60,924 nucleotides of DNA from Bacteroidales bacterium (GCA_041690235.1 JAWLHS010000002.1:1-60924); one strand, 5' to 3'. Shown: positions 1 to 60,924, counted from the stretch's first letter. Notes: generated from the sequence alone by a model not told the origin. Numbers and translations are program-made.

Positions 1-412
1 CCGGAAAACCATACAACTGGTGCCAGTCCCGGCTTCCGCTGGTGGACTTGAAGGCTGTAAGCTGGATAAAGGACAGGTGGCTGCGGAGCAAATGCTCCAG
101 GGACTTGCTGTGGGGCCAGAGGTTGCCGTAGTGAAAACCGGCCTCCCAAAACAACCCTTCATCAAACATTGACGTGTTTAAACCCGGGCCCCCTTCACCC
201 TCCTGTTCCGGTATGGGGGTCCGGACCAGGGTTATTGACTTTTTTGGAAAGACTGGCTGGACCGCGGACGGTGGATCTTCCGGTGTGGAAAACTGTTCCA
301 CTGCCATGACCAGCGGTACTTCCAGCAGGGTAAGCCGTTCCTGTACCCGGGCATAACCTTTGAAAACAAGGCAGGGGATGAACACAAGGATGGCAAGAAT
401 GCGCAACAGCAT
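1..412 (-). CDS. Hypothetical membrane-anchored protein, N-terminal part only (C-terminus lies beyond the window edge); possibly acyloxyacyl-hydrolase/PagL-like
   Basis: Absent from the ORF track because it runs off the window. Reading the minus strand from the ATG at 412-410 gives 137 stop-free codons (MLLRILAILVFIPCLVFKGY...GFHYGNLWPHSKSLEHLLRSHLSF...DWHQLYGFP). The N-terminus is hydrophobic. The function guess rests only on a remembered HYG..PHS..HL motif. Confidence 0.5.
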   Translation of the reverse strand, partial: MLLRILAILVFIPCLVFKGYARVQERLTLLEVPLVMAVEQFSTPEDPPSAVQPVFPKKSITLVRTPIPEQEGEGGPGLNTSMFDEGLFWEAGFHYGNLWPHSKSLEHLLRSHLSFIQLTAFKSTSGSRDWHQLYGFP

Positions 413-533
413 GTTTTGTTTTTTATGCCCCGGCCTGATTGCCTGAGGAAATAATGGCCGGGCCATTTCAAATATACGACATTTTGTAAGGGCCCTTGCT
501 TAAGATATTGTGCTTACCTTTGCAGAAAAATGC

Positions 534-1313
534 ATGATGGACAAACGCCTTGCCGCTTTTAAGCAGCTTCTTGATATAATGGATGAACTGCGGGAAAAAT
601 GCCCGTGGGACAAAAAACAGACCCTGGAAAGTCTTCGCCATCTGACGATAGAAGAAACCTATGAACTGGCCGACGCGATCATCGAGAACGATCTCGATGA
701 GATCAGGAAGGAACTCGGAGATCTGTTGCTGCATATCGTGTTTTATGCAAAAATTGGAAGTGAAACAGGGGCATTTGACATACAGGATGTACTGGAAGGC
801 ATCAACAAGAAACTCATTATCCGGCATCCGCATATTTATGGGGACATAAAGGTGGAAAATGATCAGCAGGTGAAGGAGAACTGGGAAAAGATCAAACTCA
901 GGGAAGGTGGAAGGAATGTGCTTTCAGGTGTGCCCGCTTCCCTGCCGGCCATGATTAAGGCTTACCGGATCCAGGACAAAGCGAGGGGAGTGGGTTTTGA
1001 CTGGGATAAGCCGGAACAGGTTTTTGAAAAGGTTCTGGAGGAGTTGAACGAATTAAAGGCCGAGATTGAAAAAGGGGGAGATCATGCCCATATTGAACAG
1101 GAGTTTGGGGATCTGATGTTTGCTTTGATCAACTATTCCAGGTTCATCAACGTGAATCCTGAAAATGCCCTGGAGCGGACCAATAAAAAGTTTATCCGGC
1201 GATTTGAGCATCTGGAAGCCGGGGCGAAGAAGGCTGGCAGGGATATGAAAAGAATGAGTCTGGAAGAAATGGATCATTTTTGGAATGAAGCCAAAGGCCT
1301 GGAGGGAGCCTGA
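534..1313 (+). CDS. mazG: Nucleoside triphosphate pyrophosphohydrolase MazG
   Basis: The ORF 510..1313 translation shows tandem MazG-type domains (LREKCPWDKKQTLESLRHLTIEETYELADAI; EQEFGDLMFALINYSRF). The first in-frame ATG is at 534. Confidence 0.9.
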   Translation: MMDKRLAAFKQLLDIMDELREKCPWDKKQTLESLRHLTIEETYELADAIIENDLDEIRKELGDLLLHIVFYAKIGSETGAFDIQDVLEGINKKLIIRHPHIYGDIKVENDQQVKENWEKIKLREGGRNVLSGVPASLPAMIKAYRIQDKARGVGFDWDKPEQVFEKVLEELNELKAEIEKGGDHAHIEQEFGDLMFALINYSRFINVNPENALERTNKKFIRRFEHLEAGAKKAGRDMKRMSLEEMDHFWNEAKGLEGA

Positions 1314-1317
1314 CGCA

Positions 1318-1773
1318 TCACGACTTTTTCTGTGACAGGAACAATTCAAAGTCGAAAAAAAAGTCCCTCTCCTGTTTACCCAACTTTTCACCCACGAAAA
1401 AAGCAGCCTGAACATAAGGGGTCTTTCTCATTTTGGCCAGCAATTCTTCAACATCAAACTGGTCGCTGGAGTTCCTGAGCAGAAACAGGTAGTCGAGCGT
1501 CTTTGGCTCGGAAAACAGGCTTTGCCCCTCCGCTTTATTGGAAACAAGCATAAAGTCGATGAGTTGCCTTTCGTTTTTGTACCGGTATACAGGAAAATCC
1601 ACTGCCGCTTTCTGGTGTTGCGGAGTATAATGAAAATCCCGCATACGTCTTAATTCCACCTCCAGGTGTTTGTTCAGCAGCCAGCACAGACGGTAGTCCT
1701 TCTGCTGACTGCAAATGCCAATGGCCTGGAATGGGTGTTTGAACTCCAGATTCAGTATGAGTTTCTTTGCCAT
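1318..1773 (-). CDS. IPExxxVDY family protein (Bacteroidota-specific, function unknown)
   Basis: A 151-aa ORF immediately downstream of rnc, the usual position of this family. It carries a motif variant FSEPKTLDY (E, D and Y conserved). Confidence 0.7.
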   Translation of the reverse strand: MAKKLILNLEFKHPFQAIGICSQQKDYRLCWLLNKHLEVELRRMRDFHYTPQHQKAAVDFPVYRYKNERQLIDFMLVSNKAEGQSLFSEPKTLDYLFLLRNSSDQFDVEELLAKMRKTPYVQAAFFVGEKLGKQERDFFFDFELFLSQKKS

Positions 1774-1776
1774 GGG

Positions 1777-2508
1777 TTACCCTTCTTCAAAAAGTTTCTC
1801 CCAGGCCTTTTGTGCAGCCTGTTGCTCCGCCTTTTTGATCGATAAATCCTTCCCAACCCCTGTTTCCTTTCCGTCGATCTCCAGGCGAACCACATAAAGT
1901 TTGTTTTTCTTTCCGTTATCCTGCTCTTCTACCAAGCGAAACTCGGCGGTTTTTTTCTCCTTTTGTGACCATTCAATGATTCTGCTCTTAAAGTTGATTT
2001 CGGTTGCCATCAGTTCATCAACGTCGAGATGGGTTTGAATGATCTGGTTCACGATTACTTTTTGGGCAAAGCGATAACCCTTGTCCAGGTAAACCGCTCC
2101 GACAAACGCCTCAAAGGCGTCTCCCAAAATAGAAGAATGGGTTACGTTGTTGTCTTTGCTGGCCTCCACAAGTTTGTCGATACCAAGCTTGCGCGACAGG
2201 CTGTTCAGGTTGTTGCGGCTGACAATTCGCGAGCGCATTTCGGTAAGGAAACCTTCGTCCCTGAACGGGAATTTTTTAAAAAGAAAGTCAGCCACAACCG
2301 ATCCAAGAACGGCATCACCCAAGTATTCCAGGCGTTCATTGCTGTGCCGGAACCCATTATTCAGTGAGGGGGCCATCGACTTGTGGCAAAATGCCAGCTT
2401 GTAAAGGGAAAGGTTGCCCGGCTGGTAACCAAACATATTCTTTATGGCTTCCTGCAATTCCTTTTCAGGAGCCTTCTTCTTTCGTGAGATGGATGCGAAA
2501 AGCCGCAA
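1777..2508 (-). CDS. rnc: Ribonuclease III
   Basis: RNase III signature ERLEYLGDAVLG plus a C-terminal dsRBD-like region (GKDLSIKKAEQQAAQKA). Confidence 0.95.
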   Translation of the reverse strand: MRLFASISRKKKAPEKELQEAIKNMFGYQPGNLSLYKLAFCHKSMAPSLNNGFRHSNERLEYLGDAVLGSVVADFLFKKFPFRDEGFLTEMRSRIVSRNNLNSLSRKLGIDKLVEASKDNNVTHSSILGDAFEAFVGAVYLDKGYRFAQKVIVNQIIQTHLDVDELMATEINFKSRIIEWSQKEKKTAEFRLVEEQDNGKKNKLYVVRLEIDGKETGVGKDLSIKKAEQQAAQKAWEKLFEEG

Positions 2509-2517
2509 AATGATTAT

Positions 2518-3771
2518 CTAAGATGTAAACTTCTTAAACGCGATGCAGGCGTTGTGGCCCCCAAATCCAAACGTATTGCTAAGGGCCAGGTTCACCCGCC
2601 GCTCTTTGGCTTTACCAAATGTAAAGTCCAGTTTGTCGTCGATCTCGGGGTCAAGGTTGAAATGGTTGATGGTGGGCGGCACGATATCGTGCTTAATGGC
2701 CAGGACGGTAGCAATGGCTTCGGCCGCTCCGGCGGCGCCAAGTAAATGACCGGTCATCGACTTGGTGGAATTGATGCTGATCTTATAGGCATGCTCACCG
2801 AATAAGGTGACAATGGCCCTGGGTTCGGCGATGTCTCCGAGTGGCGTCGAGGTTCCGTGCGTATTGATATGGTCCACCTCGTCCAGGCGGTTCCCGCAGT
2901 CTTCAACGGCATTCTTCATGACAATCATGGCGCCGCGGCCCTGGGGATGCGGACTGGTCATGTGGTAGGCATCTGCCGACATGCCACCGCCAACTACCTC
3001 GGCGTAAATTCTGGCGCCACGCTTTTTGGCGTGCTCCAACTCTTCAAATATTAAGGTTCCGGCCCCTTCGCCCATTACAAAACCGTCACGGTCCCTGTCA
3101 AAGGGGCGGGAGGCGGTGGCCGGATCATCATTGCGTTCGGAGATGGCGTGCATGGCGCTGAATCCTCCCACGCCTGCTTTGTTGATCGCGGCTTCTGATC
3201 CCCCGGATACAAAAACGTCCGCCTTGCCCAGTCGAATCAGGTTAAAACAGTCAACCAACGCATTCGCTGCAGAGGCACAGGCCGAAGTTGTCGTGTAGTT
3301 CGGACCGGCCAGGCCGTATTTAATGGATATATGGCCAGCCGCAATATCGGCGATCATCTTGGGAATAAAAAATGGACTGAACCTTGGGGTTCCATCGCCT
3401 TTGGCATAGTCCACGATCGATTCCAGAAAAGTCTCCAGTCCGCCGATCCCACTTCCCCAAATCACGCCAACCCTGTCCAGGTCGGTGCTCTCAAGATCCA
3501 AGCCGGAGTCCTTCAGGGCCTCCTCTGTGGAGATCATCGCATACTGGGTGAAAGGGTCGTATTTGCGAATTTCCTTGCGGTCAAAAAAAGTAGCAAAATC
3601 AAAATTCTTGATTTCGCAGGCAAACTGGGTTTTAAACCTGGATGCGTCAAAACGGGTGATCGGAGCGGAACCGCTGACTCCATTAAGCAAACCGTTCCAG
3701 AAATCCGGAACGGTATTGCCTATTGGAGTAAGAGCGCCAAGTCCTGTGACGACTACTCTTTTAAGGTTCAT
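2518..3771 (-). CDS. fabF: Beta-ketoacyl-ACP synthase II
   Basis: 417 aa with an active-site Cys context (TTSACASAANAL) and the HGTSTPLGD and NTFGFGGHN motifs typical of KAS II. Located directly downstream of acpP. Confidence 0.95.
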   Translation of the reverse strand: MNLKRVVVTGLGALTPIGNTVPDFWNGLLNGVSGSAPITRFDASRFKTQFACEIKNFDFATFFDRKEIRKYDPFTQYAMISTEEALKDSGLDLESTDLDRVGVIWGSGIGGLETFLESIVDYAKGDGTPRFSPFFIPKMIADIAAGHISIKYGLAGPNYTTTSACASAANALVDCFNLIRLGKADVFVSGGSEAAINKAGVGGFSAMHAISERNDDPATASRPFDRDRDGFVMGEGAGTLIFEELEHAKKRGARIYAEVVGGGMSADAYHMTSPHPQGRGAMIVMKNAVEDCGNRLDEVDHINTHGTSTPLGDIAEPRAIVTLFGEHAYKISINSTKSMTGHLLGAAGAAEAIATVLAIKHDIVPPTINHFNLDPEIDDKLDFTFGKAKERRVNLALSNTFGFGGHNACIAFKKFTS

Positions 3772-3787
3772 TTAAATCAGCTTAGGG

Positions 3788-4024
3788 TTACTTGTTGGCG
3801 TTCTCAATATAAGAAATTGCATCACCCACAGTGCTGATTTTTTCTGCCTGATCGTCAGGAATGGCCAGGTTGAATTCCTTTTCGAATTCCATAATGAGCT
3901 CGACGGTATCCAAAGAATCGGCACCCAGATCGTTGGTGAAACTGGCTTCAGGTGTTACTTCTTTTTCATCCACACCAAGCTTATCAACAATGATCGCTTT
4001 TACTCTTGTTGTAATGTCAGACAT
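3788..4024 (-). CDS. acpP: Acyl carrier protein
   Basis: 78 aa with the phosphopantetheine attachment motif [17 protein letters not shown] canonical AAGGAG lies 6 nt upstream of the ATG on the minus strand. Confidence 0.97.
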
Positions 4025-4268
4025 GATTTTCTCCTTTTTTTGTTTAAAACAGGATGCAAAGAAAAAACTTTAATTGATCAAAACCAACTTTTTTATCTTC
4101 AATTTAGCATAAACTGCTGTAATCTATTGTATTGCAATTTTTTGCGAACAACTAAATCCTTAGTTTACGGGTCGTTTTTATGGTCTTTTTCGTCGGATGG
4201 GACCGTATTGTCCGTGCAATTCATGCTGCTCAGGCAGCCTGGACGGCCTGTTTCAATCCCTTTTATGT

Positions 4269-4907
4269 TCAACCGTCCCTTTTTCCAGCGGTCTCCTGGT
4301 TTGGTTTTCCATCCGACGGTGAATCCAATAAAACATACATTTCAACCACCTCAGGAAAGTGTTTATATTCAAGCTGATGAATCTTTTCGGCAAGTGTTTC
4401 GGGCGTGTCCGTCGGATGCACCGGAACCCTGGCCTGAAACAACACCTTGCCTTCGTCGTAGAACGCATTCACCCGGTGGATGCTGATGCCGCTTTCACTG
4501 GCACCGGAATCGATGACCGCGCGGTGAACATGCATGCCATACATTCCCTTTCCACCGAAGGCGGGCAGTAAGGCCGGATGAATGTTTAGGATGCGCTTTG
4601 GGAACATCTCTATCAAACCCGCAGGAATCATTCTCAGGAATCCGGCCAGGACCAGGTAGTCGATCCGGTAAGCGGAAAAAACCTGGGCGGGACGGCCGGC
4701 ATCCTTCCAGAGCGGGCCCGGGATGACCTCTCCGGGAATCTTGTGATTGCGGGCCCGCTCCAGGACAAAGGCCTTTTCCCTGTCGCTGACCACCAGGGCG
4801 ATTTTTATTGTCGGATGCTTATGAAAGTATTGAATGAAGTTTTCCACATTGGTACCACTGCCCGAAGCCAGCATGGCGATATTTACGTGGTTTTTCATAT
4901 TGGTCAT
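4269..4907 (-). CDS. purN: Phosphoribosylglycinamide formyltransferase
   Basis: SGSGTN near the N-terminus, plus NIHPALLP and ISIHRV motifs of PurN. The start could be the ATG at 4907 or at 4898. Confidence 0.9.
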   Translation of the reverse strand: MTNMKNHVNIAMLASGSGTNVENFIQYFHKHPTIKIALVVSDREKAFVLERARNHKIPGEVIPGPLWKDAGRPAQVFSAYRIDYLVLAGFLRMIPAGLIEMFPKRILNIHPALLPAFGGKGMYGMHVHRAVIDSGASESGISIHRVNAFYDEGKVLFQARVPVHPTDTPETLAEKIHQLEYKHFPEVVEMYVLLDSPSDGKPNQETAGKRDG

Positions 4908-4942
4908 GCCTTAAATGGATGATTTCCGGTTTGTGTTCAGCG

Positions 4943-5091
4943 CAATGGCTGGCCGCGATTGCAGGGTCCAGCCCATAGGAGCGCGGTGAGCGCATGTCGT
5001 GATTCCAGGGTCCGGCCCACAGGAGCGCGTTTCGAGCTGCGCCTGCCCTTCGGCCAGCCAATGCTCTCACCGCGCTCCTGTGGGCCGGACC
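4943..5091. repeat. GC-rich intergenic block of direct and inverted repeats (REP/BIME-like or structured RNA/terminator)
   Basis: ggtccggcccacaggagcgcg at 5009-5029 is the perfect reverse complement of 5071-5091. A third copy at 4965-4995 matches the reverse complement of 5061-5091 at 28/31 positions. The sub-repeat caatggctggccg (4943-4955) matches the reverse complement of 5051-5063 at 12/13. Confidence 0.8.
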
Positions 5092-5167
5092 AACGTTCAG
5101 GCCCTAATGGGCCGGATCCTGGTCCGGGCAGAACGGGCACCGCTGGACTGGCCTGTGCCATTCACCT

Positions 5168-7222
5168 TCATTCATTGAGGGCACTGACAGCCACGGCTGC
5201 AGCATCAATCATCGGGGTGGCCGAAAGGGGCTGTCCGACGGCTTCCATCATCCATTGTTGCGGAATGAGCCGGCCAAGGGCAAAGACCCTGTCTGTTTCG
5301 TCAGCCAGGTTTTTCCCGCGAAACTGCTCTTCGAGCTGGAATTCAATCAACTTGCCCAGGGGGTAGGCGCTCAGATACAGGGGATAACTGATCATATGCG
5401 AATAAATGGCCAGGACGGGGGAATCTGCCACCCCGAAAACGGGGGCGTAATACTGGTTCCACACCCTTTCGGCGGTGGAAATGACTTCATCCCTGAGCTG
5501 TGAAGGGGTTGCATCCGGATTGTCGTACATCCACTGCCATACTTCCATGTCGACAAGCGACACACCCATGATCTCGTATGTGTCCCATATTTTATCGAGG
5601 GTTTTCAGGTGTGCGGCTGCCGGTTCCGTGTCGGTGATGCCCAGAAGACCCAGGTCGCGCGACTGAAAAATAAACGCCAAGGCCTCTGTAAAAGCCGTAT
5701 TGGGTACCCCGTTCATGATATAATAATCCACATCGTGGAGGCTGATGGTCTGCTCTACATTATGACCAAATTCATGGATGGCGATGTTATATCCCTTATA
5801 ATCCATCCCCCCTGTCCCGATGCGCGTGCGAAGGTGTGAGTTTTGGCTGCGCATGGCGGCACCCCAGGCATGTCCTGCGCCGCGCGCGGATTCTACCACG
5901 ACCTTTGACGCAATTTGCCCGGCGCGTTCCGGGTCCCAGCCCAGGTTTATCATAATGTTCGGAAGGTCATTCTCAAAGGCTTCCCGGTCGGGGTAACGTT
6001 CTCCAACCATGCGGTCGAGTTCTTCTTCCGAAACCACACTCCTGGCTTTGAATCCATCGTACCAGATATCAAAGGGCTCCAGGGGCCGCCCCAGCCGCCG
6101 GCTGATCAATGCTCCAACTTCAGCAAGCACCGGGCTGCCCGCCAGTTCCGCAAACAATGCCGCCACCTCCGGCTGGGTTAATTCCAGTCCCTGGTTGAAC
6201 GCCCGTTGTATGGCCGTGGGATAACTGGGCGAATAGGGATCAGCCGCCCGGCTGGCATGGAAGTTGTCTAGCAGATGCTGGTAGCGGGTGTCTGGTTCCG
6301 GAGTGGTTTCAATGGGTTCACCCTGGCGAAAAACCTGGTTGGAGAATGGGTTCCATTCCACTTCCCCGTTGTTGATCACCAATTCCGGAATGTCCTGCCG
6401 GATGATTCGCTCCATGACCCGGTAGATCATCCGCTGACGGGGAAGGCCGTCCGCATTCCCATAATTGGATTTGATTTCGTCGCGCAAACCCCAATGCGAA
6501 ATCAGGCGCATGTTTTCAGGGAACAGGCGATTGCCGGTTTCATCAAGCAGCTGGTCCATTACAATATTGTATTCAGACACATAGTTGTCGGATGCCGTTG
6601 AAACCCTTGCGGCTTCCTGGTTGACGGTGGCCGGCACCCTGGAGGTGTAAATGTCGCCCATGCGCGCATAGGCCCAGTCCAGGCGATCCCACCCTCCGGC
6701 TTTTTCAGCCTTTTCTTCCAGCGCATAAAATGGAAAGTTCAGGATGGTCAGAAAGGCAATGCGGTTGCTGAATAAATCATCCGTAAGGTGGGCTGAAGGG
6801 GAGAAACTGCCGAACATTACATCCACTGCTTCAATGGGGCCTGCATCCAGGTGCAGGGCTTTGTTCAGTTCAAGGCCCATCTGATTAAAATGGCCCCAGA
6901 TTTTTTCATAATTGAACGATAGCTTCTCAAAAAGGATTTCACGCCCATTGTGGTCACCCACGTAATTTTCGAGACAGAACGCCTTAAAATCCTCCGGGTT
7001 TCCGTCCTTTTCCGTCCAGAAAGCCGCAACCTGGGAAACCCCTTTCCCGATGCGTTCTTGTTGCTGGTTTCCAAACTCATTGATCAGTTCGGCAATGACC
7101 AGATCAATGGTCCCTTGTGGAATGACACCCATGGTTTCTTCCTTTTGCTTGCCAGTTTCTGATGTGCAGCCAGCCAAAAGCAGGCCTGTAATCATGATGG
7201 CGGTTAAAAATGACTTTTTCAT
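5168..7222 (-). CDS. Putative zinc metallopeptidase lipoprotein (gluzincin-type HEFGH motif)
   Basis: The N-terminus MKKSFLTAIMITGLLLAGC is a lipoprotein signal with a lipobox Cys. HEFGHNVEQ is followed about 28 residues later by FTEALAF, giving an HExxH...E arrangement. The exact peptidase family was not recognised. Confidence 0.6.
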   Translation of the reverse strand: MKKSFLTAIMITGLLLAGCTSETGKQKEETMGVIPQGTIDLVIAELINEFGNQQQERIGKGVSQVAAFWTEKDGNPEDFKAFCLENYVGDHNGREILFEKLSFNYEKIWGHFNQMGLELNKALHLDAGPIEAVDVMFGSFSPSAHLTDDLFSNRIAFLTILNFPFYALEEKAEKAGGWDRLDWAYARMGDIYTSRVPATVNQEAARVSTASDNYVSEYNIVMDQLLDETGNRLFPENMRLISHWGLRDEIKSNYGNADGLPRQRMIYRVMERIIRQDIPELVINNGEVEWNPFSNQVFRQGEPIETTPEPDTRYQHLLDNFHASRAADPYSPSYPTAIQRAFNQGLELTQPEVAALFAELAGSPVLAEVGALISRRLGRPLEPFDIWYDGFKARSVVSEEELDRMVGERYPDREAFENDLPNIMINLGWDPERAGQIASKVVVESARGAGHAWGAAMRSQNSHLRTRIGTGGMDYKGYNIAIHEFGHNVEQTISLHDVDYYIMNGVPNTAFTEALAFIFQSRDLGLLGITDTEPAAAHLKTLDKIWDTYEIMGVSLVDMEVWQWMYDNPDATPSQLRDEVISTAERVWNQYYAPVFGVADSPVLAIYSHMISYPLYLSAYPLGKLIEFQLEEQFRGKNLADETDRVFALGRLIPQQWMMEAVGQPLSATPMIDAAAVAVSALNE

Positions 7223-7234
7223 TGTTTTCAGTTC

Positions 7235-7777
7235 TTAATAATGGTTGTAAGAAACCATTTCTTCCAATGGCTTCCTGATTTTCTTTCGCTGTTTGTCGTG
7301 GGCGGGATAACCCAGGCTGATGAGCAGGGGGATGCGCTTCTTTTGGGGAATCTTCAGCAACTGCCGGGCTTTTTTCTCGTCGAACCACCCGATCATGCAG
7401 GATCCCAGTCCCAGCTCGGCGGCCTGCAGGCAGAAGTGCTCCGCCACAATGCCGATGTCTATCAGGGAAAAGTTCTTGTCCTTGACCGAACCCCCTATGG
7501 TCGACAACCAGGATGGGGGCTCGGCCACCAATGCCACCATGACCGGAGCCTGCAGGCAGAAACGGTTGAATTTCAGCATGGGGCCCACGGTGGTCCTGGC
7601 CAGTTCCTCCCTCAAGCGGGGTTCATCGACCACGACAAACTTCCAGGGCTGGCTGTTGCAGGCCGAGGGGGCCAGGCGGCAAGCCTCCATGATCAGTGTA
7701 ATTTTGTCTCTTTCGACCGGTTTCGCATCGTAGCTCCGGCAACTATTCCTGTGATGGATCAAGTCCCTAAAGTCCAT
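7235..7777 (-). CDS. Nitroreductase family protein
   Basis: RNSCRSYDAKPV and APSACNSQPWKFVVV are typical nitroreductase-fold N-terminal motifs. Length is 180 aa. Confidence 0.85.
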   Translation of the reverse strand: MDFRDLIHHRNSCRSYDAKPVERDKITLIMEACRLAPSACNSQPWKFVVVDEPRLREELARTTVGPMLKFNRFCLQAPVMVALVAEPPSWLSTIGGSVKDKNFSLIDIGIVAEHFCLQAAELGLGSCMIGWFDEKKARQLLKIPQKKRIPLLISLGYPAHDKQRKKIRKPLEEMVSYNHY

Positions 7778-7818
7778 AAAACCAAAAATAATACAAATCT
7801 CCCGGTTTTCCCCTCTGC

Positions 7819-8937
7819 TTAGCTTGTTTTTCTGTAGCTAAGCACGGCCCAGCCATTAAAAAATATGGCAAACCCTGCCAGGGCGAGGAAGGGGGTGACC
7901 AAATCGCCAAAACCGCTTCCCTTAAGGTAAACCTGGCGCATGACCTGGATAAAGTATCTCAGCGGACTCAGGCGGCTGAGTAGCTGAGCCCAGTCGGGCA
8001 TGCTGTTAACTGGAGTGTACAAGCCGCTCATCAGGACGAAAGTGATCACGAAGAAAAACATCATAAACATGGCTTGCTGTATGCTGTTTGCGTAATTCGA
8101 AATGACCAGCCCGAAGCCGGATATGGCCAGCACAAACACCGAGGCAAACAAATAAATGGTAAACAGCCTCCCCTCCGGGATCAGTCCCCAGAAACACCGT
8201 GCCACCCCGAAGCATATCGTGAGTACGACAAAACCAATGATCCAGTAAGGAATCAGCTTGGAAAGGATGAAGCTGAGTTTGCTGATGGGCGTTACATTGA
8301 TTTGTTCTATGGTGCCTGTTTCTTTTTCTCCCACGATGTTCAGGGCAGGCAAAAACCCACACAGCATGGCAAGCAGCATGACCATCAGGGCGGGAACCAT
8401 GAATACCGGGTAATCCAACAGGGGATTGTACCAGTAGCGTGGAATAATCTCCAGGCCGGGCGGCCCGGCAGCGGCACCGGAAGGCCACCCCCCGGATTGT
8501 TTAATCTCCTGATCGAACCCTTTGATTATTGCGGCAAGGTAGGCACTCCCCAGCACCCCTTTGGTTCCGTTCACTGAGTTGGCGGAGATCATCAGTTTTT
8601 CACATTGCTCTCTCACCAGGTTTTTTTCGAAGTCAGGAGGAATTTCCAGTATGATGTCTGCCAGGTCAAGCTCAATAAACTGAAGGGCTTCACTGTAGCT
8701 GTCCGTTCTTTCGCTGAGGATGAAATACCCGGAGGCCGATACCTTACGGACAAGCGAACGGGAAAAGGGACTGTTGTCATTGTCCACCACACACAACCGG
8801 ATGTTCTTTATTTCAAAATTGGCGGCCAGTGGTATCAACAGCAAAACCACCAGGGGAAACACGAAGATCATGCGGGGAAGGAATCTGTTCCGCATCATCT
8901 GTTTGAATTCTTTTTCTATGAGATATTTCAGTACCAT
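7819..8937 (-). CDS. ABC-2 type transporter permease (YbhR/YbhS-like)
   Basis: An N-terminal TM helix, a large extracytoplasmic loop, then about 5 C-terminal TM segments. It is the last gene of the efflux operon. Confidence 0.8.
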   Translation of the reverse strand: MVLKYLIEKEFKQMMRNRFLPRMIFVFPLVVLLLIPLAANFEIKNIRLCVVDNDNSPFSRSLVRKVSASGYFILSERTDSYSEALQFIELDLADIILEIPPDFEKNLVREQCEKLMISANSVNGTKGVLGSAYLAAIIKGFDQEIKQSGGWPSGAAAGPPGLEIIPRYWYNPLLDYPVFMVPALMVMLLAMLCGFLPALNIVGEKETGTIEQINVTPISKLSFILSKLIPYWIIGFVVLTICFGVARCFWGLIPEGRLFTIYLFASVFVLAISGFGLVISNYANSIQQAMFMMFFFVITFVLMSGLYTPVNSMPDWAQLLSRLSPLRYFIQVMRQVYLKGSGFGDLVTPFLALAGFAIFFNGWAVLSYRKTS

Positions 8938-8953
8938 AGATTTTAACTTGGTG

Positions 8954-10132
8954 TTACTCCAGCCGGACTTTAAAGTTTTTCAGGCTCAGACCAATAAATA
9001 CAATGCCCATGGCCGAAAGAACAAGGGCCTCCCTCCAAACGGAAAAGAATCCGGAACCTTTAATCATCACGTCTTTAACTGCTGTAATATACCACTTGGC
9101 CGGGATGAGTTGGGAAAGTGTACGCAGGATCCAGGGCATGCTTTCTGTCGGGAACATCATTCCCGAGAGAAATATTACCGGGACCATCAGGGCCATGCCG
9201 GAGATAAGCAAGGCCGATAATTGCTTTTTTACCAGCGATGAAATGAGCAGGCCGAGCGAAAGGGAAACGAAAATAAACAAAAGGGATATCAGGATCAGCA
9301 ACAGCAGGCTTCCCTTTACAGGTACCTCCATGATAAAAACTGAAACCACCAAGATGGTAGATAGGTTGATCAGGGAAAGAATAAAGTAGGGTACGGTCTT
9401 TGCGAGTATGATGGTTAGGGGCTTCACAGGCGAGGCCAGCAACACCTCCATGCTTCCCAGCTCCTTTTCGCGGGTGATGGCAATGGAGGTCATCATGGCG
9501 CAAATCAGCATCAGGACCATTCCCATTACACCGGGAACAAACTGATAGGCGCCCTTCATTCCGGGGTTATAAAGCAGTTTGACTTCCGGTTCTATTCCAG
9601 GGGATATGCCCCGGTCTGCATAAAATTGCCCCAGGTAATCCATGATGATGTTGGTGGCATACTGTACCAGCGTAGTGGCCGCGTTGGGGTCTGAGCCGTC
9701 GACCAGCAATTGTATTTGTGCACTTTCTCCCCGGATCAGGCTTTCATGAAAACCATGACTGAAAACCACCACCATTCCTGCCTGCCCCCGGCGAAATGTT
9801 TTTTCAATTTCTTCCGGTCCCTCAAGCCTTCCGGTCACTGAGAAGTAGTCGTTTGCACGGAGTTTTTCCGTGATGGCCCGTGTGGAAGGGTCTGTGGAGG
9901 GGTCAAGAATGACCAGACTTGTATTTTTTAATTCAGTTGAAATGGCAAATCCGAAAAGCACCAGCATCAGAACGGGCAATCCGAGCAATATGAGCGTTGT
10001 CCATCTGTCGCGAAGAATATGGATCGCCTCTTTCTGAACAAACGCAAAGAAGGGATGGCGGATCCGCCGAGGTGCGCGTGCCGGCCCGGGATGTCTTTTA
10101 CTGGTGAGGTGCTTCAACGGCATGTTCGTCAT
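8954..10132 (-). CDS. ABC-2 type transporter permease (YbhS/YbhR-like)
   Basis: Same topology as the downstream paralog. It follows the two ATPase genes. The start could be 10132 or 10123. Confidence 0.8.
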   Translation of the reverse strand: MTNMPLKHLTSKRHPGPARAPRRIRHPFFAFVQKEAIHILRDRWTTLILLGLPVLMLVLFGFAISTELKNTSLVILDPSTDPSTRAITEKLRANDYFSVTGRLEGPEEIEKTFRRGQAGMVVVFSHGFHESLIRGESAQIQLLVDGSDPNAATTLVQYATNIIMDYLGQFYADRGISPGIEPEVKLLYNPGMKGAYQFVPGVMGMVLMLICAMMTSIAITREKELGSMEVLLASPVKPLTIILAKTVPYFILSLINLSTILVVSVFIMEVPVKGSLLLLILISLLFIFVSLSLGLLISSLVKKQLSALLISGMALMVPVIFLSGMMFPTESMPWILRTLSQLIPAKWYITAVKDVMIKGSGFFSVWREALVLSAMGIVFIGLSLKNFKVRLE

Positions 10133-10179
10133 TTTTTGGGGTGTTTCAGTCCGGGGCGGTCCCTGGATGAGGGTATCGT

Positions 10180-10917
10180 TTATTCCCTTCGAATGGCCCT
10201 TTTTGCCAGCCGGAAAAACACCTCATCCATGGTATTTACGCCAAGATTTTTTTTCAGCTCGATCGGTTTGCCCAGGGCATCGATGCGGCCATCGACCATG
10301 ATGGAAACGCGGTCACAATATTCGGCTTCGTCCATATGATGGGTGGTGACAAATACGGTGATGCCCTCGCCGGCCGCCTGATAAATAAGTTCCCAGAACT
10401 GCCTCCTGGTGGTGGGATCCACTCCGCTGGTCGGCTCATCCAAAAATACGATCCTGGGCTGGTGGAAGATGGCCACCGAAAAACCCAGCTTTTGTTTCCA
10501 TCCAAGGGGAAGTTCCCTTACCAGGGTGTTTTTTTCTGACTCAAACCCCAGATCAGAAAGCAGCTGATCGGTTCTCCGGGAGATCTCCCGCTCCGGGATG
10601 CTGTAAATGCCGCCATAAAGACGGATGTTTTCCCATACTTTCAGGTCCTCATAGAGGGAGAACTTCTGACTCATGTATCCGATGCTCGCCTTAATTTTTT
10701 CATTGTGCTTTCCGATTTCGAAGCCTGCCACCTGTCCTGTTCCCCCTGTGGGTCGGCTTAATCCGCAAAGCATGCGGATTGCCGTGGTTTTTCCAGCCCC
10801 ATTTGCACCCAAAAAGCCAAAGATTTCTCCCTCCCGGACCTCAAAAGAGATTTGATCTACCGCGGTAAAGCGGCCAAACTTTTTGGTGAGGCTTTTCGCC
10901 ACAATGACAGGATTCAT
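10180..10917 (-). CDS. ABC transporter ATP-binding protein
   Basis: Walker A GANGAGKTT and Walker B IVFLDEPTSGVD. Its ATG overlaps the stop of the upstream ATPase gene as ATGA (10914-10917). Confidence 0.92.
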   Translation of the reverse strand: MNPVIVAKSLTKKFGRFTAVDQISFEVREGEIFGFLGANGAGKTTAIRMLCGLSRPTGGTGQVAGFEIGKHNEKIKASIGYMSQKFSLYEDLKVWENIRLYGGIYSIPEREISRRTDQLLSDLGFESEKNTLVRELPLGWKQKLGFSVAIFHQPRIVFLDEPTSGVDPTTRRQFWELIYQAAGEGITVFVTTHHMDEAEYCDRVSIMVDGRIDALGKPIELKKNLGVNTMDEVFFRLAKRAIRRE

Positions 10918-11828
10918 AAGGGGTTTGAAAGTTTCATAAAACAGTCTTCCACACCAGCCTTTATCGGGGCCACATGCTTCACCGTATGTCCTGCAGTCTC
11001 CAGGAAGCTTTTCAGTGTGAACACCGGGTTTTCCTCCTGCTCAAAAAGACGGACATGAACCGTGTCTCCAAATGCAAAGCAGGTGTTGACCCCCGGGTGG
11101 GCGCGAAGGTCTGACAACAGTTTTGGGATGTTGTCAGCCCTTACGGCGATTAGTGGGTCCTTGAAGGAACTGGTTATGGCTTGTGGCGTGTCAACCATCA
11201 GGAAGTTTCCCTGCTGAATCAAACCGATCCGGTCGCAGCGACTCGCTTCATCCATATATGGGGTGGAAATCAGGATGGTCATTCCTCCCTTTTTCAAGTT
11301 AGACAGGGTCTCCCAGAACTCCTGGCGCGATACCGGGTCCACCCCGGTTGTCGGTTCGTCAAGGAAAAGCACCAGGGGCTTGTGAATCAACGCACAGCAA
11401 AGGGCGAGCTTTTGTTTCATTCCGCCCGACAGGGCGCCGGCACGCCTGGTTTTAAATGGCTCAAGGTGGCTGTAAATGTCCTTGATTAAATGGAGGTTTT
11501 GCTGAATGCTGGTGTTGAATACGGAAGCGAATACCTTTAAATTCTCCTCGACAGTCAGGTCCAGGTACAGAGAAAAGCGGCCCGGCATATACCCGATCAT
11601 GGTCCGGATTTTTCGGTAATCCCTGACCACGTCAAACCCATTGACCGTTGCCCTGCCACTGTCGGGAAGCATCAGTGTGGTGAGGATCCGGAACAGGGTG
11701 GTTTTTCCTGCCCCATCCGGACCGATAATGCCGAAGGTTTCGCCCTTTTGCACCCCGAAGCTCAGCTCCCTGATGGCCACAAGCTTTTTTATGTGCTTGC
11801 CAATTTTTTCTCCAACCACCATTGTCAT
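10914..11828 (-). CDS. ABC transporter ATP-binding protein
   Basis: Walker A GPDGAGKTT, signature LSGGMKQK and Walker B VLFLDEPTTGVD. It has an ATGA overlap with the HlyD gene at 11825-11828. Confidence 0.92.
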   Translation of the reverse strand: MTMVVGEKIGKHIKKLVAIRELSFGVQKGETFGIIGPDGAGKTTLFRILTTLMLPDSGRATVNGFDVVRDYRKIRTMIGYMPGRFSLYLDLTVEENLKVFASVFNTSIQQNLHLIKDIYSHLEPFKTRRAGALSGGMKQKLALCCALIHKPLVLFLDEPTTGVDPVSRQEFWETLSNLKKGGMTILISTPYMDEASRCDRIGLIQQGNFLMVDTPQAITSSFKDPLIAVRADNIPKLLSDLRAHPGVNTCFAFGDTVHVRLFEQEENPVFTLKSFLETAGHTVKHVAPIKAGVEDCFMKLSNPL

Positions 11829-12784
11829 TCCTCAATGAATTGCAGTCCGCCATAAAGGCCGATTCTTAATTGGCCGTCGTTTTTCACATTCACTTTGATG
11901 GCATATACCAGGTTTGCTCTTTCATCGCGGGTCTGGATTGTTTTGGGGGTAAACTCGGATGTTTCAGAGATCCAACTCAGCTGCCCCGGGTATGCCCGGG
12001 TTCCTGATTTCCCCATGTCTGCATGAACCGTGACCCGCTGCCCGATGCTTATCCGGCTCAGCTGGTCTGCGGTAAGATAGGCGCGGAACACCATGGTTTC
12101 CATGTCGGCAATCTTTATCAGGGGTTTGCCCGGGCTCACCTGTTCACCTTGTTCCGCATATTTTACCAGAACGGTTCCGCTCACCGGACTGACCAGGAGG
12201 CACTTTTTTAACTGGTCATCGGTCTGCTCCAGTTGCATTTTCAGGGAAGCCACCTCCCTGGCAAGACTCATGTTGGTGCTTCCCAAAGAAGCGCTTTGGG
12301 CATGAAGTTGCGTTTCCAAAAGGGCGATTTGGGCATTGATGTCATCGACCTGTTTTTGGGTGGCTGCGTTGGCAAGCAGCAGATTTTCGAAGCGCTCCTT
12401 TTCTCTTCGTGCGGTGGCAATTTGCTGATGAAGGGGAGCAAGTTGCGTGGGGATATCCAGCCGCCGGCTCTCAAGGGCCAGAATGGCAGATTGAATCTGC
12501 ATTTTCTTTAGGAACGCCTGGGTGCTGTCCACGGTGCCAAAATACTGGCCTGCCTCCAGTTTTTCTCCTTCCAAGACCGGAAAATCTATCAGTCTGCCGC
12601 TGGATTCCGAAGAAATGATCATCTCGGTGGCCTCAAAGCTCCCATGGGCTTCGTGCTGGTCTGCCGATCCACGACATGAATAAAGGATAAGCGGGCTTAT
12701 CAATAGAAACCACAACGCCCGCCTGATGGCAGGAGTACAATTTACGGAGTCAGTGGGTTTGATTGTTTTTCTAAATGGGCTCAT
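11825..12784 (-). CDS. HlyD-family periplasmic adaptor (membrane fusion protein)
   Basis: An N-terminal anchor, a central coiled-coil hairpin (QIALLETQLHAQSASL...) and a C-terminal beta-barrel, positioned between the TolC and ABC ATPase genes. Confidence 0.85.
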   Translation of the reverse strand: MSPFRKTIKPTDSVNCTPAIRRALWFLLISPLILYSCRGSADQHEAHGSFEATEMIISSESSGRLIDFPVLEGEKLEAGQYFGTVDSTQAFLKKMQIQSAILALESRRLDIPTQLAPLHQQIATARREKERFENLLLANAATQKQVDDINAQIALLETQLHAQSASLGSTNMSLAREVASLKMQLEQTDDQLKKCLLVSPVSGTVLVKYAEQGEQVSPGKPLIKIADMETMVFRAYLTADQLSRISIGQRVTVHADMGKSGTRAYPGQLSWISETSEFTPKTIQTRDERANLVYAIKVNVKNDGQLRIGLYGGLQFIEE

Positions 12785-12817
12785 GGGTTCAGACGTTTTG
12801 CAGCGGTTCGTATGAGA

Positions 12818-14128
12818 CTAATTGGCGCTTAATATGCTTTTTAACTGGGAAATGGCCAGCAGGAGTTGGATCTCATGGATGGCCATGTTTTGCCTGGCCT
12901 GGGACTCGGCATTGATCTCCCGGACCAGATCGCTGGCCGTGATGGTGCCATTCTCCAGTTTTTTCTCCGCCGCCCTTTTCAGGTCGCCCCTGAGCCGGAT
13001 TATTTCATTATCGGCTTCGATCAACTGGCTGATCCGGTCAATTTCTCCCCTGGCCTGGATGACGGATAAATTGAGGTTGAATAAAAAAGCTTGCTTTATT
13101 ATTTCGAGGGACTGTTGGTCGATGGCGAGCAATGACAATTCATTTTTTCTTGTGTACAGGGGGCCCAGGTTCCAGGCCAGGCGGATGCCGCCAATAAAAA
13201 ACGGGGAAAATTCATTTTTAAGCATGTTCAGCCCGGGCTTGCCGTAACCACCCTGCACAAACAGGCCCAGTTTCGGGAGCGATTCTGCAGTTACCGCCCT
13301 TTCCCTGTGGCTGAGCAGGCGGTCTTGGGCCTCAAAAAGGCGAAGTTCCGGACGGTTTATCCCGCTTCGGGAAAATTCCGGTTCCAGCTGAGGCTCTTCC
13401 AGAACCTCTTCCCGGGAGATAGGTTCTCCTATAAAGGCGGATAGCATTTCCCTGTAGGCCCGGTTGGCGGCCAACAAATCCGTTTCTTTTTGATGAAGGC
13501 CAAATTGCTCCACCAGGATGGCGTCCAAATCGGTTTGGTCGGCCAATCCCTGGCTTATAAATTCACGGATGCGTGTTTCATTTGCCCTGAGATCCGATTC
13601 GTGGAGTTCCAGTTGCCCAAGCTGCCTGTCCGACAACAATATCCCAAAAAACAAATGCTCTACCCTGGATTTCAATGCATACAATTCCACTTCAAGGGCT
13701 CTTTCTTCAACCTCGGCTGTCATCTCCCTGACCTGAAGCTTCGAATGGATCAACCCCCCATCCCAAATGACCTGGTCGATCCCGGCAACCAACTGGTATT
13801 GATCTTTTGACAATCCCTCGTAAGGGACGGAAGGAAGCTGAAATGGCCATTCGGTTACATCGGACTGATAGGAAGCTTTTGCGGAAAGCGACACCTGGGG
13901 CAGGTATCCTTTTTTGGCGCTTGACTGGTTCAATGCGGCCGTTCGTTCTATGAGTCCGTATTGTTTGACCAGGGGATAATTGGCCCTTGCTTTTTCCTGG
14001 CAGTATTCAAGGCCAAGTTGTCCATACCCGGGGGAGGAGGAAAACATGGAACAGCCGATCAGTAAAACAATGATTCGTTTCATGGGCTTCTGGTTTATTG
14101 ATGTTGACTCATCTTGTTTTTCCGGCAA
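12818..14128 (-). CDS. TolC-family outer membrane efflux protein
   Basis: A signal peptide (MKRIIVLLIGCSMFSS) and two repeated helix/strand halves typical of OEP/TolC. The real start is probably the ATG at 14083 rather than 14128. Confidence 0.85.
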   Translation of the reverse strand: MPEKQDESTSINQKPMKRIIVLLIGCSMFSSSPGYGQLGLEYCQEKARANYPLVKQYGLIERTAALNQSSAKKGYLPQVSLSAKASYQSDVTEWPFQLPSVPYEGLSKDQYQLVAGIDQVIWDGGLIHSKLQVREMTAEVEERALEVELYALKSRVEHLFFGILLSDRQLGQLELHESDLRANETRIREFISQGLADQTDLDAILVEQFGLHQKETDLLAANRAYREMLSAFIGEPISREEVLEEPQLEPEFSRSGINRPELRLFEAQDRLLSHRERAVTAESLPKLGLFVQGGYGKPGLNMLKNEFSPFFIGGIRLAWNLGPLYTRKNELSLLAIDQQSLEIIKQAFLFNLNLSVIQARGEIDRISQLIEADNEIIRLRGDLKRAAEKKLENGTITASDLVREINAESQARQNMAIHEIQLLLAISQLKSILSAN

Positions 14129-14140
14129 AAAAACGGTGGT

Positions 14141-14764
14141 TCAGAGATTTAGGCTCCCGAGAATGATTCTGGTGTTTTCCCTTTTTCTAAATTCCAGCCA
14201 GTGGTTGTAATCTTCTTCTGTGATTACCCCCAGCCCGTCCAGCATTGGCCGGGCAAGAAAAACCACTACATTGAGTGAAACCATGGTGATGGCCAAATCC
14301 ATCACCGACAACGGCCGTATCCTTCCCTGGCCTGCCTCTTGTTGTAATTCCTTGTCCAGCACTTCGAATACCTGTACCGGCAATTCACCCAGTTTTTCTT
14401 TGAGTGTGCGGAGCCGTCCTGGATTGGTGGTAAACTCATTGAGCAATAAAAACGGGAGTTTCGGGTTGGCTTTCAGTATGTCAAAATGGGTTTCGATTTT
14501 TCTTTTGAGCTTTTCTCTAAACGGAATGTCTGAATCATCAATTTTGAGCAGTGCCGAAAAAAACAATTTGGCTTTTTTTTCAAAAATGGCTTCAAATAAT
14601 TTTTCCTTGGTCCGGAAATAATAATGGACCAGGGCTTGGTTACAGCCTGCGTTTTTGGCGATCTCTGTTGTGGATGTAAGGGCATATCCTTTTTCCAGAA
14701 ACAGGGCTTCGGCAGTTTTCAGGATGGTTTGTTCAAATGAGGGCCCAGCTGCTTGATTTGTCAC
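14141..14764 (-). CDS. TetR/AcrR family transcriptional regulator
   Basis: N-terminal HTH TSTTEIAKNAGCNQALVHYYFRTKEKLF. It is the first gene of the efflux operon. Confidence 0.9.
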   Translation of the reverse strand: MTNQAAGPSFEQTILKTAEALFLEKGYALTSTTEIAKNAGCNQALVHYYFRTKEKLFEAIFEKKAKLFFSALLKIDDSDIPFREKLKRKIETHFDILKANPKLPFLLLNEFTTNPGRLRTLKEKLGELPVQVFEVLDKELQQEAGQGRIRPLSVMDLAITMVSLNVVVFLARPMLDGLGVITEEDYNHWLEFRKRENTRIILGSLNL

Positions 14765-14977
14765 TGACTGTTAGGTTTAATCATATTATTTAATAAAGCT
14801 ATTAATTTGCGAATGTAATCATTTATTTATTTCGAGCAAATTTTTTCCGTTTATTCATGGCATTTCCCGTGGGGGCCCGACATGAGTCAAATTGGGATTT
14901 TGAAAAAAGTATGCGTAAATTGGCCGTTCTATTGCATTGTCGTTTTCTTGTATTGGCTGTTCAAATAATTCTGACCA

Positions 14978-16099
14978 ATGGACTGTTTCCTCGAAGAGGT
15001 TACCTCCCCCAGGGCGCTTAAAGAGTTCGTCCGGTTCCCAGACACACTATACAAAGGGTGTCGGTATTACGTCCCCGCCCTGCATCAAAATCAACTGACC
15101 ACCCTATCCGACGATAAAAACCCTGCTTTTGAACACTGTGAGGCCAGATACTGGTTGGTGCTTGCGGAAGGCAAGGTTGTTGGCCGCATTGCCGGAATTA
15201 TCAATCACCGGTACAACAAGGAGCGGGGTGTAAAATACATTCGTTTTGGCTGGCTTGACTTCGTTGAGGACAAGGATGTTTTCAACCATCTGATGAAGGC
15301 TGTCGAGGATTGGGGAAGGGAGGCAGGAATGGAATACCTCCATGGACCATTGGGATTCACTTCCTTTGATGCCAGTGGGGTCCTCGTGGAAGGATTTGAG
15401 GAATGGCCCACTTCTTTTGGCCGGTATAATTATCCCTACTATGACACTTTCCTGCATGCGTCCGGATATCAAAAAGACGTGGATTGGATCGAGTTCAATA
15501 TTCGGGTGCCGGAACAAATGCCACAGAAGGTTTTGGCTGCTGCCGAGCTGATCAGAAGGCGGTATGCCGTCCGGAATGCACCCCTGAACAATAAAGGAGA
15601 TCTGAAAGCTTATGCCGGAGAAGTATTTTCCCTGCTGAATGTTGTTTATCGCAATCTGTATGGCTTTTCCACATTAAACCAGCAACAGATTGAAAACCTG
15701 ACCGGGGAGTTTCTATCCATGATACATCCCGATTATGTATCGGTGGTCCTGAACGAACAAGACGAACTGGTCGCATTCGGACTGGTCATGCCATCGCTGA
15801 CCAGGGCCCTGAAAGCAGCTGGCGGACGTTTGTTTCCCTTTGGCTTTCTGAGAATATTGTGGGCCTTGCGTTTTAATGATTCGGTCGATATGTTGCTGAT
15901 CGGGGTGAAGCCCGAATACCAGAATAAGGGCATCCACGCCCTGATTTTTGAGAAGATTGGCAAAACATTTTTTCAAAAAGGCATCAAAAGCATTGAAACC
16001 ACCCGTGAGCTGGAGGAGAACAATAAGGTAAAGCAATTGTGGATTGGTTACGAGCCGCGGCAACACAAACGCTCGCGCTGCTACATCAAAAAATTATAA
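14978..16099 (+). CDS. GNAT-fold N-acetyltransferase-like protein, specific function unknown
   Basis: 373 aa. The C-terminal LLIGVKPEYQNKGIHALIF fits the acetyl-CoA binding motif A (Q/R-x-x-G-x-G/A). The N-terminal half resembles a widespread uncharacterised Bacteroidota/Firmicutes family. Confidence 0.6.
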   Translation: MDCFLEEVTSPRALKEFVRFPDTLYKGCRYYVPALHQNQLTTLSDDKNPAFEHCEARYWLVLAEGKVVGRIAGIINHRYNKERGVKYIRFGWLDFVEDKDVFNHLMKAVEDWGREAGMEYLHGPLGFTSFDASGVLVEGFEEWPTSFGRYNYPYYDTFLHASGYQKDVDWIEFNIRVPEQMPQKVLAAAELIRRRYAVRNAPLNNKGDLKAYAGEVFSLLNVVYRNLYGFSTLNQQQIENLTGEFLSMIHPDYVSVVLNEQDELVAFGLVMPSLTRALKAAGGRLFPFGFLRILWALRFNDSVDMLLIGVKPEYQNKGIHALIFEKIGKTFFQKGIKSIETTRELEENNKVKQLWIGYEPRQHKRSRCYIKKL

Positions 16100-16390
16100 G
16101 GCCGGAGAATAGGTTGACTGATTTTTTCTGAGGGCTTCTGCGAATCGCAACAAAAAGGGAGGAATTTGCCCCCGGATGCTTGGCATGCTGCGTCCAAATT
16201 GTTATATTTGCACATAACCCTCTTGTAATCGCTTATTTCATTTCTGAGATTGCCGGCCTTTTTTATAAGCAGCCTTTGAAGTTGGATGGTTTGCACAAAC
16301 CAAGGAGGGAAGCCGTCAAGTAATTGAAAAATAGAGAGTTAGACAAATTCCAATTGTAAATCATTTCATTTTATATTAAAACGAACGCAT

Positions 16391-16756
16391 ATGTCAAATT
16401 ATCACGAACCAGTAGAAGAATTATCACAGGAGGCACGCAATTTTTCACGCGCGCTCAACAGCCTGAAAGAAGAAATTGAAGCGGTCGACTGGTACCACCA
16501 GCGGGTGGTAACATGCAAGGACCAGGAACTGGCCGGAATAATGGCACACAATCGTGATGAGGAAATTGAGCATGCCTGCATGACGTTGGAATGGCTGAGA
16601 AGAAACATGCCAGGCTGGGATGAGGAACTTCGCAACTATTTATTTAAGGAAGGCAGCATTGCCGGACATGAAGAGGCTGCCAACGAAGGCGAAAAAGATA
16701 GCGCCGGTTCAACCTCTCCAGGCTCCGACTCTCTGGGCCTGGGAAAGCTGAAGTAA
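16391..16756 (+). CDS. Encapsulated ferritin (EncFtn / ferritin-like cargo protein)
   Basis: HEPVEELSQEARNF...LKEEIEAVDWYHQRV...MAHNRDEEIEHACMTLEWLRR closely resembles characterised EncFtn, including the EExxH metal-site motif. A flexible Gly/Ser/Glu tail ends in a targeting peptide. Confidence 0.9.
   Translation: MSNYHEPVEELSQEARNFSRALNSLKEEIEAVDWYHQRVVTCKDQELAGIMAHNRDEEIEHACMTLEWLRRNMPGWDEELRNYLFKEGSIAGHEEAANEGEKDSAGSTSPGSDSLGLGKLK
16721..16753 (+). other. Encapsulin cargo-loading (targeting) peptide at the EncFtn C-terminus
   Basis: The last 11 residues, GSDSLGLGKLK, fit the family-1 targeting-peptide consensus (SLGIGSLK-like) and follow a disordered linker. Confidence 0.75.
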
Positions 16757-16843
16757 ACACTTTCACTTTTGTCTGATCTCCCGGTGTTTCAACCGGTGAT
16801 ACAAATCATGGGTTTAAAAACGAACGAAAAATAAAAAATTTGT

Positions 16844-17635
16844 ATGGATATTCTTAGAAAATCACTGGCCCCGATCTCAAATGAGGCGTGGAAAGAAATT
16901 AATGAAACAGCCGTTGACGTGCTGTCTTCGGTGTTGTCAGCAAGGAAGTTTGTCGATGTTGATGGGCCCAAGGGATGGGATTTTGCCGCCCTTCCCACCG
17001 GGCGTATACAGGTGCCTGCTTCCCAGAAAGGCTCTCTGAAGTATGGAATTCACCAGGTGCTGCCATTGGTGGAAGCCCGGATTCCTTTTGAACTGGATAT
17101 ATGGGAACTTGACAATGTGGCCCGTGGCGCAGAAGATATTGACCTGGGAGCCATGGAGGATGCCGCAAGAAAAATTGCCCAATTTGAGGAGAGCGCCATT
17201 TATGAGGGGTTTAAGCCTGGGGGTATTGTGGGGCTCAAGGGCAGTTCCGAACATGAAGCCATTGCCTTTCCCGAATCGACAGAAGACATTATGGGAGCCA
17301 TCTCCCTGGGTCTTTCAAAACTTAAGGCTGCCTCCATTGAGGGACCGTATTCCCTGGTCCTTAATACAGAAAAATGGCAGAAGGTGAACGCTCATGTAAG
17401 GGGATACCCCTTGCGCAAACAAATTGAGGGCTTGTTGGGCGGTTCCATTATTATGGCCCCTTACATAAAAGATGCCTACCTGGTGTCAGAACGCGGCGGC
17501 GATTTCAAAATGGTGATAGGCCAGGATCTTTCCATTGGCTATGAATCTCACAGCAGCAAAAAGGTCCAGTTATACTTCACCGAGTCATTTACGTTCCAGG
17601 TGATCGATCCGGCCACCGTGGTGGTTTTAAAATAA
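16844..17635 (+). CDS. Family 1 encapsulin nanocompartment shell protein (HK97 fold, linocin M18-like)
   Basis: 263 aa, alignable by eye along its whole length with Thermotoga maritima encapsulin (MDILRKSLAPISNEAWKEI.., KFVDVDGPKGWDF, LDIWELDNVARG, VSERGGDFKMVIGQDLSIGYE, FTESFTFQVIDP). Confidence 0.93.
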   Translation: MDILRKSLAPISNEAWKEINETAVDVLSSVLSARKFVDVDGPKGWDFAALPTGRIQVPASQKGSLKYGIHQVLPLVEARIPFELDIWELDNVARGAEDIDLGAMEDAARKIAQFEESAIYEGFKPGGIVGLKGSSEHEAIAFPESTEDIMGAISLGLSKLKAASIEGPYSLVLNTEKWQKVNAHVRGYPLRKQIEGLLGGSIIMAPYIKDAYLVSERGGDFKMVIGQDLSIGYESHSSKKVQLYFTESFTFQVIDPATVVVLK

Positions 17636-17672
17636 GCCGGCAGGCCATGGAAACACATGGCCTTGGGAATAG

Positions 17673-17712
17673 AACAAGGGTGGTCCGGCGGACCGCCCTT
17701 GTTTGTTTAAAG
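17673..17712 (+). terminator. Probable intrinsic terminator of the EncFtn-encapsulin operon
   Basis: aacaagggtgg/ccgcccttgtt forms an 11-bp stem with one G-U pair around a short GC loop. It is followed by tgtttgtttaaag and starts 38 nt after the encapsulin stop. Confidence 0.65.
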
Positions 17713-17769
17713 TAGATGGAATGCCGGGCGGTTTTTTTATTGGCATACGCGCCCCGAATCTTTCCCGGC

Positions 17770-17826
17770 GGCATGGATGGGGCCGATTCGGGCAGCATGG
17801 ATGGGGCCGATTCGGGCGGCATGGAC
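17770..17826. repeat. 24-bp tandem repeat, about 2.3 copies, in a convergent intergenic region
   Basis: The 23-nt core gcatggatggggccgattcgggc is identical at 17771-17793 and 17795-17817. A partial third copy gcatgga lies at 17819-17825. Confidence 0.9.
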
Positions 17827-17872
17827 GAAGCTTATGCGGACGTTCTTCAGCGACCGGGCGTTCGTGTTCGAA

Positions 17873-19534
17873 TCAATGATTCTCCGGGGTGGATTGCTGG
17901 CTGAAATAATCATTCATCACCTGACGGAAATCCTGCATTGACATATCATAACGGGGTGTTAGGCTGTGTTTTCCCGGGAAATTTTCCATGTGCAGGGTCT
18001 GAGTCGGGAAGGCAAAACGAATGCCGAGCTTTTCGGCCAGGCGAACGATCTCAATCAGTACCTCATGCCTGGCCTTCAACTCTTCGGGCCAGGTCGGAAC
18101 GGCAAAAAAGATGTAGAACATCACCTTCAGCGAAAAATCGCCCATCTCGTTAAACTCAACAATATAGAAATCCTTGCGGGTTCTTGGGTGCCTTTCGACA
18201 ATTTTCCTGAGGCCCTCAACGAATACTTCGATCAGATCCGGCGGTGTGTCGTAAGTGATGGCAATATGCATGAAAAACCGGCGGTATTTTCTCAGTCCGT
18301 GGTTGTCGATGGTGGAATCGGCCAGCTTTCCATTGGGCACATAGGTGAGGGAGTTGCGGAAGGTCCGGATCCGGGTGGATCGGAACCCGACTTCTTCAAC
18401 GGTCCCATCCAAATCGCCGCTGGTTATCCAGTGGCCAACCGAAAAAGGCTTGTCAATAAAAATCATCAGGGAACCGAAAAAGTTTTTCAGCGTATCCTGG
18501 GCCGCCAGGGCAAGGGCCAGTCCCCCAATTGAAATTCCCGCCAGTAAAGCCGTGATGTTGATATCCAGATTCTGAAGAATGAAGAGTCCGCCGACAATCA
18601 CCACAAAGACCCGAAGTACTTTCCTGATGATCGGGATCACATGGTTGTCCAGGCTCGAATCTCCCTTTCCGGCAAGGCTTTCCAGGTAAAGAGAGAACAC
18701 ATCCACCAGTTTGTAAAACACCACAGTGGCAAAAAAAGGCAGGATGGCCCGGAAACCATAGTTGATATACCGGGCCGCTTCAACCGGCAACTGAAGTACC
18801 GGAAACACCACCATGATGAAAACAAAAACCACAAAAAGGCTCAGGGGCTTTGCAACAGGCAGCAAATAAGGACGTACGAGCTTTGTATACCCCAGCTGGG
18901 AAGCGCCCCGGTATAGAAGCCGCCTGAATAAAAAGGAAAGCAGCTTGTGAAGTAAAAAGCTCAGGGTGATGACAATTAGAATCCCCAAATGTTGCCAGAG
19001 ATGCAATCCGAAAAACTTATTGGTGCCGGCCCGGGGCAGTATATCCAACAGCGCATCGGTTCCGAAGGGAAACACGTCCTGGTGCAGCTGATTGATCTGC
19101 TCTATACTTGAAAGGCTGTACAGCCATTGTTCTCCTGCGCGCTGTAAATAAATTTCGGGGATGGCGGAAACCGGGATGAACTGATGCCTTCCCGATACAG
19201 AATCGGTATAGGCAGGGTCAACCGGCAAGCTTGTCATGTCAATATAATACCCGCGTCCGTCGAACACCTGCTTTAGCTTGATGGCCGCTTCCACAGCCTC
19301 TTCCTGGCTGACACCGGGCTGCATGAAAGCCCGGGCTGCGACCCCCGGCTCGTAGCTGTCGTCCTGCAGGTAAAACAAGTGGGTGTAAATGGTGGCGTGG
19401 GGACTGTTCAAACGTGCATCCGTGAGGGTGTCGGGGGGTGCAGGGTCCTGTTGTGCAAAAACTTCCGGTGAAAAGGCCAGGGCCATGACAATTGAAGCCA
19501 GGGCAGCGGTTCTGAAAAATAAACTTCTTGCCAT
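17873..19534 (-). CDS. Mechanosensitive ion channel family protein (MscS-like with a large N-terminal periplasmic extension)
   Basis: A signal peptide (ALAFSPEVFAQQ), several TM segments, and the MscS pore/beta-domain motif FIDKPFSVGHWITSGDLDGTVEEVGFRSTRIRTFRNSLTYVPNGKL. Confidence 0.88.
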   Translation of the reverse strand: MARSLFFRTAALASIVMALAFSPEVFAQQDPAPPDTLTDARLNSPHATIYTHLFYLQDDSYEPGVAARAFMQPGVSQEEAVEAAIKLKQVFDGRGYYIDMTSLPVDPAYTDSVSGRHQFIPVSAIPEIYLQRAGEQWLYSLSSIEQINQLHQDVFPFGTDALLDILPRAGTNKFFGLHLWQHLGILIVITLSFLLHKLLSFLFRRLLYRGASQLGYTKLVRPYLLPVAKPLSLFVVFVFIMVVFPVLQLPVEAARYINYGFRAILPFFATVVFYKLVDVFSLYLESLAGKGDSSLDNHVIPIIRKVLRVFVVIVGGLFILQNLDINITALLAGISIGGLALALAAQDTLKNFFGSLMIFIDKPFSVGHWITSGDLDGTVEEVGFRSTRIRTFRNSLTYVPNGKLADSTIDNHGLRKYRRFFMHIAITYDTPPDLIEVFVEGLRKIVERHPRTRKDFYIVEFNEMGDFSLKVMFYIFFAVPTWPEELKARHEVLIEIVRLAEKLGIRFAFPTQTLHMENFPGKHSLTPRYDMSMQDFRQVMNDYFSQQSTPENH

Positions 19535-19664
19535 GTTGCGGTGGTTTGGGGCTGTGATCCGGGAGACGCAAAGTTAGATATTATGAAAGGCATTAACAAA
19601 CCCGATTTTTGCAACAAATCAGGGCGGATCCACCCATTCATGTGCAAAAAAAATTATCTTTGAA

Positions 19665-22600
19665 ATGTCCAATAAAGCAACCGGCGTGGGAAAAGCGAAG
19701 AAATTTGGTGCCTTTGGAGGGGTGTTTACCCCATCCATCCTAAGTATCCTGGGTGTTATCATGTTCCTTCGTTTGCCCTGGATTGTCGGACAGGCAGGGC
19801 TTTGGTCGACCCTTGGGATCATCCTGGTGGCCCATATTATCTCTCTGAGCACCGGGCTCAGCGTGGCGTCCATTGCTACGGACAAGCGGGTGGGGACAGG
19901 TGGAAGCTATTTTATTATCTCCCGAAGCCTGGGACTTCCGATAGGCGGCACGCTCGGAATCGCCCTTTTTGTTGGGTTGTCTTTCAGTATCAGCCTTTAT
20001 TTGATCGGATTTTCAGAGGCCTTTCTCTCCTTCTTCGGATTCGAGGTCAGCTTATTTGCCATTCGGATCGTTGGCTCCGTTATGTTGTTTTTTTTGGCCA
20101 TCGTAACCTTTATCAGCACTTCCCTGGCCATCAAAACCCAGTACCTGATCATGGCAGCCATGGTCTTGTCGCTCGTTTCGGTATTTTTTGGCAACCACGC
20201 CTTTGTTCCTGAACAACCGCTTTTCTCCCCTATGAGCGGGGCTTTACCATGGATCACCCTATTCGCCATTTTTTTTCCGGCCGTTACCGGTTTTCAGGCG
20301 GGTGTGTCCATGTCGGGCGATTTGAGAGACCCACGAAAACAAATTCCTTTTGGGACGATCTCAGCCATATTGGTTGGGCTTATCATTTATATTGCCCTGT
20401 CGGTCTTTTTTTCATTGACCATTGAGCGTGGATTACTGGTCAATGACACACAGGTATTGTTTACCACTTCCTGGATCCCTCAGCTTGTTATTGCCGGTAT
20501 TCTGGGCGCTACCCTGTCTTCTGCGCTTGGCGGTATTCTTGCCGCCCCTCGAATTTTGCAGGCCTTGTCGATGGATCGAATTCTTCCCGGCTTTTTTGCC
20601 AAAGGTTACGGGGCCTCCAATGAGCCGCGCAATGCCCTTCTGGTGGCTTATGTGATTGCCCAGTCGGGCATTCTGATCGGTGAACTGAATGCCATTGCCC
20701 GGATCGTTTCGATATTTTTCATCATTATATACGGATTCCAAAACATTACTTATACGGTTGAAAGCTGGGCGGGGACCGATTTTCGTCCATCTTTCAAGAT
20801 TCCCCGCATCATCAGTATTATCGGGGCCATTGCATGCATCATCGTGATGATCCAATTGGACGTCATTGCGTTGATCATTGCGTCCGTCGGACTGATCGCC
20901 CTGTTTTTGTTTCTGAAGAAAAAGGAACTGACCCTGCAGACAGGAGATACCTGGAACAGCATATGGACTTCCCTTGTGAAAACCGGATTGGGCCGGCTCA
21001 CAGCCAGCAGCCGCCGGGCAAATAACTGGAGGCCCAATGTCATACTGTTTAGCGGGGGTGAGAAAAGCAGGCCCTACCTGATTGAAATGGGGAAATCCCT
21101 GGTTGGAAAGCTGGGCATTTTTACCAATTTCGAGTTAACGGAGGATCCCGCCACCGAGACCCCCTTTAAAAAAGTGACGGAGCCCGGCATTGGGGTTCAG
21201 GCCGGCAGGCCCGGTTCGTTTACCCGCTATCACGAATGCCGTGACATATATGAAGGGATCAGTGTCATAACGAAAGTATATGGTTTCTCCGGGTTCGAGC
21301 CAAATACCGTATTGATGGGCTGGGCAAGGAACGCCCGCAATCCGGAAAAGTTTAGCGGGATATTGCGGGATTTTAAAAAGCAGGATTTAAACGCCGTATT
21401 TTTGAGTTTTAACAAAACCGCTGGGTTTGGGAAATTCCGGATCATCGATGTTTGGTGGACGGGCAGCGGACGGAACCTGTCCTTTGCCATTACCTTGTTG
21501 CGTTTTCTTACGTCAAGCAAGGAGTGGAGGGCCGCCACCATCCGGGTGCTGAGCATTACCAACGACTCTGCGCAGACAGACCCCCTGTACAGCTTGATTA
21601 ACCAGGTGCTTGACAACCAACGCATGCGGGCCAGGGTCAAGGTCATCCATAACGGGGTGGAGCAGATTCCCGAAGCAGATATCATCCGTGCAGAATCCCG
21701 CCATGCCGACCTTTGCCTTTTGGAACTTCCCGATTTTGGTAAAAAGGATCCGGCAAAATTGATTGAGCGCATCAATGCCCTGACTGCCTCTTTGAACAGC
21801 TGTCTGCTCATTTCGGCCGCCACTTTTTTTGATGAGATCAGCGTCAAGCGAACCAAGCCTTCGAAGGAAACTACTGCCTCACCCATACTGAACAAACCCA
21901 AACCAGGCATCCTGCAACATTTGCGACCTTCTTCCAGGGAGATTATTGCCAATGAAGTCTACAATATTGGAAAGCTTGGGGAGAAGCGGGTTCAGAATTT
22001 TTATGAGGTAAGCTTTGAACAGGTGATGGACAAATACGCCGGGTTCTTTCCCGAACTGGACTTTCTGACCGGGAAAATGTTTGACCATCTGTCCAAAAGT
22101 CTGGATATTAAAAAGCCTGCAGAACGATCCAGGGCCTTGCTGCGGCTGCTGAACGATTTTTCATTTCACTCCCAAAGACATCTGCTGGTTTACAAGGAAC
22201 AAATGGTTCCATATCAAAGAGAATGTCTGGAAAAAGGGATTGGTAACTTGCTGGCCGACCTGAAACGAACCATCGGTGAGGTTCCGGAAAAGATATGGAT
22301 TAAGCGGGCGCGTAGTGAGTTCAGGATTGAGAAGGAAGACCCGTTTGCTTCCAAATGTTATAAGATCCGGAAGATCTTGCTTGCTACGATTACCCGGAAG
22401 GCCGTTCCCCATAAAATCAACCTGCTGCCGGCTGCCAAATACTATGTTTATCACAAGCGGCTTGAGTTATTGAGGTCCATGACGAACGAGATCGTTCTGC
22501 ATTCCTTCCGCCAGGTGGCAGACATCAGGAAAGTGCTGGCACCTGTCCATGAGGCCATCGAAAAGGCCCGTCTGAGATCTGCCGACCAATCCAAGCTTTC

Positions 22601-24836
22601 CGAAACCATCCGGCTGGAAAAGAACAGGTTGAAGGCCAGGGTAAACGTTCTGAGTGATGACGACAGACAATTCAATTACCAGTCCGGACAACGCCTCTAT
22701 GCAACCCTGCTGGAAGACCTCAACAGCCTGACCCTGCACCTGGAAAGCACCAGGGCCAACTTGATCAGCAAGAATTTCAAGGCGTATTTCAAACAAGAGG
22801 AAAAGCTCCTTGAAGAGATCCAGGCTTTTCCCGAAATATGGGAGAGAAACATCATCCTGTTTATCAACAAGGCCCTGCTGGATTTCTCTGTCTTGTCACT
22901 GCAAAGCCGCATTGATTCAAAAATTCAAAAATACCATCTTGATTTTGCCGCCTCGTGCGAAACGTCAATCCTGCAAGTTATCCGGTCTTATAAACAGCTT
23001 TTACTGGACGAGAATATCACGGGCAAGGAGATTGGTCGTCGTTTTGAAAAACTTGATCACTCCCAACTCTCCATTCCTCAGGCCAATGAACACTATGAAG
23101 CATTGTTTGATGAGATCAGGGACTTGCTGAAAGACATGCCGGAGAAATTTGAAATTGGTGGCGATGAGTTCGCAGAGCATGCTGGTTTTGACAGTTTCTC
23201 TGCAGCTGAACCCGTGGCGGTCCATTTCCGTAAAGCACTGTCCTTGTTTGTGGGTGCCGAATTGATTGATCCGGGCATCAGAAAAACCATTGATGTGGAG
23301 CGGCAGTTTCAAAAGAACATTATCGGCCTCAAGGACCTGGTCCGGTTGATGAACTTCAGCCTTACGGCGGAAGAAGGGATTGATGACGACTCCGGCCAAA
23401 AGGAAAAACGGGAGCAACTGAAGGACTTGCTTGGTAAGTTTTCTCAGAAGCTGTCTGAGGAGGAAATCAGGATGAAACAGATTTTGGAAGATCTTGAAAA
23501 GTCTTTTAACGGGTATTTAAGGGCAGCCTTTGAACCGTTGTCCTCGGCAACCATAGGGAAAACCAGCCTTGAGCTAAGGAAACGACGCAAAGGGAGTGAA
23601 GGCAGCCTTGTATTTAAGCGGATCAACCAAAGCCTTCAAAAGGTCACCGACCTTACCCGGCAACAATTTGTGAACCTTCTCTACAGTAAAAGCGAGGGCA
23701 TGATATGGTTCAGACATTTTGAAAAACCAGCCGTCAGTGACCGCTTATCCAACACTGACACCCTCGCATTTGTAGAGGCCATTACACCTTCGGCCACCGT
23801 GTTGAAAGATCTCCCGTTTTATTATTGCACCTTGTTTTCGGGACAGGCAGGCATCGGAGATGATTTTTGGGTGGGAATGAACAGCCAGATTGATGAGGCC
23901 GACCAAGCCATCAACCGGTTTAAAGCCGGACTGCCAGGTGCATTGATCGTTACCGGTGCAAGGAGTTCGGGGAAGTCAAGCCTTTCCAAAATGATGGCAC
24001 GAAAGCACTTTGCGAATGAGAATATTCATCAAATCAGGGCACCGCAAGCTTGTACCGCAGATCTTTCCCTTTTTACCGCCAAACTTCTTGAGGCACTGAA
24101 TGCCCATAACAAATCATTGGATGATGTATTCAGGGCATTGCCGGTCGGAAAAGCAATCATTATTCAGGATCTCGGGCTCTGGTGGGAGCGCCGGCCCGGG
24201 GGGAATGCGGTGATTGAGCTTTTAAAAACCCTGATTGACCGTTATGGACAGAAATGCCTGTTTATCCTGACAGCCAACAGTCACGCCCTGCAACTGATTG
24301 AGTTCTGGAGTCAGTTACAAAGTTATTCCCTGGCCACCATTACCTGTGAACCCTTCGATGCCCGGGACCTCCGAAAGTTGATTCTGCTCCGGCATCATGC
24401 CGGGGGACTCACCATACATTTTAACAAAAAGGAAGAGGAAAAAATGACGGCCTGGGATCATGCCAGGCTGTTCAACCAGTTGTTCGACAACTCGTTTGGG
24501 AATCCCGGTTCGGCCATCACCCTGTGGCTGGCAAGTATTAAAAAGGTTTCCGGGAAAACGATTTATATAGATTCCCTCAATCTCCCTTCAAGGGAGGTTT
24601 TCGACGCACTGAGCAGAGACCAGTGGTTTTATATCCTTCAGTTTGTAATCCACCGGCGATTTACCATCGAAACGCTTTCCAGGAACATTGAACAACCCAG
24701 GGAACTGGCCTATTCCGAAATTCGCGCATTGATGCGCGCAGGAATTTTGATTGAAAAGTTCCAGGGGATTTATGCAATTCAACCTGGGCTGGATCTTTAT
24801 CTGACCGAAAAATTGAAAACCCTGAACCGCTTATGA
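19665..24836 (+). CDS. SLC12/CCC-type cation-chloride cotransporter fused to a long helical region and a C-terminal P-loop AAA+/winged-helix module (1,723 aa)
   Basis: N-terminal FGAFGGVFTPSILSILGVIMFLRLPWIVGQAG and many hydrophobic segments indicate an APC/SLC12 fold. NNWRPNVILFSGG marks an SLC12 C-terminal-domain-like region. Walker A GARSSGKS lies at nt 23955-23978 and Walker B-like AIIIQDLG at nt 24153-24176. It is a single uninterrupted ORF. Confidence 0.8.
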   Translation: MSNKATGVGKAKKFGAFGGVFTPSILSILGVIMFLRLPWIVGQAGLWSTLGIILVAHIISLSTGLSVASIATDKRVGTGGSYFIISRSLGLPIGGTLGIALFVGLSFSISLYLIGFSEAFLSFFGFEVSLFAIRIVGSVMLFFLAIVTFISTSLAIKTQYLIMAAMVLSLVSVFFGNHAFVPEQPLFSPMSGALPWITLFAIFFPAVTGFQAGVSMSGDLRDPRKQIPFGTISAILVGLIIYIALSVFFSLTIERGLLVNDTQVLFTTSWIPQLVIAGILGATLSSALGGILAAPRILQALSMDRILPGFFAKGYGASNEPRNALLVAYVIAQSGILIGELNAIARIVSIFFIIIYGFQNITYTVESWAGTDFRPSFKIPRIISIIGAIACIIVMIQLDVIALIIASVGLIALFLFLKKKELTLQTGDTWNSIWTSLVKTGLGRLTASSRRANNWRPNVILFSGGEKSRPYLIEMGKSLVGKLGIFTNFELTEDPATETPFKKVTEPGIGVQAGRPGSFTRYHECRDIYEGISVITKVYGFSGFEPNTVLMGWARNARNPEKFSGILRDFKKQDLNAVFLSFNKTAGFGKFRIIDVWWTGSGRNLSFAITLLRFLTSSKEWRAATIRVLSITNDSAQTDPLYSLINQVLDNQRMRARVKVIHNGVEQIPEADIIRAESRHADLCLLELPDFGKKDPAKLIERINALTASLNSCLLISAATFFDEISVKRTKPSKETTASPILNKPKPGILQHLRPSSREIIANEVYNIGKLGEKRVQNFYEVSFEQVMDKYAGFFPELDFLTGKMFDHLSKSLDIKKPAERSRALLRLLNDFSFHSQRHLLVYKEQMVPYQRECLEKGIGNLLADLKRTIGEVPEKIWIKRARSEFRIEKEDPFASKCYKIRKILLATITRKAVPHKINLLPAAKYYVYHKRLELLRSMTNEIVLHSFRQVADIRKVLAPVHEAIEKARLRSADQSKLSETIRLEKNRLKARVNVLSDDDRQFNYQSGQRLYATLLEDLNSLTLHLESTRANLISKNFKAYFKQEEKLLEEIQAFPEIWERNIILFINKALLDFSVLSLQSRIDSKIQKYHLDFAASCETSILQVIRSYKQLLLDENITGKEIGRRFEKLDHSQLSIPQANEHYEALFDEIRDLLKDMPEKFEIGGDEFAEHAGFDSFSAAEPVAVHFRKALSLFVGAELIDPGIRKTIDVERQFQKNIIGLKDLVRLMNFSLTAEEGIDDDSGQKEKREQLKDLLGKFSQKLSEEEIRMKQILEDLEKSFNGYLRAAFEPLSSATIGKTSLELRKRRKGSEGSLVFKRINQSLQKVTDLTRQQFVNLLYSKSEGMIWFRHFEKPAVSDRLSNTDTLAFVEAITPSATVLKDLPFYYCTLFSGQAGIGDDFWVGMNSQIDEADQAINRFKAGLPGALIVTGARSSGKSSLSKMMARKHFANENIHQIRAPQACTADLSLFTAKLLEALNAHNKSLDDVFRALPVGKAIIIQDLGLWWERRPGGNAVIELLKTLIDRYGQKCLFILTANSHALQLIEFWSQLQSYSLATITCEPFDARDLRKLILLRHHAGGLTIHFNKKEEEKMTAWDHARLFNQLFDNSFGNPGSAITLWLASIKKVSGKTIYIDSLNLPSREVFDALSRDQWFYILQFVIHRRFTIETLSRNIEQPRELAYSEIRALMRAGILIEKFQGIYAIQPGLDLYLTEKLKTLNRL

Positions 24837-25543
24837 ACATACTGTATTTTGTCCTGACAGGGGTTTTGCTGTTTTTTGTCCTTCAACTGGGAGGCAGGGT
24901 CTTACATGCACTGGCAAGAAAAAATGCATTTAAACCCGCCGTGCTGAAGCTTTTTCCGGTGGTTGAACTGGGTGCCTGGATAGCCTATGCTTTTTGGGGC
25001 GCCCGTGTACTGTTCGGAAATATGCGTTATTACGAGCAAATTATTGCCGGCATGACGGGCCTGTTTGTCTTCGCCATTGCCTGGTACGTTTTTCGTGACT
25101 ACTTTTCTGGCATCATGCTCCGGTCAGAGTTTAAGCTGGAACTGGGCCAGATGATCAAAACCCCCGTGGCAGAGGGCCGGATCGTAACCCTGGGGCAGCG
25201 TTTTATTGAACTTGAAAACGAAAGAGGGGAGAAGACCAGAATTCCTTACGCGCAACTGAGTAATCAGTGGGTTAGCCTGCCATCCGAAGCCGGGAAGAGC
25301 CTCTCGCACCATTTGGTGGTTCCGCTCCCCGGACCGACCGACCCGTCTGTCTTGAAAGGAATGATTAACCAGGCCATGATGGGAATGCCCTGGGTGATCG
25401 GTCCGCCTCCTGTCATCAAAATATCAAAAAACACAGAGGGTCAGACACTCCTTGAGGTGAGCTATGATCTGCTCAAAGAGGAGCATGCCCTGGTGGTCGA
25501 GGAGAAAATCAGGGAACTGATCGGACACCAAAGCCATTCCTGA
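24833..25543 (+). CDS. Small MscS-family mechanosensitive channel-like protein
   Basis: Three N-terminal TM helices are followed by DYFSGIMLRSEFKLELGQMIKTPVAEGRIVTLGQRFIELENERGEKTRIPYAQL, which resembles MscS TM3 plus beta-domain. Its ATG overlaps the stop of the upstream giant gene (ATGA at 24833-24836). Confidence 0.65.
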   Translation: MNILYFVLTGVLLFFVLQLGGRVLHALARKNAFKPAVLKLFPVVELGAWIAYAFWGARVLFGNMRYYEQIIAGMTGLFVFAIAWYVFRDYFSGIMLRSEFKLELGQMIKTPVAEGRIVTLGQRFIELENERGEKTRIPYAQLSNQWVSLPSEAGKSLSHHLVVPLPGPTDPSVLKGMINQAMMGMPWVIGPPPVIKISKNTEGQTLLEVSYDLLKEEHALVVEEKIRELIGHQSHS

Positions 25544-25546
25544 GAC

Positions 25547-26530
25547 TTAGCTTTTCCGGCTTGTTGTAAATTCAATCAGCTGCTCCAGGGAGGTCCTGGC
25601 AGGCAGGTCGGGCATTGCCTTCAACATTTTGAGGGCCTGATCTTTATAACTGATCATTTGTTTGAAGGCGTAATCCACCCCCCCCTTGTTGTACACCAGG
25701 TCGATCAATTGGGCGACCCGTTCCGGATCCAGGTTGTGATTTTTGACGGTATTGATGATGTTTCTTTTCTCTGAGTAGGTTGCCTGATTAATAATGTGTA
25801 TCAGGGGCAGTGTCATTTTCCTTTCCTTAATATCCACACCCGAAGGCTTCCCTTTGGCAGTGTCCCGCTCAAAATCCAGTATGTCGTCCTTAATCTGAAA
25901 GGCAATGCCGGCTTTTTCCCCGATCAGTCGCATTTGTTCTGTTTGTTCGGGCCTGGCATTGGCCGATGCGGCTCCGCATGACAGGCAGGATGCAATCAGG
26001 CTGGCGGTTTTTTTCCGGATGATCTCAAAATAAACCGCTTCACGAATGTCGAGGCTTCTGGCCTTTTCGATTTGCATCAGTTCTCCCTCGCTCATTTCCC
26101 TTACCGAACCGGCTACAATTTTTAACAGGTCAAAGTCTTCGTTTTCCAGCGAAAGCAATAATCCCCTCGACAGAAGGTAATCCCCCACCAGAACCGAAAT
26201 TTTGTTTTTCCACAATGCATTCAGCGAGAAGAAGCCCCTGCGTTCATTGGAGTCATCCACCACATCATCGTGGATGAGTGTGGCGGTATGCAGCAATTCA
26301 ATCAGGGAAGCAGCCCGGTAGGTTCGCTCACTGATCTCACCGAACAATCCGGCAGAAAAAAAAACAAACATCGGCCGGAGTTGCTTGCCCTTGCGCTTTA
26401 CAATATACCTGGTGATGGTGTCCAGCAGGGGCACGCGGCTTTTCATGGAAGACCTGAAGCGCTTTTCGAAAGCCGTCATGTGGTCTTCAATGGGTGCTTT
26501 AATTTCGCTCAGGGATAATTGAGGTTCCAT
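25547..26530 (-). CDS. Polyprenyl diphosphate synthase (octaprenyl/long-chain type)
   Basis: First DDxxD motif LIHDDVVDDSNERRG and second motif FQIKDDILDF. Confidence 0.9.
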   Translation of the reverse strand: MEPQLSLSEIKAPIEDHMTAFEKRFRSSMKSRVPLLDTITRYIVKRKGKQLRPMFVFFSAGLFGEISERTYRAASLIELLHTATLIHDDVVDDSNERRGFFSLNALWKNKISVLVGDYLLSRGLLLSLENEDFDLLKIVAGSVREMSEGELMQIEKARSLDIREAVYFEIIRKKTASLIASCLSCGAASANARPEQTEQMRLIGEKAGIAFQIKDDILDFERDTAKGKPSGVDIKERKMTLPLIHIINQATYSEKRNIINTVKNHNLDPERVAQLIDLVYNKGGVDYAFKQMISYKDQALKMLKAMPDLPARTSLEQLIEFTTSRKS

Positions 26531-26559
26531 TGTTTTGATCCGGTGAGTGACTGGGTCGT

Positions 26560-28101
26560 TCAGGCTCCTTTGCTTTTGGGTCTTAGGTCAATGCGCTCAC
26601 GCACCACGCTGGCAATATTTTCAATGGGAATGCGATCCTGATGCATGCTGTCGCGTTCGCGAATGGTTACGGTCCCCTCCTCCAGGGTTTCGTGGTCTAT
26701 GGTAATGCAATAGGGCGTTCCAATGGCATCTTGCCTGCGGTAACGCCTGCCGATGGCATCTTTCTCCTCGTATTGACAATTAAAATCGTATTTAAGCCGG
26801 TCAAATATCTCCCTGGCTTTTTCCGGCATTCCATCCTTCTTGATCAACGGAAGTACGGCGATCTTTATTGGAGCCAGGGCAGGAGGGATCTGCATGACAA
26901 CGCGTTCCGATCCGTCTTCCAGGGTTTCTTCCTTATACGCCTGACTCACGATGGCCAAAAACATCCGGTCGAGGCCAATGGAGGTTTCCACCACATAAGG
27001 TACGTAGCTTTCATTGGTTTCCGGGTCAAAATACTGTAGTTTTTTCCCGGAAAATTCCTGGTGTGCCGTCAGGTCAAAATCGGTGCGCGAATGAATTCCC
27101 TCCAGTTCCTTGAATCCAAAGGGAAACTCAAACTCTATGTCCGAAGCGGCATTGGCGTAATGGGCCAGTTTTTCATGATCGTGCAGGCGAAACCTTTCCG
27201 GCGGAAAACCCAGGGCCAGATGCCATCGCATTCGCTCTTCCTTCCAATAACTGAACCATTCTTTCTCCTGTCCGGGCCTCACGAAAAACTGCATCTCCAT
27301 TTGCTCAAATTCACGCATTCTGAAAATGAACTGCCTGGCAACGATTTCATTGCGGAAGGCCTTGCCGATCTGTGCAATCCCGAAAGGCAACTTAAGCCTT
27401 CCGGTTTTCTGGACATTCAGGTAATTGACAAAAATCCCCTGGGCGGTTTCCGGGCGCAGGTAAACCTGGTTGGTGTCTTCGCTCAATGAGCCCATCCGGG
27501 TACTGAACATCAGGTTAAACTGCCTGACATCCGTCCAGTTCCGCGAGCCAGAAACCGGACAAGCAATGCCCAGTTCCTCAATCAGGGCCTTGATGTCGGC
27601 CAGACGGTTTTCTTCCAGGGCAGAAACAAAACGCCTGGTTATGGCTTCGATCTTTTCTTTATTTGCCAGTACCCTGGGGTTGGTTTCGCGAAACATCGTT
27701 TCATCAAAGTCCACCCCGAATCGCCTGGCGGCTTTTTCCACTTCTTTTTCGATCTTTTCGCCCAGCCGGGCCAGGTGGTCTTCGATCAGCACATCGGCCC
27801 GGTACCTCTTTTTTGAGTCCTTGTTGTCAATCAGGGGGTCGTTAAAAGCATCTACGTGTCCAGAGGCTTTCCATACAGCAGGATGCATAAAAATGGCCGT
27901 ATCCAATCCGACAATATGCTCATGATACTGCACCATTGACTTCCACCAATAGTCCTTGATGTTGTTTTTCAATTCGGCGCCGTTCTGCCCGTAGTCGTAT
28001 ACAGCACTCAGCCCATCATATATCTCACTCGAAGGAAAAATAAAGCCGTATTCCTTGCAGTGTGATATGATTTTTTTAAAAAGATCTTCTCCTTTTATCA
28101 T
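26560..28101 (-). CDS. glyQS: Glycine--tRNA ligase (dimeric class II type)
   Basis: N-terminal CKEYGFIFPSSEIYDGLSAVYDYGQNGAELKNNI, FRNEI, and a C-terminal anticodon-binding domain. Length is 513 aa. Confidence 0.93.
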   Translation of the reverse strand: MIKGEDLFKKIISHCKEYGFIFPSSEIYDGLSAVYDYGQNGAELKNNIKDYWWKSMVQYHEHIVGLDTAIFMHPAVWKASGHVDAFNDPLIDNKDSKKRYRADVLIEDHLARLGEKIEKEVEKAARRFGVDFDETMFRETNPRVLANKEKIEAITRRFVSALEENRLADIKALIEELGIACPVSGSRNWTDVRQFNLMFSTRMGSLSEDTNQVYLRPETAQGIFVNYLNVQKTGRLKLPFGIAQIGKAFRNEIVARQFIFRMREFEQMEMQFFVRPGQEKEWFSYWKEERMRWHLALGFPPERFRLHDHEKLAHYANAASDIEFEFPFGFKELEGIHSRTDFDLTAHQEFSGKKLQYFDPETNESYVPYVVETSIGLDRMFLAIVSQAYKEETLEDGSERVVMQIPPALAPIKIAVLPLIKKDGMPEKAREIFDRLKYDFNCQYEEKDAIGRRYRRQDAIGTPYCITIDHETLEEGTVTIRERDSMHQDRIPIENIASVVRERIDLRPKSKGA

Positions 28102-28110
28102 TGAAATAAA

Positions 28111-29049
28111 TCAGGTATTAACAATTACTTGAATGCTTTTCGGAACAATCTGGAATTCGAAGGGGGAATGGCCCAGTGACTCCCCGTCTGTTTCAAGGAG
28201 AACCGGAATGTCAGATTCAATGCGGATAAACTTTCCAACAAAAGTTTCAACCCGTTTGTGCTGGCCGATGGTGCCATTGTATAACCTTCTGAGGCTTTTG
28301 ATAACGGACCATTTTTTCATGTCTTTGATCAGGGTCACATCAAACAAGCCGTCGTCTGGAAGTGCGTCCGGTGTCTGCCGCATGCCGCCCCCATTGTATT
28401 GGCCGATCCCGATCCCAATGCTGAAAATTTTGTCAGTGATCACAACATCGTCTACGGTGACTTTGATTTGTGAAGATTTGTATGAAAACAAGGACGAAAT
28501 CAGGTTTTTTATATAGACAAAAGGATTGCTATGCCCCAGGTCCTTGTCTTGATTGGTTTTCTGTGCCACCAGACCATCAAATCCCAGGCCCGCCATGTTG
28601 ATGAAAAACCGTGTCTTTTCACAATGGGTGTTTTGATATTTAACGATCCCGGCATCCTGAACCAGGGTTGACCCCTGGTGGATGATTCGGATGGCTTCAG
28701 CGTACTCTGTAGGAATGTTAAATGTTCTTCCCCAGTCATTTCCTGTGCCGACAGAAATCATTCCAAGGATGATCTCAGCTGTAGGAACAGACTTTTGCTT
28801 GAAAATGCCATTGACCACCTCATTCATGGTGCCGTCTCCCCCCACGACAATTATTTTCCGGAATCCCCTTTGAATAAATTCTACGGTTAATTTCATGGCG
28901 TGCAGGCGCCTTTCAGTGAAAACGGGGTGGTAATCGAGTCCGTTTTTGTCGAGGAGGCCGGAGATCTTGTTCCAGTCTCTTTCGCCTTTTCTTGTTCCGG
29001 CATTGGGGTTTACCACTACCAACCAGCGGGCTTCAGCTAATTCTTCCAT
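28111..29049 (-). CDS. Diacylglycerol kinase-family lipid kinase (YegS/BmrU-like)
   Basis: VVVNPNAGTRKG and IIVVGGDGTMNEVVNG motifs of the DAGK catalytic domain. The ORF track extends to 29109, but the start at 29049 (MEELAEARWLVVV) is more plausible. Confidence 0.85.
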   Translation of the reverse strand: MEELAEARWLVVVNPNAGTRKGERDWNKISGLLDKNGLDYHPVFTERRLHAMKLTVEFIQRGFRKIIVVGGDGTMNEVVNGIFKQKSVPTAEIILGMISVGTGNDWGRTFNIPTEYAEAIRIIHQGSTLVQDAGIVKYQNTHCEKTRFFINMAGLGFDGLVAQKTNQDKDLGHSNPFVYIKNLISSLFSYKSSQIKVTVDDVVITDKIFSIGIGIGQYNGGGMRQTPDALPDDGLFDVTLIKDMKKWSVIKSLRRLYNGTIGQHKRVETFVGKFIRIESDIPVLLETDGESLGHSPFEFQIVPKSIQVIVNT

Positions 29050-29206
29050 TTTATTTGATCTCAGTGACGCCAGAACAAAACCAGGTGGTTTTGTTTTTGC
29101 AGAGTGCAAAAATAAGAAAAATCCATCAACCTGATAAACAAGCGTTTTTAAACTGATGGAAGGATTCCTTTATGTCTCAGCCGGCAAAGCAAGTCATGGA
29201 CAAAAT

Positions 29207-30199
29207 CTAAACAACAAATCCTCTTTCCATGAGCAGCTTTGCGATTTGCACGGCGTTGGTCGCCGCTCCTTTTCTCAGGTTGTCGGAAACAATCCAGATG
29301 TCAAGTCCTGACCGTACCGTTGTGTCGCGGCGAATACGCCCGACATAAACGGCATCTTTTCCCCTGGCGGTCAAGGGCATGGGGTATAGATTGTTTTTTG
29401 GGTCATCCTGGAGGATAATGCCGGGGGATTGTTCCAGCAAAGCCTTCAACCCGGGTAAATCATAATCGCGTTCAAATTCAATGTTTACGGCTTCACTATG
29501 GCCTCCCATTACCGGAATCCTAACCACGGTGGCAGTGAGCTGGAGGCTGTCGGTTCCAAGGATTTTCCGGGTTTCGTGAAGCAGCTTCATTTCTTCACTG
29601 GTGTACCCGTTCACAAGGAAGTCTCCCCCGTGGGGAAAACAATTCAGGTCGATCGGATGCGGATAGGCCATGCCTTGCGAAATGCCTTTCCGCTCATTCT
29701 CTAATTGTCTGACGGCATGCACCCCGGTTCCTGTCACCGACTGATAGGTAGCCATCACGATCCGCCTGACATGGTAACGAATGTGAAGCGGGGCAATGGC
29801 AACCACCAGTTGTATGGTGCTGCAGTTTGGATTGGCAATAATCCTGCGGTTCAGCGTCAGGGCGTGGGGGTTCACTTCCGGAACAACGAGGGGAACATTA
29901 TCGTTCAGGCGCCAGGCCGAAGAATTGTCAATCACAAAGGTCCCATTGGCGGCAAAAGCCTCTGCCCATTGTCTGGAAACCTCTCCCCCGGCCGAGAATA
30001 AGGCAACGGAAGGTTTGGCGTCAACTGCTTCACGGATGCTGCAAACGGGATAAGTCTTGCCGTTGAACAGGACTGGTTTCCCTATGGATCGCTCCGAGGC
30101 TGCAGGGTAAAATCCGGTTACCGGGATTTTTTGCTCTTCCAGAACTTTTATCATGACCTGACCAACCAGTCCGGTGGCCCCAATCAGTGCCAAATCCAT
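29207..30199 (-). CDS. asd: Aspartate-semialdehyde dehydrogenase
   Basis: LIGATGLVGQ NAD(P)-binding motif and active-site ANPNCSTIQL. The start is taken at 30199 (MDLALIGATG) instead of the ORF maximum at 30226. Confidence 0.92.
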   Translation of the reverse strand: MDLALIGATGLVGQVMIKVLEEQKIPVTGFYPAASERSIGKPVLFNGKTYPVCSIREAVDAKPSVALFSAGGEVSRQWAEAFAANGTFVIDNSSAWRLNDNVPLVVPEVNPHALTLNRRIIANPNCSTIQLVVAIAPLHIRYHVRRIVMATYQSVTGTGVHAVRQLENERKGISQGMAYPHPIDLNCFPHGGDFLVNGYTSEEMKLLHETRKILGTDSLQLTATVVRIPVMGGHSEAVNIEFERDYDLPGLKALLEQSPGIILQDDPKNNLYPMPLTARGKDAVYVGRIRRDTTVRSGLDIWIVSDNLRKGAATNAVQIAKLLMERGFVV

Positions 30200-30356
30200 G
30201 GTTCTTCTTGTTTGTTTTCGTTTCATGCCATTTCTTCCCGCCTCGTTTCACCGCCAAACCGAAAAGTCCCGCAGCATGCATGGTATGCTTGAGGGGGAAG
30301 CAGTCATGCTGGTTTTCTGCAAAAATAGTATATTTAGCCGCTATAAAATTCCTGTT

Positions 30357-32966
30357 ATGCAAAAAAGGATTTCTTTCATTCTGTTGTTATTGATTCCGGG
30401 AATGGTCCGGGGCCAGTTTTCAGACAATTTTGACGACGGCGACTTTTCCTCCAATCCGGCCTGGGTTGGCGATACCGACAAGTTTGTGGTACAGGATGGT
30501 GTGCTTCGCCTGATGGATCAGGCAGCTGGCCGGGCATTTCTGGCTACCGAAAGCCGTATTATTGACAATGTCGCGTGGACGTTTTGGGTACGCCTGGCCT
30601 TTACCCCATCGAGCAATAACCACCCAAAAATTTACCTTGTCAGTGACTCCCGGGACCTTCACGGTCCGCTGAATGGTTATTATCTGCAGATTGGAAAGGA
30701 TGGGGGCGATAACAAGCGACTCTTCTTCTACCGCCAGGACGGCCTGAACTCCACCGAATTGCTAGCCGGAAGCATGAATATGGCCTCGGCCACCAACAAT
30801 ATGATACGCATCATGGTTACCCGGGATGGTTCCGGCAATTGGGCGTTCAGGGCCGATCCCCAGGGTGGACTGCTTTATTTGCCCCAAGGTTCCGTATTCG
30901 ACAATTCCCATAACACAAGCTCTTGGTTTGGGGTGTATTGCAATTATACCATCAGCAATTCCAACCGTTTTTACTTTGATGATTTTTCTGTAGGGGCCTA
31001 TGAGGCCGATACCGATCCTCCCCGTGTTGAGAACATACAGGTTGACTCACCCAATTCCTTAAAGGTTTTTTTCGACAAGGTCGTGGATGAAGTTACGGCA
31101 GAAAATACCGGAAACTATATGGTTGACCAGGGAGTTGGATCCCCCGTCATTGCCAGCCGCGACCCGCTGCAGCCCAATGGCGTAAGCCTGCTGTTTGCTC
31201 AAAATTTCACTGAAAACCGGGTATACGTACTCGAAATCAATCATGTGGAGGATTACCTTGGCAATGTCATGGAACCCCATAGCGGGGAATTTGTTTATTA
31301 TGTACCAAAGGGTTTTGATGTAGTGTTTAATGAGCTGATGGCAAACCCCACACCGCCGGTCGGTTTGCCCGCCTACGAATATATTGAGCTATACAACACC
31401 ACGGAATTTCCCGTTAATCTCGAAGGATGGGTTCTTCAGCATGGAACCACCCAGCGACAACTTCCTTTTGCGCCCATTGGGCCGGGCGGATACCTGGTGC
31501 TGGTTACCGAAACCGCATTCCCTTTTTTGCAGGAATTTGGAAACGTCGTAACTGTTCCGGGTCTGTCTCAGGTGGCATTGACCAATGCGGGAACGGATTT
31601 GATTCTCTATGATCCCGGTTGGAATGTCATTTCTTTTGTTTCTTACACAGACAGTTGGTACCAGGATCCGGCCAAAAGTAACGGTGGTTGGTCGATCGAA
31701 AAGGTGGACCCTCACAACTTTTGCCAGGGCATGGAAAACTGGAGGGCATCAACCGATCCAAGGGGAGGTACTCCGGGAGCCCCCAATGCGGTTATGGGAA
31801 GTAACCCTGATTCTTCCCGGCCTGACCTGATCAGGGCCGGGTTTGAAAACGACTCCAGCATCATTCTTTATTTCAATGAGCCCATGGGTGTGTCCTCCCT
31901 GTCCTCTGTGTCAAACTATATGGTTGATCAGGGTATCGGGCAGCCGGTTTCAGCCATCCCTTTGCTGCCCGACTTTTCACGGGTGATTCTTGGACTGGCT
32001 CAACCCCTTCAGCCAGGGGTGATATACCAGGTCGGACTTCAGGAGGGAATGCTTGATTGTGCCGGGAATCCCATTGGCAGCAGAACATGCCGGGTGGCGG
32101 TGCCTGACCTGGCCGGGGCGTTCGATGTGGTGATCAATGAGGTGTTATTCAATCCGCCCGACCGTGGTTCCAGATATATTGAAATATATAATCGCTCAGA
32201 GAAGGTGTTCGACCTGAGAAACCACCTGATCGCCTCACGGGATACGGTGGCGGGTTACCTGAATACCATACAGGAGATTACGGAAACATCCTTTTTGTTT
32301 TTTCCGGGCGACTATGTGGTGTTGACAAGCAGTCCGACGGACGTGCAGGCCACCTTCATGACCCCCAATCCCCATGGATTTATCCGAACACCCGGGATGC
32401 CGAGGATGACAAACGCCAACGGCATCCTGGTCTTTGCATCAAAAGGCCTTGATATCATTGATATGTTAATTTATGAGGAGGATATGCATCTTCCTTTACT
32501 AACCAGTTTTAAGGGTGTCGCATTGGAGCGCATGAATCCCAATTTGCCAACACAGAACCGGTCGAATTGGCATTCAGCGGCACAGTCCGTGGGTTATGGA
32601 ACACCTGGATACCGAAACTCCCAGTTTTCCCCGGATCTTACCGCCGGGGTGGGGAGCATGGTCGTTCAACCGGAGGTCTTTTCACCCGACGGGGACGGGC
32701 AAGAGGATTTGCTGAATATTGTATACGCATTTGATCATCCCGGTTTTGTGGCCAATGTGCGTATTTTTGACAGCCGGGGACGACTCATCAGGTTGCTTTC
32801 ATCCGGGGAGCTGTTGGCTACATCGGGAGTCATTACCTGGGACGGGAGCACAGATAACGGACTGAAAGCCCCTGTCGGGATTTATATCATTCACATGGAA
32901 GTGTTTGATCAGGATGGCCAGGTCAGACATTTTCGGGAAACGGCTGTTCTGGGGGGACGTTTGTGA
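30357..32966 (+). CDS. Secreted lamin-tail-domain (LTD) protein with an internally duplicated Ig-like+LTD unit and a FlgD-Ig/T9SS-CTD-like C-terminus
   Basis: Signal peptide MQKRISFILLLLIPGMVRGQ at the ATG at 30357. Two LTD-type motifs are present (VVFNELMANPTP..YEYIELYN and VVINEVLFNPPDRGSRYIEIYN). The C-terminus reads FSPDGDGQEDLL...VRIFDSRGRLIRLL...WDGSTDNG..GIYIIHM. Confidence 0.75.
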   Translation: MQKRISFILLLLIPGMVRGQFSDNFDDGDFSSNPAWVGDTDKFVVQDGVLRLMDQAAGRAFLATESRIIDNVAWTFWVRLAFTPSSNNHPKIYLVSDSRDLHGPLNGYYLQIGKDGGDNKRLFFYRQDGLNSTELLAGSMNMASATNNMIRIMVTRDGSGNWAFRADPQGGLLYLPQGSVFDNSHNTSSWFGVYCNYTISNSNRFYFDDFSVGAYEADTDPPRVENIQVDSPNSLKVFFDKVVDEVTAENTGNYMVDQGVGSPVIASRDPLQPNGVSLLFAQNFTENRVYVLEINHVEDYLGNVMEPHSGEFVYYVPKGFDVVFNELMANPTPPVGLPAYEYIELYNTTEFPVNLEGWVLQHGTTQRQLPFAPIGPGGYLVLVTETAFPFLQEFGNVVTVPGLSQVALTNAGTDLILYDPGWNVISFVSYTDSWYQDPAKSNGGWSIEKVDPHNFCQGMENWRASTDPRGGTPGAPNAVMGSNPDSSRPDLIRAGFENDSSIILYFNEPMGVSSLSSVSNYMVDQGIGQPVSAIPLLPDFSRVILGLAQPLQPGVIYQVGLQEGMLDCAGNPIGSRTCRVAVPDLAGAFDVVINEVLFNPPDRGSRYIEIYNRSEKVFDLRNHLIASRDTVAGYLNTIQEITETSFLFFPGDYVVLTSSPTDVQATFMTPNPHGFIRTPGMPRMTNANGILVFASKGLDIIDMLIYEEDMHLPLLTSFKGVALERMNPNLPTQNRSNWHSAAQSVGYGTPGYRNSQFSPDLTAGVGSMVVQPEVFSPDGDGQEDLLNIVYAFDHPGFVANVRIFDSRGRLIRLLSSGELLATSGVITWDGSTDNGLKAPVGIYIIHMEVFDQDGQVRHFRETAVLGGRL

Positions 32967-32978
32967 TCTGTCATTCCC

Positions 32979-33710
32979 TCAGGCAGTAAATCCGATGGTG
33001 GCCACCCAAACCCTGGTGTTTTTTCCGGAGAGCAGCTGTTGTGAACAGGCCTCCAGGGTGGATCCGGTGGTGAGGACATCATCTACCAACAGCAGGTTCC
33101 TTGCCCCTGACAACCCATCCTCCCTGAATTCAAAAACACCGGAAACATTTTCCCAGCGCCGGAATCGGCTCTTTCTGGTTTGGGTCTGGGTGGCGGATCG
33201 CCTGATCAATGCCTCAGTATTCAACGGGCACCCAAGAATTTCGGAAATTCCCGCTCCAAAAGCTTCACTTTGGTTAAATCCTCGTTGGCGAAGTCGCCTG
33301 GCGTGCAAGGGAACCGGGATGATGCAGTCAATTTCACGAAAGTGAGGAGATTCAAGCAACTCCCGCCCCAGAAGTCTGCCAAGATACCGACCAAGGTCTT
33401 GCCCGCCCCTGTATTTCAATTTGTGAACCAGTTCCTGTACGCCCCCGCCCTTTTGGTAATAATACAAAGCCGCTCCCCCCTCAATTCCTACACGACCCCA
33501 AAAAACCCTTGTCAGGGCATTCTCGGGCCAATGACAGAAGCCGGTCCTTGGCAGGTGAAAATCACAACAAGTGCAAAGGTGCCTCTCATCACCAACAAGA
33601 AGCTGTTTGCAGGATTCACACAAAGGTGGGAAAACCAGAGAGAAAAAATCTTTTATCCTTAACCCCAGGTTCATATCATACAAACAAATGGTTTGGGAAA
33701 AAAATTTCAC
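32979..33710 (-). CDS. ComF family protein (phosphoribosyltransferase domain)
   Basis: N-terminal Cys pairs (PPLCESC...LCTCC) and the PRTase motif LLLVDDVLTTGSTLEAC. The start may instead be the ATG at 33674. Confidence 0.85.
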   Translation of the reverse strand: MKFFSQTICLYDMNLGLRIKDFFSLVFPPLCESCKQLLVGDERHLCTCCDFHLPRTGFCHWPENALTRVFWGRVGIEGGAALYYYQKGGGVQELVHKLKYRGGQDLGRYLGRLLGRELLESPHFREIDCIIPVPLHARRLRQRGFNQSEAFGAGISEILGCPLNTEALIRRSATQTQTRKSRFRRWENVSGVFEFREDGLSGARNLLLVDDVLTTGSTLEACSQQLLSGKNTRVWVATIGFTA

Positions 33711-33930
33711 TAAATTTGCCAGAGCAAGCAGAGAAACCCGTCACGGGGCGATATTTTCCGGGCCCACGGAGGATGTTCCTGGTCAGCGCCCCGGGAACAC
33801 GTTACGGGCCGGTATTTCCGGTTTTTCCCTGCGTAAAAATAGGGTGCGTTTCTGAAAACAGCAAAACATGCCCTTGGCAGATCAATGAACGGTTCTTATA
33901 TTATAACAACTAACAGGGAGGTTTTTACAT

Positions 33931-34851
33931 ATGGAAACAAAAACACAAGGTTCTCAGCCAGGTTCAGACAATCGAAATGAAAAGATTTACCGGGGTACGA
34001 TTTTGGCCCTGGTGGTTGTTATTGCGCTGCTCACATTTTTCCTCATCACCACCCGAAAGTCCCTGAAAGAAGCCTCCAGGGTGAAGGCTTTTACCGAGGA
34101 GCTTAACATGGAATTGCAATTTGAGCTGGACTCGGTTCTGGCAGATTACAATCAGTTCAAGCTGGAGTACGACAGCATTCTGGTGGACAAAGACAGCATT
34201 ATTCAGGCCAGCGCCCAGGAGATTCGGCAATTGATCGCCCGTCAGGCCGATTACAACAGAATCCGGCGTCAGTTGAACGGCCTGAGAGAAGTCACGCAGA
34301 ACTACGTGAAGGAAATTGACAGTCTGGTGACTGTAAACCAGGTGCTTAAAGATGAAAATGTTCAAATAAAAGCAGAGATTCGCCAGGTCAGGGAACGCAC
34401 CTCCGAATTATCGCAGGATAAAGAGGAACTGGAAGGTAAGGTAGAGCTTGCCTCCGCATTGCGTGCGTACCAGATTGATGCCACTCCCATCCGAATCCGT
34501 GGAGCAGGAAGGGAAGATGAAACCGACAGGGCCAGGCGGGTTGAACAAATAAAGGTTTGTTTTGCCATTGCTGAAAATCCCATTGCCCCGCAGGGGCCCC
34601 GAAATGTGTATATGCGTGTCGCTGCCCCGGACGGAGAAATCCTCAGGATAAGTGACGAGGATGCCTATGCTTTTATTCACGAAGGCGACACACTGCAATA
34701 TTCAGTGAAGGGCGTGGTGGATTACCAGAACCAGGAAGTGGGGGATTGTTTTTACTGGCAACGGTTGGAGGAGTTTGAACCGGGAGTGTACATGATTTCA
34801 CTTTACACCGATGAGTTCAAGCTTGGAGAAACATCCGTGTCACTGCGTTAG
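33931..34851 (+). CDS. Hypothetical membrane-anchored coiled-coil protein (paralog 1)
   Basis: One N-terminal TM helix (ILALVVVIALLTFFLITT), about 150 aa of heptad-rich charged sequence, and a C-terminal beta-rich domain. GGAGG lies 9 nt upstream of the ATG. Confidence 0.7.
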   Translation: METKTQGSQPGSDNRNEKIYRGTILALVVVIALLTFFLITTRKSLKEASRVKAFTEELNMELQFELDSVLADYNQFKLEYDSILVDKDSIIQASAQEIRQLIARQADYNRIRRQLNGLREVTQNYVKEIDSLVTVNQVLKDENVQIKAEIRQVRERTSELSQDKEELEGKVELASALRAYQIDATPIRIRGAGREDETDRARRVEQIKVCFAIAENPIAPQGPRNVYMRVAAPDGEILRISDEDAYAFIHEGDTLQYSVKGVVDYQNQEVGDCFYWQRLEEFEPGVYMISLYTDEFKLGETSVSLR

Positions 34852-34937
34852 CCGGTTTTTTTGCCCCTTTCTCTGTCCCTTTGTTTGGAACGGGAGTCAA
34901 ACCACGGGCGTTGTACCCTCCCTTAAAGTCAAACCCT

Positions 34938-35885
34938 ATGGCAAACTTTACACCAGTAAGTCATAAACCGGGATCCGGCAGACCAGGCAGCAAAAGGCAG
35001 TCCTTTGTGGCCCCGGTTATATTCCTTTCCCTGCTCACCCTGTTGCTGGCGGTTTTTGTCGGACTCCTTCTGAGACAGTCTTTAAAGCAAAAGGAGTTTG
35101 TGGAGGTAACGGAAATCGAAAAAGAGGATATTACCGCTCAGAAAGACGCCCTTCTTCTTCAGCTGACGGAGCTGGAAACGGCCTATGAAAACCTGGTCAG
35201 GCTCAATGCGGATTATGAATTGGAGATTCTGGCCCAAAAGGAAGAAATTCAACACCTGCGCAGCCAGATCAGAAGGGTCGGAAGTCCGGAGGCCCTTGCC
35301 CTCTACATTGCCCGGATTGAGGAAATGAATCTGCAGTTTGAGGGCTTCCAGGAAAAGATCCACCAGCTGGAGGCAGAAAACAGGGTGTTGTCCGGTGAAA
35401 ATGTCCAGATTCGGAGTGCCCTGAGCCAGGTTTCCACAATGAGCGAGGAGTTGCAGAGAGAAAACAGGCAGATGGCTGAGCAGATCGATAGGGCAAGCAT
35501 ACTGAGTATCTCTGAAGTGCAGATTGTTCCCTTCAGGGAGACCCGCAGGGGGGAGCGTGAAACCTTGCGTGCACGCCGGGCTGAAAAACTACGCATTTGT
35601 TTGACGATTCCAAAAAATTTGCTCGCACCTGCCGGAGACCACGAATTCTTTTTCCAGATTACCGGCCCGGACAACCAGGTGTTGGAAAATGAATTACTGG
35701 GGAATTTTGAATTTTCCGGACAACAAATAAAAATATCACACAAAGAAAATTTAAATTATCAAAATGTGGAAACCACGGCCTGCATTGTTTTCGATTTCCC
35801 TGCGGGCTTTGAAAAAGGAGGGCACCAGCTCCGGATATTTTCGGACCGACAAGAGCTTTGGCGTGGCCTCTTTGAATTAAATTAA
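34938..35885 (+). CDS. Hypothetical membrane-anchored coiled-coil protein (paralog 2)
   Basis: Same architecture as the upstream gene, with alignable segments (ENVQIRSALSQV.. vs ENVQIKAEIRQV..; RARRAEKLRICLTIPKNLLAPAG vs RARRVEQIKVCFAIAENPIAPQG). The start is placed at the first ATG; the ORF track begins at a TTG at 34881. Confidence 0.7.
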   Translation: MANFTPVSHKPGSGRPGSKRQSFVAPVIFLSLLTLLLAVFVGLLLRQSLKQKEFVEVTEIEKEDITAQKDALLLQLTELETAYENLVRLNADYELEILAQKEEIQHLRSQIRRVGSPEALALYIARIEEMNLQFEGFQEKIHQLEAENRVLSGENVQIRSALSQVSTMSEELQRENRQMAEQIDRASILSISEVQIVPFRETRRGERETLRARRAEKLRICLTIPKNLLAPAGDHEFFFQITGPDNQVLENELLGNFEFSGQQIKISHKENLNYQNVETTACIVFDFPAGFEKGGHQLRIFSDRQELWRGLFELN

Positions 35886-35891
35886 TGCCAG

Positions 35892-38339
35892 ATGAAGATT
35901 TCTTATCATTGGTTGAGGGACTATGTTGCATTTTCCAAAAGTCCCGAGGAATTGGCTGTGCTTCTTACGGACTGTGGCCTGGAAGTGGAGGGGATTGAAA
36001 AGTTTGAAACCTTGAAAGGGGGACTGCAGGGTGTGATTTGTGGGTTGGTTCTATCCTGTGAAAAACACCCGGATGCCGATCGTCTGACACTGACCAGTGT
36101 GGACGTTGGTCAGGACAGGGCACTCTCCATAGTATGCGGGGCCCCCAACGTTCTGCCGGGGCAAAAGGTGTTTGTGGCAACGGTGGGAACCACACTTTTC
36201 CTTCCAGGAGGGCCGTTGGAGATCAAGAAGGCCCGTATCCGGGGCCAGATTTCAGAGGGGATGATTTGCGCGGAAGACGAACTGGGGGTTGGCACATCCC
36301 ATGAAGGCATCATGGTTTTGCCTGAAGAAACCCCGGTTGGCATTCCGGCTTCCAGGTTTTTTCAGCTTCGGGAGGATTGGGTTTTTGAAATAGGCCTGAC
36401 CCCAAATCGCATTGATGCGGCTTCTCACATGGGTGTGGCCCGGGATATTGTTGCGGTCCTTAACCACCAGTCAGGATCCGGGAAACTCATGCTGCAGCAA
36501 CCGGATGTCAGCTCTTTTTCGGTCGATAACCATGTCCTTCCCATATCCGTTGAAGTCGAAGACACGGAAGCCTGCCCACGGTATTGCGGGCTGACCATTT
36601 CCAACCTGAAAGTGGGTGAGTCACCCTCTTGGTTGAAATCCCGCTTACTTGCCATTGGCCTTAAACCGATCAACAATGTGGTCGACATTACCAACTATGT
36701 TCTTCATGAGCTGGGACAGCCTCTTCATGCCTTCGATGCACAGCATATTTCGGGCAAGCGGGTGGTCGTAAAAAAACCGGCAAAGGGAACCCTCTTCAAA
36801 ACCCTCGATGAGGAAACCCTCGAATTAAGCGGGGAGGACCTGATGATCTGTAATGCATCCGAACCCATGTGCATGGCGGGGATTCTTGGCGGAATCAGCT
36901 CAGGGGTCACAAGTTCCACGACCAGCATTTTTTTAGAAAGTGCCTACTTTGCCCCTGTTGGCATACGCCGGTCATCCAACCGTCACGACATTAAAACGGA
37001 CGCTTCCTTCCGGTTTGAAAGGGGAGCCGATCCCGAAATGACGGTCTTTGCCCTCCAACGGGCAGCCATTCTCATCAGGGAAATTGCCGGGGGAGAAATC
37101 TCTTCGGACGTGGTGGATGTTTACCCGGAGCATATGGATGCCACCCACCTGGATCTTGAATTCCAATTCGCCGACAGGCTTATTGGAAAAAAAATACCCC
37201 GAAGCGAAATAAAGGACATTTTGAAGGACCTTGACTTTAAAGTTTTGAAAGAGAACGACCAGGGGCTTTCTCTTTCGGTTCCATCCTACCGTGTTGATGT
37301 TACCAGGGAGGCGGATGTGGTGGAGGAAGTGTTGCGGATATACGGTTATAACAATATTGAACTGCCGGACAGGTTGTATTCGTCCATCGTTCTCTCCCCG
37401 AAGCCAGACAAAGAATTGCTGCAGAATGTTGTTTCTGACATGCTTTCCTCGGTCGGGTTTGTGGAAATCATGAACAATTCCCTCACCAGGGGAAGTTATT
37501 ATGCGTCGGATGGCTTTGATGCCGGACAATCGGTTTCCATTTTAAATCCTTTAAGCCAGGAGTTGAATGCAATGAGGCAGTCGCTTTTGTTCGGCGGACT
37601 TGAAACCGTTGTGTTTAATCAGAACCGCAGGCTGGAGGATTTGAAGCTTTACGAGTTCGGAAACATTTATTATAAAAAAAAGGGGGGTGTCGGACTGAAG
37701 GGATATGGGGAGCGGATGGTTCTGGCTTTGTTTCTGACCGGACGAAGGCAGCCGGAAACCTGGGCAACTGCTTCAGATGCCCAGCTTGGTTTTTTTGATT
37801 TAAAGGCCGTTGTTTCAGGGATTTTTGACCGGCTTGGACTTGATAGCGGGACATTCAGGGTGTTGGATCAGGATCCCATTTTCGATTTTGGCATACAACT
37901 GGTGTCGGATCAGAAGGTTCTGGGTAGCATGGGCCGCGTTTCCGGTGCGGTTTCCAACAGGTTTGGCATTCGAAACGATGTTTTTTATGCTGAATTGGAG
38001 TGGGATCTGCTGATGCTTTTGTCGGACAAAAAAAAGCCGCTTTACAAGGATGTTCCCAAATTCCCGGAGGTTCGGCGGGACCTTGCCTTGCTGATACATA
38101 AAGATGTTTCCTTTGCAGATATTGAAAAGCTGGCATTTGAAACCGAGAACAGATTGCTGAAACGGGTGAATTTATTTGATGTATACAAAGACGAGAAGCT
38201 GGGCCAGGACAAGAAGTCTTATGCGGTTAGCTTTACCCTTCAAAACCCTAAAAAAACCCTGACCGATGAAGAAATTGATCGGTTAATGGGTAAACTGGTC
38301 TCCGCATTTACGCGGCAACTGAAGGCTGAAATCCGATAG
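35892..38339 (+). CDS. pheT: Phenylalanine--tRNA ligase beta subunit
   Basis: MKISYHWLRDYV N-terminus, a tRNA-binding domain (HPDADRL), B3/4 and B5 domains, and a C-terminal FDX-ACB domain. Length is 815 aa. Confidence 0.95.
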   Translation: MKISYHWLRDYVAFSKSPEELAVLLTDCGLEVEGIEKFETLKGGLQGVICGLVLSCEKHPDADRLTLTSVDVGQDRALSIVCGAPNVLPGQKVFVATVGTTLFLPGGPLEIKKARIRGQISEGMICAEDELGVGTSHEGIMVLPEETPVGIPASRFFQLREDWVFEIGLTPNRIDAASHMGVARDIVAVLNHQSGSGKLMLQQPDVSSFSVDNHVLPISVEVEDTEACPRYCGLTISNLKVGESPSWLKSRLLAIGLKPINNVVDITNYVLHELGQPLHAFDAQHISGKRVVVKKPAKGTLFKTLDEETLELSGEDLMICNASEPMCMAGILGGISSGVTSSTTSIFLESAYFAPVGIRRSSNRHDIKTDASFRFERGADPEMTVFALQRAAILIREIAGGEISSDVVDVYPEHMDATHLDLEFQFADRLIGKKIPRSEIKDILKDLDFKVLKENDQGLSLSVPSYRVDVTREADVVEEVLRIYGYNNIELPDRLYSSIVLSPKPDKELLQNVVSDMLSSVGFVEIMNNSLTRGSYYASDGFDAGQSVSILNPLSQELNAMRQSLLFGGLETVVFNQNRRLEDLKLYEFGNIYYKKKGGVGLKGYGERMVLALFLTGRRQPETWATASDAQLGFFDLKAVVSGIFDRLGLDSGTFRVLDQDPIFDFGIQLVSDQKVLGSMGRVSGAVSNRFGIRNDVFYAELEWDLLMLLSDKKKPLYKDVPKFPEVRRDLALLIHKDVSFADIEKLAFETENRLLKRVNLFDVYKDEKLGQDKKSYAVSFTLQNPKKTLTDEEIDRLMGKLVSAFTRQLKAEIR

Positions 38340-38373
38340 AAGGCTGAAATACCGGCTTATATACCCGTGGTTG

Positions 38374-39132
38374 TCAGGGGTTGTGGTATAATTGTTTGAT
38401 AAAGGCTGCCAGGTTTTTCATGTCACCGGGATCTGAAAAAGACACAGGGTTTGCCCGTACAAAGGCTCTGATTTCCTGACGGTGTTCAGGGAATGCACTG
38501 AAGAGCTGCCGGCGATTTCCCACCTGTAGATATTCTGTTTCTTTTTTAAACAGAAAAAAGGACTGATACCTCACGTTCACCTCGATGGGATCGCCTTCCG
38601 GGTTTTCAAGGTAGAAATCCCGGTCAGGACCCTCCGGCCCTGCCCCGGCATGCAGGCTACGAACCCTTGTAACCGCTGCACTCCGTGTAGGTTGCCCGTA
38701 TGGCCCCTGTGTCACGGCTTCCATATGGACCTTTATCGAGTGCCTGTTGTATAAGCCGATGACCTTTCCCCCTTCCAAACGCTCCAGAAACCCCTGTTCC
38801 GGAGCGAATACAAAAGTGACCCCATTCCCGAACCTCACCGAGTCAATCTGCCCGGCCGTAACCTGCTCCCGGCCCCGGCGGTCAAGGTGAACCAACTCAT
38901 CGAGCAATATGTTGAAGTTGACCTTTCCACTGATTGTATCTCCGCCATGGAAATAGACAACGGCATCCAAATAATTCCTGAAAAACAACTGCTCTTCTTT
39001 GGGTACCTTTTCTTCCAGGTTTACCCGTTGTGCGGTGAAGCGGAAGGTCTCACCGTAGGAGCGCTGGCCAAATAAGCTGGTTTGATGGGAAAGGAGGACA
39101 AGAATGGAGATGGAAATTTTTTTTAACATCAT
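38374..39132 (-). CDS. Hypothetical secreted protein
   Basis: A 252-aa ORF with signal peptide MMLKKISISILVLLSHQTSLFGQ, located 42 nt downstream of the C25 peptidase gene on the same strand. No recognisable motif. Confidence 0.55.
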   Translation of the reverse strand: MMLKKISISILVLLSHQTSLFGQRSYGETFRFTAQRVNLEEKVPKEEQLFFRNYLDAVVYFHGGDTISGKVNFNILLDELVHLDRRGREQVTAGQIDSVRFGNGVTFVFAPEQGFLERLEGGKVIGLYNRHSIKVHMEAVTQGPYGQPTRSAAVTRVRSLHAGAGPEGPDRDFYLENPEGDPIEVNVRYQSFFLFKKETEYLQVGNRRQLFSAFPEHRQEIRAFVRANPVSFSDPGDMKNLAAFIKQLYHNP

Positions 39133-39174
39133 CTGGTTGTTTTAAGGTGGCAGGGGTTTGTAGGAATGACTTGC

Positions 39175-42100
39175 TTACCGGATCATTATTTTTTTTATGT
39201 ACACCCCTTCATCAGATTCCGCCCGGATAAAATAGATGCCGGGAGATAAACCGGTAATATTGAACCGGATCAGATTGTCGCCATCTCCCCGATCGACCTT
39301 CTTTCTAGACACGATCATACCCTGGGGGTTTAACAGGCTAACCATTGCTCCCGGTCCTTGAATGGCCAGGCTTACATTGACCGTGTTCCGTGCAGGGTTT
39401 GGAAATACGTTCATTTCCTGCTGTATAATATTTCCTGCGGTGCCGGTGGATTCATGGGTCATTCGTACATGGACGTCAAGGTCTCCACTGATGATCTCGA
39501 ACGTACCGTGGTGATCCAGGAAGTCTTCAAGAGAAACAACATAGGGATATAAGCCCGGAGGCAGGTTGGGTATCACATGAACGCCTGGGTCATGGGTTTT
39601 CCCTCCAATGGTGATGTAAGCATCGGGCAGGGCGTCACCATTGGTGTCTGAAACATGGAATTGTGCCTTAAACAATTCAGAGAGAATAATTTCTACGGTT
39701 CGGGGCCCATTGTCCACCTGGAAAGTCTCCTGTTTCAGAAGAAATCCTTCTGCGGAAAAAACATGGCAGGTGTATTGTCCCGGTGCTAAATGAAGACTGG
39801 TACTGCCGCTTTCGAACGACATGACCTTGGATCCGACTTTCAGGGAAAGGCTTGCGGGATCTAGCTGTTGCTGGGGATGTAAAATAAATGTAACTGGCTG
39901 TTCTGTAGGGGTTTCGGGAAGACTAAAACCAAAAAAGATGTTTGGGCGTGCAATGGCGTTGCCGTTAAACCCGGGAACGGCAATCTGGTCGCTGTACCCA
40001 TAGGACACCAAAGGTTGGTTCAATGGGGTGCAGGCCACCCTGATATAGGGGGTCGTCCAATCACTAAGCATACCCCATACAATCTCAACAATCAGGTTGC
40101 TTTGGCCATCGTAGTTGAAATCAGAAACATTCCAATAATGCCATCCATTGTCGACCGGCATTTGGTAAGCCCCCAAAGAAAAAACCTCCTGTGCATCAGC
40201 CATGGATACGAAACCGGCGGGCAGTTGGGTTAAATCCGTGTGCTTCAGTCGGATTTTGAAATTCGGGAGTACATTGTGCTGCAGTGTGGCTTGCAAAATA
40301 TGAAAACCAATCCTGGAAATGGTTTTTTCTCCGGAACCGATTTCTTCTGCGAAATAGAGCATCTGGGTTTTATTGGCCCGGTAAAGGTTGTAAAACGGGT
40401 ATTGGGTGGAATAAAAATCATCATGGCCGATGGTAACCGACGGAGCCTGACCAATGTATATGGATGTGTCTGCCGTGCTTTTGTTGCCGTCTTCCACAGC
40501 AAACTGCAAGGGGATGGCCCTGCCGGCCGGAGCAGAAGGATGGGCTTTTACCGAAAAATCAGCCTGGGAATACATCCCGGGGTCAAGGGGGTCCAGCACG
40601 ACCTGAGAATCGGCCACGGTAAGGTAAGGTGAGTCGATCCACAAGCTCGCTTTGGGATTCCGGGCCCTGGCATCCCCGGTATTAAAGAAACCAAAGCGAA
40701 GCCATGCGGTTTCATCCGGGTCGATCCTGGCAGTCACCTTTTGACCTGGTATGTCAAGCAGTTCATATTCATGGCTGATGTCGAAAACGGGAGCCTGGGC
40801 CTGGATCATAAAACTTGATTGCCAGTTGTTGATGCCATCTGTGATATCCAGCTTCAGGCGGGTACTGTGGCGGTTGGGAACGTGTTCGCTTATATTGATT
40901 TCAAACGCATCCTCCACCATGATTGTATTGTCGGGGGGGATGACCCCATCAAGGGCCATTCCCACTGACCCGTTCACTACCGATATATGGGTGCCCTGAC
41001 TTTCCAGGCGGGCAGACAAGGATTCGGCAGGTTCTATGCCGATGTTCTTCAACTGGAAATGCAATGAGATACGCTCTCCATAATCGGCAATCTGATTGTT
41101 GTTGCCTTGTTCGTCATTGATTGCATAATGGTCCAGTTGCACCAGGGGCCCCTCGATCCCGGCGACCGGAACTTCCATTATATAAGGAATGTGCTGGGGT
41201 TTTGTAACCACGATCATGGCCTGTTCATCGCTGGTAAATGGCTCAATGGGCAAATTGATTCTTCCTTTCGAATCGACAAACCCTGCGCCATGCAGGATCC
41301 CATCCCTGGATAAGGCGACATAGGAACCGGGCAGGGCTTCAACCAGAAATTCTGACCTTCCCCTGGGAACAAAAGGCAGATGCAACACATGATTGGGTTT
41401 CCCCTCGGTTAAGTATATGATGGTTGAGGGGTCCCCGAATGTATGGTAGCCTTGCCAGTACCAAAGAATACTGGATTGGGTCTGGTAGTTTTGAAGGTGT
41501 GCCCGGGTGATGGCCATGTTTCCAAACATCTTGACGGCTGCGACGGGCAAATATTCCCTGGCAAATAGGGCGTCTACGGCACCCATGGAAGATTCTTCGG
41601 GAGTAGGAACGTATCCGGCATTATTGGATTGCATGGGAAAAGCGCCAACCGACCAGTAGAAATCCTCGTACCAATGTGTGTCCGGTGCAGATCCAATATA
41701 GGCTACAGCTCCCTTGTTTTCCGCCCTGAGCCAGGCTTCGGCAATGCTCTCCGCTTCGCTGAACAGACCACTTTGACAGCAATTCCCGATCACCAGCGAA
41801 AACTTTCCTGTGTTTTCCAGGTCGTGGACCTGGGACGCAGTCAGGGTGGGACTGGCCCAGGTGGTAGGGGTACAATGACCCGTGAAGGTAATGACCCCTG
41901 CCGAGACCCCTGCCTCGCTGTAAACATCGGTATAATTGCTGATGAACGCATTGACCGTTTCATACCCATGTTCGGCGTTAAAGTAGTTTCGCTGGGCATA
42001 TTTTACAGTGGGTTGAAGGATGGATTGGTTCCAGGCAAAATCCTGGCCTGCAATGAGCGTGGCATGGTTCAGAAATGAGGGGTCATCAAAAGCATATTGC

Positions 42101-43332
42101 TGGTAGGCGATGGTCTTTTCTATTTGATTTTGAAGCTCCTTGGGGGTTCTGGCCGATAACCTTCCATAATACATTTCGGGAAAATAATCCCCGTCCACGG
42201 ATCCGTAATATAAATCGCTGGCCTTCAGGGAAGCGCTGCCAATCACCGAGGGAGGTAGTTTTTCGCTGTCTCCGACAAGCAATACAAAAGTTGGGGCCGG
42301 GTCGCCGGGACTCCCTGCCAGGTATTGGTTCCTCACGTATTGGCGAATGCCGGAGGCCGTGGATCCTATCTCATCGGTATAGGCCGTGATAACCCGGAAC
42401 CCTTTTTGTGTTTGCCACTCAATGAATGGCTGCAAAACCTGCCTGAAATCCGGGTGGGATACAATCAGCATTTTGATGGGCTGTTTCAGCAGATCGGGGA
42501 AACTTTTGAGGGCGGATTCAGTCCCCTTTGCATTGAGCACTTTTCCATAGAGACTCTCAAAATACGGGGAGTAAGTGGATGCTTTTATAAAACCGGAAAG
42601 GGATTTGTCCGGATGGTCATAATGGAGGGTGACTTCAATATTGTTATAAACCCGTAAGGTTCCTTGCCCCGGATTATAGGCAATGGGTGCCACGGTCAAC
42701 CTGGCGATCCGGATTCCCCGCATCACCCCCAGCACTTCAAGTGATGCCAGTTCAGGCTCAATATAGCCTGATTTTTTGTAAAGATCGGTGTGGTACTCCA
42801 GGGGGATGTCACCGGGGGCCTCCACTTTCAGGCGGGAAGGTTGCACCGGGAACACCGGGTGACTGATGCCCAAGCCCTCCATGCTGTATTCTTCAACGGT
42901 ATACCCGGTTACTTCCAGGCGGACCCCGGCCCCAAAGGGAATCTCTATCAATTGCTTGCTTGCGGGAAGCTTCGGACTACCCGGCGCTCCAACGGAATAA
43001 GCCATGGGAAAGGACAGATCGACAAACATCCCCGCCCTTGTTTTGACTTCTGCGGTTTCCAGGCTCCCAAAATGAAAGAAAAGCTTGGTGGCATTCCAAT
43101 CGTCGGATTGGATATCTATGCGGGTCTCTTCTGAAGACAAAAGGATCTTGGGTTCGGCGGCGGATGAAGGCCGGGCAATAAATGGCAGCAGGAATGCCAA
43201 CAGGGCCATGACACGGAATGTTCTTGCAAGCTGGCTGGACAACACATGCAGATCCTGGCCTCTGACAGCCTCAGGTGAGGTGGCCGGAGAAGAATCCTGG
43301 CGAAACAAAGAAGGGACCCTGTGTTTTATCAT
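39175..43332 (-). CDS. Peptidase C25 (gingipain-like cysteine peptidase) with T9SS C-terminal sorting domain
   Basis: A propeptide-like N-terminus and a catalytic-type His...Cys pair (FTGHCTPTTW ... VIGNCCQSGLF) spaced 32-33 residues apart, similar to the gingipain dyad spacing. It has a type-A-like CTD. The real start may be the ATG at 43209 (MALLAFLLPFIARPSSAAEP). Confidence 0.8.
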   Translation of the reverse strand: MIKHRVPSLFRQDSSPATSPEAVRGQDLHVLSSQLARTFRVMALLAFLLPFIARPSSAAEPKILLSSEETRIDIQSDDWNATKLFFHFGSLETAEVKTRAGMFVDLSFPMAYSVGAPGSPKLPASKQLIEIPFGAGVRLEVTGYTVEEYSMEGLGISHPVFPVQPSRLKVEAPGDIPLEYHTDLYKKSGYIEPELASLEVLGVMRGIRIARLTVAPIAYNPGQGTLRVYNNIEVTLHYDHPDKSLSGFIKASTYSPYFESLYGKVLNAKGTESALKSFPDLLKQPIKMLIVSHPDFRQVLQPFIEWQTQKGFRVITAYTDEIGSTASGIRQYVRNQYLAGSPGDPAPTFVLLVGDSEKLPPSVIGSASLKASDLYYGSVDGDYFPEMYYGRLSARTPKELQNQIEKTIAYQQYAFDDPSFLNHATLIAGQDFAWNQSILQPTVKYAQRNYFNAEHGYETVNAFISNYTDVYSEAGVSAGVITFTGHCTPTTWASPTLTASQVHDLENTGKFSLVIGNCCQSGLFSEAESIAEAWLRAENKGAVAYIGSAPDTHWYEDFYWSVGAFPMQSNNAGYVPTPEESSMGAVDALFAREYLPVAAVKMFGNMAITRAHLQNYQTQSSILWYWQGYHTFGDPSTIIYLTEGKPNHVLHLPFVPRGRSEFLVEALPGSYVALSRDGILHGAGFVDSKGRINLPIEPFTSDEQAMIVVTKPQHIPYIMEVPVAGIEGPLVQLDHYAINDEQGNNNQIADYGERISLHFQLKNIGIEPAESLSARLESQGTHISVVNGSVGMALDGVIPPDNTIMVEDAFEINISEHVPNRHSTRLKLDITDGINNWQSSFMIQAQAPVFDISHEYELLDIPGQKVTARIDPDETAWLRFGFFNTGDARARNPKASLWIDSPYLTVADSQVVLDPLDPGMYSQADFSVKAHPSAPAGRAIPLQFAVEDGNKSTADTSIYIGQAPSVTIGHDDFYSTQYPFYNLYRANKTQMLYFAEEIGSGEKTISRIGFHILQATLQHNVLPNFKIRLKHTDLTQLPAGFVSMADAQEVFSLGAYQMPVDNGWHYWNVSDFNYDGQSNLIVEIVWGMLSDWTTPYIRVACTPLNQPLVSYGYSDQIAVPGFNGNAIARPNIFFGFSLPETPTEQPVTFILHPQQQLDPASLSLKVGSKVMSFESGSTSLHLAPGQYTCHVFSAEGFLLKQETFQVDNGPRTVEIILSELFKAQFHVSDTNGDALPDAYITIGGKTHDPGVHVIPNLPPGLYPYVVSLEDFLDHHGTFEIISGDLDVHVRMTHESTGTAGNIIQQEMNVFPNPARNTVNVSLAIQGPGAMVSLLNPQGMIVSRKKVDRGDGDNLIRFNITGLSPGIYFIRAESDEGVYIKKIMIR
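39178..39414 (-). other. T9SS C-terminal sorting domain (type A-like CTD) of the C25 peptidase
   Basis: The last 79 aa, MNVFPNPARNTVNVSL...GLSPGIYFIRAESDEGVYIKKIMIR, match the classic Por secretion CTD pattern (FPNPA..., GIYF..., final K-hydrophobic-R). Confidence 0.8.
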
Positions 43333-43452
43333 CCTGATCCAACAAAAACCGGAGCAAGTCCGGGCAAAAGTAAATATTAAATTTAGTCAAAATGTCTTTG
43401 AATAACAAATCGCTTTTTACAGTCTTTCCCTTGTTTTTTCATGGTTCATCCA

Positions 43453-44676
43453 CTATCTGGGCTGCTCCAGAACAGTCGAGATGCTTCTCAGGGGCAGGAT
43501 GGTGGCAAGCAATCCGATGGCAAAAACCGTAATGGCCACAAGGGCAAAATCGGTTGCTTTCACAGCCACGGGGTAGGCGTCAATAATAAAATCTCCTTCG
43601 GCCTGGATCGTTACCAGCCCGAATCTAATCTGCAACCAACATACAAGTCCACCGAGCAGAATGCCAGCCAAAGCCCCCCCCAGGCTGATTAATATCCCCT
43701 CCAGCAAAAAGACCCTGCGGATGATCCGCTTTGAAGCACCCAGGCTATGGAGGGTGTGGATATCTGCCTTTTTTTCAAGGACCAGCATGGTGAGTGACCC
43801 AATCACATTAAACGCCGCGATAATTAAAATGAAGCTAAGGATAAAATAAATGGCCCACTTTTCAGATTTCATAATCTTGTAGATGAACTCCTGTTGCTGA
43901 AGCGGGTTTTTCACACTGAATCCGGGCCCCAATAATTTTTCGATATCGGCCTGCACTTGTGCAAAATTGGCCATAGGTTCCAGGTTTACGGCCAGAGAGG
44001 TCACTTCGTCCTCGTACTCCAACAGACGTCGTGCAAGCCTTAATGGGACGAGGATAAACTCTATATCAAGCTCTGTATGCACCCCGAAAATGCCGCTGGC
44101 ATAACTGGAAGTGGCATTGAATGCCTGGGCAGGCTGCAGGGATACCGTCCGTCCCCGCTTGGGCACGTATAAATTCATGGGGTTCAGGAAATCATTGATG
44201 TTGGCATCCAGCATAACCGCAACGCCCTGGCCGATGATCATATAGTCCACCTGCCCTTCTTCAAGGATGTATTCTCCGTCCACCAACAGGGTGTCCAGTC
44301 CGGTTATGGCCTGAAAGGAAGGTGCAACCCCCCGCATGGTCACCAGGTGCTGGCGGTCCTTGTATGTCAGCAGGGCCGTTTCATCGAGCACCTCGCTGTA
44401 TAGAGCCAGGCCGGGTACTTTTTTCAGCTCCTCCAGCGGAAATTCCTCCAGCGAAAAAGTCTTCCCCTCAGCCAGGGTGATTTCAATGTCCGGATTAAAG
44501 GCATTAAAAAGGGAAAGAATCAGCTTTTCGAATCCGTTGAATACCGATAGCACCACAACCAGTGCCATGGTTCCGACCATGACGCCGATCACCGATACCA
44601 GTGTGATGATATTGATGGCATTGTGTGATTTCCTGGCAAAAAGATAGCGCCGCGCTATGTAAAAAGGGAGATGCAA
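43453..44676 (-). CDS. FtsX/LolC/LolE-family ABC transporter permease
   Basis: N-terminal FYIARRYLFARKSHNAINIITLVSVIGVMVG, a large periplasmic loop and a C-terminal FtsX-type 3-TM bundle. Confidence 0.85.
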   Translation of the reverse strand: MHLPFYIARRYLFARKSHNAINIITLVSVIGVMVGTMALVVVLSVFNGFEKLILSLFNAFNPDIEITLAEGKTFSLEEFPLEELKKVPGLALYSEVLDETALLTYKDRQHLVTMRGVAPSFQAITGLDTLLVDGEYILEEGQVDYMIIGQGVAVMLDANINDFLNPMNLYVPKRGRTVSLQPAQAFNATSSYASGIFGVHTELDIEFILVPLRLARRLLEYEDEVTSLAVNLEPMANFAQVQADIEKLLGPGFSVKNPLQQQEFIYKIMKSEKWAIYFILSFILIIAAFNVIGSLTMLVLEKKADIHTLHSLGASKRIIRRVFLLEGILISLGGALAGILLGGLVCWLQIRFGLVTIQAEGDFIIDAYPVAVKATDFALVAITVFAIGLLATILPLRSISTVLEQPR

Positions 44677-44689
44677 GGTATGGCTGTTT

Positions 44690-45499
44690 TTATTCTTTCC
44701 ATGCTTTGACCAGAAGTCCGGTCCCGGATTTGTGATGTAAATGCAAATCAGCCAGGTTTAACAAAAGGACAAAAGGCATGATCAGCACATAATAAAAAGG
44801 AAGCAGGATAATGAAAAATTTTGAGGCTCCGACCAGGGTGAGGGGTATCCGCATGGATAGTTGCCATGAAAAGTTTCCCGGCTTGCCGTAGGTATACCGT
44901 GTTTCAACGCGTTGAAAACCTGCCTTTTTTAACTTTCGGTCCATCTCTTTTGCTCCGTACCCGTCTCTGACGTGTTCCTCTATGAAGGAGGTGTCTTCTT
45001 CACGCGTCACACCACTTCCTCCACGATCTGAAGGAGTGCTGATCAACAGCAGCCCGTTCTTTTTTAAGGAACGAAAAAAGTTCTGAAAAACTTGTTCGTC
45101 TTCCTCAATATGTTCCATGACGTCCACCGATAAAATCAAATCGTATGTATGGGGACGAACAAAGCCCGTGAGGTCCTGTACCTCAAAATCCACATTTTTA
45201 ATGCCAGCCTGGTCAAAGAAGGTTTTTGACGCAGCGATCTCGTCTTCTTTCAGGTCAACGGCATGAATATTCCAGGAAGCTTGCTTTCTGGCAAGGAAAT
45301 AAGTGTATTGTCCGAATCCGCTGCCCGCATCCAACACCTGCCGAACGGCCTGTTTGTGCCTCATGAAACGCCGCAATTCCTTATGGATGTGCCATGTTCG
45401 CAATAGCAATAAATCGAGGAGTTGGAAAAACACGCGCCGTAAAAAGACCGAACGGTTAAAAAACCGGCTCAGGCTTTGCTTCATGGGGTCGTACTGCAT
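44690..45499 (-). CDS. Class I SAM-dependent methyltransferase with a hydrophobic C-terminal extension
   Basis: SAM-binding motif I VLDAGSGFGQY and post-I/II motifs (ILSVDVMEHI). The last 60 aa or so contain a hydrophobic stretch FFIILLPFYYVLIMPFVLLLNL. Confidence 0.75.
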   Translation of the reverse strand: MQYDPMKQSLSRFFNRSVFLRRVFFQLLDLLLLRTWHIHKELRRFMRHKQAVRQVLDAGSGFGQYTYFLARKQASWNIHAVDLKEDEIAASKTFFDQAGIKNVDFEVQDLTGFVRPHTYDLILSVDVMEHIEEDEQVFQNFFRSLKKNGLLLISTPSDRGGSGVTREEDTSFIEEHVRDGYGAKEMDRKLKKAGFQRVETRYTYGKPGNFSWQLSMRIPLTLVGASKFFIILLPFYYVLIMPFVLLLNLADLHLHHKSGTGLLVKAWKE

Positions 45500-45503
45500 G
45501 GCT

Positions 45504-45839
45504 TTACTCTTTCAGCAGCTTTTCAATATTCTCAATGTAATCGAGACTGTCATCGATATAAAACCGGAGTTCCGGAATTTGTCTCAACTGGTTTTTCACC
45601 CTCAGCCCAAGCAGTTTTCTTATTTCCTTGCCCCGCATTTCGATTTGCCGGATTACCTCCCCGGCCTCTTTGCCAAAAATGCTGACATACACCCTCGCAA
45701 TGGACAAATCACTGGTCACCTTAACCTGTGTGACGGTAATCATGACACCCGGAAACCACCCCCTTCCCTCGATCTGGATGATCTCTCCCAGGTCCTTCTG
45801 GAGCAGGCGTGCGATTTTTTTTTGTCGGTTCGTTTCCAT
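45504..45839 (-). CDS. rbfA: Ribosome-binding factor A
   Basis: METNRQKKIARLLQKDLGEI... VMITVTQVKVTSDLSIARVYVSIF is typical RbfA. The start is taken at the internal ATG at 45839, since the longer ORF to 45965 would cross the divergent promoter region. Confidence 0.88.
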   Translation of the reverse strand: METNRQKKIARLLQKDLGEIIQIEGRGWFPGVMITVTQVKVTSDLSIARVYVSIFGKEAGEVIRQIEMRGKEIRKLLGLRVKNQLRQIPELRFYIDDSLDYIENIEKLLKE

Positions 45840-45981
45840 GGGGCAAAGATAGTTTAAAAAGAGGGAACATAAGTGATGACCCGGAATGTGTTTTTTTGCA
45901 CCGGTTTGTGAATGATTGGTTTTTCTTATATATTTACCGCTCAGCTGTTTTCTTTGTTTTTTCATCCCAAAAACCCAATGT

Positions 45982-47604
45982 ATGCCAACACCAGAATTTC
46001 ATTACCAGCATCCTTTTCCGGTCGGGGAGGACACCAGTGAATATTACTTGTTGAGCCGCGAATTTGTGTCCTCCTCAGAGTGGAATGGGGAGACGATTTT
46101 GCGCGTCGACCCGGAGGGGTTGACCCGCGTGGCCAGGGTGGCTCTCCGGGATGCCTCATTTATGCTCCGCACGGAGCACGTCAGGCAGATGGCCGCCATT
46201 CTGGAGGATCCCCAGGCCAGCGAGAATGATAAGTACGTGGCCCTTACCATGCTCAGGAATGCAGAGATTTCGGCCAAAGGCGTGTTGCCTTTCTGCCAGG
46301 ATACGGGGACCGCTACCATTGTAGCCCGGAAGGGGCAGGGTGTGTGGACGGGGGGAGGTGATCACGAAGCCTTGTCCAGGGGTGTTTTCCAAACCTATGC
46401 CGAAGAAAACCTCAGGTTTTCGCAGGTGGTGCCCCTGGATATGTACAAGGAAAAGAATTCAGGGACCAACCTGCCGGCCCAGATCGATATCAGTGCGGTG
46501 GATGGCAACGAATACCACTTTCTTTTTGTCGCCAAAGGAGGAGGGTCCGCCAACAAAACAGCTTTGTTCCAGGAGACCAAGGCCTTGCTGAACCCGGCCA
46601 GTCTTGAAAAATACCTGGTCGAAAAACTGAAAACCCTTGGCACGGCTGCCTGTCCCCCTTACCATGTTGCCTTTGTCATTGGCGGCACCTCTGCCGAGTC
46701 TTGTCTGAAAACGGTCAAGCTGGCTTCCGCAAAATACCTGGATAAGCTTCCTTCGGAAGGCAATCCGGGGGGGCGGGCTTTTCGGGATACCGACCTTGAG
46801 AAAAGGATACTGGAAGCCGCATATGGTCTGGGAATAGGTGCCCAGTTCGGGGGGAAATACTTTGCCCTGGACATTCGTGTGATCCGTTTGCCAAGGCACG
46901 GGGCTTCCTGCCCGATTGGGATGGGTGTGTCCTGTGCGGCAGACAGAAACATCAGGGCAAAAATCAACCAGGAGGGGATTTGGATTGAAAAGCTGGAAGA
47001 CAACCCGGGCGCCTTTATTCCACAAGCCTACAGAAAAGCCGATGAAGGCGGCTCCGTAAAAATTGATCTGAACAAACCCATGAAGGAAATCCTGGAAACC
47101 CTGTCCCGTCAGGATGTTGGGACGCGTCTTTCTCTTTCCGGGACCATCATTGTAGGCCGTGACATTGCCCATGCAAAACTGAAGGAGCGGCTGGAGGGCG
47201 GTGACGGACTGCCGCAATATATCAAGGATCATCCCATCTATTACGCCGGTCCGGCCAAGACGCCGGAGGGAATGGCCTCAGGGTCCTTCGGCCCTACCAC
47301 GGCAGGCCGCATGGATTCGTACGTCGACTTGTTTCAGCAACACGGAGGCAGCATGATCATGATTGCCAAGGGCAACAGGAGCCAGGCCGTTACGGATGCC
47401 TGTAAAAAACATGGGGGCTTTTACCTGGGGAGTATCGGCGGACCCGCGGCGGTTCTTGCGCAGGAGAACATTAAAAAAGTTGAACTTCTGGAGTATCCGG
47501 AGTTGGGCATGGAGGCCATCTACCGCATCCAGGTTGAAGACTTTCCGGCCTTCATCCTGGTCGATGACAAAGGCAATGATTTTTACCGAATGATAAACCC
47601 ATAA
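45982..47604 (+). CDS. Class I (Fe-S dependent) fumarate hydratase, fused alpha/beta type
   Basis: [18 protein letters not shown] and the C-terminal GPTTAGRMD and KGNRS motifs of class I fumarases. The start is at ATG 45982 (MPTPEFHY). Confidence 0.9.
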
Positions 47605-47661
47605 CCGCTTCCATCCCCGTTAAAGACCTTTTACAGGGGTGGATTGGTTCAATCAACGCAT

Positions 47662-49041
47662 ATGTTCAGAACCGAGTACGACTCACTTGGTCCGGTGGAG
47701 GTGCCGGCCGACAAGTATTGGGGGGCACAGACCCAACGTTCTCTCAACAATTTTAAAATAGGGGGGGAGCGCATGCCCATAGAGGTCATTCACGCTTTCG
47801 CCCTGTTAAAGAAATCGTCAGCCCTGGTGAACCTGGAAATGGGGGTCATGCCCGGAAACCTGGTGGATCCCATTGTTCAGGTCTGTGATGAAATTTCAGA
47901 AGGCTTGTTGGACGAGCATTTTCCATTGTTGGTCTGGCAAACCGGGAGTGGAACGCAGACCAATATGAACCTGAACGAGGTTATTGCCAATCGCGGCAAT
48001 GAGATTCTTTCGGCCCGGGCGGACGGGTCCGGTTTAAAATTGCATCCCAACGACCATGTGAATAAATCACAGTCGTCGAACGATACCTTCCCAACGGCTA
48101 TGCATATTGCCGCTTACACAACGATCGTCGGCCGAACCATTCCGGGACTTGAATCGCTGCAGCAGTCGATCAATGAGAAGGCCCATGAGTTGAAGGATGT
48201 CGTGAAAATCGGACGGACCCACCTGATGGATGCCACCCCCTTAACCCTTGGGCAGGAGTTTTCAGGCTTTGCCTCCCAATTGGACTACGGACTGGGTGCA
48301 TTGAAACATTCCCTTGATCGTCTCTCCGAGTTGGCCCTCGGGGGAACCGCCGTGGGTACCGGATTGAATGCCCCAAAGGGTTTTGACAGAGCGGTGGCAC
48401 GCATGATTTCATCCCTGACAGGTTTGCCATTTGTTACGGCGCCCAATAAATTTGAGGCCCTTGGTGCCCACGATGCAGTGGTTGCAGCCAGCGGGGCTTT
48501 AAAAGGAATTGCCGTCAGCATCATGAAGGTGGCCAATGACGTTCGCATGCTTGCATCGGGACCAAGGTGCGGAATTGGGGAGATTGTTCTGCCTTCCAAT
48601 GAGCCCGGAAGTTCCATAATGCCTGGCAAGGTGAACCCAACACAGGCCGAAGCCATCACCATGGTTGCCAGCCAGGTGATCGGGAATGACGCAGCCATAA
48701 CCACGGGAGGCATGAGCGGACACTTTCAGCTGAATGTATTTAAACCGGTCATGATATACAACCTGCTTCAGTCAGCCAGGCTTCTGGGTGATGCCAGTCG
48801 GTCTTTTGCCGAACATTGTATCAGGGGGATTCAACCGGACAGGGAACGCATCCAATCCCACCTGCAAAACTCCCTGATGCTTGTTACAGCTTTAAACCCA
48901 CACATTGGCTATGACAATGCAGCACGCATTGCAAAAAAGGCCCACGAGGAAAACCTCACGCTAAAGGAAGCCGCGCTGGCTCTGAAGCTCGTTAGTGGAG
49001 AGGAATTTGACCGTTGGGTGAATCCGGCCAAGATGGTCTGA
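47662..49041 (+). CDS. fumC: Class II fumarate hydratase
   Basis: [28 protein letters not shown]-terminus and the lyase signature [16 protein letters not shown]. The start is at ATG 47662. Confidence 0.95.
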
Positions 49042-49051
49042 CCGGGTTGGT

Positions 49052-49939
49052 TTAATATTCCCAGAGGTCGTGTTCAAAGTTCCGGATCTCTTCCTGTATT
49101 CGCTTGGCCTCCAAAAGGGCATCCAGGCCGGCGTAGTTTTCACCAATACGACGGTCGTGAACATTGGAAGCCTTATAGATGGTGCCGCTGAAAAACCGCT
49201 TGAGGAACAATTCGTCGTATGACATTCGCTCTGAATCATTATGGCGGTTAAAAACCGGTGCATTCACAAATACATCGCGGGCTTCCGGGAAATAAATCCA
49301 GAACAATGGTTCGTCTCCCCTGGGCTCACCGGTAACCGGGTCTATGGCCTCAACAACCGGACAAATGCCCAGCACACGGACCTCAAGCACGGACCTTTTA
49401 GAATCGAAAAACCAGTCTTCTTTGATCCTGAAACGCATTACATCCGCCGGATTGAAGGAGATGGTGAACGTGGTATCATATTGCTCATAGGGCGGGTAAG
49501 GCCGTTCCATGGTTACGGTTTCAGTTCTGTCGAGCTGACTGAAAAGGGTTTCCGGATCGACCGGAACGGAAAAATCATCTGCATCCACGCTGTAGGGTTG
49601 GATGGTTCCATCGGCTATCCCGTCCATGATGACCTGCATCAGACTTCTCATGTTGCCGGAGGGGCTGGGTGGAAAATACAAAGGCTGGTTCATTTTTTCC
49701 CTGACGTCTATGACCTGCCAGACCCGCTTGGCCCAGAGTACATCGGCCTCCCTGACATAGGGCAGCTCGATCGGCTTTTTTTCTTCATGCACCACCCGTT
49801 CCCAAACACCGTCCAACGGAAGGTTCTGATCCTGCATAATGGACTGCTGGGCAAGTATCTGCATTGGGAAAGCCAATCCCACCAAACAAAAGGCTAAAAG
49901 AGTGCGTATCATGGGTATACCTCCAATGGTTTGTAACAT
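49052..49939 (-). CDS. gldN: Gliding motility / T9SS protein GldN (PorN)
   Basis: A secreted protein of about 290 aa immediately downstream of gldM, with a signal peptide (LAFCLVGLAFPMQILAQQ). Synteny gldK-L-M-N. The start could be 49939 or 49912. Confidence 0.85.
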   Translation of the reverse strand: MLQTIGGIPMIRTLLAFCLVGLAFPMQILAQQSIMQDQNLPLDGVWERVVHEEKKPIELPYVREADVLWAKRVWQVIDVREKMNQPLYFPPSPSGNMRSLMQVIMDGIADGTIQPYSVDADDFSVPVDPETLFSQLDRTETVTMERPYPPYEQYDTTFTISFNPADVMRFRIKEDWFFDSKRSVLEVRVLGICPVVEAIDPVTGEPRGDEPLFWIYFPEARDVFVNAPVFNRHNDSERMSYDELFLKRFFSGTIYKASNVHDRRIGENYAGLDALLEAKRIQEEIRNFEHDLWEY

Positions 49940-49942
49940 TCC

Positions 49943-51529
49943 TTAATTGATCGTAAAGCTCAGGGGGGACAGGGTCCTTACCCTTCCGTCCGGTCCCGGC
50001 CGCGTTGTTATGTTCTCAAAAATGAACCGCTGTCCGCGACCGGCATTGGTAATGACCTGAATCATTTCCTGGGTAAATTGATTTCCGTTGGCGCGGTAAG
50101 TTCTGACGTCTCCCGCCATGGTGGTAACCATAGAGAAAGATTCAATCTCAAAGTTCAGGTCGAATTCAAAATTTTCCATCCGGGGAATGATCGCCCTGGC
50201 CAGGAGCAACTCCTCCCGTGTGATCCGGCCTTCACGCCGGTTGGCAATAAAAGCGACCGGGTCGGGTACATTCCTGACCCTGAAATTGCTGGTGCCCATA
50301 CTGCGGGTCGCTCCGTCCACCACAGCATTAACAGTGATGTTGATTTCCCTGGTGCCGGGTTGTACCTGCACGATGTAGCTTCCGTCTGACTGCCTGGACA
50401 AGGTGCCTCCGGCAGAAATAACCGGACGAATATTTCCGGTCGGGATTCCCGGGGCGGAAATGGAAACGGGGTTGGGTACACCCACATAGAAAAGGTTCAT
50501 CCTGTCGGCCGAAACAGTTACTGAAGGCCTCTCCACAATGTATTGAGCCGTAAATGGATATTCCTGCGGATAACCCGTTGGTGAAATGAGACGAATGATC
50601 CCGCGGTGGGTTTGGGGGCCGGTCGAAGTGGCCGGTATCCGAAGGCGTCCGATCCCATCGGTTGTCGGAATCTGTCGTCCGCCGACAAAAATTTCCGGAT
50701 TTTGACGGGTATCAATGGCAGCCACAAAAATATCTGCCTCGTAGTGGTCATTTAAAAGAACAATCTGGCTGTTCGGAACCACCCTGGCTTCTATCTGGTC
50801 AAACTTAAAGTCATCTGCCGTGATGGCACCATACAGGAGGTTGATGGCATCGAATTCGGCGTTGCGGACCTCCGTGATCAACCGGCTCAGGTTGGTGGCA
50901 ACAGCCACTGAGATCACCCTGTCAAACATCAGCTGTTGCCAGGTGATTTCTGTGTCTTGCCTGTAAAACGGTCCTTCCACATCGAGGCCGACCTGAATAA
51001 AATCCGTGAGGTTGTGTGTGGCCATGATGCCTGCAATTTCCTCCTTAAAGTTTTCGATCCTTTCCCTGAGCTCGAACGCCCGTGTGCCGCGTCCGCCGTC
51101 CAGCGATGCTTCCTGTACACCCTCCCTTAACCAAAACCTGGATGAAATGCTGTAATTGTCTTTTTTCTTCAGGTCGTGGAGGTTCAGGTCTGCGGCTTCC
51201 GTCGGACTGATGTCGTTTAATTCGGCAACCATCAGGTTGCGTTGCTCTATGATGAATTCAACAAGGTCGTTTGCAAGTTCCCTGACCTGGTTGGCTTCAT
51301 CATAAAAGGGCTGTACCTTCTCCTCGGAAATGGCCTTTTGCTGATCAAAATCCCGGTAAACCATATCGACCTTGAGCTCAAAGTTCTTGTTGGTCTGCTC
51401 CAGGCCTTCGTTGATCAATGGAAAAGAATCGAGGACCTCCACGGAAACGTTGAGCGCCATCAGGGCCAGAAAGACCAGATACATTAAGCCGATTAGCTTT
51501 TGCCTGGGGGTTTGTTTTCCACCTGCCAT
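49943..51529 (-). CDS. gldM: Gliding motility / T9SS protein GldM (PorM)
   Basis: Characteristic N-terminus MAGGKQTPRQKLIGLMYLVFLALMALNVS. 528 aa with a single N-terminal TM helix. Confidence 0.93.
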   Translation of the reverse strand: MAGGKQTPRQKLIGLMYLVFLALMALNVSVEVLDSFPLINEGLEQTNKNFELKVDMVYRDFDQQKAISEEKVQPFYDEANQVRELANDLVEFIIEQRNLMVAELNDISPTEAADLNLHDLKKKDNYSISSRFWLREGVQEASLDGGRGTRAFELRERIENFKEEIAGIMATHNLTDFIQVGLDVEGPFYRQDTEITWQQLMFDRVISVAVATNLSRLITEVRNAEFDAINLLYGAITADDFKFDQIEARVVPNSQIVLLNDHYEADIFVAAIDTRQNPEIFVGGRQIPTTDGIGRLRIPATSTGPQTHRGIIRLISPTGYPQEYPFTAQYIVERPSVTVSADRMNLFYVGVPNPVSISAPGIPTGNIRPVISAGGTLSRQSDGSYIVQVQPGTREINITVNAVVDGATRSMGTSNFRVRNVPDPVAFIANRREGRITREELLLARAIIPRMENFEFDLNFEIESFSMVTTMAGDVRTYRANGNQFTQEMIQVITNAGRGQRFIFENITTRPGPDGRVRTLSPLSFTIN

Positions 51530-51603
51530 AGTTTCTTTATGTCTTTTCTTTGCCCTGTAGATCCGCGATTCGTGACATCAAAGGCAAAGGGTAAGGGGTT
51601 TTT

Positions 51604-52641
51604 CTAGCGATTCACGTTAAAATTCATTGCAGACAGCATATTTCCATACACGCTGTTGAGTGCTTTCATATTACTGGTCAACTGATCCAGTTCGCTCTGG
51701 TATTTCTGGCTGTTGACCACGGTCTGGCTGACGTTGTCCTCCAGTGAACCAAGGGTTTTGTTCAGGCGATCTGTTGCGTCTGACTGCAGGTTGGCTGCCT
51801 GGAGCTGGATTTCGTAGGCGGCGTTCAGGGCAGAAAGGTTCTGGTTTGTTTTTTGCAGCTGATCATTATAGGTTTTGCCGTTGTCTGCCACATTCTGCAT
51901 GGCATCCACAGCGCTTGTGAGTATGGCGGCGTTTTTACTGTAAGCTTCCCCCACTTCATTGGTGTAGCTGGTCATTTTCTTGATGCTCTTGGAGAGTTCT
52001 TCCGAAGCAAAAAGATTGTCCTGGGCGGATGCGGCGGTTTTTTTGTAGCTTTCACTCATGTCGTTCATGGAGTGAACCACATTTTTCAGGCTGCCGCTGT
52101 ATTCGTTGGACAAGCTCAGGTCATGCTTCATATACTCCGCGGTGTTCTTATAGGATTGACTGAGCTCCAGCACCGATTTGGATGCCGATTCCATATTCTG
52201 GACGTATTGGTTGGTCGCTGCTGCTGCATTCGACATATCTGCCAGCCTTGAGGCGTTGTCGCTGAGGTTGCGCAAGCCACGCCCGAGATTGTTGATTAGC
52301 TCGGGACCGATATTTGCCTCCTCAAGCAGCTTATCCAGGTTGGCTGATAAACTGATGTTGGCAGAACCATAACCCCTTCCGGCGTCCGGTCCGGCACCCA
52401 CGGTATCTTCCAGCCCGGCAAGCTCAGGGTAGACCAGGCTCCAGTCAGGTTCTTCGTATACTTTCTCGAACGCAGAAAAGAAAAACACGATAACTTCCGT
52501 TCCCATACCCACGATAAGGGCAATATCAGCGAATGGCCAGTGCATGATTTTGAACAGGGCCCCGAGAATAACCACGGAGGCGCCCCATCCATACAGTCTG
52601 GACATAAATACTTTGAAGGGTTTTGTGTTTGCTAAGCTCAT
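51604..52641 (-). CDS. gldL: Gliding motility / T9SS protein GldL (PorL)
   Basis: N-terminal two-TM region LYGWGASVVILGALFKIMHWPFADIALIVGMGTEVIVFFFSAFE followed by a long helical cytoplasmic part. Confidence 0.92.
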   Translation of the reverse strand: MSLANTKPFKVFMSRLYGWGASVVILGALFKIMHWPFADIALIVGMGTEVIVFFFSAFEKVYEEPDWSLVYPELAGLEDTVGAGPDAGRGYGSANISLSANLDKLLEEANIGPELINNLGRGLRNLSDNASRLADMSNAAAATNQYVQNMESASKSVLELSQSYKNTAEYMKHDLSLSNEYSGSLKNVVHSMNDMSESYKKTAASAQDNLFASEELSKSIKKMTSYTNEVGEAYSKNAAILTSAVDAMQNVADNGKTYNDQLQKTNQNLSALNAAYEIQLQAANLQSDATDRLNKTLGSLEDNVSQTVVNSQKYQSELDQLTSNMKALNSVYGNMLSAMNFNVNR

Positions 52642-52677
52642 AAGGCGTCGGATGAAAAAGGTTAAATATGGAGTTGT

Positions 52678-53979
52678 CTAATAAACGTTTGAAGCGCCGC
52701 GTCCATCTGCCCGGTCCCGACCAGGATAGGTCTGTATGCATCTGAAACCGATGTATGATTTGGCGGTATCCTGGTATTCATAGGTTCGTGTGCTGACCTG
52801 CAGGAAGTAACCCACGTCCTTCCAGGAGCCGCCGCGCACCACCTTGCGTTTCATGGTGGGGGGGTCGTCTGGACTGGCATCGTACTGGTAGTCGGGGTTC
52901 ATGTCGTGACCAATGGTGTAAAAAGACTCGTCATATGCATTTCGCGTCCATTCGGAAACATTCCCTGCCATATCGAACAATCCATAATCGTTCGGGGGAT
53001 AGTGTCCGACAATCACGGTTTGGTAACCGCCATCACCAATATAATTTCCCCTTAATGGCTTGAAATTGGCCAAAAAGCATCCTTCGGCATTTCTGATATA
53101 TGGCCCCCCCCACGGATAGGGACTGTGATCCAGTCCTCCCCTGGCAGCGTATTCCCACTCGGCTTCGGAGGGGAGTGAAAAGTTCATCGCAAAGGGACGT
53201 TCTTGACTGGCGAGGTAGCTGTTCAAAAGGGTGGTGCGCCAGATCGTAAAGGCCCGGGCCTGTGACCAGCTTACCCCGACCACCGGATAATGGTCGTAAG
53301 TGGGATGCCAGAAATACTGCTCGGTCATGGGTTCGTTATAGGAATAAGTGAAGTCCCTGATCCAGGCGAGGGTGTCCGGGTACACCTTGACGGTTTCCTC
53401 AATTACAAATTCACTGCGGGGGGTTTCCCTTTCAGAGCTTCTGGCGGCCCGCCGCATATCAATGCGGTGATAGATGTATTCCAATTTGCGTGTATCAATT
53501 TCGCGGCGACGGAAAAAACGTTCCTGTTCCGGCAGGTAAAGCTCCGAAAGGATGTCTCTTTCATCTTCTCCGTCCCAACGAATCCTTTGCCGCCAGTTGA
53601 GCTGCGGGGGGTCAATCAGTTCGCCAAATTCATCTTCGTCAATTCCAAAATCTTCCATACCAGCCATAAAAAGCATGTTCCTGGCAATGGAATCTCTGAC
53701 CCAATATACAAACTGCCGGTATTGATTGTTGGTTATTTCGGTTTCATCCATATAGAAGGCGGGCAATGAAATGGTTCTTGAAACAGCCGTCTGGGAATAG
53801 GCGGGATCTTCGTCGGATGGGCCCATTGTAAAGCTTCCCATGGGGACGAAGACCATGCCGGGCGGGTCGGAGTAATACCCGTCGGGCCGGTTTTCAACAC
53901 CCGTCAGGTGACCACGACTCGAGCGGTTGCAACTTCCCAGGAGAGCCACAGCAACTAACAATAAAAAAAGTCTCTTCAT
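52678..53979 (-). CDS. gldK: Gliding motility / T9SS lipoprotein GldK (PorK), FGE-sulfatase fold
   Basis: Lipoprotein signal LLVAVALLGSC, SUMF1/FGE-type motifs (GGSWKD, GFRC), and a position upstream of gldL. Confidence 0.93.
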   Translation of the reverse strand: MKRLFLLLVAVALLGSCNRSSRGHLTGVENRPDGYYSDPPGMVFVPMGSFTMGPSDEDPAYSQTAVSRTISLPAFYMDETEITNNQYRQFVYWVRDSIARNMLFMAGMEDFGIDEDEFGELIDPPQLNWRQRIRWDGEDERDILSELYLPEQERFFRRREIDTRKLEYIYHRIDMRRAARSSERETPRSEFVIEETVKVYPDTLAWIRDFTYSYNEPMTEQYFWHPTYDHYPVVGVSWSQARAFTIWRTTLLNSYLASQERPFAMNFSLPSEAEWEYAARGGLDHSPYPWGGPYIRNAEGCFLANFKPLRGNYIGDGGYQTVIVGHYPPNDYGLFDMAGNVSEWTRNAYDESFYTIGHDMNPDYQYDASPDDPPTMKRKVVRGGSWKDVGYFLQVSTRTYEYQDTAKSYIGFRCIQTYPGRDRADGRGASNVY

Positions 53980-54062
53980 GGCAGCAAAAAATTTGTTGAC
54001 CTATATATTGGTTCTTGGTGTTAGCTACGCTTATTCGTTTATATGTAAATTCCGTAGCAAAG

Positions 54063-55016
54063 TTACAAAAATCTGATATTTCGCTGAATTTCCTGAATTT
54101 TATCCAGATCCAACTCAAAACAATACCTGAGCATGATCTCGTGGCTTCCGTGGCTCCTTCCCATGGCCCCCATCCGGGAGGTTGTCACATCATACGAATA
54201 GCCAATACTCATTTGCTCATAATGAACGCCCAACAGGAAGACAAGGGCATCCCGGGGTCTAAAGCTAACGCCACCCCAAAAGCGGTTATTGTATGTAACC
54301 AGTGTATTTAAATCAAATTGAAAGGATTCCAGGTCTGTTTTAATCAATGCGGAGGGAGTGATTATGTAAGCTGGCTGGGAGGGCAGGGTGTAGTGGTACC
54401 CGGCCGTGGCAAACAAATGCCTGCGCAGTGTATAATCGCTTTCCCCCAAATAGCCGGTGGCCTGCCTTGCCTGCGATACAGAAATGCCGGCATAGCTTTG
54501 GTTGTCGGCCATGTAAAAAACGCCCAGGGCAAAGTCAAAATACATATGGCTTTCTTCTCCCCCGATAAGTACCGGGTCACCGGGTGTGATGGGCTCAAGC
54601 TGTCCAAAATCAAGCCGCTTATCCAGAAAGCCGATTTGTCCGCCCAATCCGAGTTTTCCAAAATCAAGCTGGAGATGGTATGCGTAGGAAAGCTTAAAGC
54701 CGATATTGGTTTCAAACCCCAATTGATCCTGCAGGAACCCAACGGCCAGGCCGCCTCTGAGAAAAGGAATGGGCGCGTCTACATTCAGGCTGTATGTTTC
54801 CGGGTTCAGGCGCACACCGTTGATGTCCCTCAATCCCACCCATTGCTGACGGGCAAGTGCCGTGGCGCATATGGCGTTGCGCAAGCCTGCGTATCCCGGG
54901 TTGATCCCCATATTGTTAAACATGTTGTGGCTGAACTGTGCCTCTTGCTGGGCGGTAACCACCTTCCCTGAACAAAGGATCAAAAGAAAAAGAAAAACAA
55001 GCCCTTGAATTCGCAT
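54063..55016 (-). CDS. porP: PorP/SprF family T9SS outer-membrane protein
   Basis: A signal peptide followed by AQQEAQFSHNMFNNMGINPGYAG, the hallmark N-terminus of PorP/SprF. It lies directly upstream of gldK, as in the porP-porK-L-M-N arrangement. Confidence 0.9.
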   Translation of the reverse strand: MRIQGLVFLFLLILCSGKVVTAQQEAQFSHNMFNNMGINPGYAGLRNAICATALARQQWVGLRDINGVRLNPETYSLNVDAPIPFLRGGLAVGFLQDQLGFETNIGFKLSYAYHLQLDFGKLGLGGQIGFLDKRLDFGQLEPITPGDPVLIGGEESHMYFDFALGVFYMADNQSYAGISVSQARQATGYLGESDYTLRRHLFATAGYHYTLPSQPAYIITPSALIKTDLESFQFDLNTLVTYNNRFWGGVSFRPRDALVFLLGVHYEQMSIGYSYDVTTSRMGAMGRSHGSHEIMLRYCFELDLDKIQEIQRNIRFL

Positions 55017-55177
55017 GGATGTGATTGTTTCTTCCTTTTTGTTAACGCAAAAAAACCCTGATTATTGATGGGTATCTTCCCGTTGTGAAACTTTTCATGA
55101 TTCGGGCTGGTTGAAAAGGCAACCGATAAAGTTACAAAAAAACAAAATGAACCAGCCAGTTTTATTCCTTCTGTTGA

Positions 55178-56365
55178 TTACAGAAACTTTTGGTAGGCCT
55201 GCCACCACTTCTCGGGCATTTCGTCCTGACAGGCAGCCTGGTAGTCTTTGTATGAACAGGGAACAAGGAATTGTCTTTCGTACTTGACCTGCAGGCCTGA
55301 AGGACAAGGCACCTCCATCCACCAGCGGTCGCTTTTCTTGCTTTTATAAAAAACAATTTCGTTTTTAAAATCCTTGATGGAAACCACATATTTCAGGTAT
55401 TCTCCGGTTTCCTTTCGTTTCCGGTCGGGCATGTCCTTTTTCCGGTGAGAGAAGCCATCGAAAAAATACCAAATCATCTGGGCCACCAGATGGGCTGTTT
55501 GTTCGCCCTGGTCGAAGGCCGGGTTCAGCTCGTAAAACCCGATCGAGGACAACTTGTCGCTTAGTCCGGCATAGCGTACGATCTGGCAGGCTTCCTCCCC
55601 GTAAAACCCGTTGGGTGACGCATTCGAATTGCCGGGGGCATCCGATTGGCGAATACAGGAAATATCAAGGCTCAGCAGATCTGCATTTCTTACAATGGGC
55701 TCAACCTCTTCCATGTCTTTGCGTACGTGCCCCAGGCGGTAAACATCGAAAAAGAGCTTGTCCATCAATTCAATGGCGTCCTGATCGACCAGGTAGGTCT
55801 GGTACCCGAGGTTGGTGAAGTTGAAGAGGAAATTGGGCTTGTGGGTGAGGATTGAGCTGAGGTAATTGGTATGACTTAGTTTCTCATCCCGCTGCATTCC
55901 GATGTCGAAGCGTGAATCAACCGAAACGATATTAATTATTTGTCCCAATGCTTCATAGGCCTGGTAATTGGCATAGGTCAGGTCCTGGCTCCCGCCGATG
56001 ATCACGGGAGTGATTTTCTGCCGGATCATTTCCACAATCACCGATTTCAGGGCGAAATAAGTGTCTGTCACCTTGTTCCCTGCCTTTATGTTGCCCAGGT
56101 CGGCAATTTGCAGGCGGAAAGAACCCTGAAACAACTGATACAAATACTTTCTGACGTAATCGGGGGCCAGGGCGCAACCCCGGTTTTCTTCGCCCAGCCG
56201 GTCTTCCATCACCCCGATCAGCGCGATATCGACATTCTCCAGGTCCGGGAATCCCCCCTGGCCGGAGTGGCACCTGATTGACTTTCCCAAAACCAGCGGG
56301 TGGTCCTGTTCTTTGATGTTGAGTTTGCCGAGGTCGACGGGGTCCAGAAAATCAAGAATTTGCAT
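55178..56365 (-). CDS. Arginase/ureohydrolase-fold protein (formimidoylglutamase-like)
   Basis: IALIGVMEDR, VIIGGSQDLTYANY and LSLDISCIRQSDAPG resemble arginase-family metal-site motifs. The start is taken at ATG 56365 so the gene does not overlap the topA stop at 56385. Confidence 0.75.
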   Translation of the reverse strand: MQILDFLDPVDLGKLNIKEQDHPLVLGKSIRCHSGQGGFPDLENVDIALIGVMEDRLGEENRGCALAPDYVRKYLYQLFQGSFRLQIADLGNIKAGNKVTDTYFALKSVIVEMIRQKITPVIIGGSQDLTYANYQAYEALGQIINIVSVDSRFDIGMQRDEKLSHTNYLSSILTHKPNFLFNFTNLGYQTYLVDQDAIELMDKLFFDVYRLGHVRKDMEEVEPIVRNADLLSLDISCIRQSDAPGNSNASPNGFYGEEACQIVRYAGLSDKLSSIGFYELNPAFDQGEQTAHLVAQMIWYFFDGFSHRKKDMPDRKRKETGEYLKYVVSIKDFKNEIVFYKSKKSDRWWMEVPCPSGLQVKYERQFLVPCSYKDYQAACQDEMPEKWWQAYQKFL

Positions 56366-56384
56366 GGGCAAAAAAAAACGATGG

Positions 56385-58727
56385 TTATTTACCCTTTTTT
56401 CGGGCGGTTGTTTTTTTTGTTGTACGCGGTTTTTTCCCTGGGGTTGCCCCTGCAATGATTTTTATGCAATCTTCGTAAGAAAGTTTTTCCGGATCCACCG
56501 TTTTTGGAATCCTGTGGTTTTTTCCGGAGGCTGCAATGTAAGCGCCCCATCTCCCTTTCAGTACTTTCACATCCGGGGATTCACTGAATTCCCGGATTAC
56601 CCGTTCGCGGTCTTTCCGGCGCTTGTCTTCAATGAGCCCGATCGCTGTGTCGGCCTTGATTGTTAAAGGGTCTTCAGTTTTGGGGATAGACACAAACTGA
56701 CCGTCGTGGCGGATATAGGGCCCGAAGCGGCCGACGGCAGCGACCATTTCCTTTCCTTCATATTCACCCACCGTTCTCGGAAGCTTAAACAAATCCAGGG
56801 CCTCCTCCAGGGTGACGGTCTCCAGGCTTTGGTCTTTGCGCAATCCGGCAAATTGCGGCTTTTCTTCCTTGTCGGCTTCCCCGATCTGCACCATGGCACC
56901 GAAGCGGCCAATTTTCGCGTAAATATTCCTTCCCGTCCTGGGATCCTTGCCCAGCAGACGCTCACCGCTGAACCTCTCGGAAGTTTTCAGGGTTTCTTCC
57001 ACCCTGTTGTGGAACGGTCCGTAAAATTCCCGGATGACTTTATTCCATGATTTCCTGCCAAGGGAAATCTCGTCGAACTCCTTTTCCACGCTGGCGGTAA
57101 AGTTGTAATCCATAATCTCCTCAAAGTACTCCATCAGGAAATTGTTGACCACTACGCCGATGTCGGTCGGGAACAACTTGTTCTTTTCTGCCCCGGTGGT
57201 TTCGGACTTCTGGCTGCTTCCAATGGTATCTTTTTTCAGCACCATATGCTCATAGGCTCTTTGCTCTCCCTCACGGTTTTCCTTGACCACGTATTCTCTT
57301 TTTTGGATGGTGCTGATGGTCGGTGCGAAGGTGGAGGGCCGTCCGATTCCCAACTCTTCCAGTTTTTTCACCAGGCTGGCTTCTGTATAACGGGGGGGGT
57401 GCTTGGAAAAGCGTTGAATGGCTGTAATCTCATTCAGGGGCAATTCCTGTTTGAGCTCCATGGGAGGCAGTATAGAGGCCGAGGCCTCTTCCTCGTCGTC
57501 GTCGGTCGACTCCAGGTAAACCTTCAGAAACCCATCGAAGCGGAGCACTTCCCCGGAAGCAGAAAAGTGCTCCTGGTTGGTGGAGACCCCGATATCCACA
57601 GTGGTTTTTTCCAGCAGGGCATCGCTCATCTGGGAGGCGATGGTGCGCTTCCAGATCAATTCGTAAAGCCTTTGCTCGCCGGCGTCGCTGCCCGCCTGGG
57701 TCACATTCATGTAAGTAGGGCGAATGGCCTCATGGGCCTCCTGGGCCCCTTTTGTCTTGGCGGCAAACTTTCTTATTTTAACATATTCGGGGCCGAAGGT
57801 TTTCTCGATCTCTGCCTTGGCCATGCCAATGACGGTGGAGGACAGGTTTAAGGAATCGGTTCGCATATAGGTGATTTTTCCCGATTCGTAAAGTTTCTGA
57901 GCCAGGGTCATGGTGCGGGAAACAGAAAAGCCCAACTTGCGGCTGGCCTCTTGTTGCAGGGTAGAGGTTGTAAAGGGCGGGGCGGGGGTCTTTTTGGCCG
58001 GTTTCGTTTCGATGTTTTCGACCGTGAATCGTGCGCCCTTGCAAGACTCCAAAAAATCCCGTGCGTCTTTTTGATGGGCAAACCGCCGGGGCAGCTCGGC
58101 CTTGACAATGACCATTTGACCATTATGTTCCACATCAAAGTAGGCAGTCACCTTGTACGAGGAGCTGACTTTGAATCCCTGGATCTCTTTTTCCCGTTCA
58201 ACGATCAGCCGCACAGCCACAGACTGGACACGCCCAGCCGACAATGCCGGTTTGACTTTTTTCCAGAGCAGGGGCGAGAGCTCAAATCCCACCAAACGGT
58301 CAAGCACCCTTCGTGCCTGTTGCGCATCGACCAGGTTAATGTCGATCAGGCGCGGACTTTCGATGGCCTTCAGAATGGCCTGCCTGGTGATTTCATGAAA
58401 CGCAATGCGCCTGTATCTCGAGGCTTCAAGGCCCAGGCTTTCGGCAAGATGCCATGAAATGGCCTCTCCTTCGCGGTCTTCATCAGTAGCCAGCCATACA
58501 ATATCGGCCTGTTTTGATAATTTTTTCAGCTCGCTTACCACTGTTTTTTTGTCGGACGGAATCTCGTATTCCGGTTCGAAATCCTTTTCAATGCTGACGC
58601 CAAGGGTCGACTTTGGAAGGTCGCGGACGTGCCCGTAGCTGGACTTAACTGCATAATCCTTTCCAAGGAAACCTTCAATGGTTTTTGCCTTGGCCGGGGA
58701 TTCGACAATGACCAGATTTTTTGCCAT
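56385..58727 (-). CDS. topA: DNA topoisomerase I
   Basis: TOPRIM N-terminus MAKNLVIVESPAKAKTIEGFLG, DEDREGEAISWH, and an active-site region with GKITYMRTDS. Length is 780 aa. Confidence 0.96.
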   Translation of the reverse strand: MAKNLVIVESPAKAKTIEGFLGKDYAVKSSYGHVRDLPKSTLGVSIEKDFEPEYEIPSDKKTVVSELKKLSKQADIVWLATDEDREGEAISWHLAESLGLEASRYRRIAFHEITRQAILKAIESPRLIDINLVDAQQARRVLDRLVGFELSPLLWKKVKPALSAGRVQSVAVRLIVEREKEIQGFKVSSSYKVTAYFDVEHNGQMVIVKAELPRRFAHQKDARDFLESCKGARFTVENIETKPAKKTPAPPFTTSTLQQEASRKLGFSVSRTMTLAQKLYESGKITYMRTDSLNLSSTVIGMAKAEIEKTFGPEYVKIRKFAAKTKGAQEAHEAIRPTYMNVTQAGSDAGEQRLYELIWKRTIASQMSDALLEKTTVDIGVSTNQEHFSASGEVLRFDGFLKVYLESTDDDEEEASASILPPMELKQELPLNEITAIQRFSKHPPRYTEASLVKKLEELGIGRPSTFAPTISTIQKREYVVKENREGEQRAYEHMVLKKDTIGSSQKSETTGAEKNKLFPTDIGVVVNNFLMEYFEEIMDYNFTASVEKEFDEISLGRKSWNKVIREFYGPFHNRVEETLKTSERFSGERLLGKDPRTGRNIYAKIGRFGAMVQIGEADKEEKPQFAGLRKDQSLETVTLEEALDLFKLPRTVGEYEGKEMVAAVGRFGPYIRHDGQFVSIPKTEDPLTIKADTAIGLIEDKRRKDRERVIREFSESPDVKVLKGRWGAYIAASGKNHRIPKTVDPEKLSYEDCIKIIAGATPGKKPRTTKKTTARKKGK

Positions 58728-58904
58728 GGTGTTGTTTTTGAGGGGTCAAAAGTAAGCATTTTTCTTAATTTTGCTTTTAATTTGTCGGACAGGCCCATGG
58801 TTTTCACCCTTTCATTTGCCGGGCCGCCCATCATAAAACCTTGAATAAACGCATTTTCGGGATTCAGCACCAAATTGTCCGACGAATAATACAAAGCAAG
58901 ACAC

Positions 58905-60242
58905 ATGCAAAAAAAGATCTATATAGAGACCTATGGGTGTCAGATGAATTTCTCTGATAGTGAGATCGTGACATCCGTAATGACCGAACATAATTTTCAG
59001 ACCGTTGCCTCTTCGGGGGAGGCCGACGTGATTTTTTTAAATACCTGCTCCATTCGTGACAATGCCGAACAGCGTGTGCTGAACCGCTTAAAGCAACTGC
59101 AGGCCTTGCGCAAGGCAAAGCCAGGATTGATTATCGGAGTACTCGGATGCATGGCGGAGCGATTGAAGGGGGCCCTGCTTGAGGAGCAGTCGCTGGGCAT
59201 GCGGATCGATATGGTGGTCGGACCTGATGCATACCGCGATTTGCCGCAGTTGATGCTGGATGCGGAGACTGGTCAGAAGGCGGTCAATGTCTTGCTTTCT
59301 GCGGAAGAGACCTATGCCGACATAACCCCGGTAAGGGTGGCATCGGGGGGGGTGTCGGCCTTTATCTCCATCATGCGCGGTTGCGAAAACTTTTGTTCCT
59401 ATTGCGTTGTCCCCTATACCCGCGGAAAGGAGCGAAGCCGTCATCCGGCCAGCATCATCTCAGAGGCCGCACAATTGCTTGGCAGCGGTTACCGGGAGGT
59501 GACCCTGCTTGGACAGAACGTGAACTCCTATCGCTGGGAAGAGCAGGGGACCGGTGCAGCGATGGGGTTCCCGGAGCTTCTTGCAGAAATCGCCGCCATT
59601 GATCCGGGATTGAGGGTGCGCTTTGCCACCTCCCACCCCAAAGACCTGTCGGATGAGCTTCTGGAGGTGATGGCCCGCTTTCCGAATTGCTGCAGGTCCA
59701 TCCACCTCCCTGTTCAGTCGGGCAGCACCTCTGTGCTAAAGAGAATGAACCGGAAATACAGCAGGGAAGACTATATGGAACGCATCAGGGCCATACGGCG
59801 GATCCTGCCCGGCTGTGCCATTTCGACCGATATCATATGTGGTTTTTGCGGTGAGACCGGTGAGGAGTTCCGGGAAACCCTTGATTTGATGGAGTGGGCA
59901 CAGTTCGACTTTGCATTTATGTTCAAATATTCAGAACGCCCCGGAACCCCGGCGGCTAAGAAATACCCGGATGATGTACCTGAAGCGGTCAAGACCAGCC
60001 GACTGGAGTCTGTAATCGGTTTGCAGCAAAAACTTTCCCTGGCAAGCAACCAGCGTGATGTTGACAAGGTTTTTGAAGTGCTGGCGGAGGGACCCTCCAA
60101 GCGCTCCCGGGATCATATGTCGGGAAGAAACCCGCAGAACAAGGTGGTGGTCTTTCCGAACCAGGGATTTGGTCCGGGGGACTATGTGAAGGTGAAGGTC
60201 ACCAGCTGCAGTTCGGCTACCCTGAAGGGAATTCCTGTGTAG
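58905..60242 (+). CDS. miaB: tRNA-2-methylthio-N6-dimethylallyladenosine synthase
   Basis: N-terminal IETYGCQMNFSDSE, radical-SAM CxxxCxxC (GCENFCSYCVVPYTRG) and a C-terminal TRAM domain. Confidence 0.93.
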   Translation: MQKKIYIETYGCQMNFSDSEIVTSVMTEHNFQTVASSGEADVIFLNTCSIRDNAEQRVLNRLKQLQALRKAKPGLIIGVLGCMAERLKGALLEEQSLGMRIDMVVGPDAYRDLPQLMLDAETGQKAVNVLLSAEETYADITPVRVASGGVSAFISIMRGCENFCSYCVVPYTRGKERSRHPASIISEAAQLLGSGYREVTLLGQNVNSYRWEEQGTGAAMGFPELLAEIAAIDPGLRVRFATSHPKDLSDELLEVMARFPNCCRSIHLPVQSGSTSVLKRMNRKYSREDYMERIRAIRRILPGCAISTDIICGFCGETGEEFRETLDLMEWAQFDFAFMFKYSERPGTPAAKKYPDDVPEAVKTSRLESVIGLQQKLSLASNQRDVDKVFEVLAEGPSKRSRDHMSGRNPQNKVVVFPNQGFGPGDYVKVKVTSCSSATLKGIPV

Positions 60243-60302
60243 AGGGGGGGTCGGCGCACCGGTTTTATGATCATTCCGGCCGGTCAGACCTTGTCCGCCG
60301 GA

Positions 60303-60924
60303 TCATTTCGGTTGTTTCTTTCCCAGGTAGGCTTCTGCATAAACCAGGTCTGAGGGCGTGGTGATTTTGATGTTTTCCTTATTTCCTTCAATCAAATACA
60401 GGCGGTGTCCGTCGGCCTCCAGAACGGTGGCATCGTCCGTAAACCTTTCCTCAAAGTTCCGGTTGTAGGCTTTTTTAATCAGATCGGCCCTGAAACATTG
60501 CGGGGTTTGTACCATGCGGACGCTGTTCCGTGAGAGGGGTGTGCTCATCGCATTTTCGACCATTCTGACCGAATCGGCAGGGGCGACCACCGGAATGGCA
60601 TTTCCAAATTGTGAGGCAAAGTGAAATGCCCTGGATATGGTGTCCAGCGAAACCAGGGGTCTGACCCCGTCGTGTATAGCCACCAGGGCATCGGGGGGGA
60701 TGAACCTCAGGCCGTTTTTTACTGAATGAAACCGTGTGGGGCCGCTGATGGCCAGTTGATGGGAAACCTGGAAATGGTGGGTTTCACAAAGCGCTTTCCA
60801 GGTCGCAAAGGCTTCTTCAGGGATTACCAAAACAAAGGCGATATCGGGGGCGTAGCTGAGAAAGGCCTTCATACAATGCATCAGGACCGGTGATCCGGCC
60901 AGGGGGAGAAATTGTTTTTGGATG
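60303..60924 (-). CDS. ispD: 2-C-methyl-D-erythritol 4-phosphate cytidylyltransferase, partial (N-terminus beyond the window)
   Basis: The ORF stays open to the window end (…IQKQFLPLAGSPVLMHCMKAF…). VAIHDGVRP, VQTPQCF and DDATVLE motifs of IspD are present. Confidence 0.88.
   Translation of the reverse strand, partial: IQKQFLPLAGSPVLMHCMKAFLSYAPDIAFVLVIPEEAFATWKALCETHHFQVSHQLAISGPTRFHSVKNGLRFIPPDALVAIHDGVRPLVSLDTISRAFHFASQFGNAIPVVAPADSVRMVENAMSTPLSRNSVRMVQTPQCFRADLIKKAYNRNFEERFTDDATVLEADGHRLYLIEGNKENIKITTPSDLVYAEAYLGKKQPK

Follow-up and report, generated by a model that had tools for sequence, protein, structure and literature searches.

A reading frame in the genome of a Bacteroidales bacterium raises the question of whether a cation-chloride cotransporter (CCC) of the SLC12 family can be continuous with an ATPase, and, if it is, what such a protein might do. 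The frame lies in the window, by which we mean the whole 60,924-nt stretch of DNA that was analysed (GCA_041690235.1, JAWLHS010000002.1:1-60924), and the initial annotation had proposed that it encodes, in one uninterrupted 5,172-nt ORF, a CCC, a helical spacer, a P-loop AAA+ module and a terminal winged helix.

19665..24836, plus strand: complete fusion ORF, comprising CCC transporter, helical domain, AAA+ module and winged helix (uninterrupted reading frame; more than 120 full-length clusters)

Integrity and distribution of the fusion

The reading frame was confirmed as a single open frame of 1,723 codons. A '-7'-like Bacteroidetes promoter sequence, TATCTTTG, is present at 19655-19662; it lies only 2 nt 5' of the ATG and therefore could not serve that start codon, and we took it as a coincidence.

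One explanation to be considered was that the fusion is an artefact, in which a sequencing or assembly indel has joined two or three genes. A protein cluster search returned more than 120 clusters, drawn from many samples, in which a single ORF of ~1,700 aa (1,683-1,763 aa) spans 100% of the query at identities down to 45%. We also compared the locus in 80 species-representative genomes, those listed of at least 276 species genomes that match one peptide pattern of the fusion family. The initial annotation had proposed surveying related Bacteroidota for fused or split versions, and in the 64 loci that were complete the same fused layout was found in 64 of 64, which therefore argues against an assembly artefact. 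The taxa with this layout are Bacteroidota and at least one Myxococcota metagenome-assembled genome (MAG), whose homologue aligns with the fusion from end to end at 34% identity. What might be cited for an artefact are two broken genes, one near its C-terminus (L072) and one in two pieces of 651 and 1,042 aa on a long-read contig (L093). The L093 break falls within the CCC C-terminal domain, away from any domain border, and therefore resembles a frameshift that has interrupted a fused gene; it was the sole candidate for a true split version, with CCC and tail as neighbouring genes, and we rejected it as such. An artefact is thus vanishingly improbable, and the fusion is a real, widely conserved bacterial protein, beyond chance or artefact.

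Members of the family are frequent among anaerobic Bacteroidota and those of saline habitats, with 507 50%-identity clusters matching at E <= 1e-30, and among the genomes listed the closest relatives are MAGs from hypersaline soda-lake sediment. Database annotations for them go no further than 'amino acid permease' or 'hypothetical protein'. The architecture had been flagged as lacking a characterised precedent, and in the literature we likewise found no published account of a CCC that carries a tail of the AAA+ or STAND type, and almost nothing on prokaryotic CCCs beyond one crystal structure of an archaeal C-terminal domain.

The transporter module

The N-terminal 735 residues had been read as an APC-fold SLC12 domain (to about residue 460) followed by an SLC12 cytoplasmic domain (to about residue 730), and both assignments agree with profile and pairwise searches.

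19665..20999, plus strand: APC/LeuT-fold transmembrane domain of an SLC12/CCC transporter, aa 1-445 (AA_permease match, human NKCC1 alignment)
21000..21869, plus strand: SLC12 cytoplasmic C-terminal domain, aa ~446-735 (TIGR00930, KCC alignments, Pfam SLC12)

The Pfam AA_permease family matches aa 20-434 (E 1e-44). Human NKCC1 is matched with an E value of 4e-71, KCC1-4 with 1e-65 to 1e-68 and NCC with 1e-58 to 1e-60, and other APC families give far weaker matches (1e-5 to 1e-6). The K-Cl cotransporter model TIGR00930 extends over aa 8-676 (E 1e-104), with a score of 351 bits against a curated cutoff of 953, and the transporter is thus a CCC that falls outside this eukaryote-centred subfamily model. 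Into the cytoplasmic region the alignments with KCC1, KCC3 and KCC4 run to aa 662-704; scanned alone, the region scores 27.0 bits with the Pfam SLC12 C-terminal domain, exactly the Pfam cutoff. A K+/Cl- cotransporter C-terminal-domain chain, 6vw9, is matched at E 0.003, and precomputed PF03522 matches are present in many homologues. Judged by these matches, aa 1-735 is a true SLC12/CCC transporter, sharing with NKCC1, KCC1-4, NCC and the archaeal MaCCC a 12-TM LeuT/APC fold and a cytoplasmic C-terminal domain. CCCs are dimers, and their C-terminal domain is a known regulatory handle.

With the roles and identities of the NKCC1 ion ligands taken from the literature (PMC7035313, PMC7889885), the fusion retains all the side chains that act as ligands at the Na+, K+ and Cl- sites. 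Y383 of NKCC1 corresponds to Y112, P496 to P205, T499 to T208, A610 to A282, the TM8 pair S613/S614 to S285/S286, and Y686 to Y356, and the hinges G301 and G500 are conserved as G30 and G209, each of these being kept in 117-119 of 119 sequences. Together with L26 and V31 these NKCC1-type positions are invariant or nearly so (116-119 of the 119 sequences in the transporter set). Two backbone-ligand positions are changed, N298 to S/T/A and W300 to L. The TM8 Ser-Ser pair is invariant in the Na+-dependent NKCC1, NKCC2 and NCC, and the Na+ site is missing from KCC1 (PMC7035313, PMC7889885). We therefore predict NKCC-type transport of Na+, K+ and Cl- by the fusion, this choice of ions being carried over from animal NKCC1, to which identity is ~30%.

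The fusion differs from animal NKCC1 at both ends. It lacks the long regulatory N-terminus that bears the SPAK/OSR1 phospho-sites, and after the C-terminal domain it continues for ~980 further residues, which comprise the helical domain, the AAA+ module and the winged helix. ATP or ADP is bound in the C-terminal domain of KCC1, a precedent for nucleotide in CCC regulation (PMC8280820).

Helical domain, AAA+ module and winged helix of the tail

The features of the tail are as follows.

21885..23564, plus strand: all-helical domain of ~560 aa, aa 741-1300 (separate AF2 model)
23565..23849, plus strand: basic linker of low model confidence, aa ~1301-1395 (pLDDT, charge, motif)
23850..24344, plus strand: AAA+ alpha/beta base, aa ~1396-1560 (Pfam AAA families, Foldseek)
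23955-23978, plus strand: Walker A GARSSGKS, aa 1431-1438
24153-24176, plus strand: Walker B AIIIQDLG, aa 1497-1504
24276-24278, plus strand: sensor-1 N1538 within LTAN (aa 1535-1538)
24345..24584, plus strand: AAA+ lid with the motif PFDAR..L...L.RH, aa ~1561-1640 (secondary structure of the model, conservation)
24585..24833, plus strand: C-terminal winged helix, aa ~1641-1723 (wHTH matches; helix-helix-helix-hairpin pattern in the model)

The region after the CCC had been described as a helical spacer of about 600 aa. Its helical character holds; the word spacer does not, since the AF2 model of aa 741-1300 gives a conserved ~560-aa fold with a pLDDT of 86.4 and a pTM of 0.77, in which helices 45-75 residues long are accompanied by two small beta-hairpin inserts. 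As modelled, this is a confidently folded conserved domain. No Pfam family matched it, a Foldseek search of the PDB with the separate model gave no solved relative (best E 0.097, TM <=0.17), and a PDB profile search returned nothing for it, a wHTH being the sole match. The two halves of the domain align at an 'LPE..I.I' hairpin (hhalign E 0.03, probability 1.6%), and we make no claim of an internal duplication.

The linker that follows, probably flexible, has a mean net charge of +5.6 and a pLDDT of 34-51 (tail residues 560-620). It is closed by a conserved LPFYY..LFSG....FWVGM that leads into the ATPase and, by eye, appears to stand where AAA_16 proteins have their N-terminal motif of the FVGRE type.

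The three P-loop motifs proposed initially, GARSSGKS, AIIIQDLG and LTAN, are at the positions listed above. Searched by region, the C-terminal part gave the expected AAA_16-type families just as the N-terminal part had given AA_permease and SLC12, but below the Pfam cutoffs: AAA_16 and AAA_14 match aa 1403-1541 with E values of 1e-4 to 2e-5, and the best AAA scores are all under threshold (AAA_16 25.7 vs 32.6, AAA_14 25.0 vs 27, AAA_22 15.3 vs 27). Among nine members scanned, AAA_16 was found in 8, AAA_22 in 7 and AAA_14 in 5.

The resemblance to Arch_ATPase/ORC-Cdc6-type AAA+ proteins, noted at first by eye, was borne out when the tail model (whole-tail pTM only 0.49) was searched with Foldseek. 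An archaeal Orc1/Cdc6, 2qby_A, came first (2e-7), followed by 1w5t_A, 7jgr_A, 1w5s_B, 2v1u_A and 1fnn_A, with probability 1.00, the alignments covering 377-402 columns in the archaeal cases and 425 in that of 7jgr_A; 2qen, ORC, RFC and RuvB were further matches. The order of secondary-structure elements in the model agrees with an AAA+ base, lid and winged helix, an order common to the fusion and to archaeal Orc1/Cdc6 and clamp-loader-clade AAA+ proteins (2qby, 1w5s/1w5t, 2v1u, 1fnn) and the Arch_ATPase PABY2304 (2qen). The FVGRE-like lead-in, the GKS/T Walker A, the sensor-1 Asn and a 'PF(D)..eL..il..R' strand-to-lid motif are what we take to be its Cdc6-like features. On the other hand, identity to Orc1/Cdc6 is ~13%, and Orc1/Cdc6 proteins, which act at replication origins, have D-E at Walker B where the fusion has D-L.

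Conservation of the nucleotide site was assessed over 261 sequences. In Walker A, G1431 is kept in 257, K1437 in 250 and S/T1438 in 255; D1502 of Walker B is kept in 247 and the sensor-1 N1538 in 227. The position after the Walker B Asp is Leu in 222 of the 261, instead of the catalytic Glu, and the next is Glu in 203, but Gly in the fusion of this window. No conserved Arg was found at aa 1539-1560, between sensor 1 and strand 5, where by motif position the Box VII arginine finger of Orc1/Cdc6 would lie, and the place of the sensor-2 Arg (GDxR) reads G-N-P-G (GNPG....W), again judged by motif position and not by structural superposition. The lid itself is strongly conserved (R1576 in 259, H1577 in 253, G1612 in 259, N1613 in 220, P1614 in 173, G1615 in 253 and W1621 in 260). 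Given that the catalytic Glu, the arginine finger and the sensor-2 Arg are missing, these motifs suggest a switch that binds nucleotide, and not a motor.

The same absences could be read differently, namely that the P-loop is vestigial or serves assembly only, and that the helical domain and ATPase act as a scaffold or assembly factor, holding the CCC and the MscS-like protein encoded downstream together in one membrane patch, or assembling the channel, with no gating of transport. In favour of this, scaffolds typically have a large and elongated domain of helices such as this one, coupling to the partner gene is stoichiometric, and the Walker A lysine is lost in some lineages, amounting to ~4% of members and including the Myxococcota homologue (GESSSGTT), so that nucleotide binding is not universally required. 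However, K1437, D1502 and N1538 are retained at the frequencies given above among tails only ~30-50% identical, which argues for continuing selection on nucleotide binding, and we regard a pure scaffold as unlikely.

A nucleotide switch would also be in keeping with AAA_16-type STAND NTPases (MalT/AfsR-like). AAA_16 is the most consistent Pfam match, and the post-lid G-x-P motif (GNPG), the aromatics after Walker B and the lack of an Arg finger fit nucleotide-switch logic. Against a STAND assignment, the scores are under the Pfam cutoffs, Foldseek favours Orc1/Cdc6, and the fusion ends at the winged helix (aa 1723), with no C-terminal repeat sensor (TPR, WD40 or LRR) found.

The terminal winged helix had been called probable, and weak HlyU/ArsR/SmtB winged-helix matches to the last ~90 aa (E 0.007-0.4), with HTH_20, HTH_24 and HTH_5 Pfam matches in single members each, are consistent with this. 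Given that an AAA+ module followed by a winged helix is the layout of the DNA-binding Orc1/Cdc6 initiators, the top fold matches, and that the tail also occurs as a soluble protein on its own, it was not unreasonable to consider a membrane-tethered transcription regulator or 'transceptor', in which the CCC would report ion flux or occupancy and the AAA+/winged-helix part would bind DNA and control genes for osmotic stress, the MscS genes on its flanks being examples. The winged helix is, however, the least basic module of the protein (mean net charge +0.9, range -4 to +7), in which it differs from Orc1/Cdc6; the putative recognition helix (aa ~1678-1692) varies, is acidic-rich and has no conserved basic positions; and the wHTH matches are weak. 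Winged helices of AAA+ and STAND proteins, moreover, often make intramolecular or protein contacts, and the tight translational coupling of the fusion to a membrane protein favours a protein complex. We consider transcriptional regulation quite unlikely. The fusion module further differs from Orc1/Cdc6 in being joined to a transporter or helical domain.

The MscS-like partner and a proposed homeostasis module

The neighbouring genes may indicate what the fusion does.

24833..25543, plus strand: MscS-like partner gene, 236 aa, three predicted TM helices (MS_channel_2nd, YnaI alignment)
17873..19534, minus strand: divergent MscS-family mechanosensitive channel, 553 aa (MS_channel_1st, 2nd and 3rd domains)

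Neither gene figured in the initial annotation.

The partner ATG overlaps the fusion TGA (ATGA), and the partner is translationally coupled to the fusion; it lies directly 3' of the fusion in 77 of the 80 loci, with the 4-nt overlap in 52. The MS_channel_2nd domain is matched at aa 86-145 (24.9 bits vs cutoff 20.2), PF00924 is also found on the partner genes of L002, L089 and L090, and in a single-sequence search aa 72-145 (TM3 and beta domain) aligned weakly with YnaI (E 0.47). The partner resembles E. coli MscS and YnaI in having an MscS beta domain preceded by three predicted TM helices, and is a predicted channel; it departs from the MscS family in its small size (~236 aa), in its strong divergence, and in being coupled to a tail protein, an association with MscS channels of which we found no description. 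MscS channels are heptamers, in contrast to the dimeric CCCs, a point that counts against the module proposed below. The large divergent MscS gene upstream is a frequent but not universal context gene (17 of the 80 loci); a co-directional MscS of 281-295 aa takes its place in 11, so that additional MscS genes lie immediately upstream of the fusion in 28 loci in all. The partner and the divergent upstream MscS are the strongest functional context for the fusion.

The helical domain and ATPase also occur as a free-standing protein of ~980 aa, and the MscS-like partner is also found downstream of such stand-alone tails. Tail and partner also occur without a CCC between Na_H_Exchanger genes, one of which carries a fused Usp domain, and two stand-alone tails (L005 and L008) are without an MscS-like or transporter neighbour. 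Other N-terminal fusions of the tail were not seen: among the best 150 of 2,304 matches, seven representatives of odd length had AA_permease/SLC12 or nothing. The tail and the MscS-like partner are thus an evolutionarily autonomous pair, found beside or fused to monovalent-ion transporters.

An NTPase with a membrane effector is also a common layout in defence, and there are weak nSTAND3 and nSTAND6 Pfam matches, raising the proposal that a STAND-like NTPase senses phage infection and kills the cell through the CCC and MscS-like protein as ion-conducting effectors (abortive infection). But none of the PADLOC-DB 2.0 models matched fusion, tail or partner (E <= 0.01), variable sensor repeats are lacking at the C-terminus, and the ion sites of the transporter are strictly conserved. 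The genes nearby encode MscS proteins and Na+/H+ exchangers and are not mobile elements, and synteny with housekeeping and osmotic genes holds across many families. We find a role in defence highly improbable.

Our preferred reading is that the fusion and its partner form a nucleotide-gated ion and turgor homeostasis module, a function to which we give an even chance of being correct and which takes up the nucleotide-gated control of ion uptake suggested initially. The C-terminal domain of an NKCC-type CCC would continue into a regulatory tail of ~980 aa, whose AAA+ module would bind ATP or ADP as a slow conformational switch and not as a motor. Its state would be relayed via the helical domain to the CCC C-terminal domain, and, through a putative contact between tail and partner, also to the MscS-like protein, so that salt uptake by the CCC might be coordinated with solute release or tension sensing. 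The outcome would be turgor and ion homeostasis in saline habitats, with the direction and logic of the regulation inferred.

Built-in cytoplasmic control of osmoregulatory transporters has precedents in the CBS domains of OpuA, the C-terminal helix of BetP and the coiled coil of ProP. These, and the animal WNK-SPAK kinase pathway, resemble the fusion in that a transporter of osmolytes or ions is adjusted by an extension or partner in the cytoplasm, which is a functional analogy and not homology; none of them has an AAA+ module or the 560-aa helical domain. A more speculative version, possible though in our view doubtful, is a self-contained regulator of cell volume and turgor, in which an NKCC-type importer is hard-wired through a helical transducer to an Orc1/Cdc6-like switch that also controls an MscS-like release valve. 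One bacterial operon would then give reciprocal control of uptake and release, equivalent to that exerted by WNK-SPAK on NKCC and KCC, and the tail and MscS-like pair would be portable, serving Na+/H+ exchangers too.

CCCs are major drug targets and are central to cell-volume control in animals. With all NKCC1 side-chain ligands for Na+, K+ and Cl- intact, the family described here is a candidate bacterial NKCC, and the covalent joining of a predicted AAA+ switch and a novel 560-aa fold to the CCC C-terminal domain would represent a new regulatory solution. The encoding together of a CCC, an ATPase and an MscS-like channel is a genetic link that was previously unreported, and if the proposed mechanism is true, these proteins would provide a tractable model for how nucleotide state, membrane tension and salt uptake are integrated.

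A fused reading frame and its hosts

The initial annotation described a single uninterrupted fusion, and 1,723 codons do run as one ORF over nt 19665-24836 (+), with the motifs at the positions it quoted (GARSSGKS, aa 1431-1438; AIIIQDLG, aa 1497-1504; LTAN, aa 1535-1538). An identical protein is deposited as 'MAG: hypothetical protein R6U86_08780 [Bacteroidales bacterium]'. When 5.8 billion proteins were searched with a word index, over 120 clusters (1,683-1,763 aa) matched the query along 100% of its length, at identities down to 45%. When one genome per GTDB species was scanned with a peptide pattern derived from the tail (aa 741-1723), 276 genomes matched; among the best 80 loci, transporter and tail share one ORF in all genes uncut by a contig end (64/64). 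Given these full-coverage clusters and uncut fused genes we rejected an assembly or sequencing artefact; the fusion is a real, widespread, uncharacterised architecture.

The hosts are Bacteroidota MAGs (Bacteroidales, Prolixibacteraceae, Marinilabiliaceae, Rikenellaceae, Muribaculaceae, Cyclobacteriaceae, Sphingobacteriia), and many of the closest are 'CSSed' and 'T3Sed' bins from hypersaline soda-lake sediment; a literature search found the term 'CSSed10' in soda-lake sediment metagenome papers. The fusion covers at least two phyla, since a protein of 1,709 aa that shares a cluster with a Myxococcota MAG sequence can be aligned along its full length (34% identity). Members of the family go by the database names 'amino acid permease', 'hypothetical protein', 'AAA family ATPase' or 'ATP-binding protein', with 'Na-K-Cl cotransporter' on one fragment.

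Two MAGs hold two fusion paralogues each: SRP192927_co6_526 (loci L066 and L088, the latter, second copy having no MscS-like gene directly 3') and CWP5-1.bin.146 (L055 and L075). At L093, on a 600-kb long-read contig (4029-9129), the gene appears as ORFs of 651 and 1,042 aa separated by a 16-nt gap; the break falls within the CCC C-terminal domain. Rather than a natural split between domains, this is probably a pseudogene or an error that shifted the frame.

A profile of the tail (A1), built from nine members each 30-42% identical to the window sequence, was run exhaustively against 1.84 billion representative proteins and gave 2,304 clusters at E <= 1e-3, of which 507 reached E <= 1e-30. The top 150 of the 2,304 are mostly fusions of ~1,700 aa or fragments. 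Complete tails of ~975-996 aa also exist as a free-standing clade in Cyclobacteriaceae-like Bacteroidota, which makes the tail an evolutionary unit of its own.

The transporter domain

The N-terminal part had been annotated as an SLC12/CCC transporter followed by an SLC12 cytoplasmic C-terminal domain, and both assignments held. Pfam AA_permease matched with E 1e-44, and a search of solved structures returned human NKCC1 at 4e-71, KCC1-4 at 1e-65 to 1e-68 and NCC at ~1e-58 to 1e-60, other APC transporters matching only at ~1e-5; the cytoplasmic domain extends to aa ~735. NCBIfam TIGR00930 (K-Cl cotransporter), a eukaryote-centred model, matched aa 8-676 with E 1e-104, well under its curated cutoff. 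By every sequence criterion tested except that cutoff, aa 1-735 are assigned to SLC12/CCC.

Ligand residue roles in hNKCC1 were taken from PMC7035313 and PMC7889885 and mapped through a HMMER alignment (hNKCC1 numbering = chain 7smp_B + 281). All hNKCC1 side-chain ligands were found in the fusion, the ion sites being intact:

K+ site: hNKCC1 Y383/P496/T499, fusion Y112/P205/T208
Na+ site: hNKCC1 L297/A610/S613/S614, fusion L26/A282/S285/S286
Cl- sites: hNKCC1 G301/V302, G500, Y686, fusion G30/V31, G209, Y356

When 119 full-length relatives were aligned, the mapped positions were kept in 117-119, and only two positions differed, both backbone-carbonyl (hNKCC1 N298 to S/T/A, W300 to L). The TM8 Ser-Ser pair is invariant among Na+-dependent CCCs, and KCC1 is without this Na+ site (PMC7035313); for this reason the domain is best described, as a prediction, as NKCC-type.

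The helical domain, ATPase module and winged helix

In an AlphaFold2 model of A1 (pLDDT 76.9), long helices span tail residues 1-560, residues 560-620 are a basic linker modelled with low confidence, and residues 660-983 form an alpha/beta domain, a lid and a winged helix. What had been called a ~600-aa helical spacer is helical, but not a spacer: modelled alone, residues 1-560 (A2) gave pLDDT 86.4 and pTM 0.77, and the model points to a definite fold, not to a flexible segment. A Pfam search of this domain found no family and a PDB sequence search no relative, and the best Foldseek match to its model reached only E 0.097 (TM <= 0.17); the domain is without known relative. A two-fold repeat inside the domain, in the order long helix, small beta hairpin and two long helices, was dropped, being without statistical support. 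The linker between helical domain and ATPase (window 23565-23750, aa ~1301-1360; pLDDT 34-51) is basic family-wide, with a mean net charge of +5.6, and could be a flexible segment that binds the membrane or a partner.

Foldseek with the tail model against the PDB was led by archaeal Orc1/Cdc6 (2qby_A, 2e-7; 1w5t, 1w5s, 2v1u, 1fnn), followed by eukaryotic ORC/Cdc6, RFC, RuvB and the Arch_ATPase protein PABY2304 (2qen), so that the Orc1/Cdc6- or Arch_ATPase-like P-loop module proposed earlier is supported by fold. Pfam AAA_16 matched eight of the nine members, AAA_22 seven and AAA_14 five, all under Pfam cutoffs. Across 261 sequences the nucleotide-binding motifs are kept (Walker A G1431, G1436, K1437 in 250/261, and S/T1438; Walker B D1502 in 247/261; sensor 1 N1538 in 227/261), and three catalytic elements are absent: Leu, not Glu, comes after the Walker B Asp, the Box VII finger region (aa 1539-1560) has no conserved arginine, and GNPG....W replaces GDxR at the sensor-2 position. 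Because of this combination, we interpret the module as a switch that binds nucleotide and whose hydrolysis would be weak or partner-dependent. While it resembles Orc1/Cdc6 or AAA_16-type switches in fold and putative working, it lacks their catalytic motifs and scores under the curated thresholds, and we therefore file it in no named family.

The Walker A Lys is lost in ~4% of the 261 sequences. In the Myxococcota MAG homologue P0283 (locus L089), GESSSGTT replaces GxxxxGK[ST], the lysine gone, with the full architecture and an overlapping 279-aa MscS-like partner retained; this loss suggests that some lineages can dispense with nucleotide binding.

The predicted C-terminal winged helix is present in the A1 model, and the last ~85 aa gave weak winged-helix matches (ArsR/HlyU-type, E 0.007). 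A membrane-tethered transcription factor using this domain is our second-ranked alternative; the domain carries a near-neutral charge (mean +0.9), and the putative recognition helix is variable and acidic, which makes a conserved DNA operator less likely.

The MscS-like partner and a putative homeostasis module

The initial annotation overlooked the genomic context, including a partner gene at the fusion stop codon:

16391-16756 (+), EncFtn-like encapsulin cargo, 121 aa, E 8e-43
16844-17635 (+), Linocin_M18 encapsulin shell, 263 aa, E 5e-87
17873-19534 (divergent, just upstream of the fusion), MscS channel, 553 aa
24833-25543 (+), MscS-like partner, 236 aa, ATG overlapping the fusion TGA (ATGA)
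25547-30226 (-), converging downstream genes that look like unrelated housekeeping genes

In the partner protein, three hydrophobic helices at the N-terminus precede an MscS beta domain; the Pfam model MS_channel_2nd scored 24.9 bits (cutoff 20.2), and YnaI aligns over TM3 and the beta domain. The gene coupling is established: a homologue lies directly 3' of the fusion in 77 of the 80 loci (52 of these with the 4-nt overlap), in a 78th after a frame-broken tail, and likewise 3' of the Myxococcota copy and other truncated copies. Stand-alone tails also precede the same partner (20% identity, full length, E 2e-13), the pair being flanked there by Na_H_Exchanger genes, one with a fused Usp domain. 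At L091/L092 of this clade (9691-11814, +), a 707-aa Na_H_Exchanger-Usp fusion is the next gene past the partner. The inner lobe of the KCC C-terminal domain structurally resembles TeaD, the ATP-binding regulatory subunit of the TeaABC ectoine transporter (PMC8280820); given this likeness and the Usp-fused neighbour, the tail may generally accompany transporters bearing such a nucleotide-binding cytoplasmic domain. Some fusions have divergent Na_H_Exchanger genes upstream, and an MscS gene (large divergent or small co-directional) lies directly upstream in 28/80 loci. What stays constant is the pairing of the tail with the small MscS-like protein; its companions vary, all of them being monovalent-ion or osmotic-release proteins.

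Upstream of the fusion, cargo and shell form an encapsulin nanocompartment operon; the pair recurs upstream of the fusion gene in 8/80 scanned loci, and also at locus L002, so that its placement is syntenically conserved in the clade. At window 19655-19662, TATCTTTG fits TAnnTTTG, the -7 consensus of Bacteroidetes promoters; it ends 2 nt before the ATG, too short a distance to serve that start codon, so the match is probably coincidental. Downstream, the converging genes encode a polyprenyl synthetase, a ProRS-like class II aminoacyl-tRNA synthetase, a lipid kinase of DAGK/YegS type and aspartate-semialdehyde dehydrogenase; the MscS-like gene is therefore the last of the operon.

The most economical reading is that fusion and partner are an ion and turgor homeostasis module. 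The NKCC-type importer would be the salt uptake arm and the MscS-like protein the release valve or tension sensor, and the helical domain with the AAA+/winged-helix module would connect these arms, acting on the CCC C-terminal domain as a nucleotide-dependent switch. In animal CCCs the C-terminal domain is the regulatory handle, and in KCC1 it can hold ATP/ADP (PMC8280820). The mechanism as proposed is plausible; the substrates, the physical contacts and the sign of regulation we infer. Its most plausible rival is a pure scaffold or assembly role, and a defence system, ranked third, is without support, no PADLOC model having matched the fusion, the tail or the partner.

The literature searched described no CCC with such a tail and no CCC-ATPase-MscS operon, and for prokaryotic CCCs the reviews and structure papers cite only the crystal structure of a Methanosarcina CCC C-terminal domain. 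To a known kind of transporter the fusion adds one domain of novel structure and an obligate partner gene not noticed before, and its interest for specialists in transport and osmoregulation is moderate to high.
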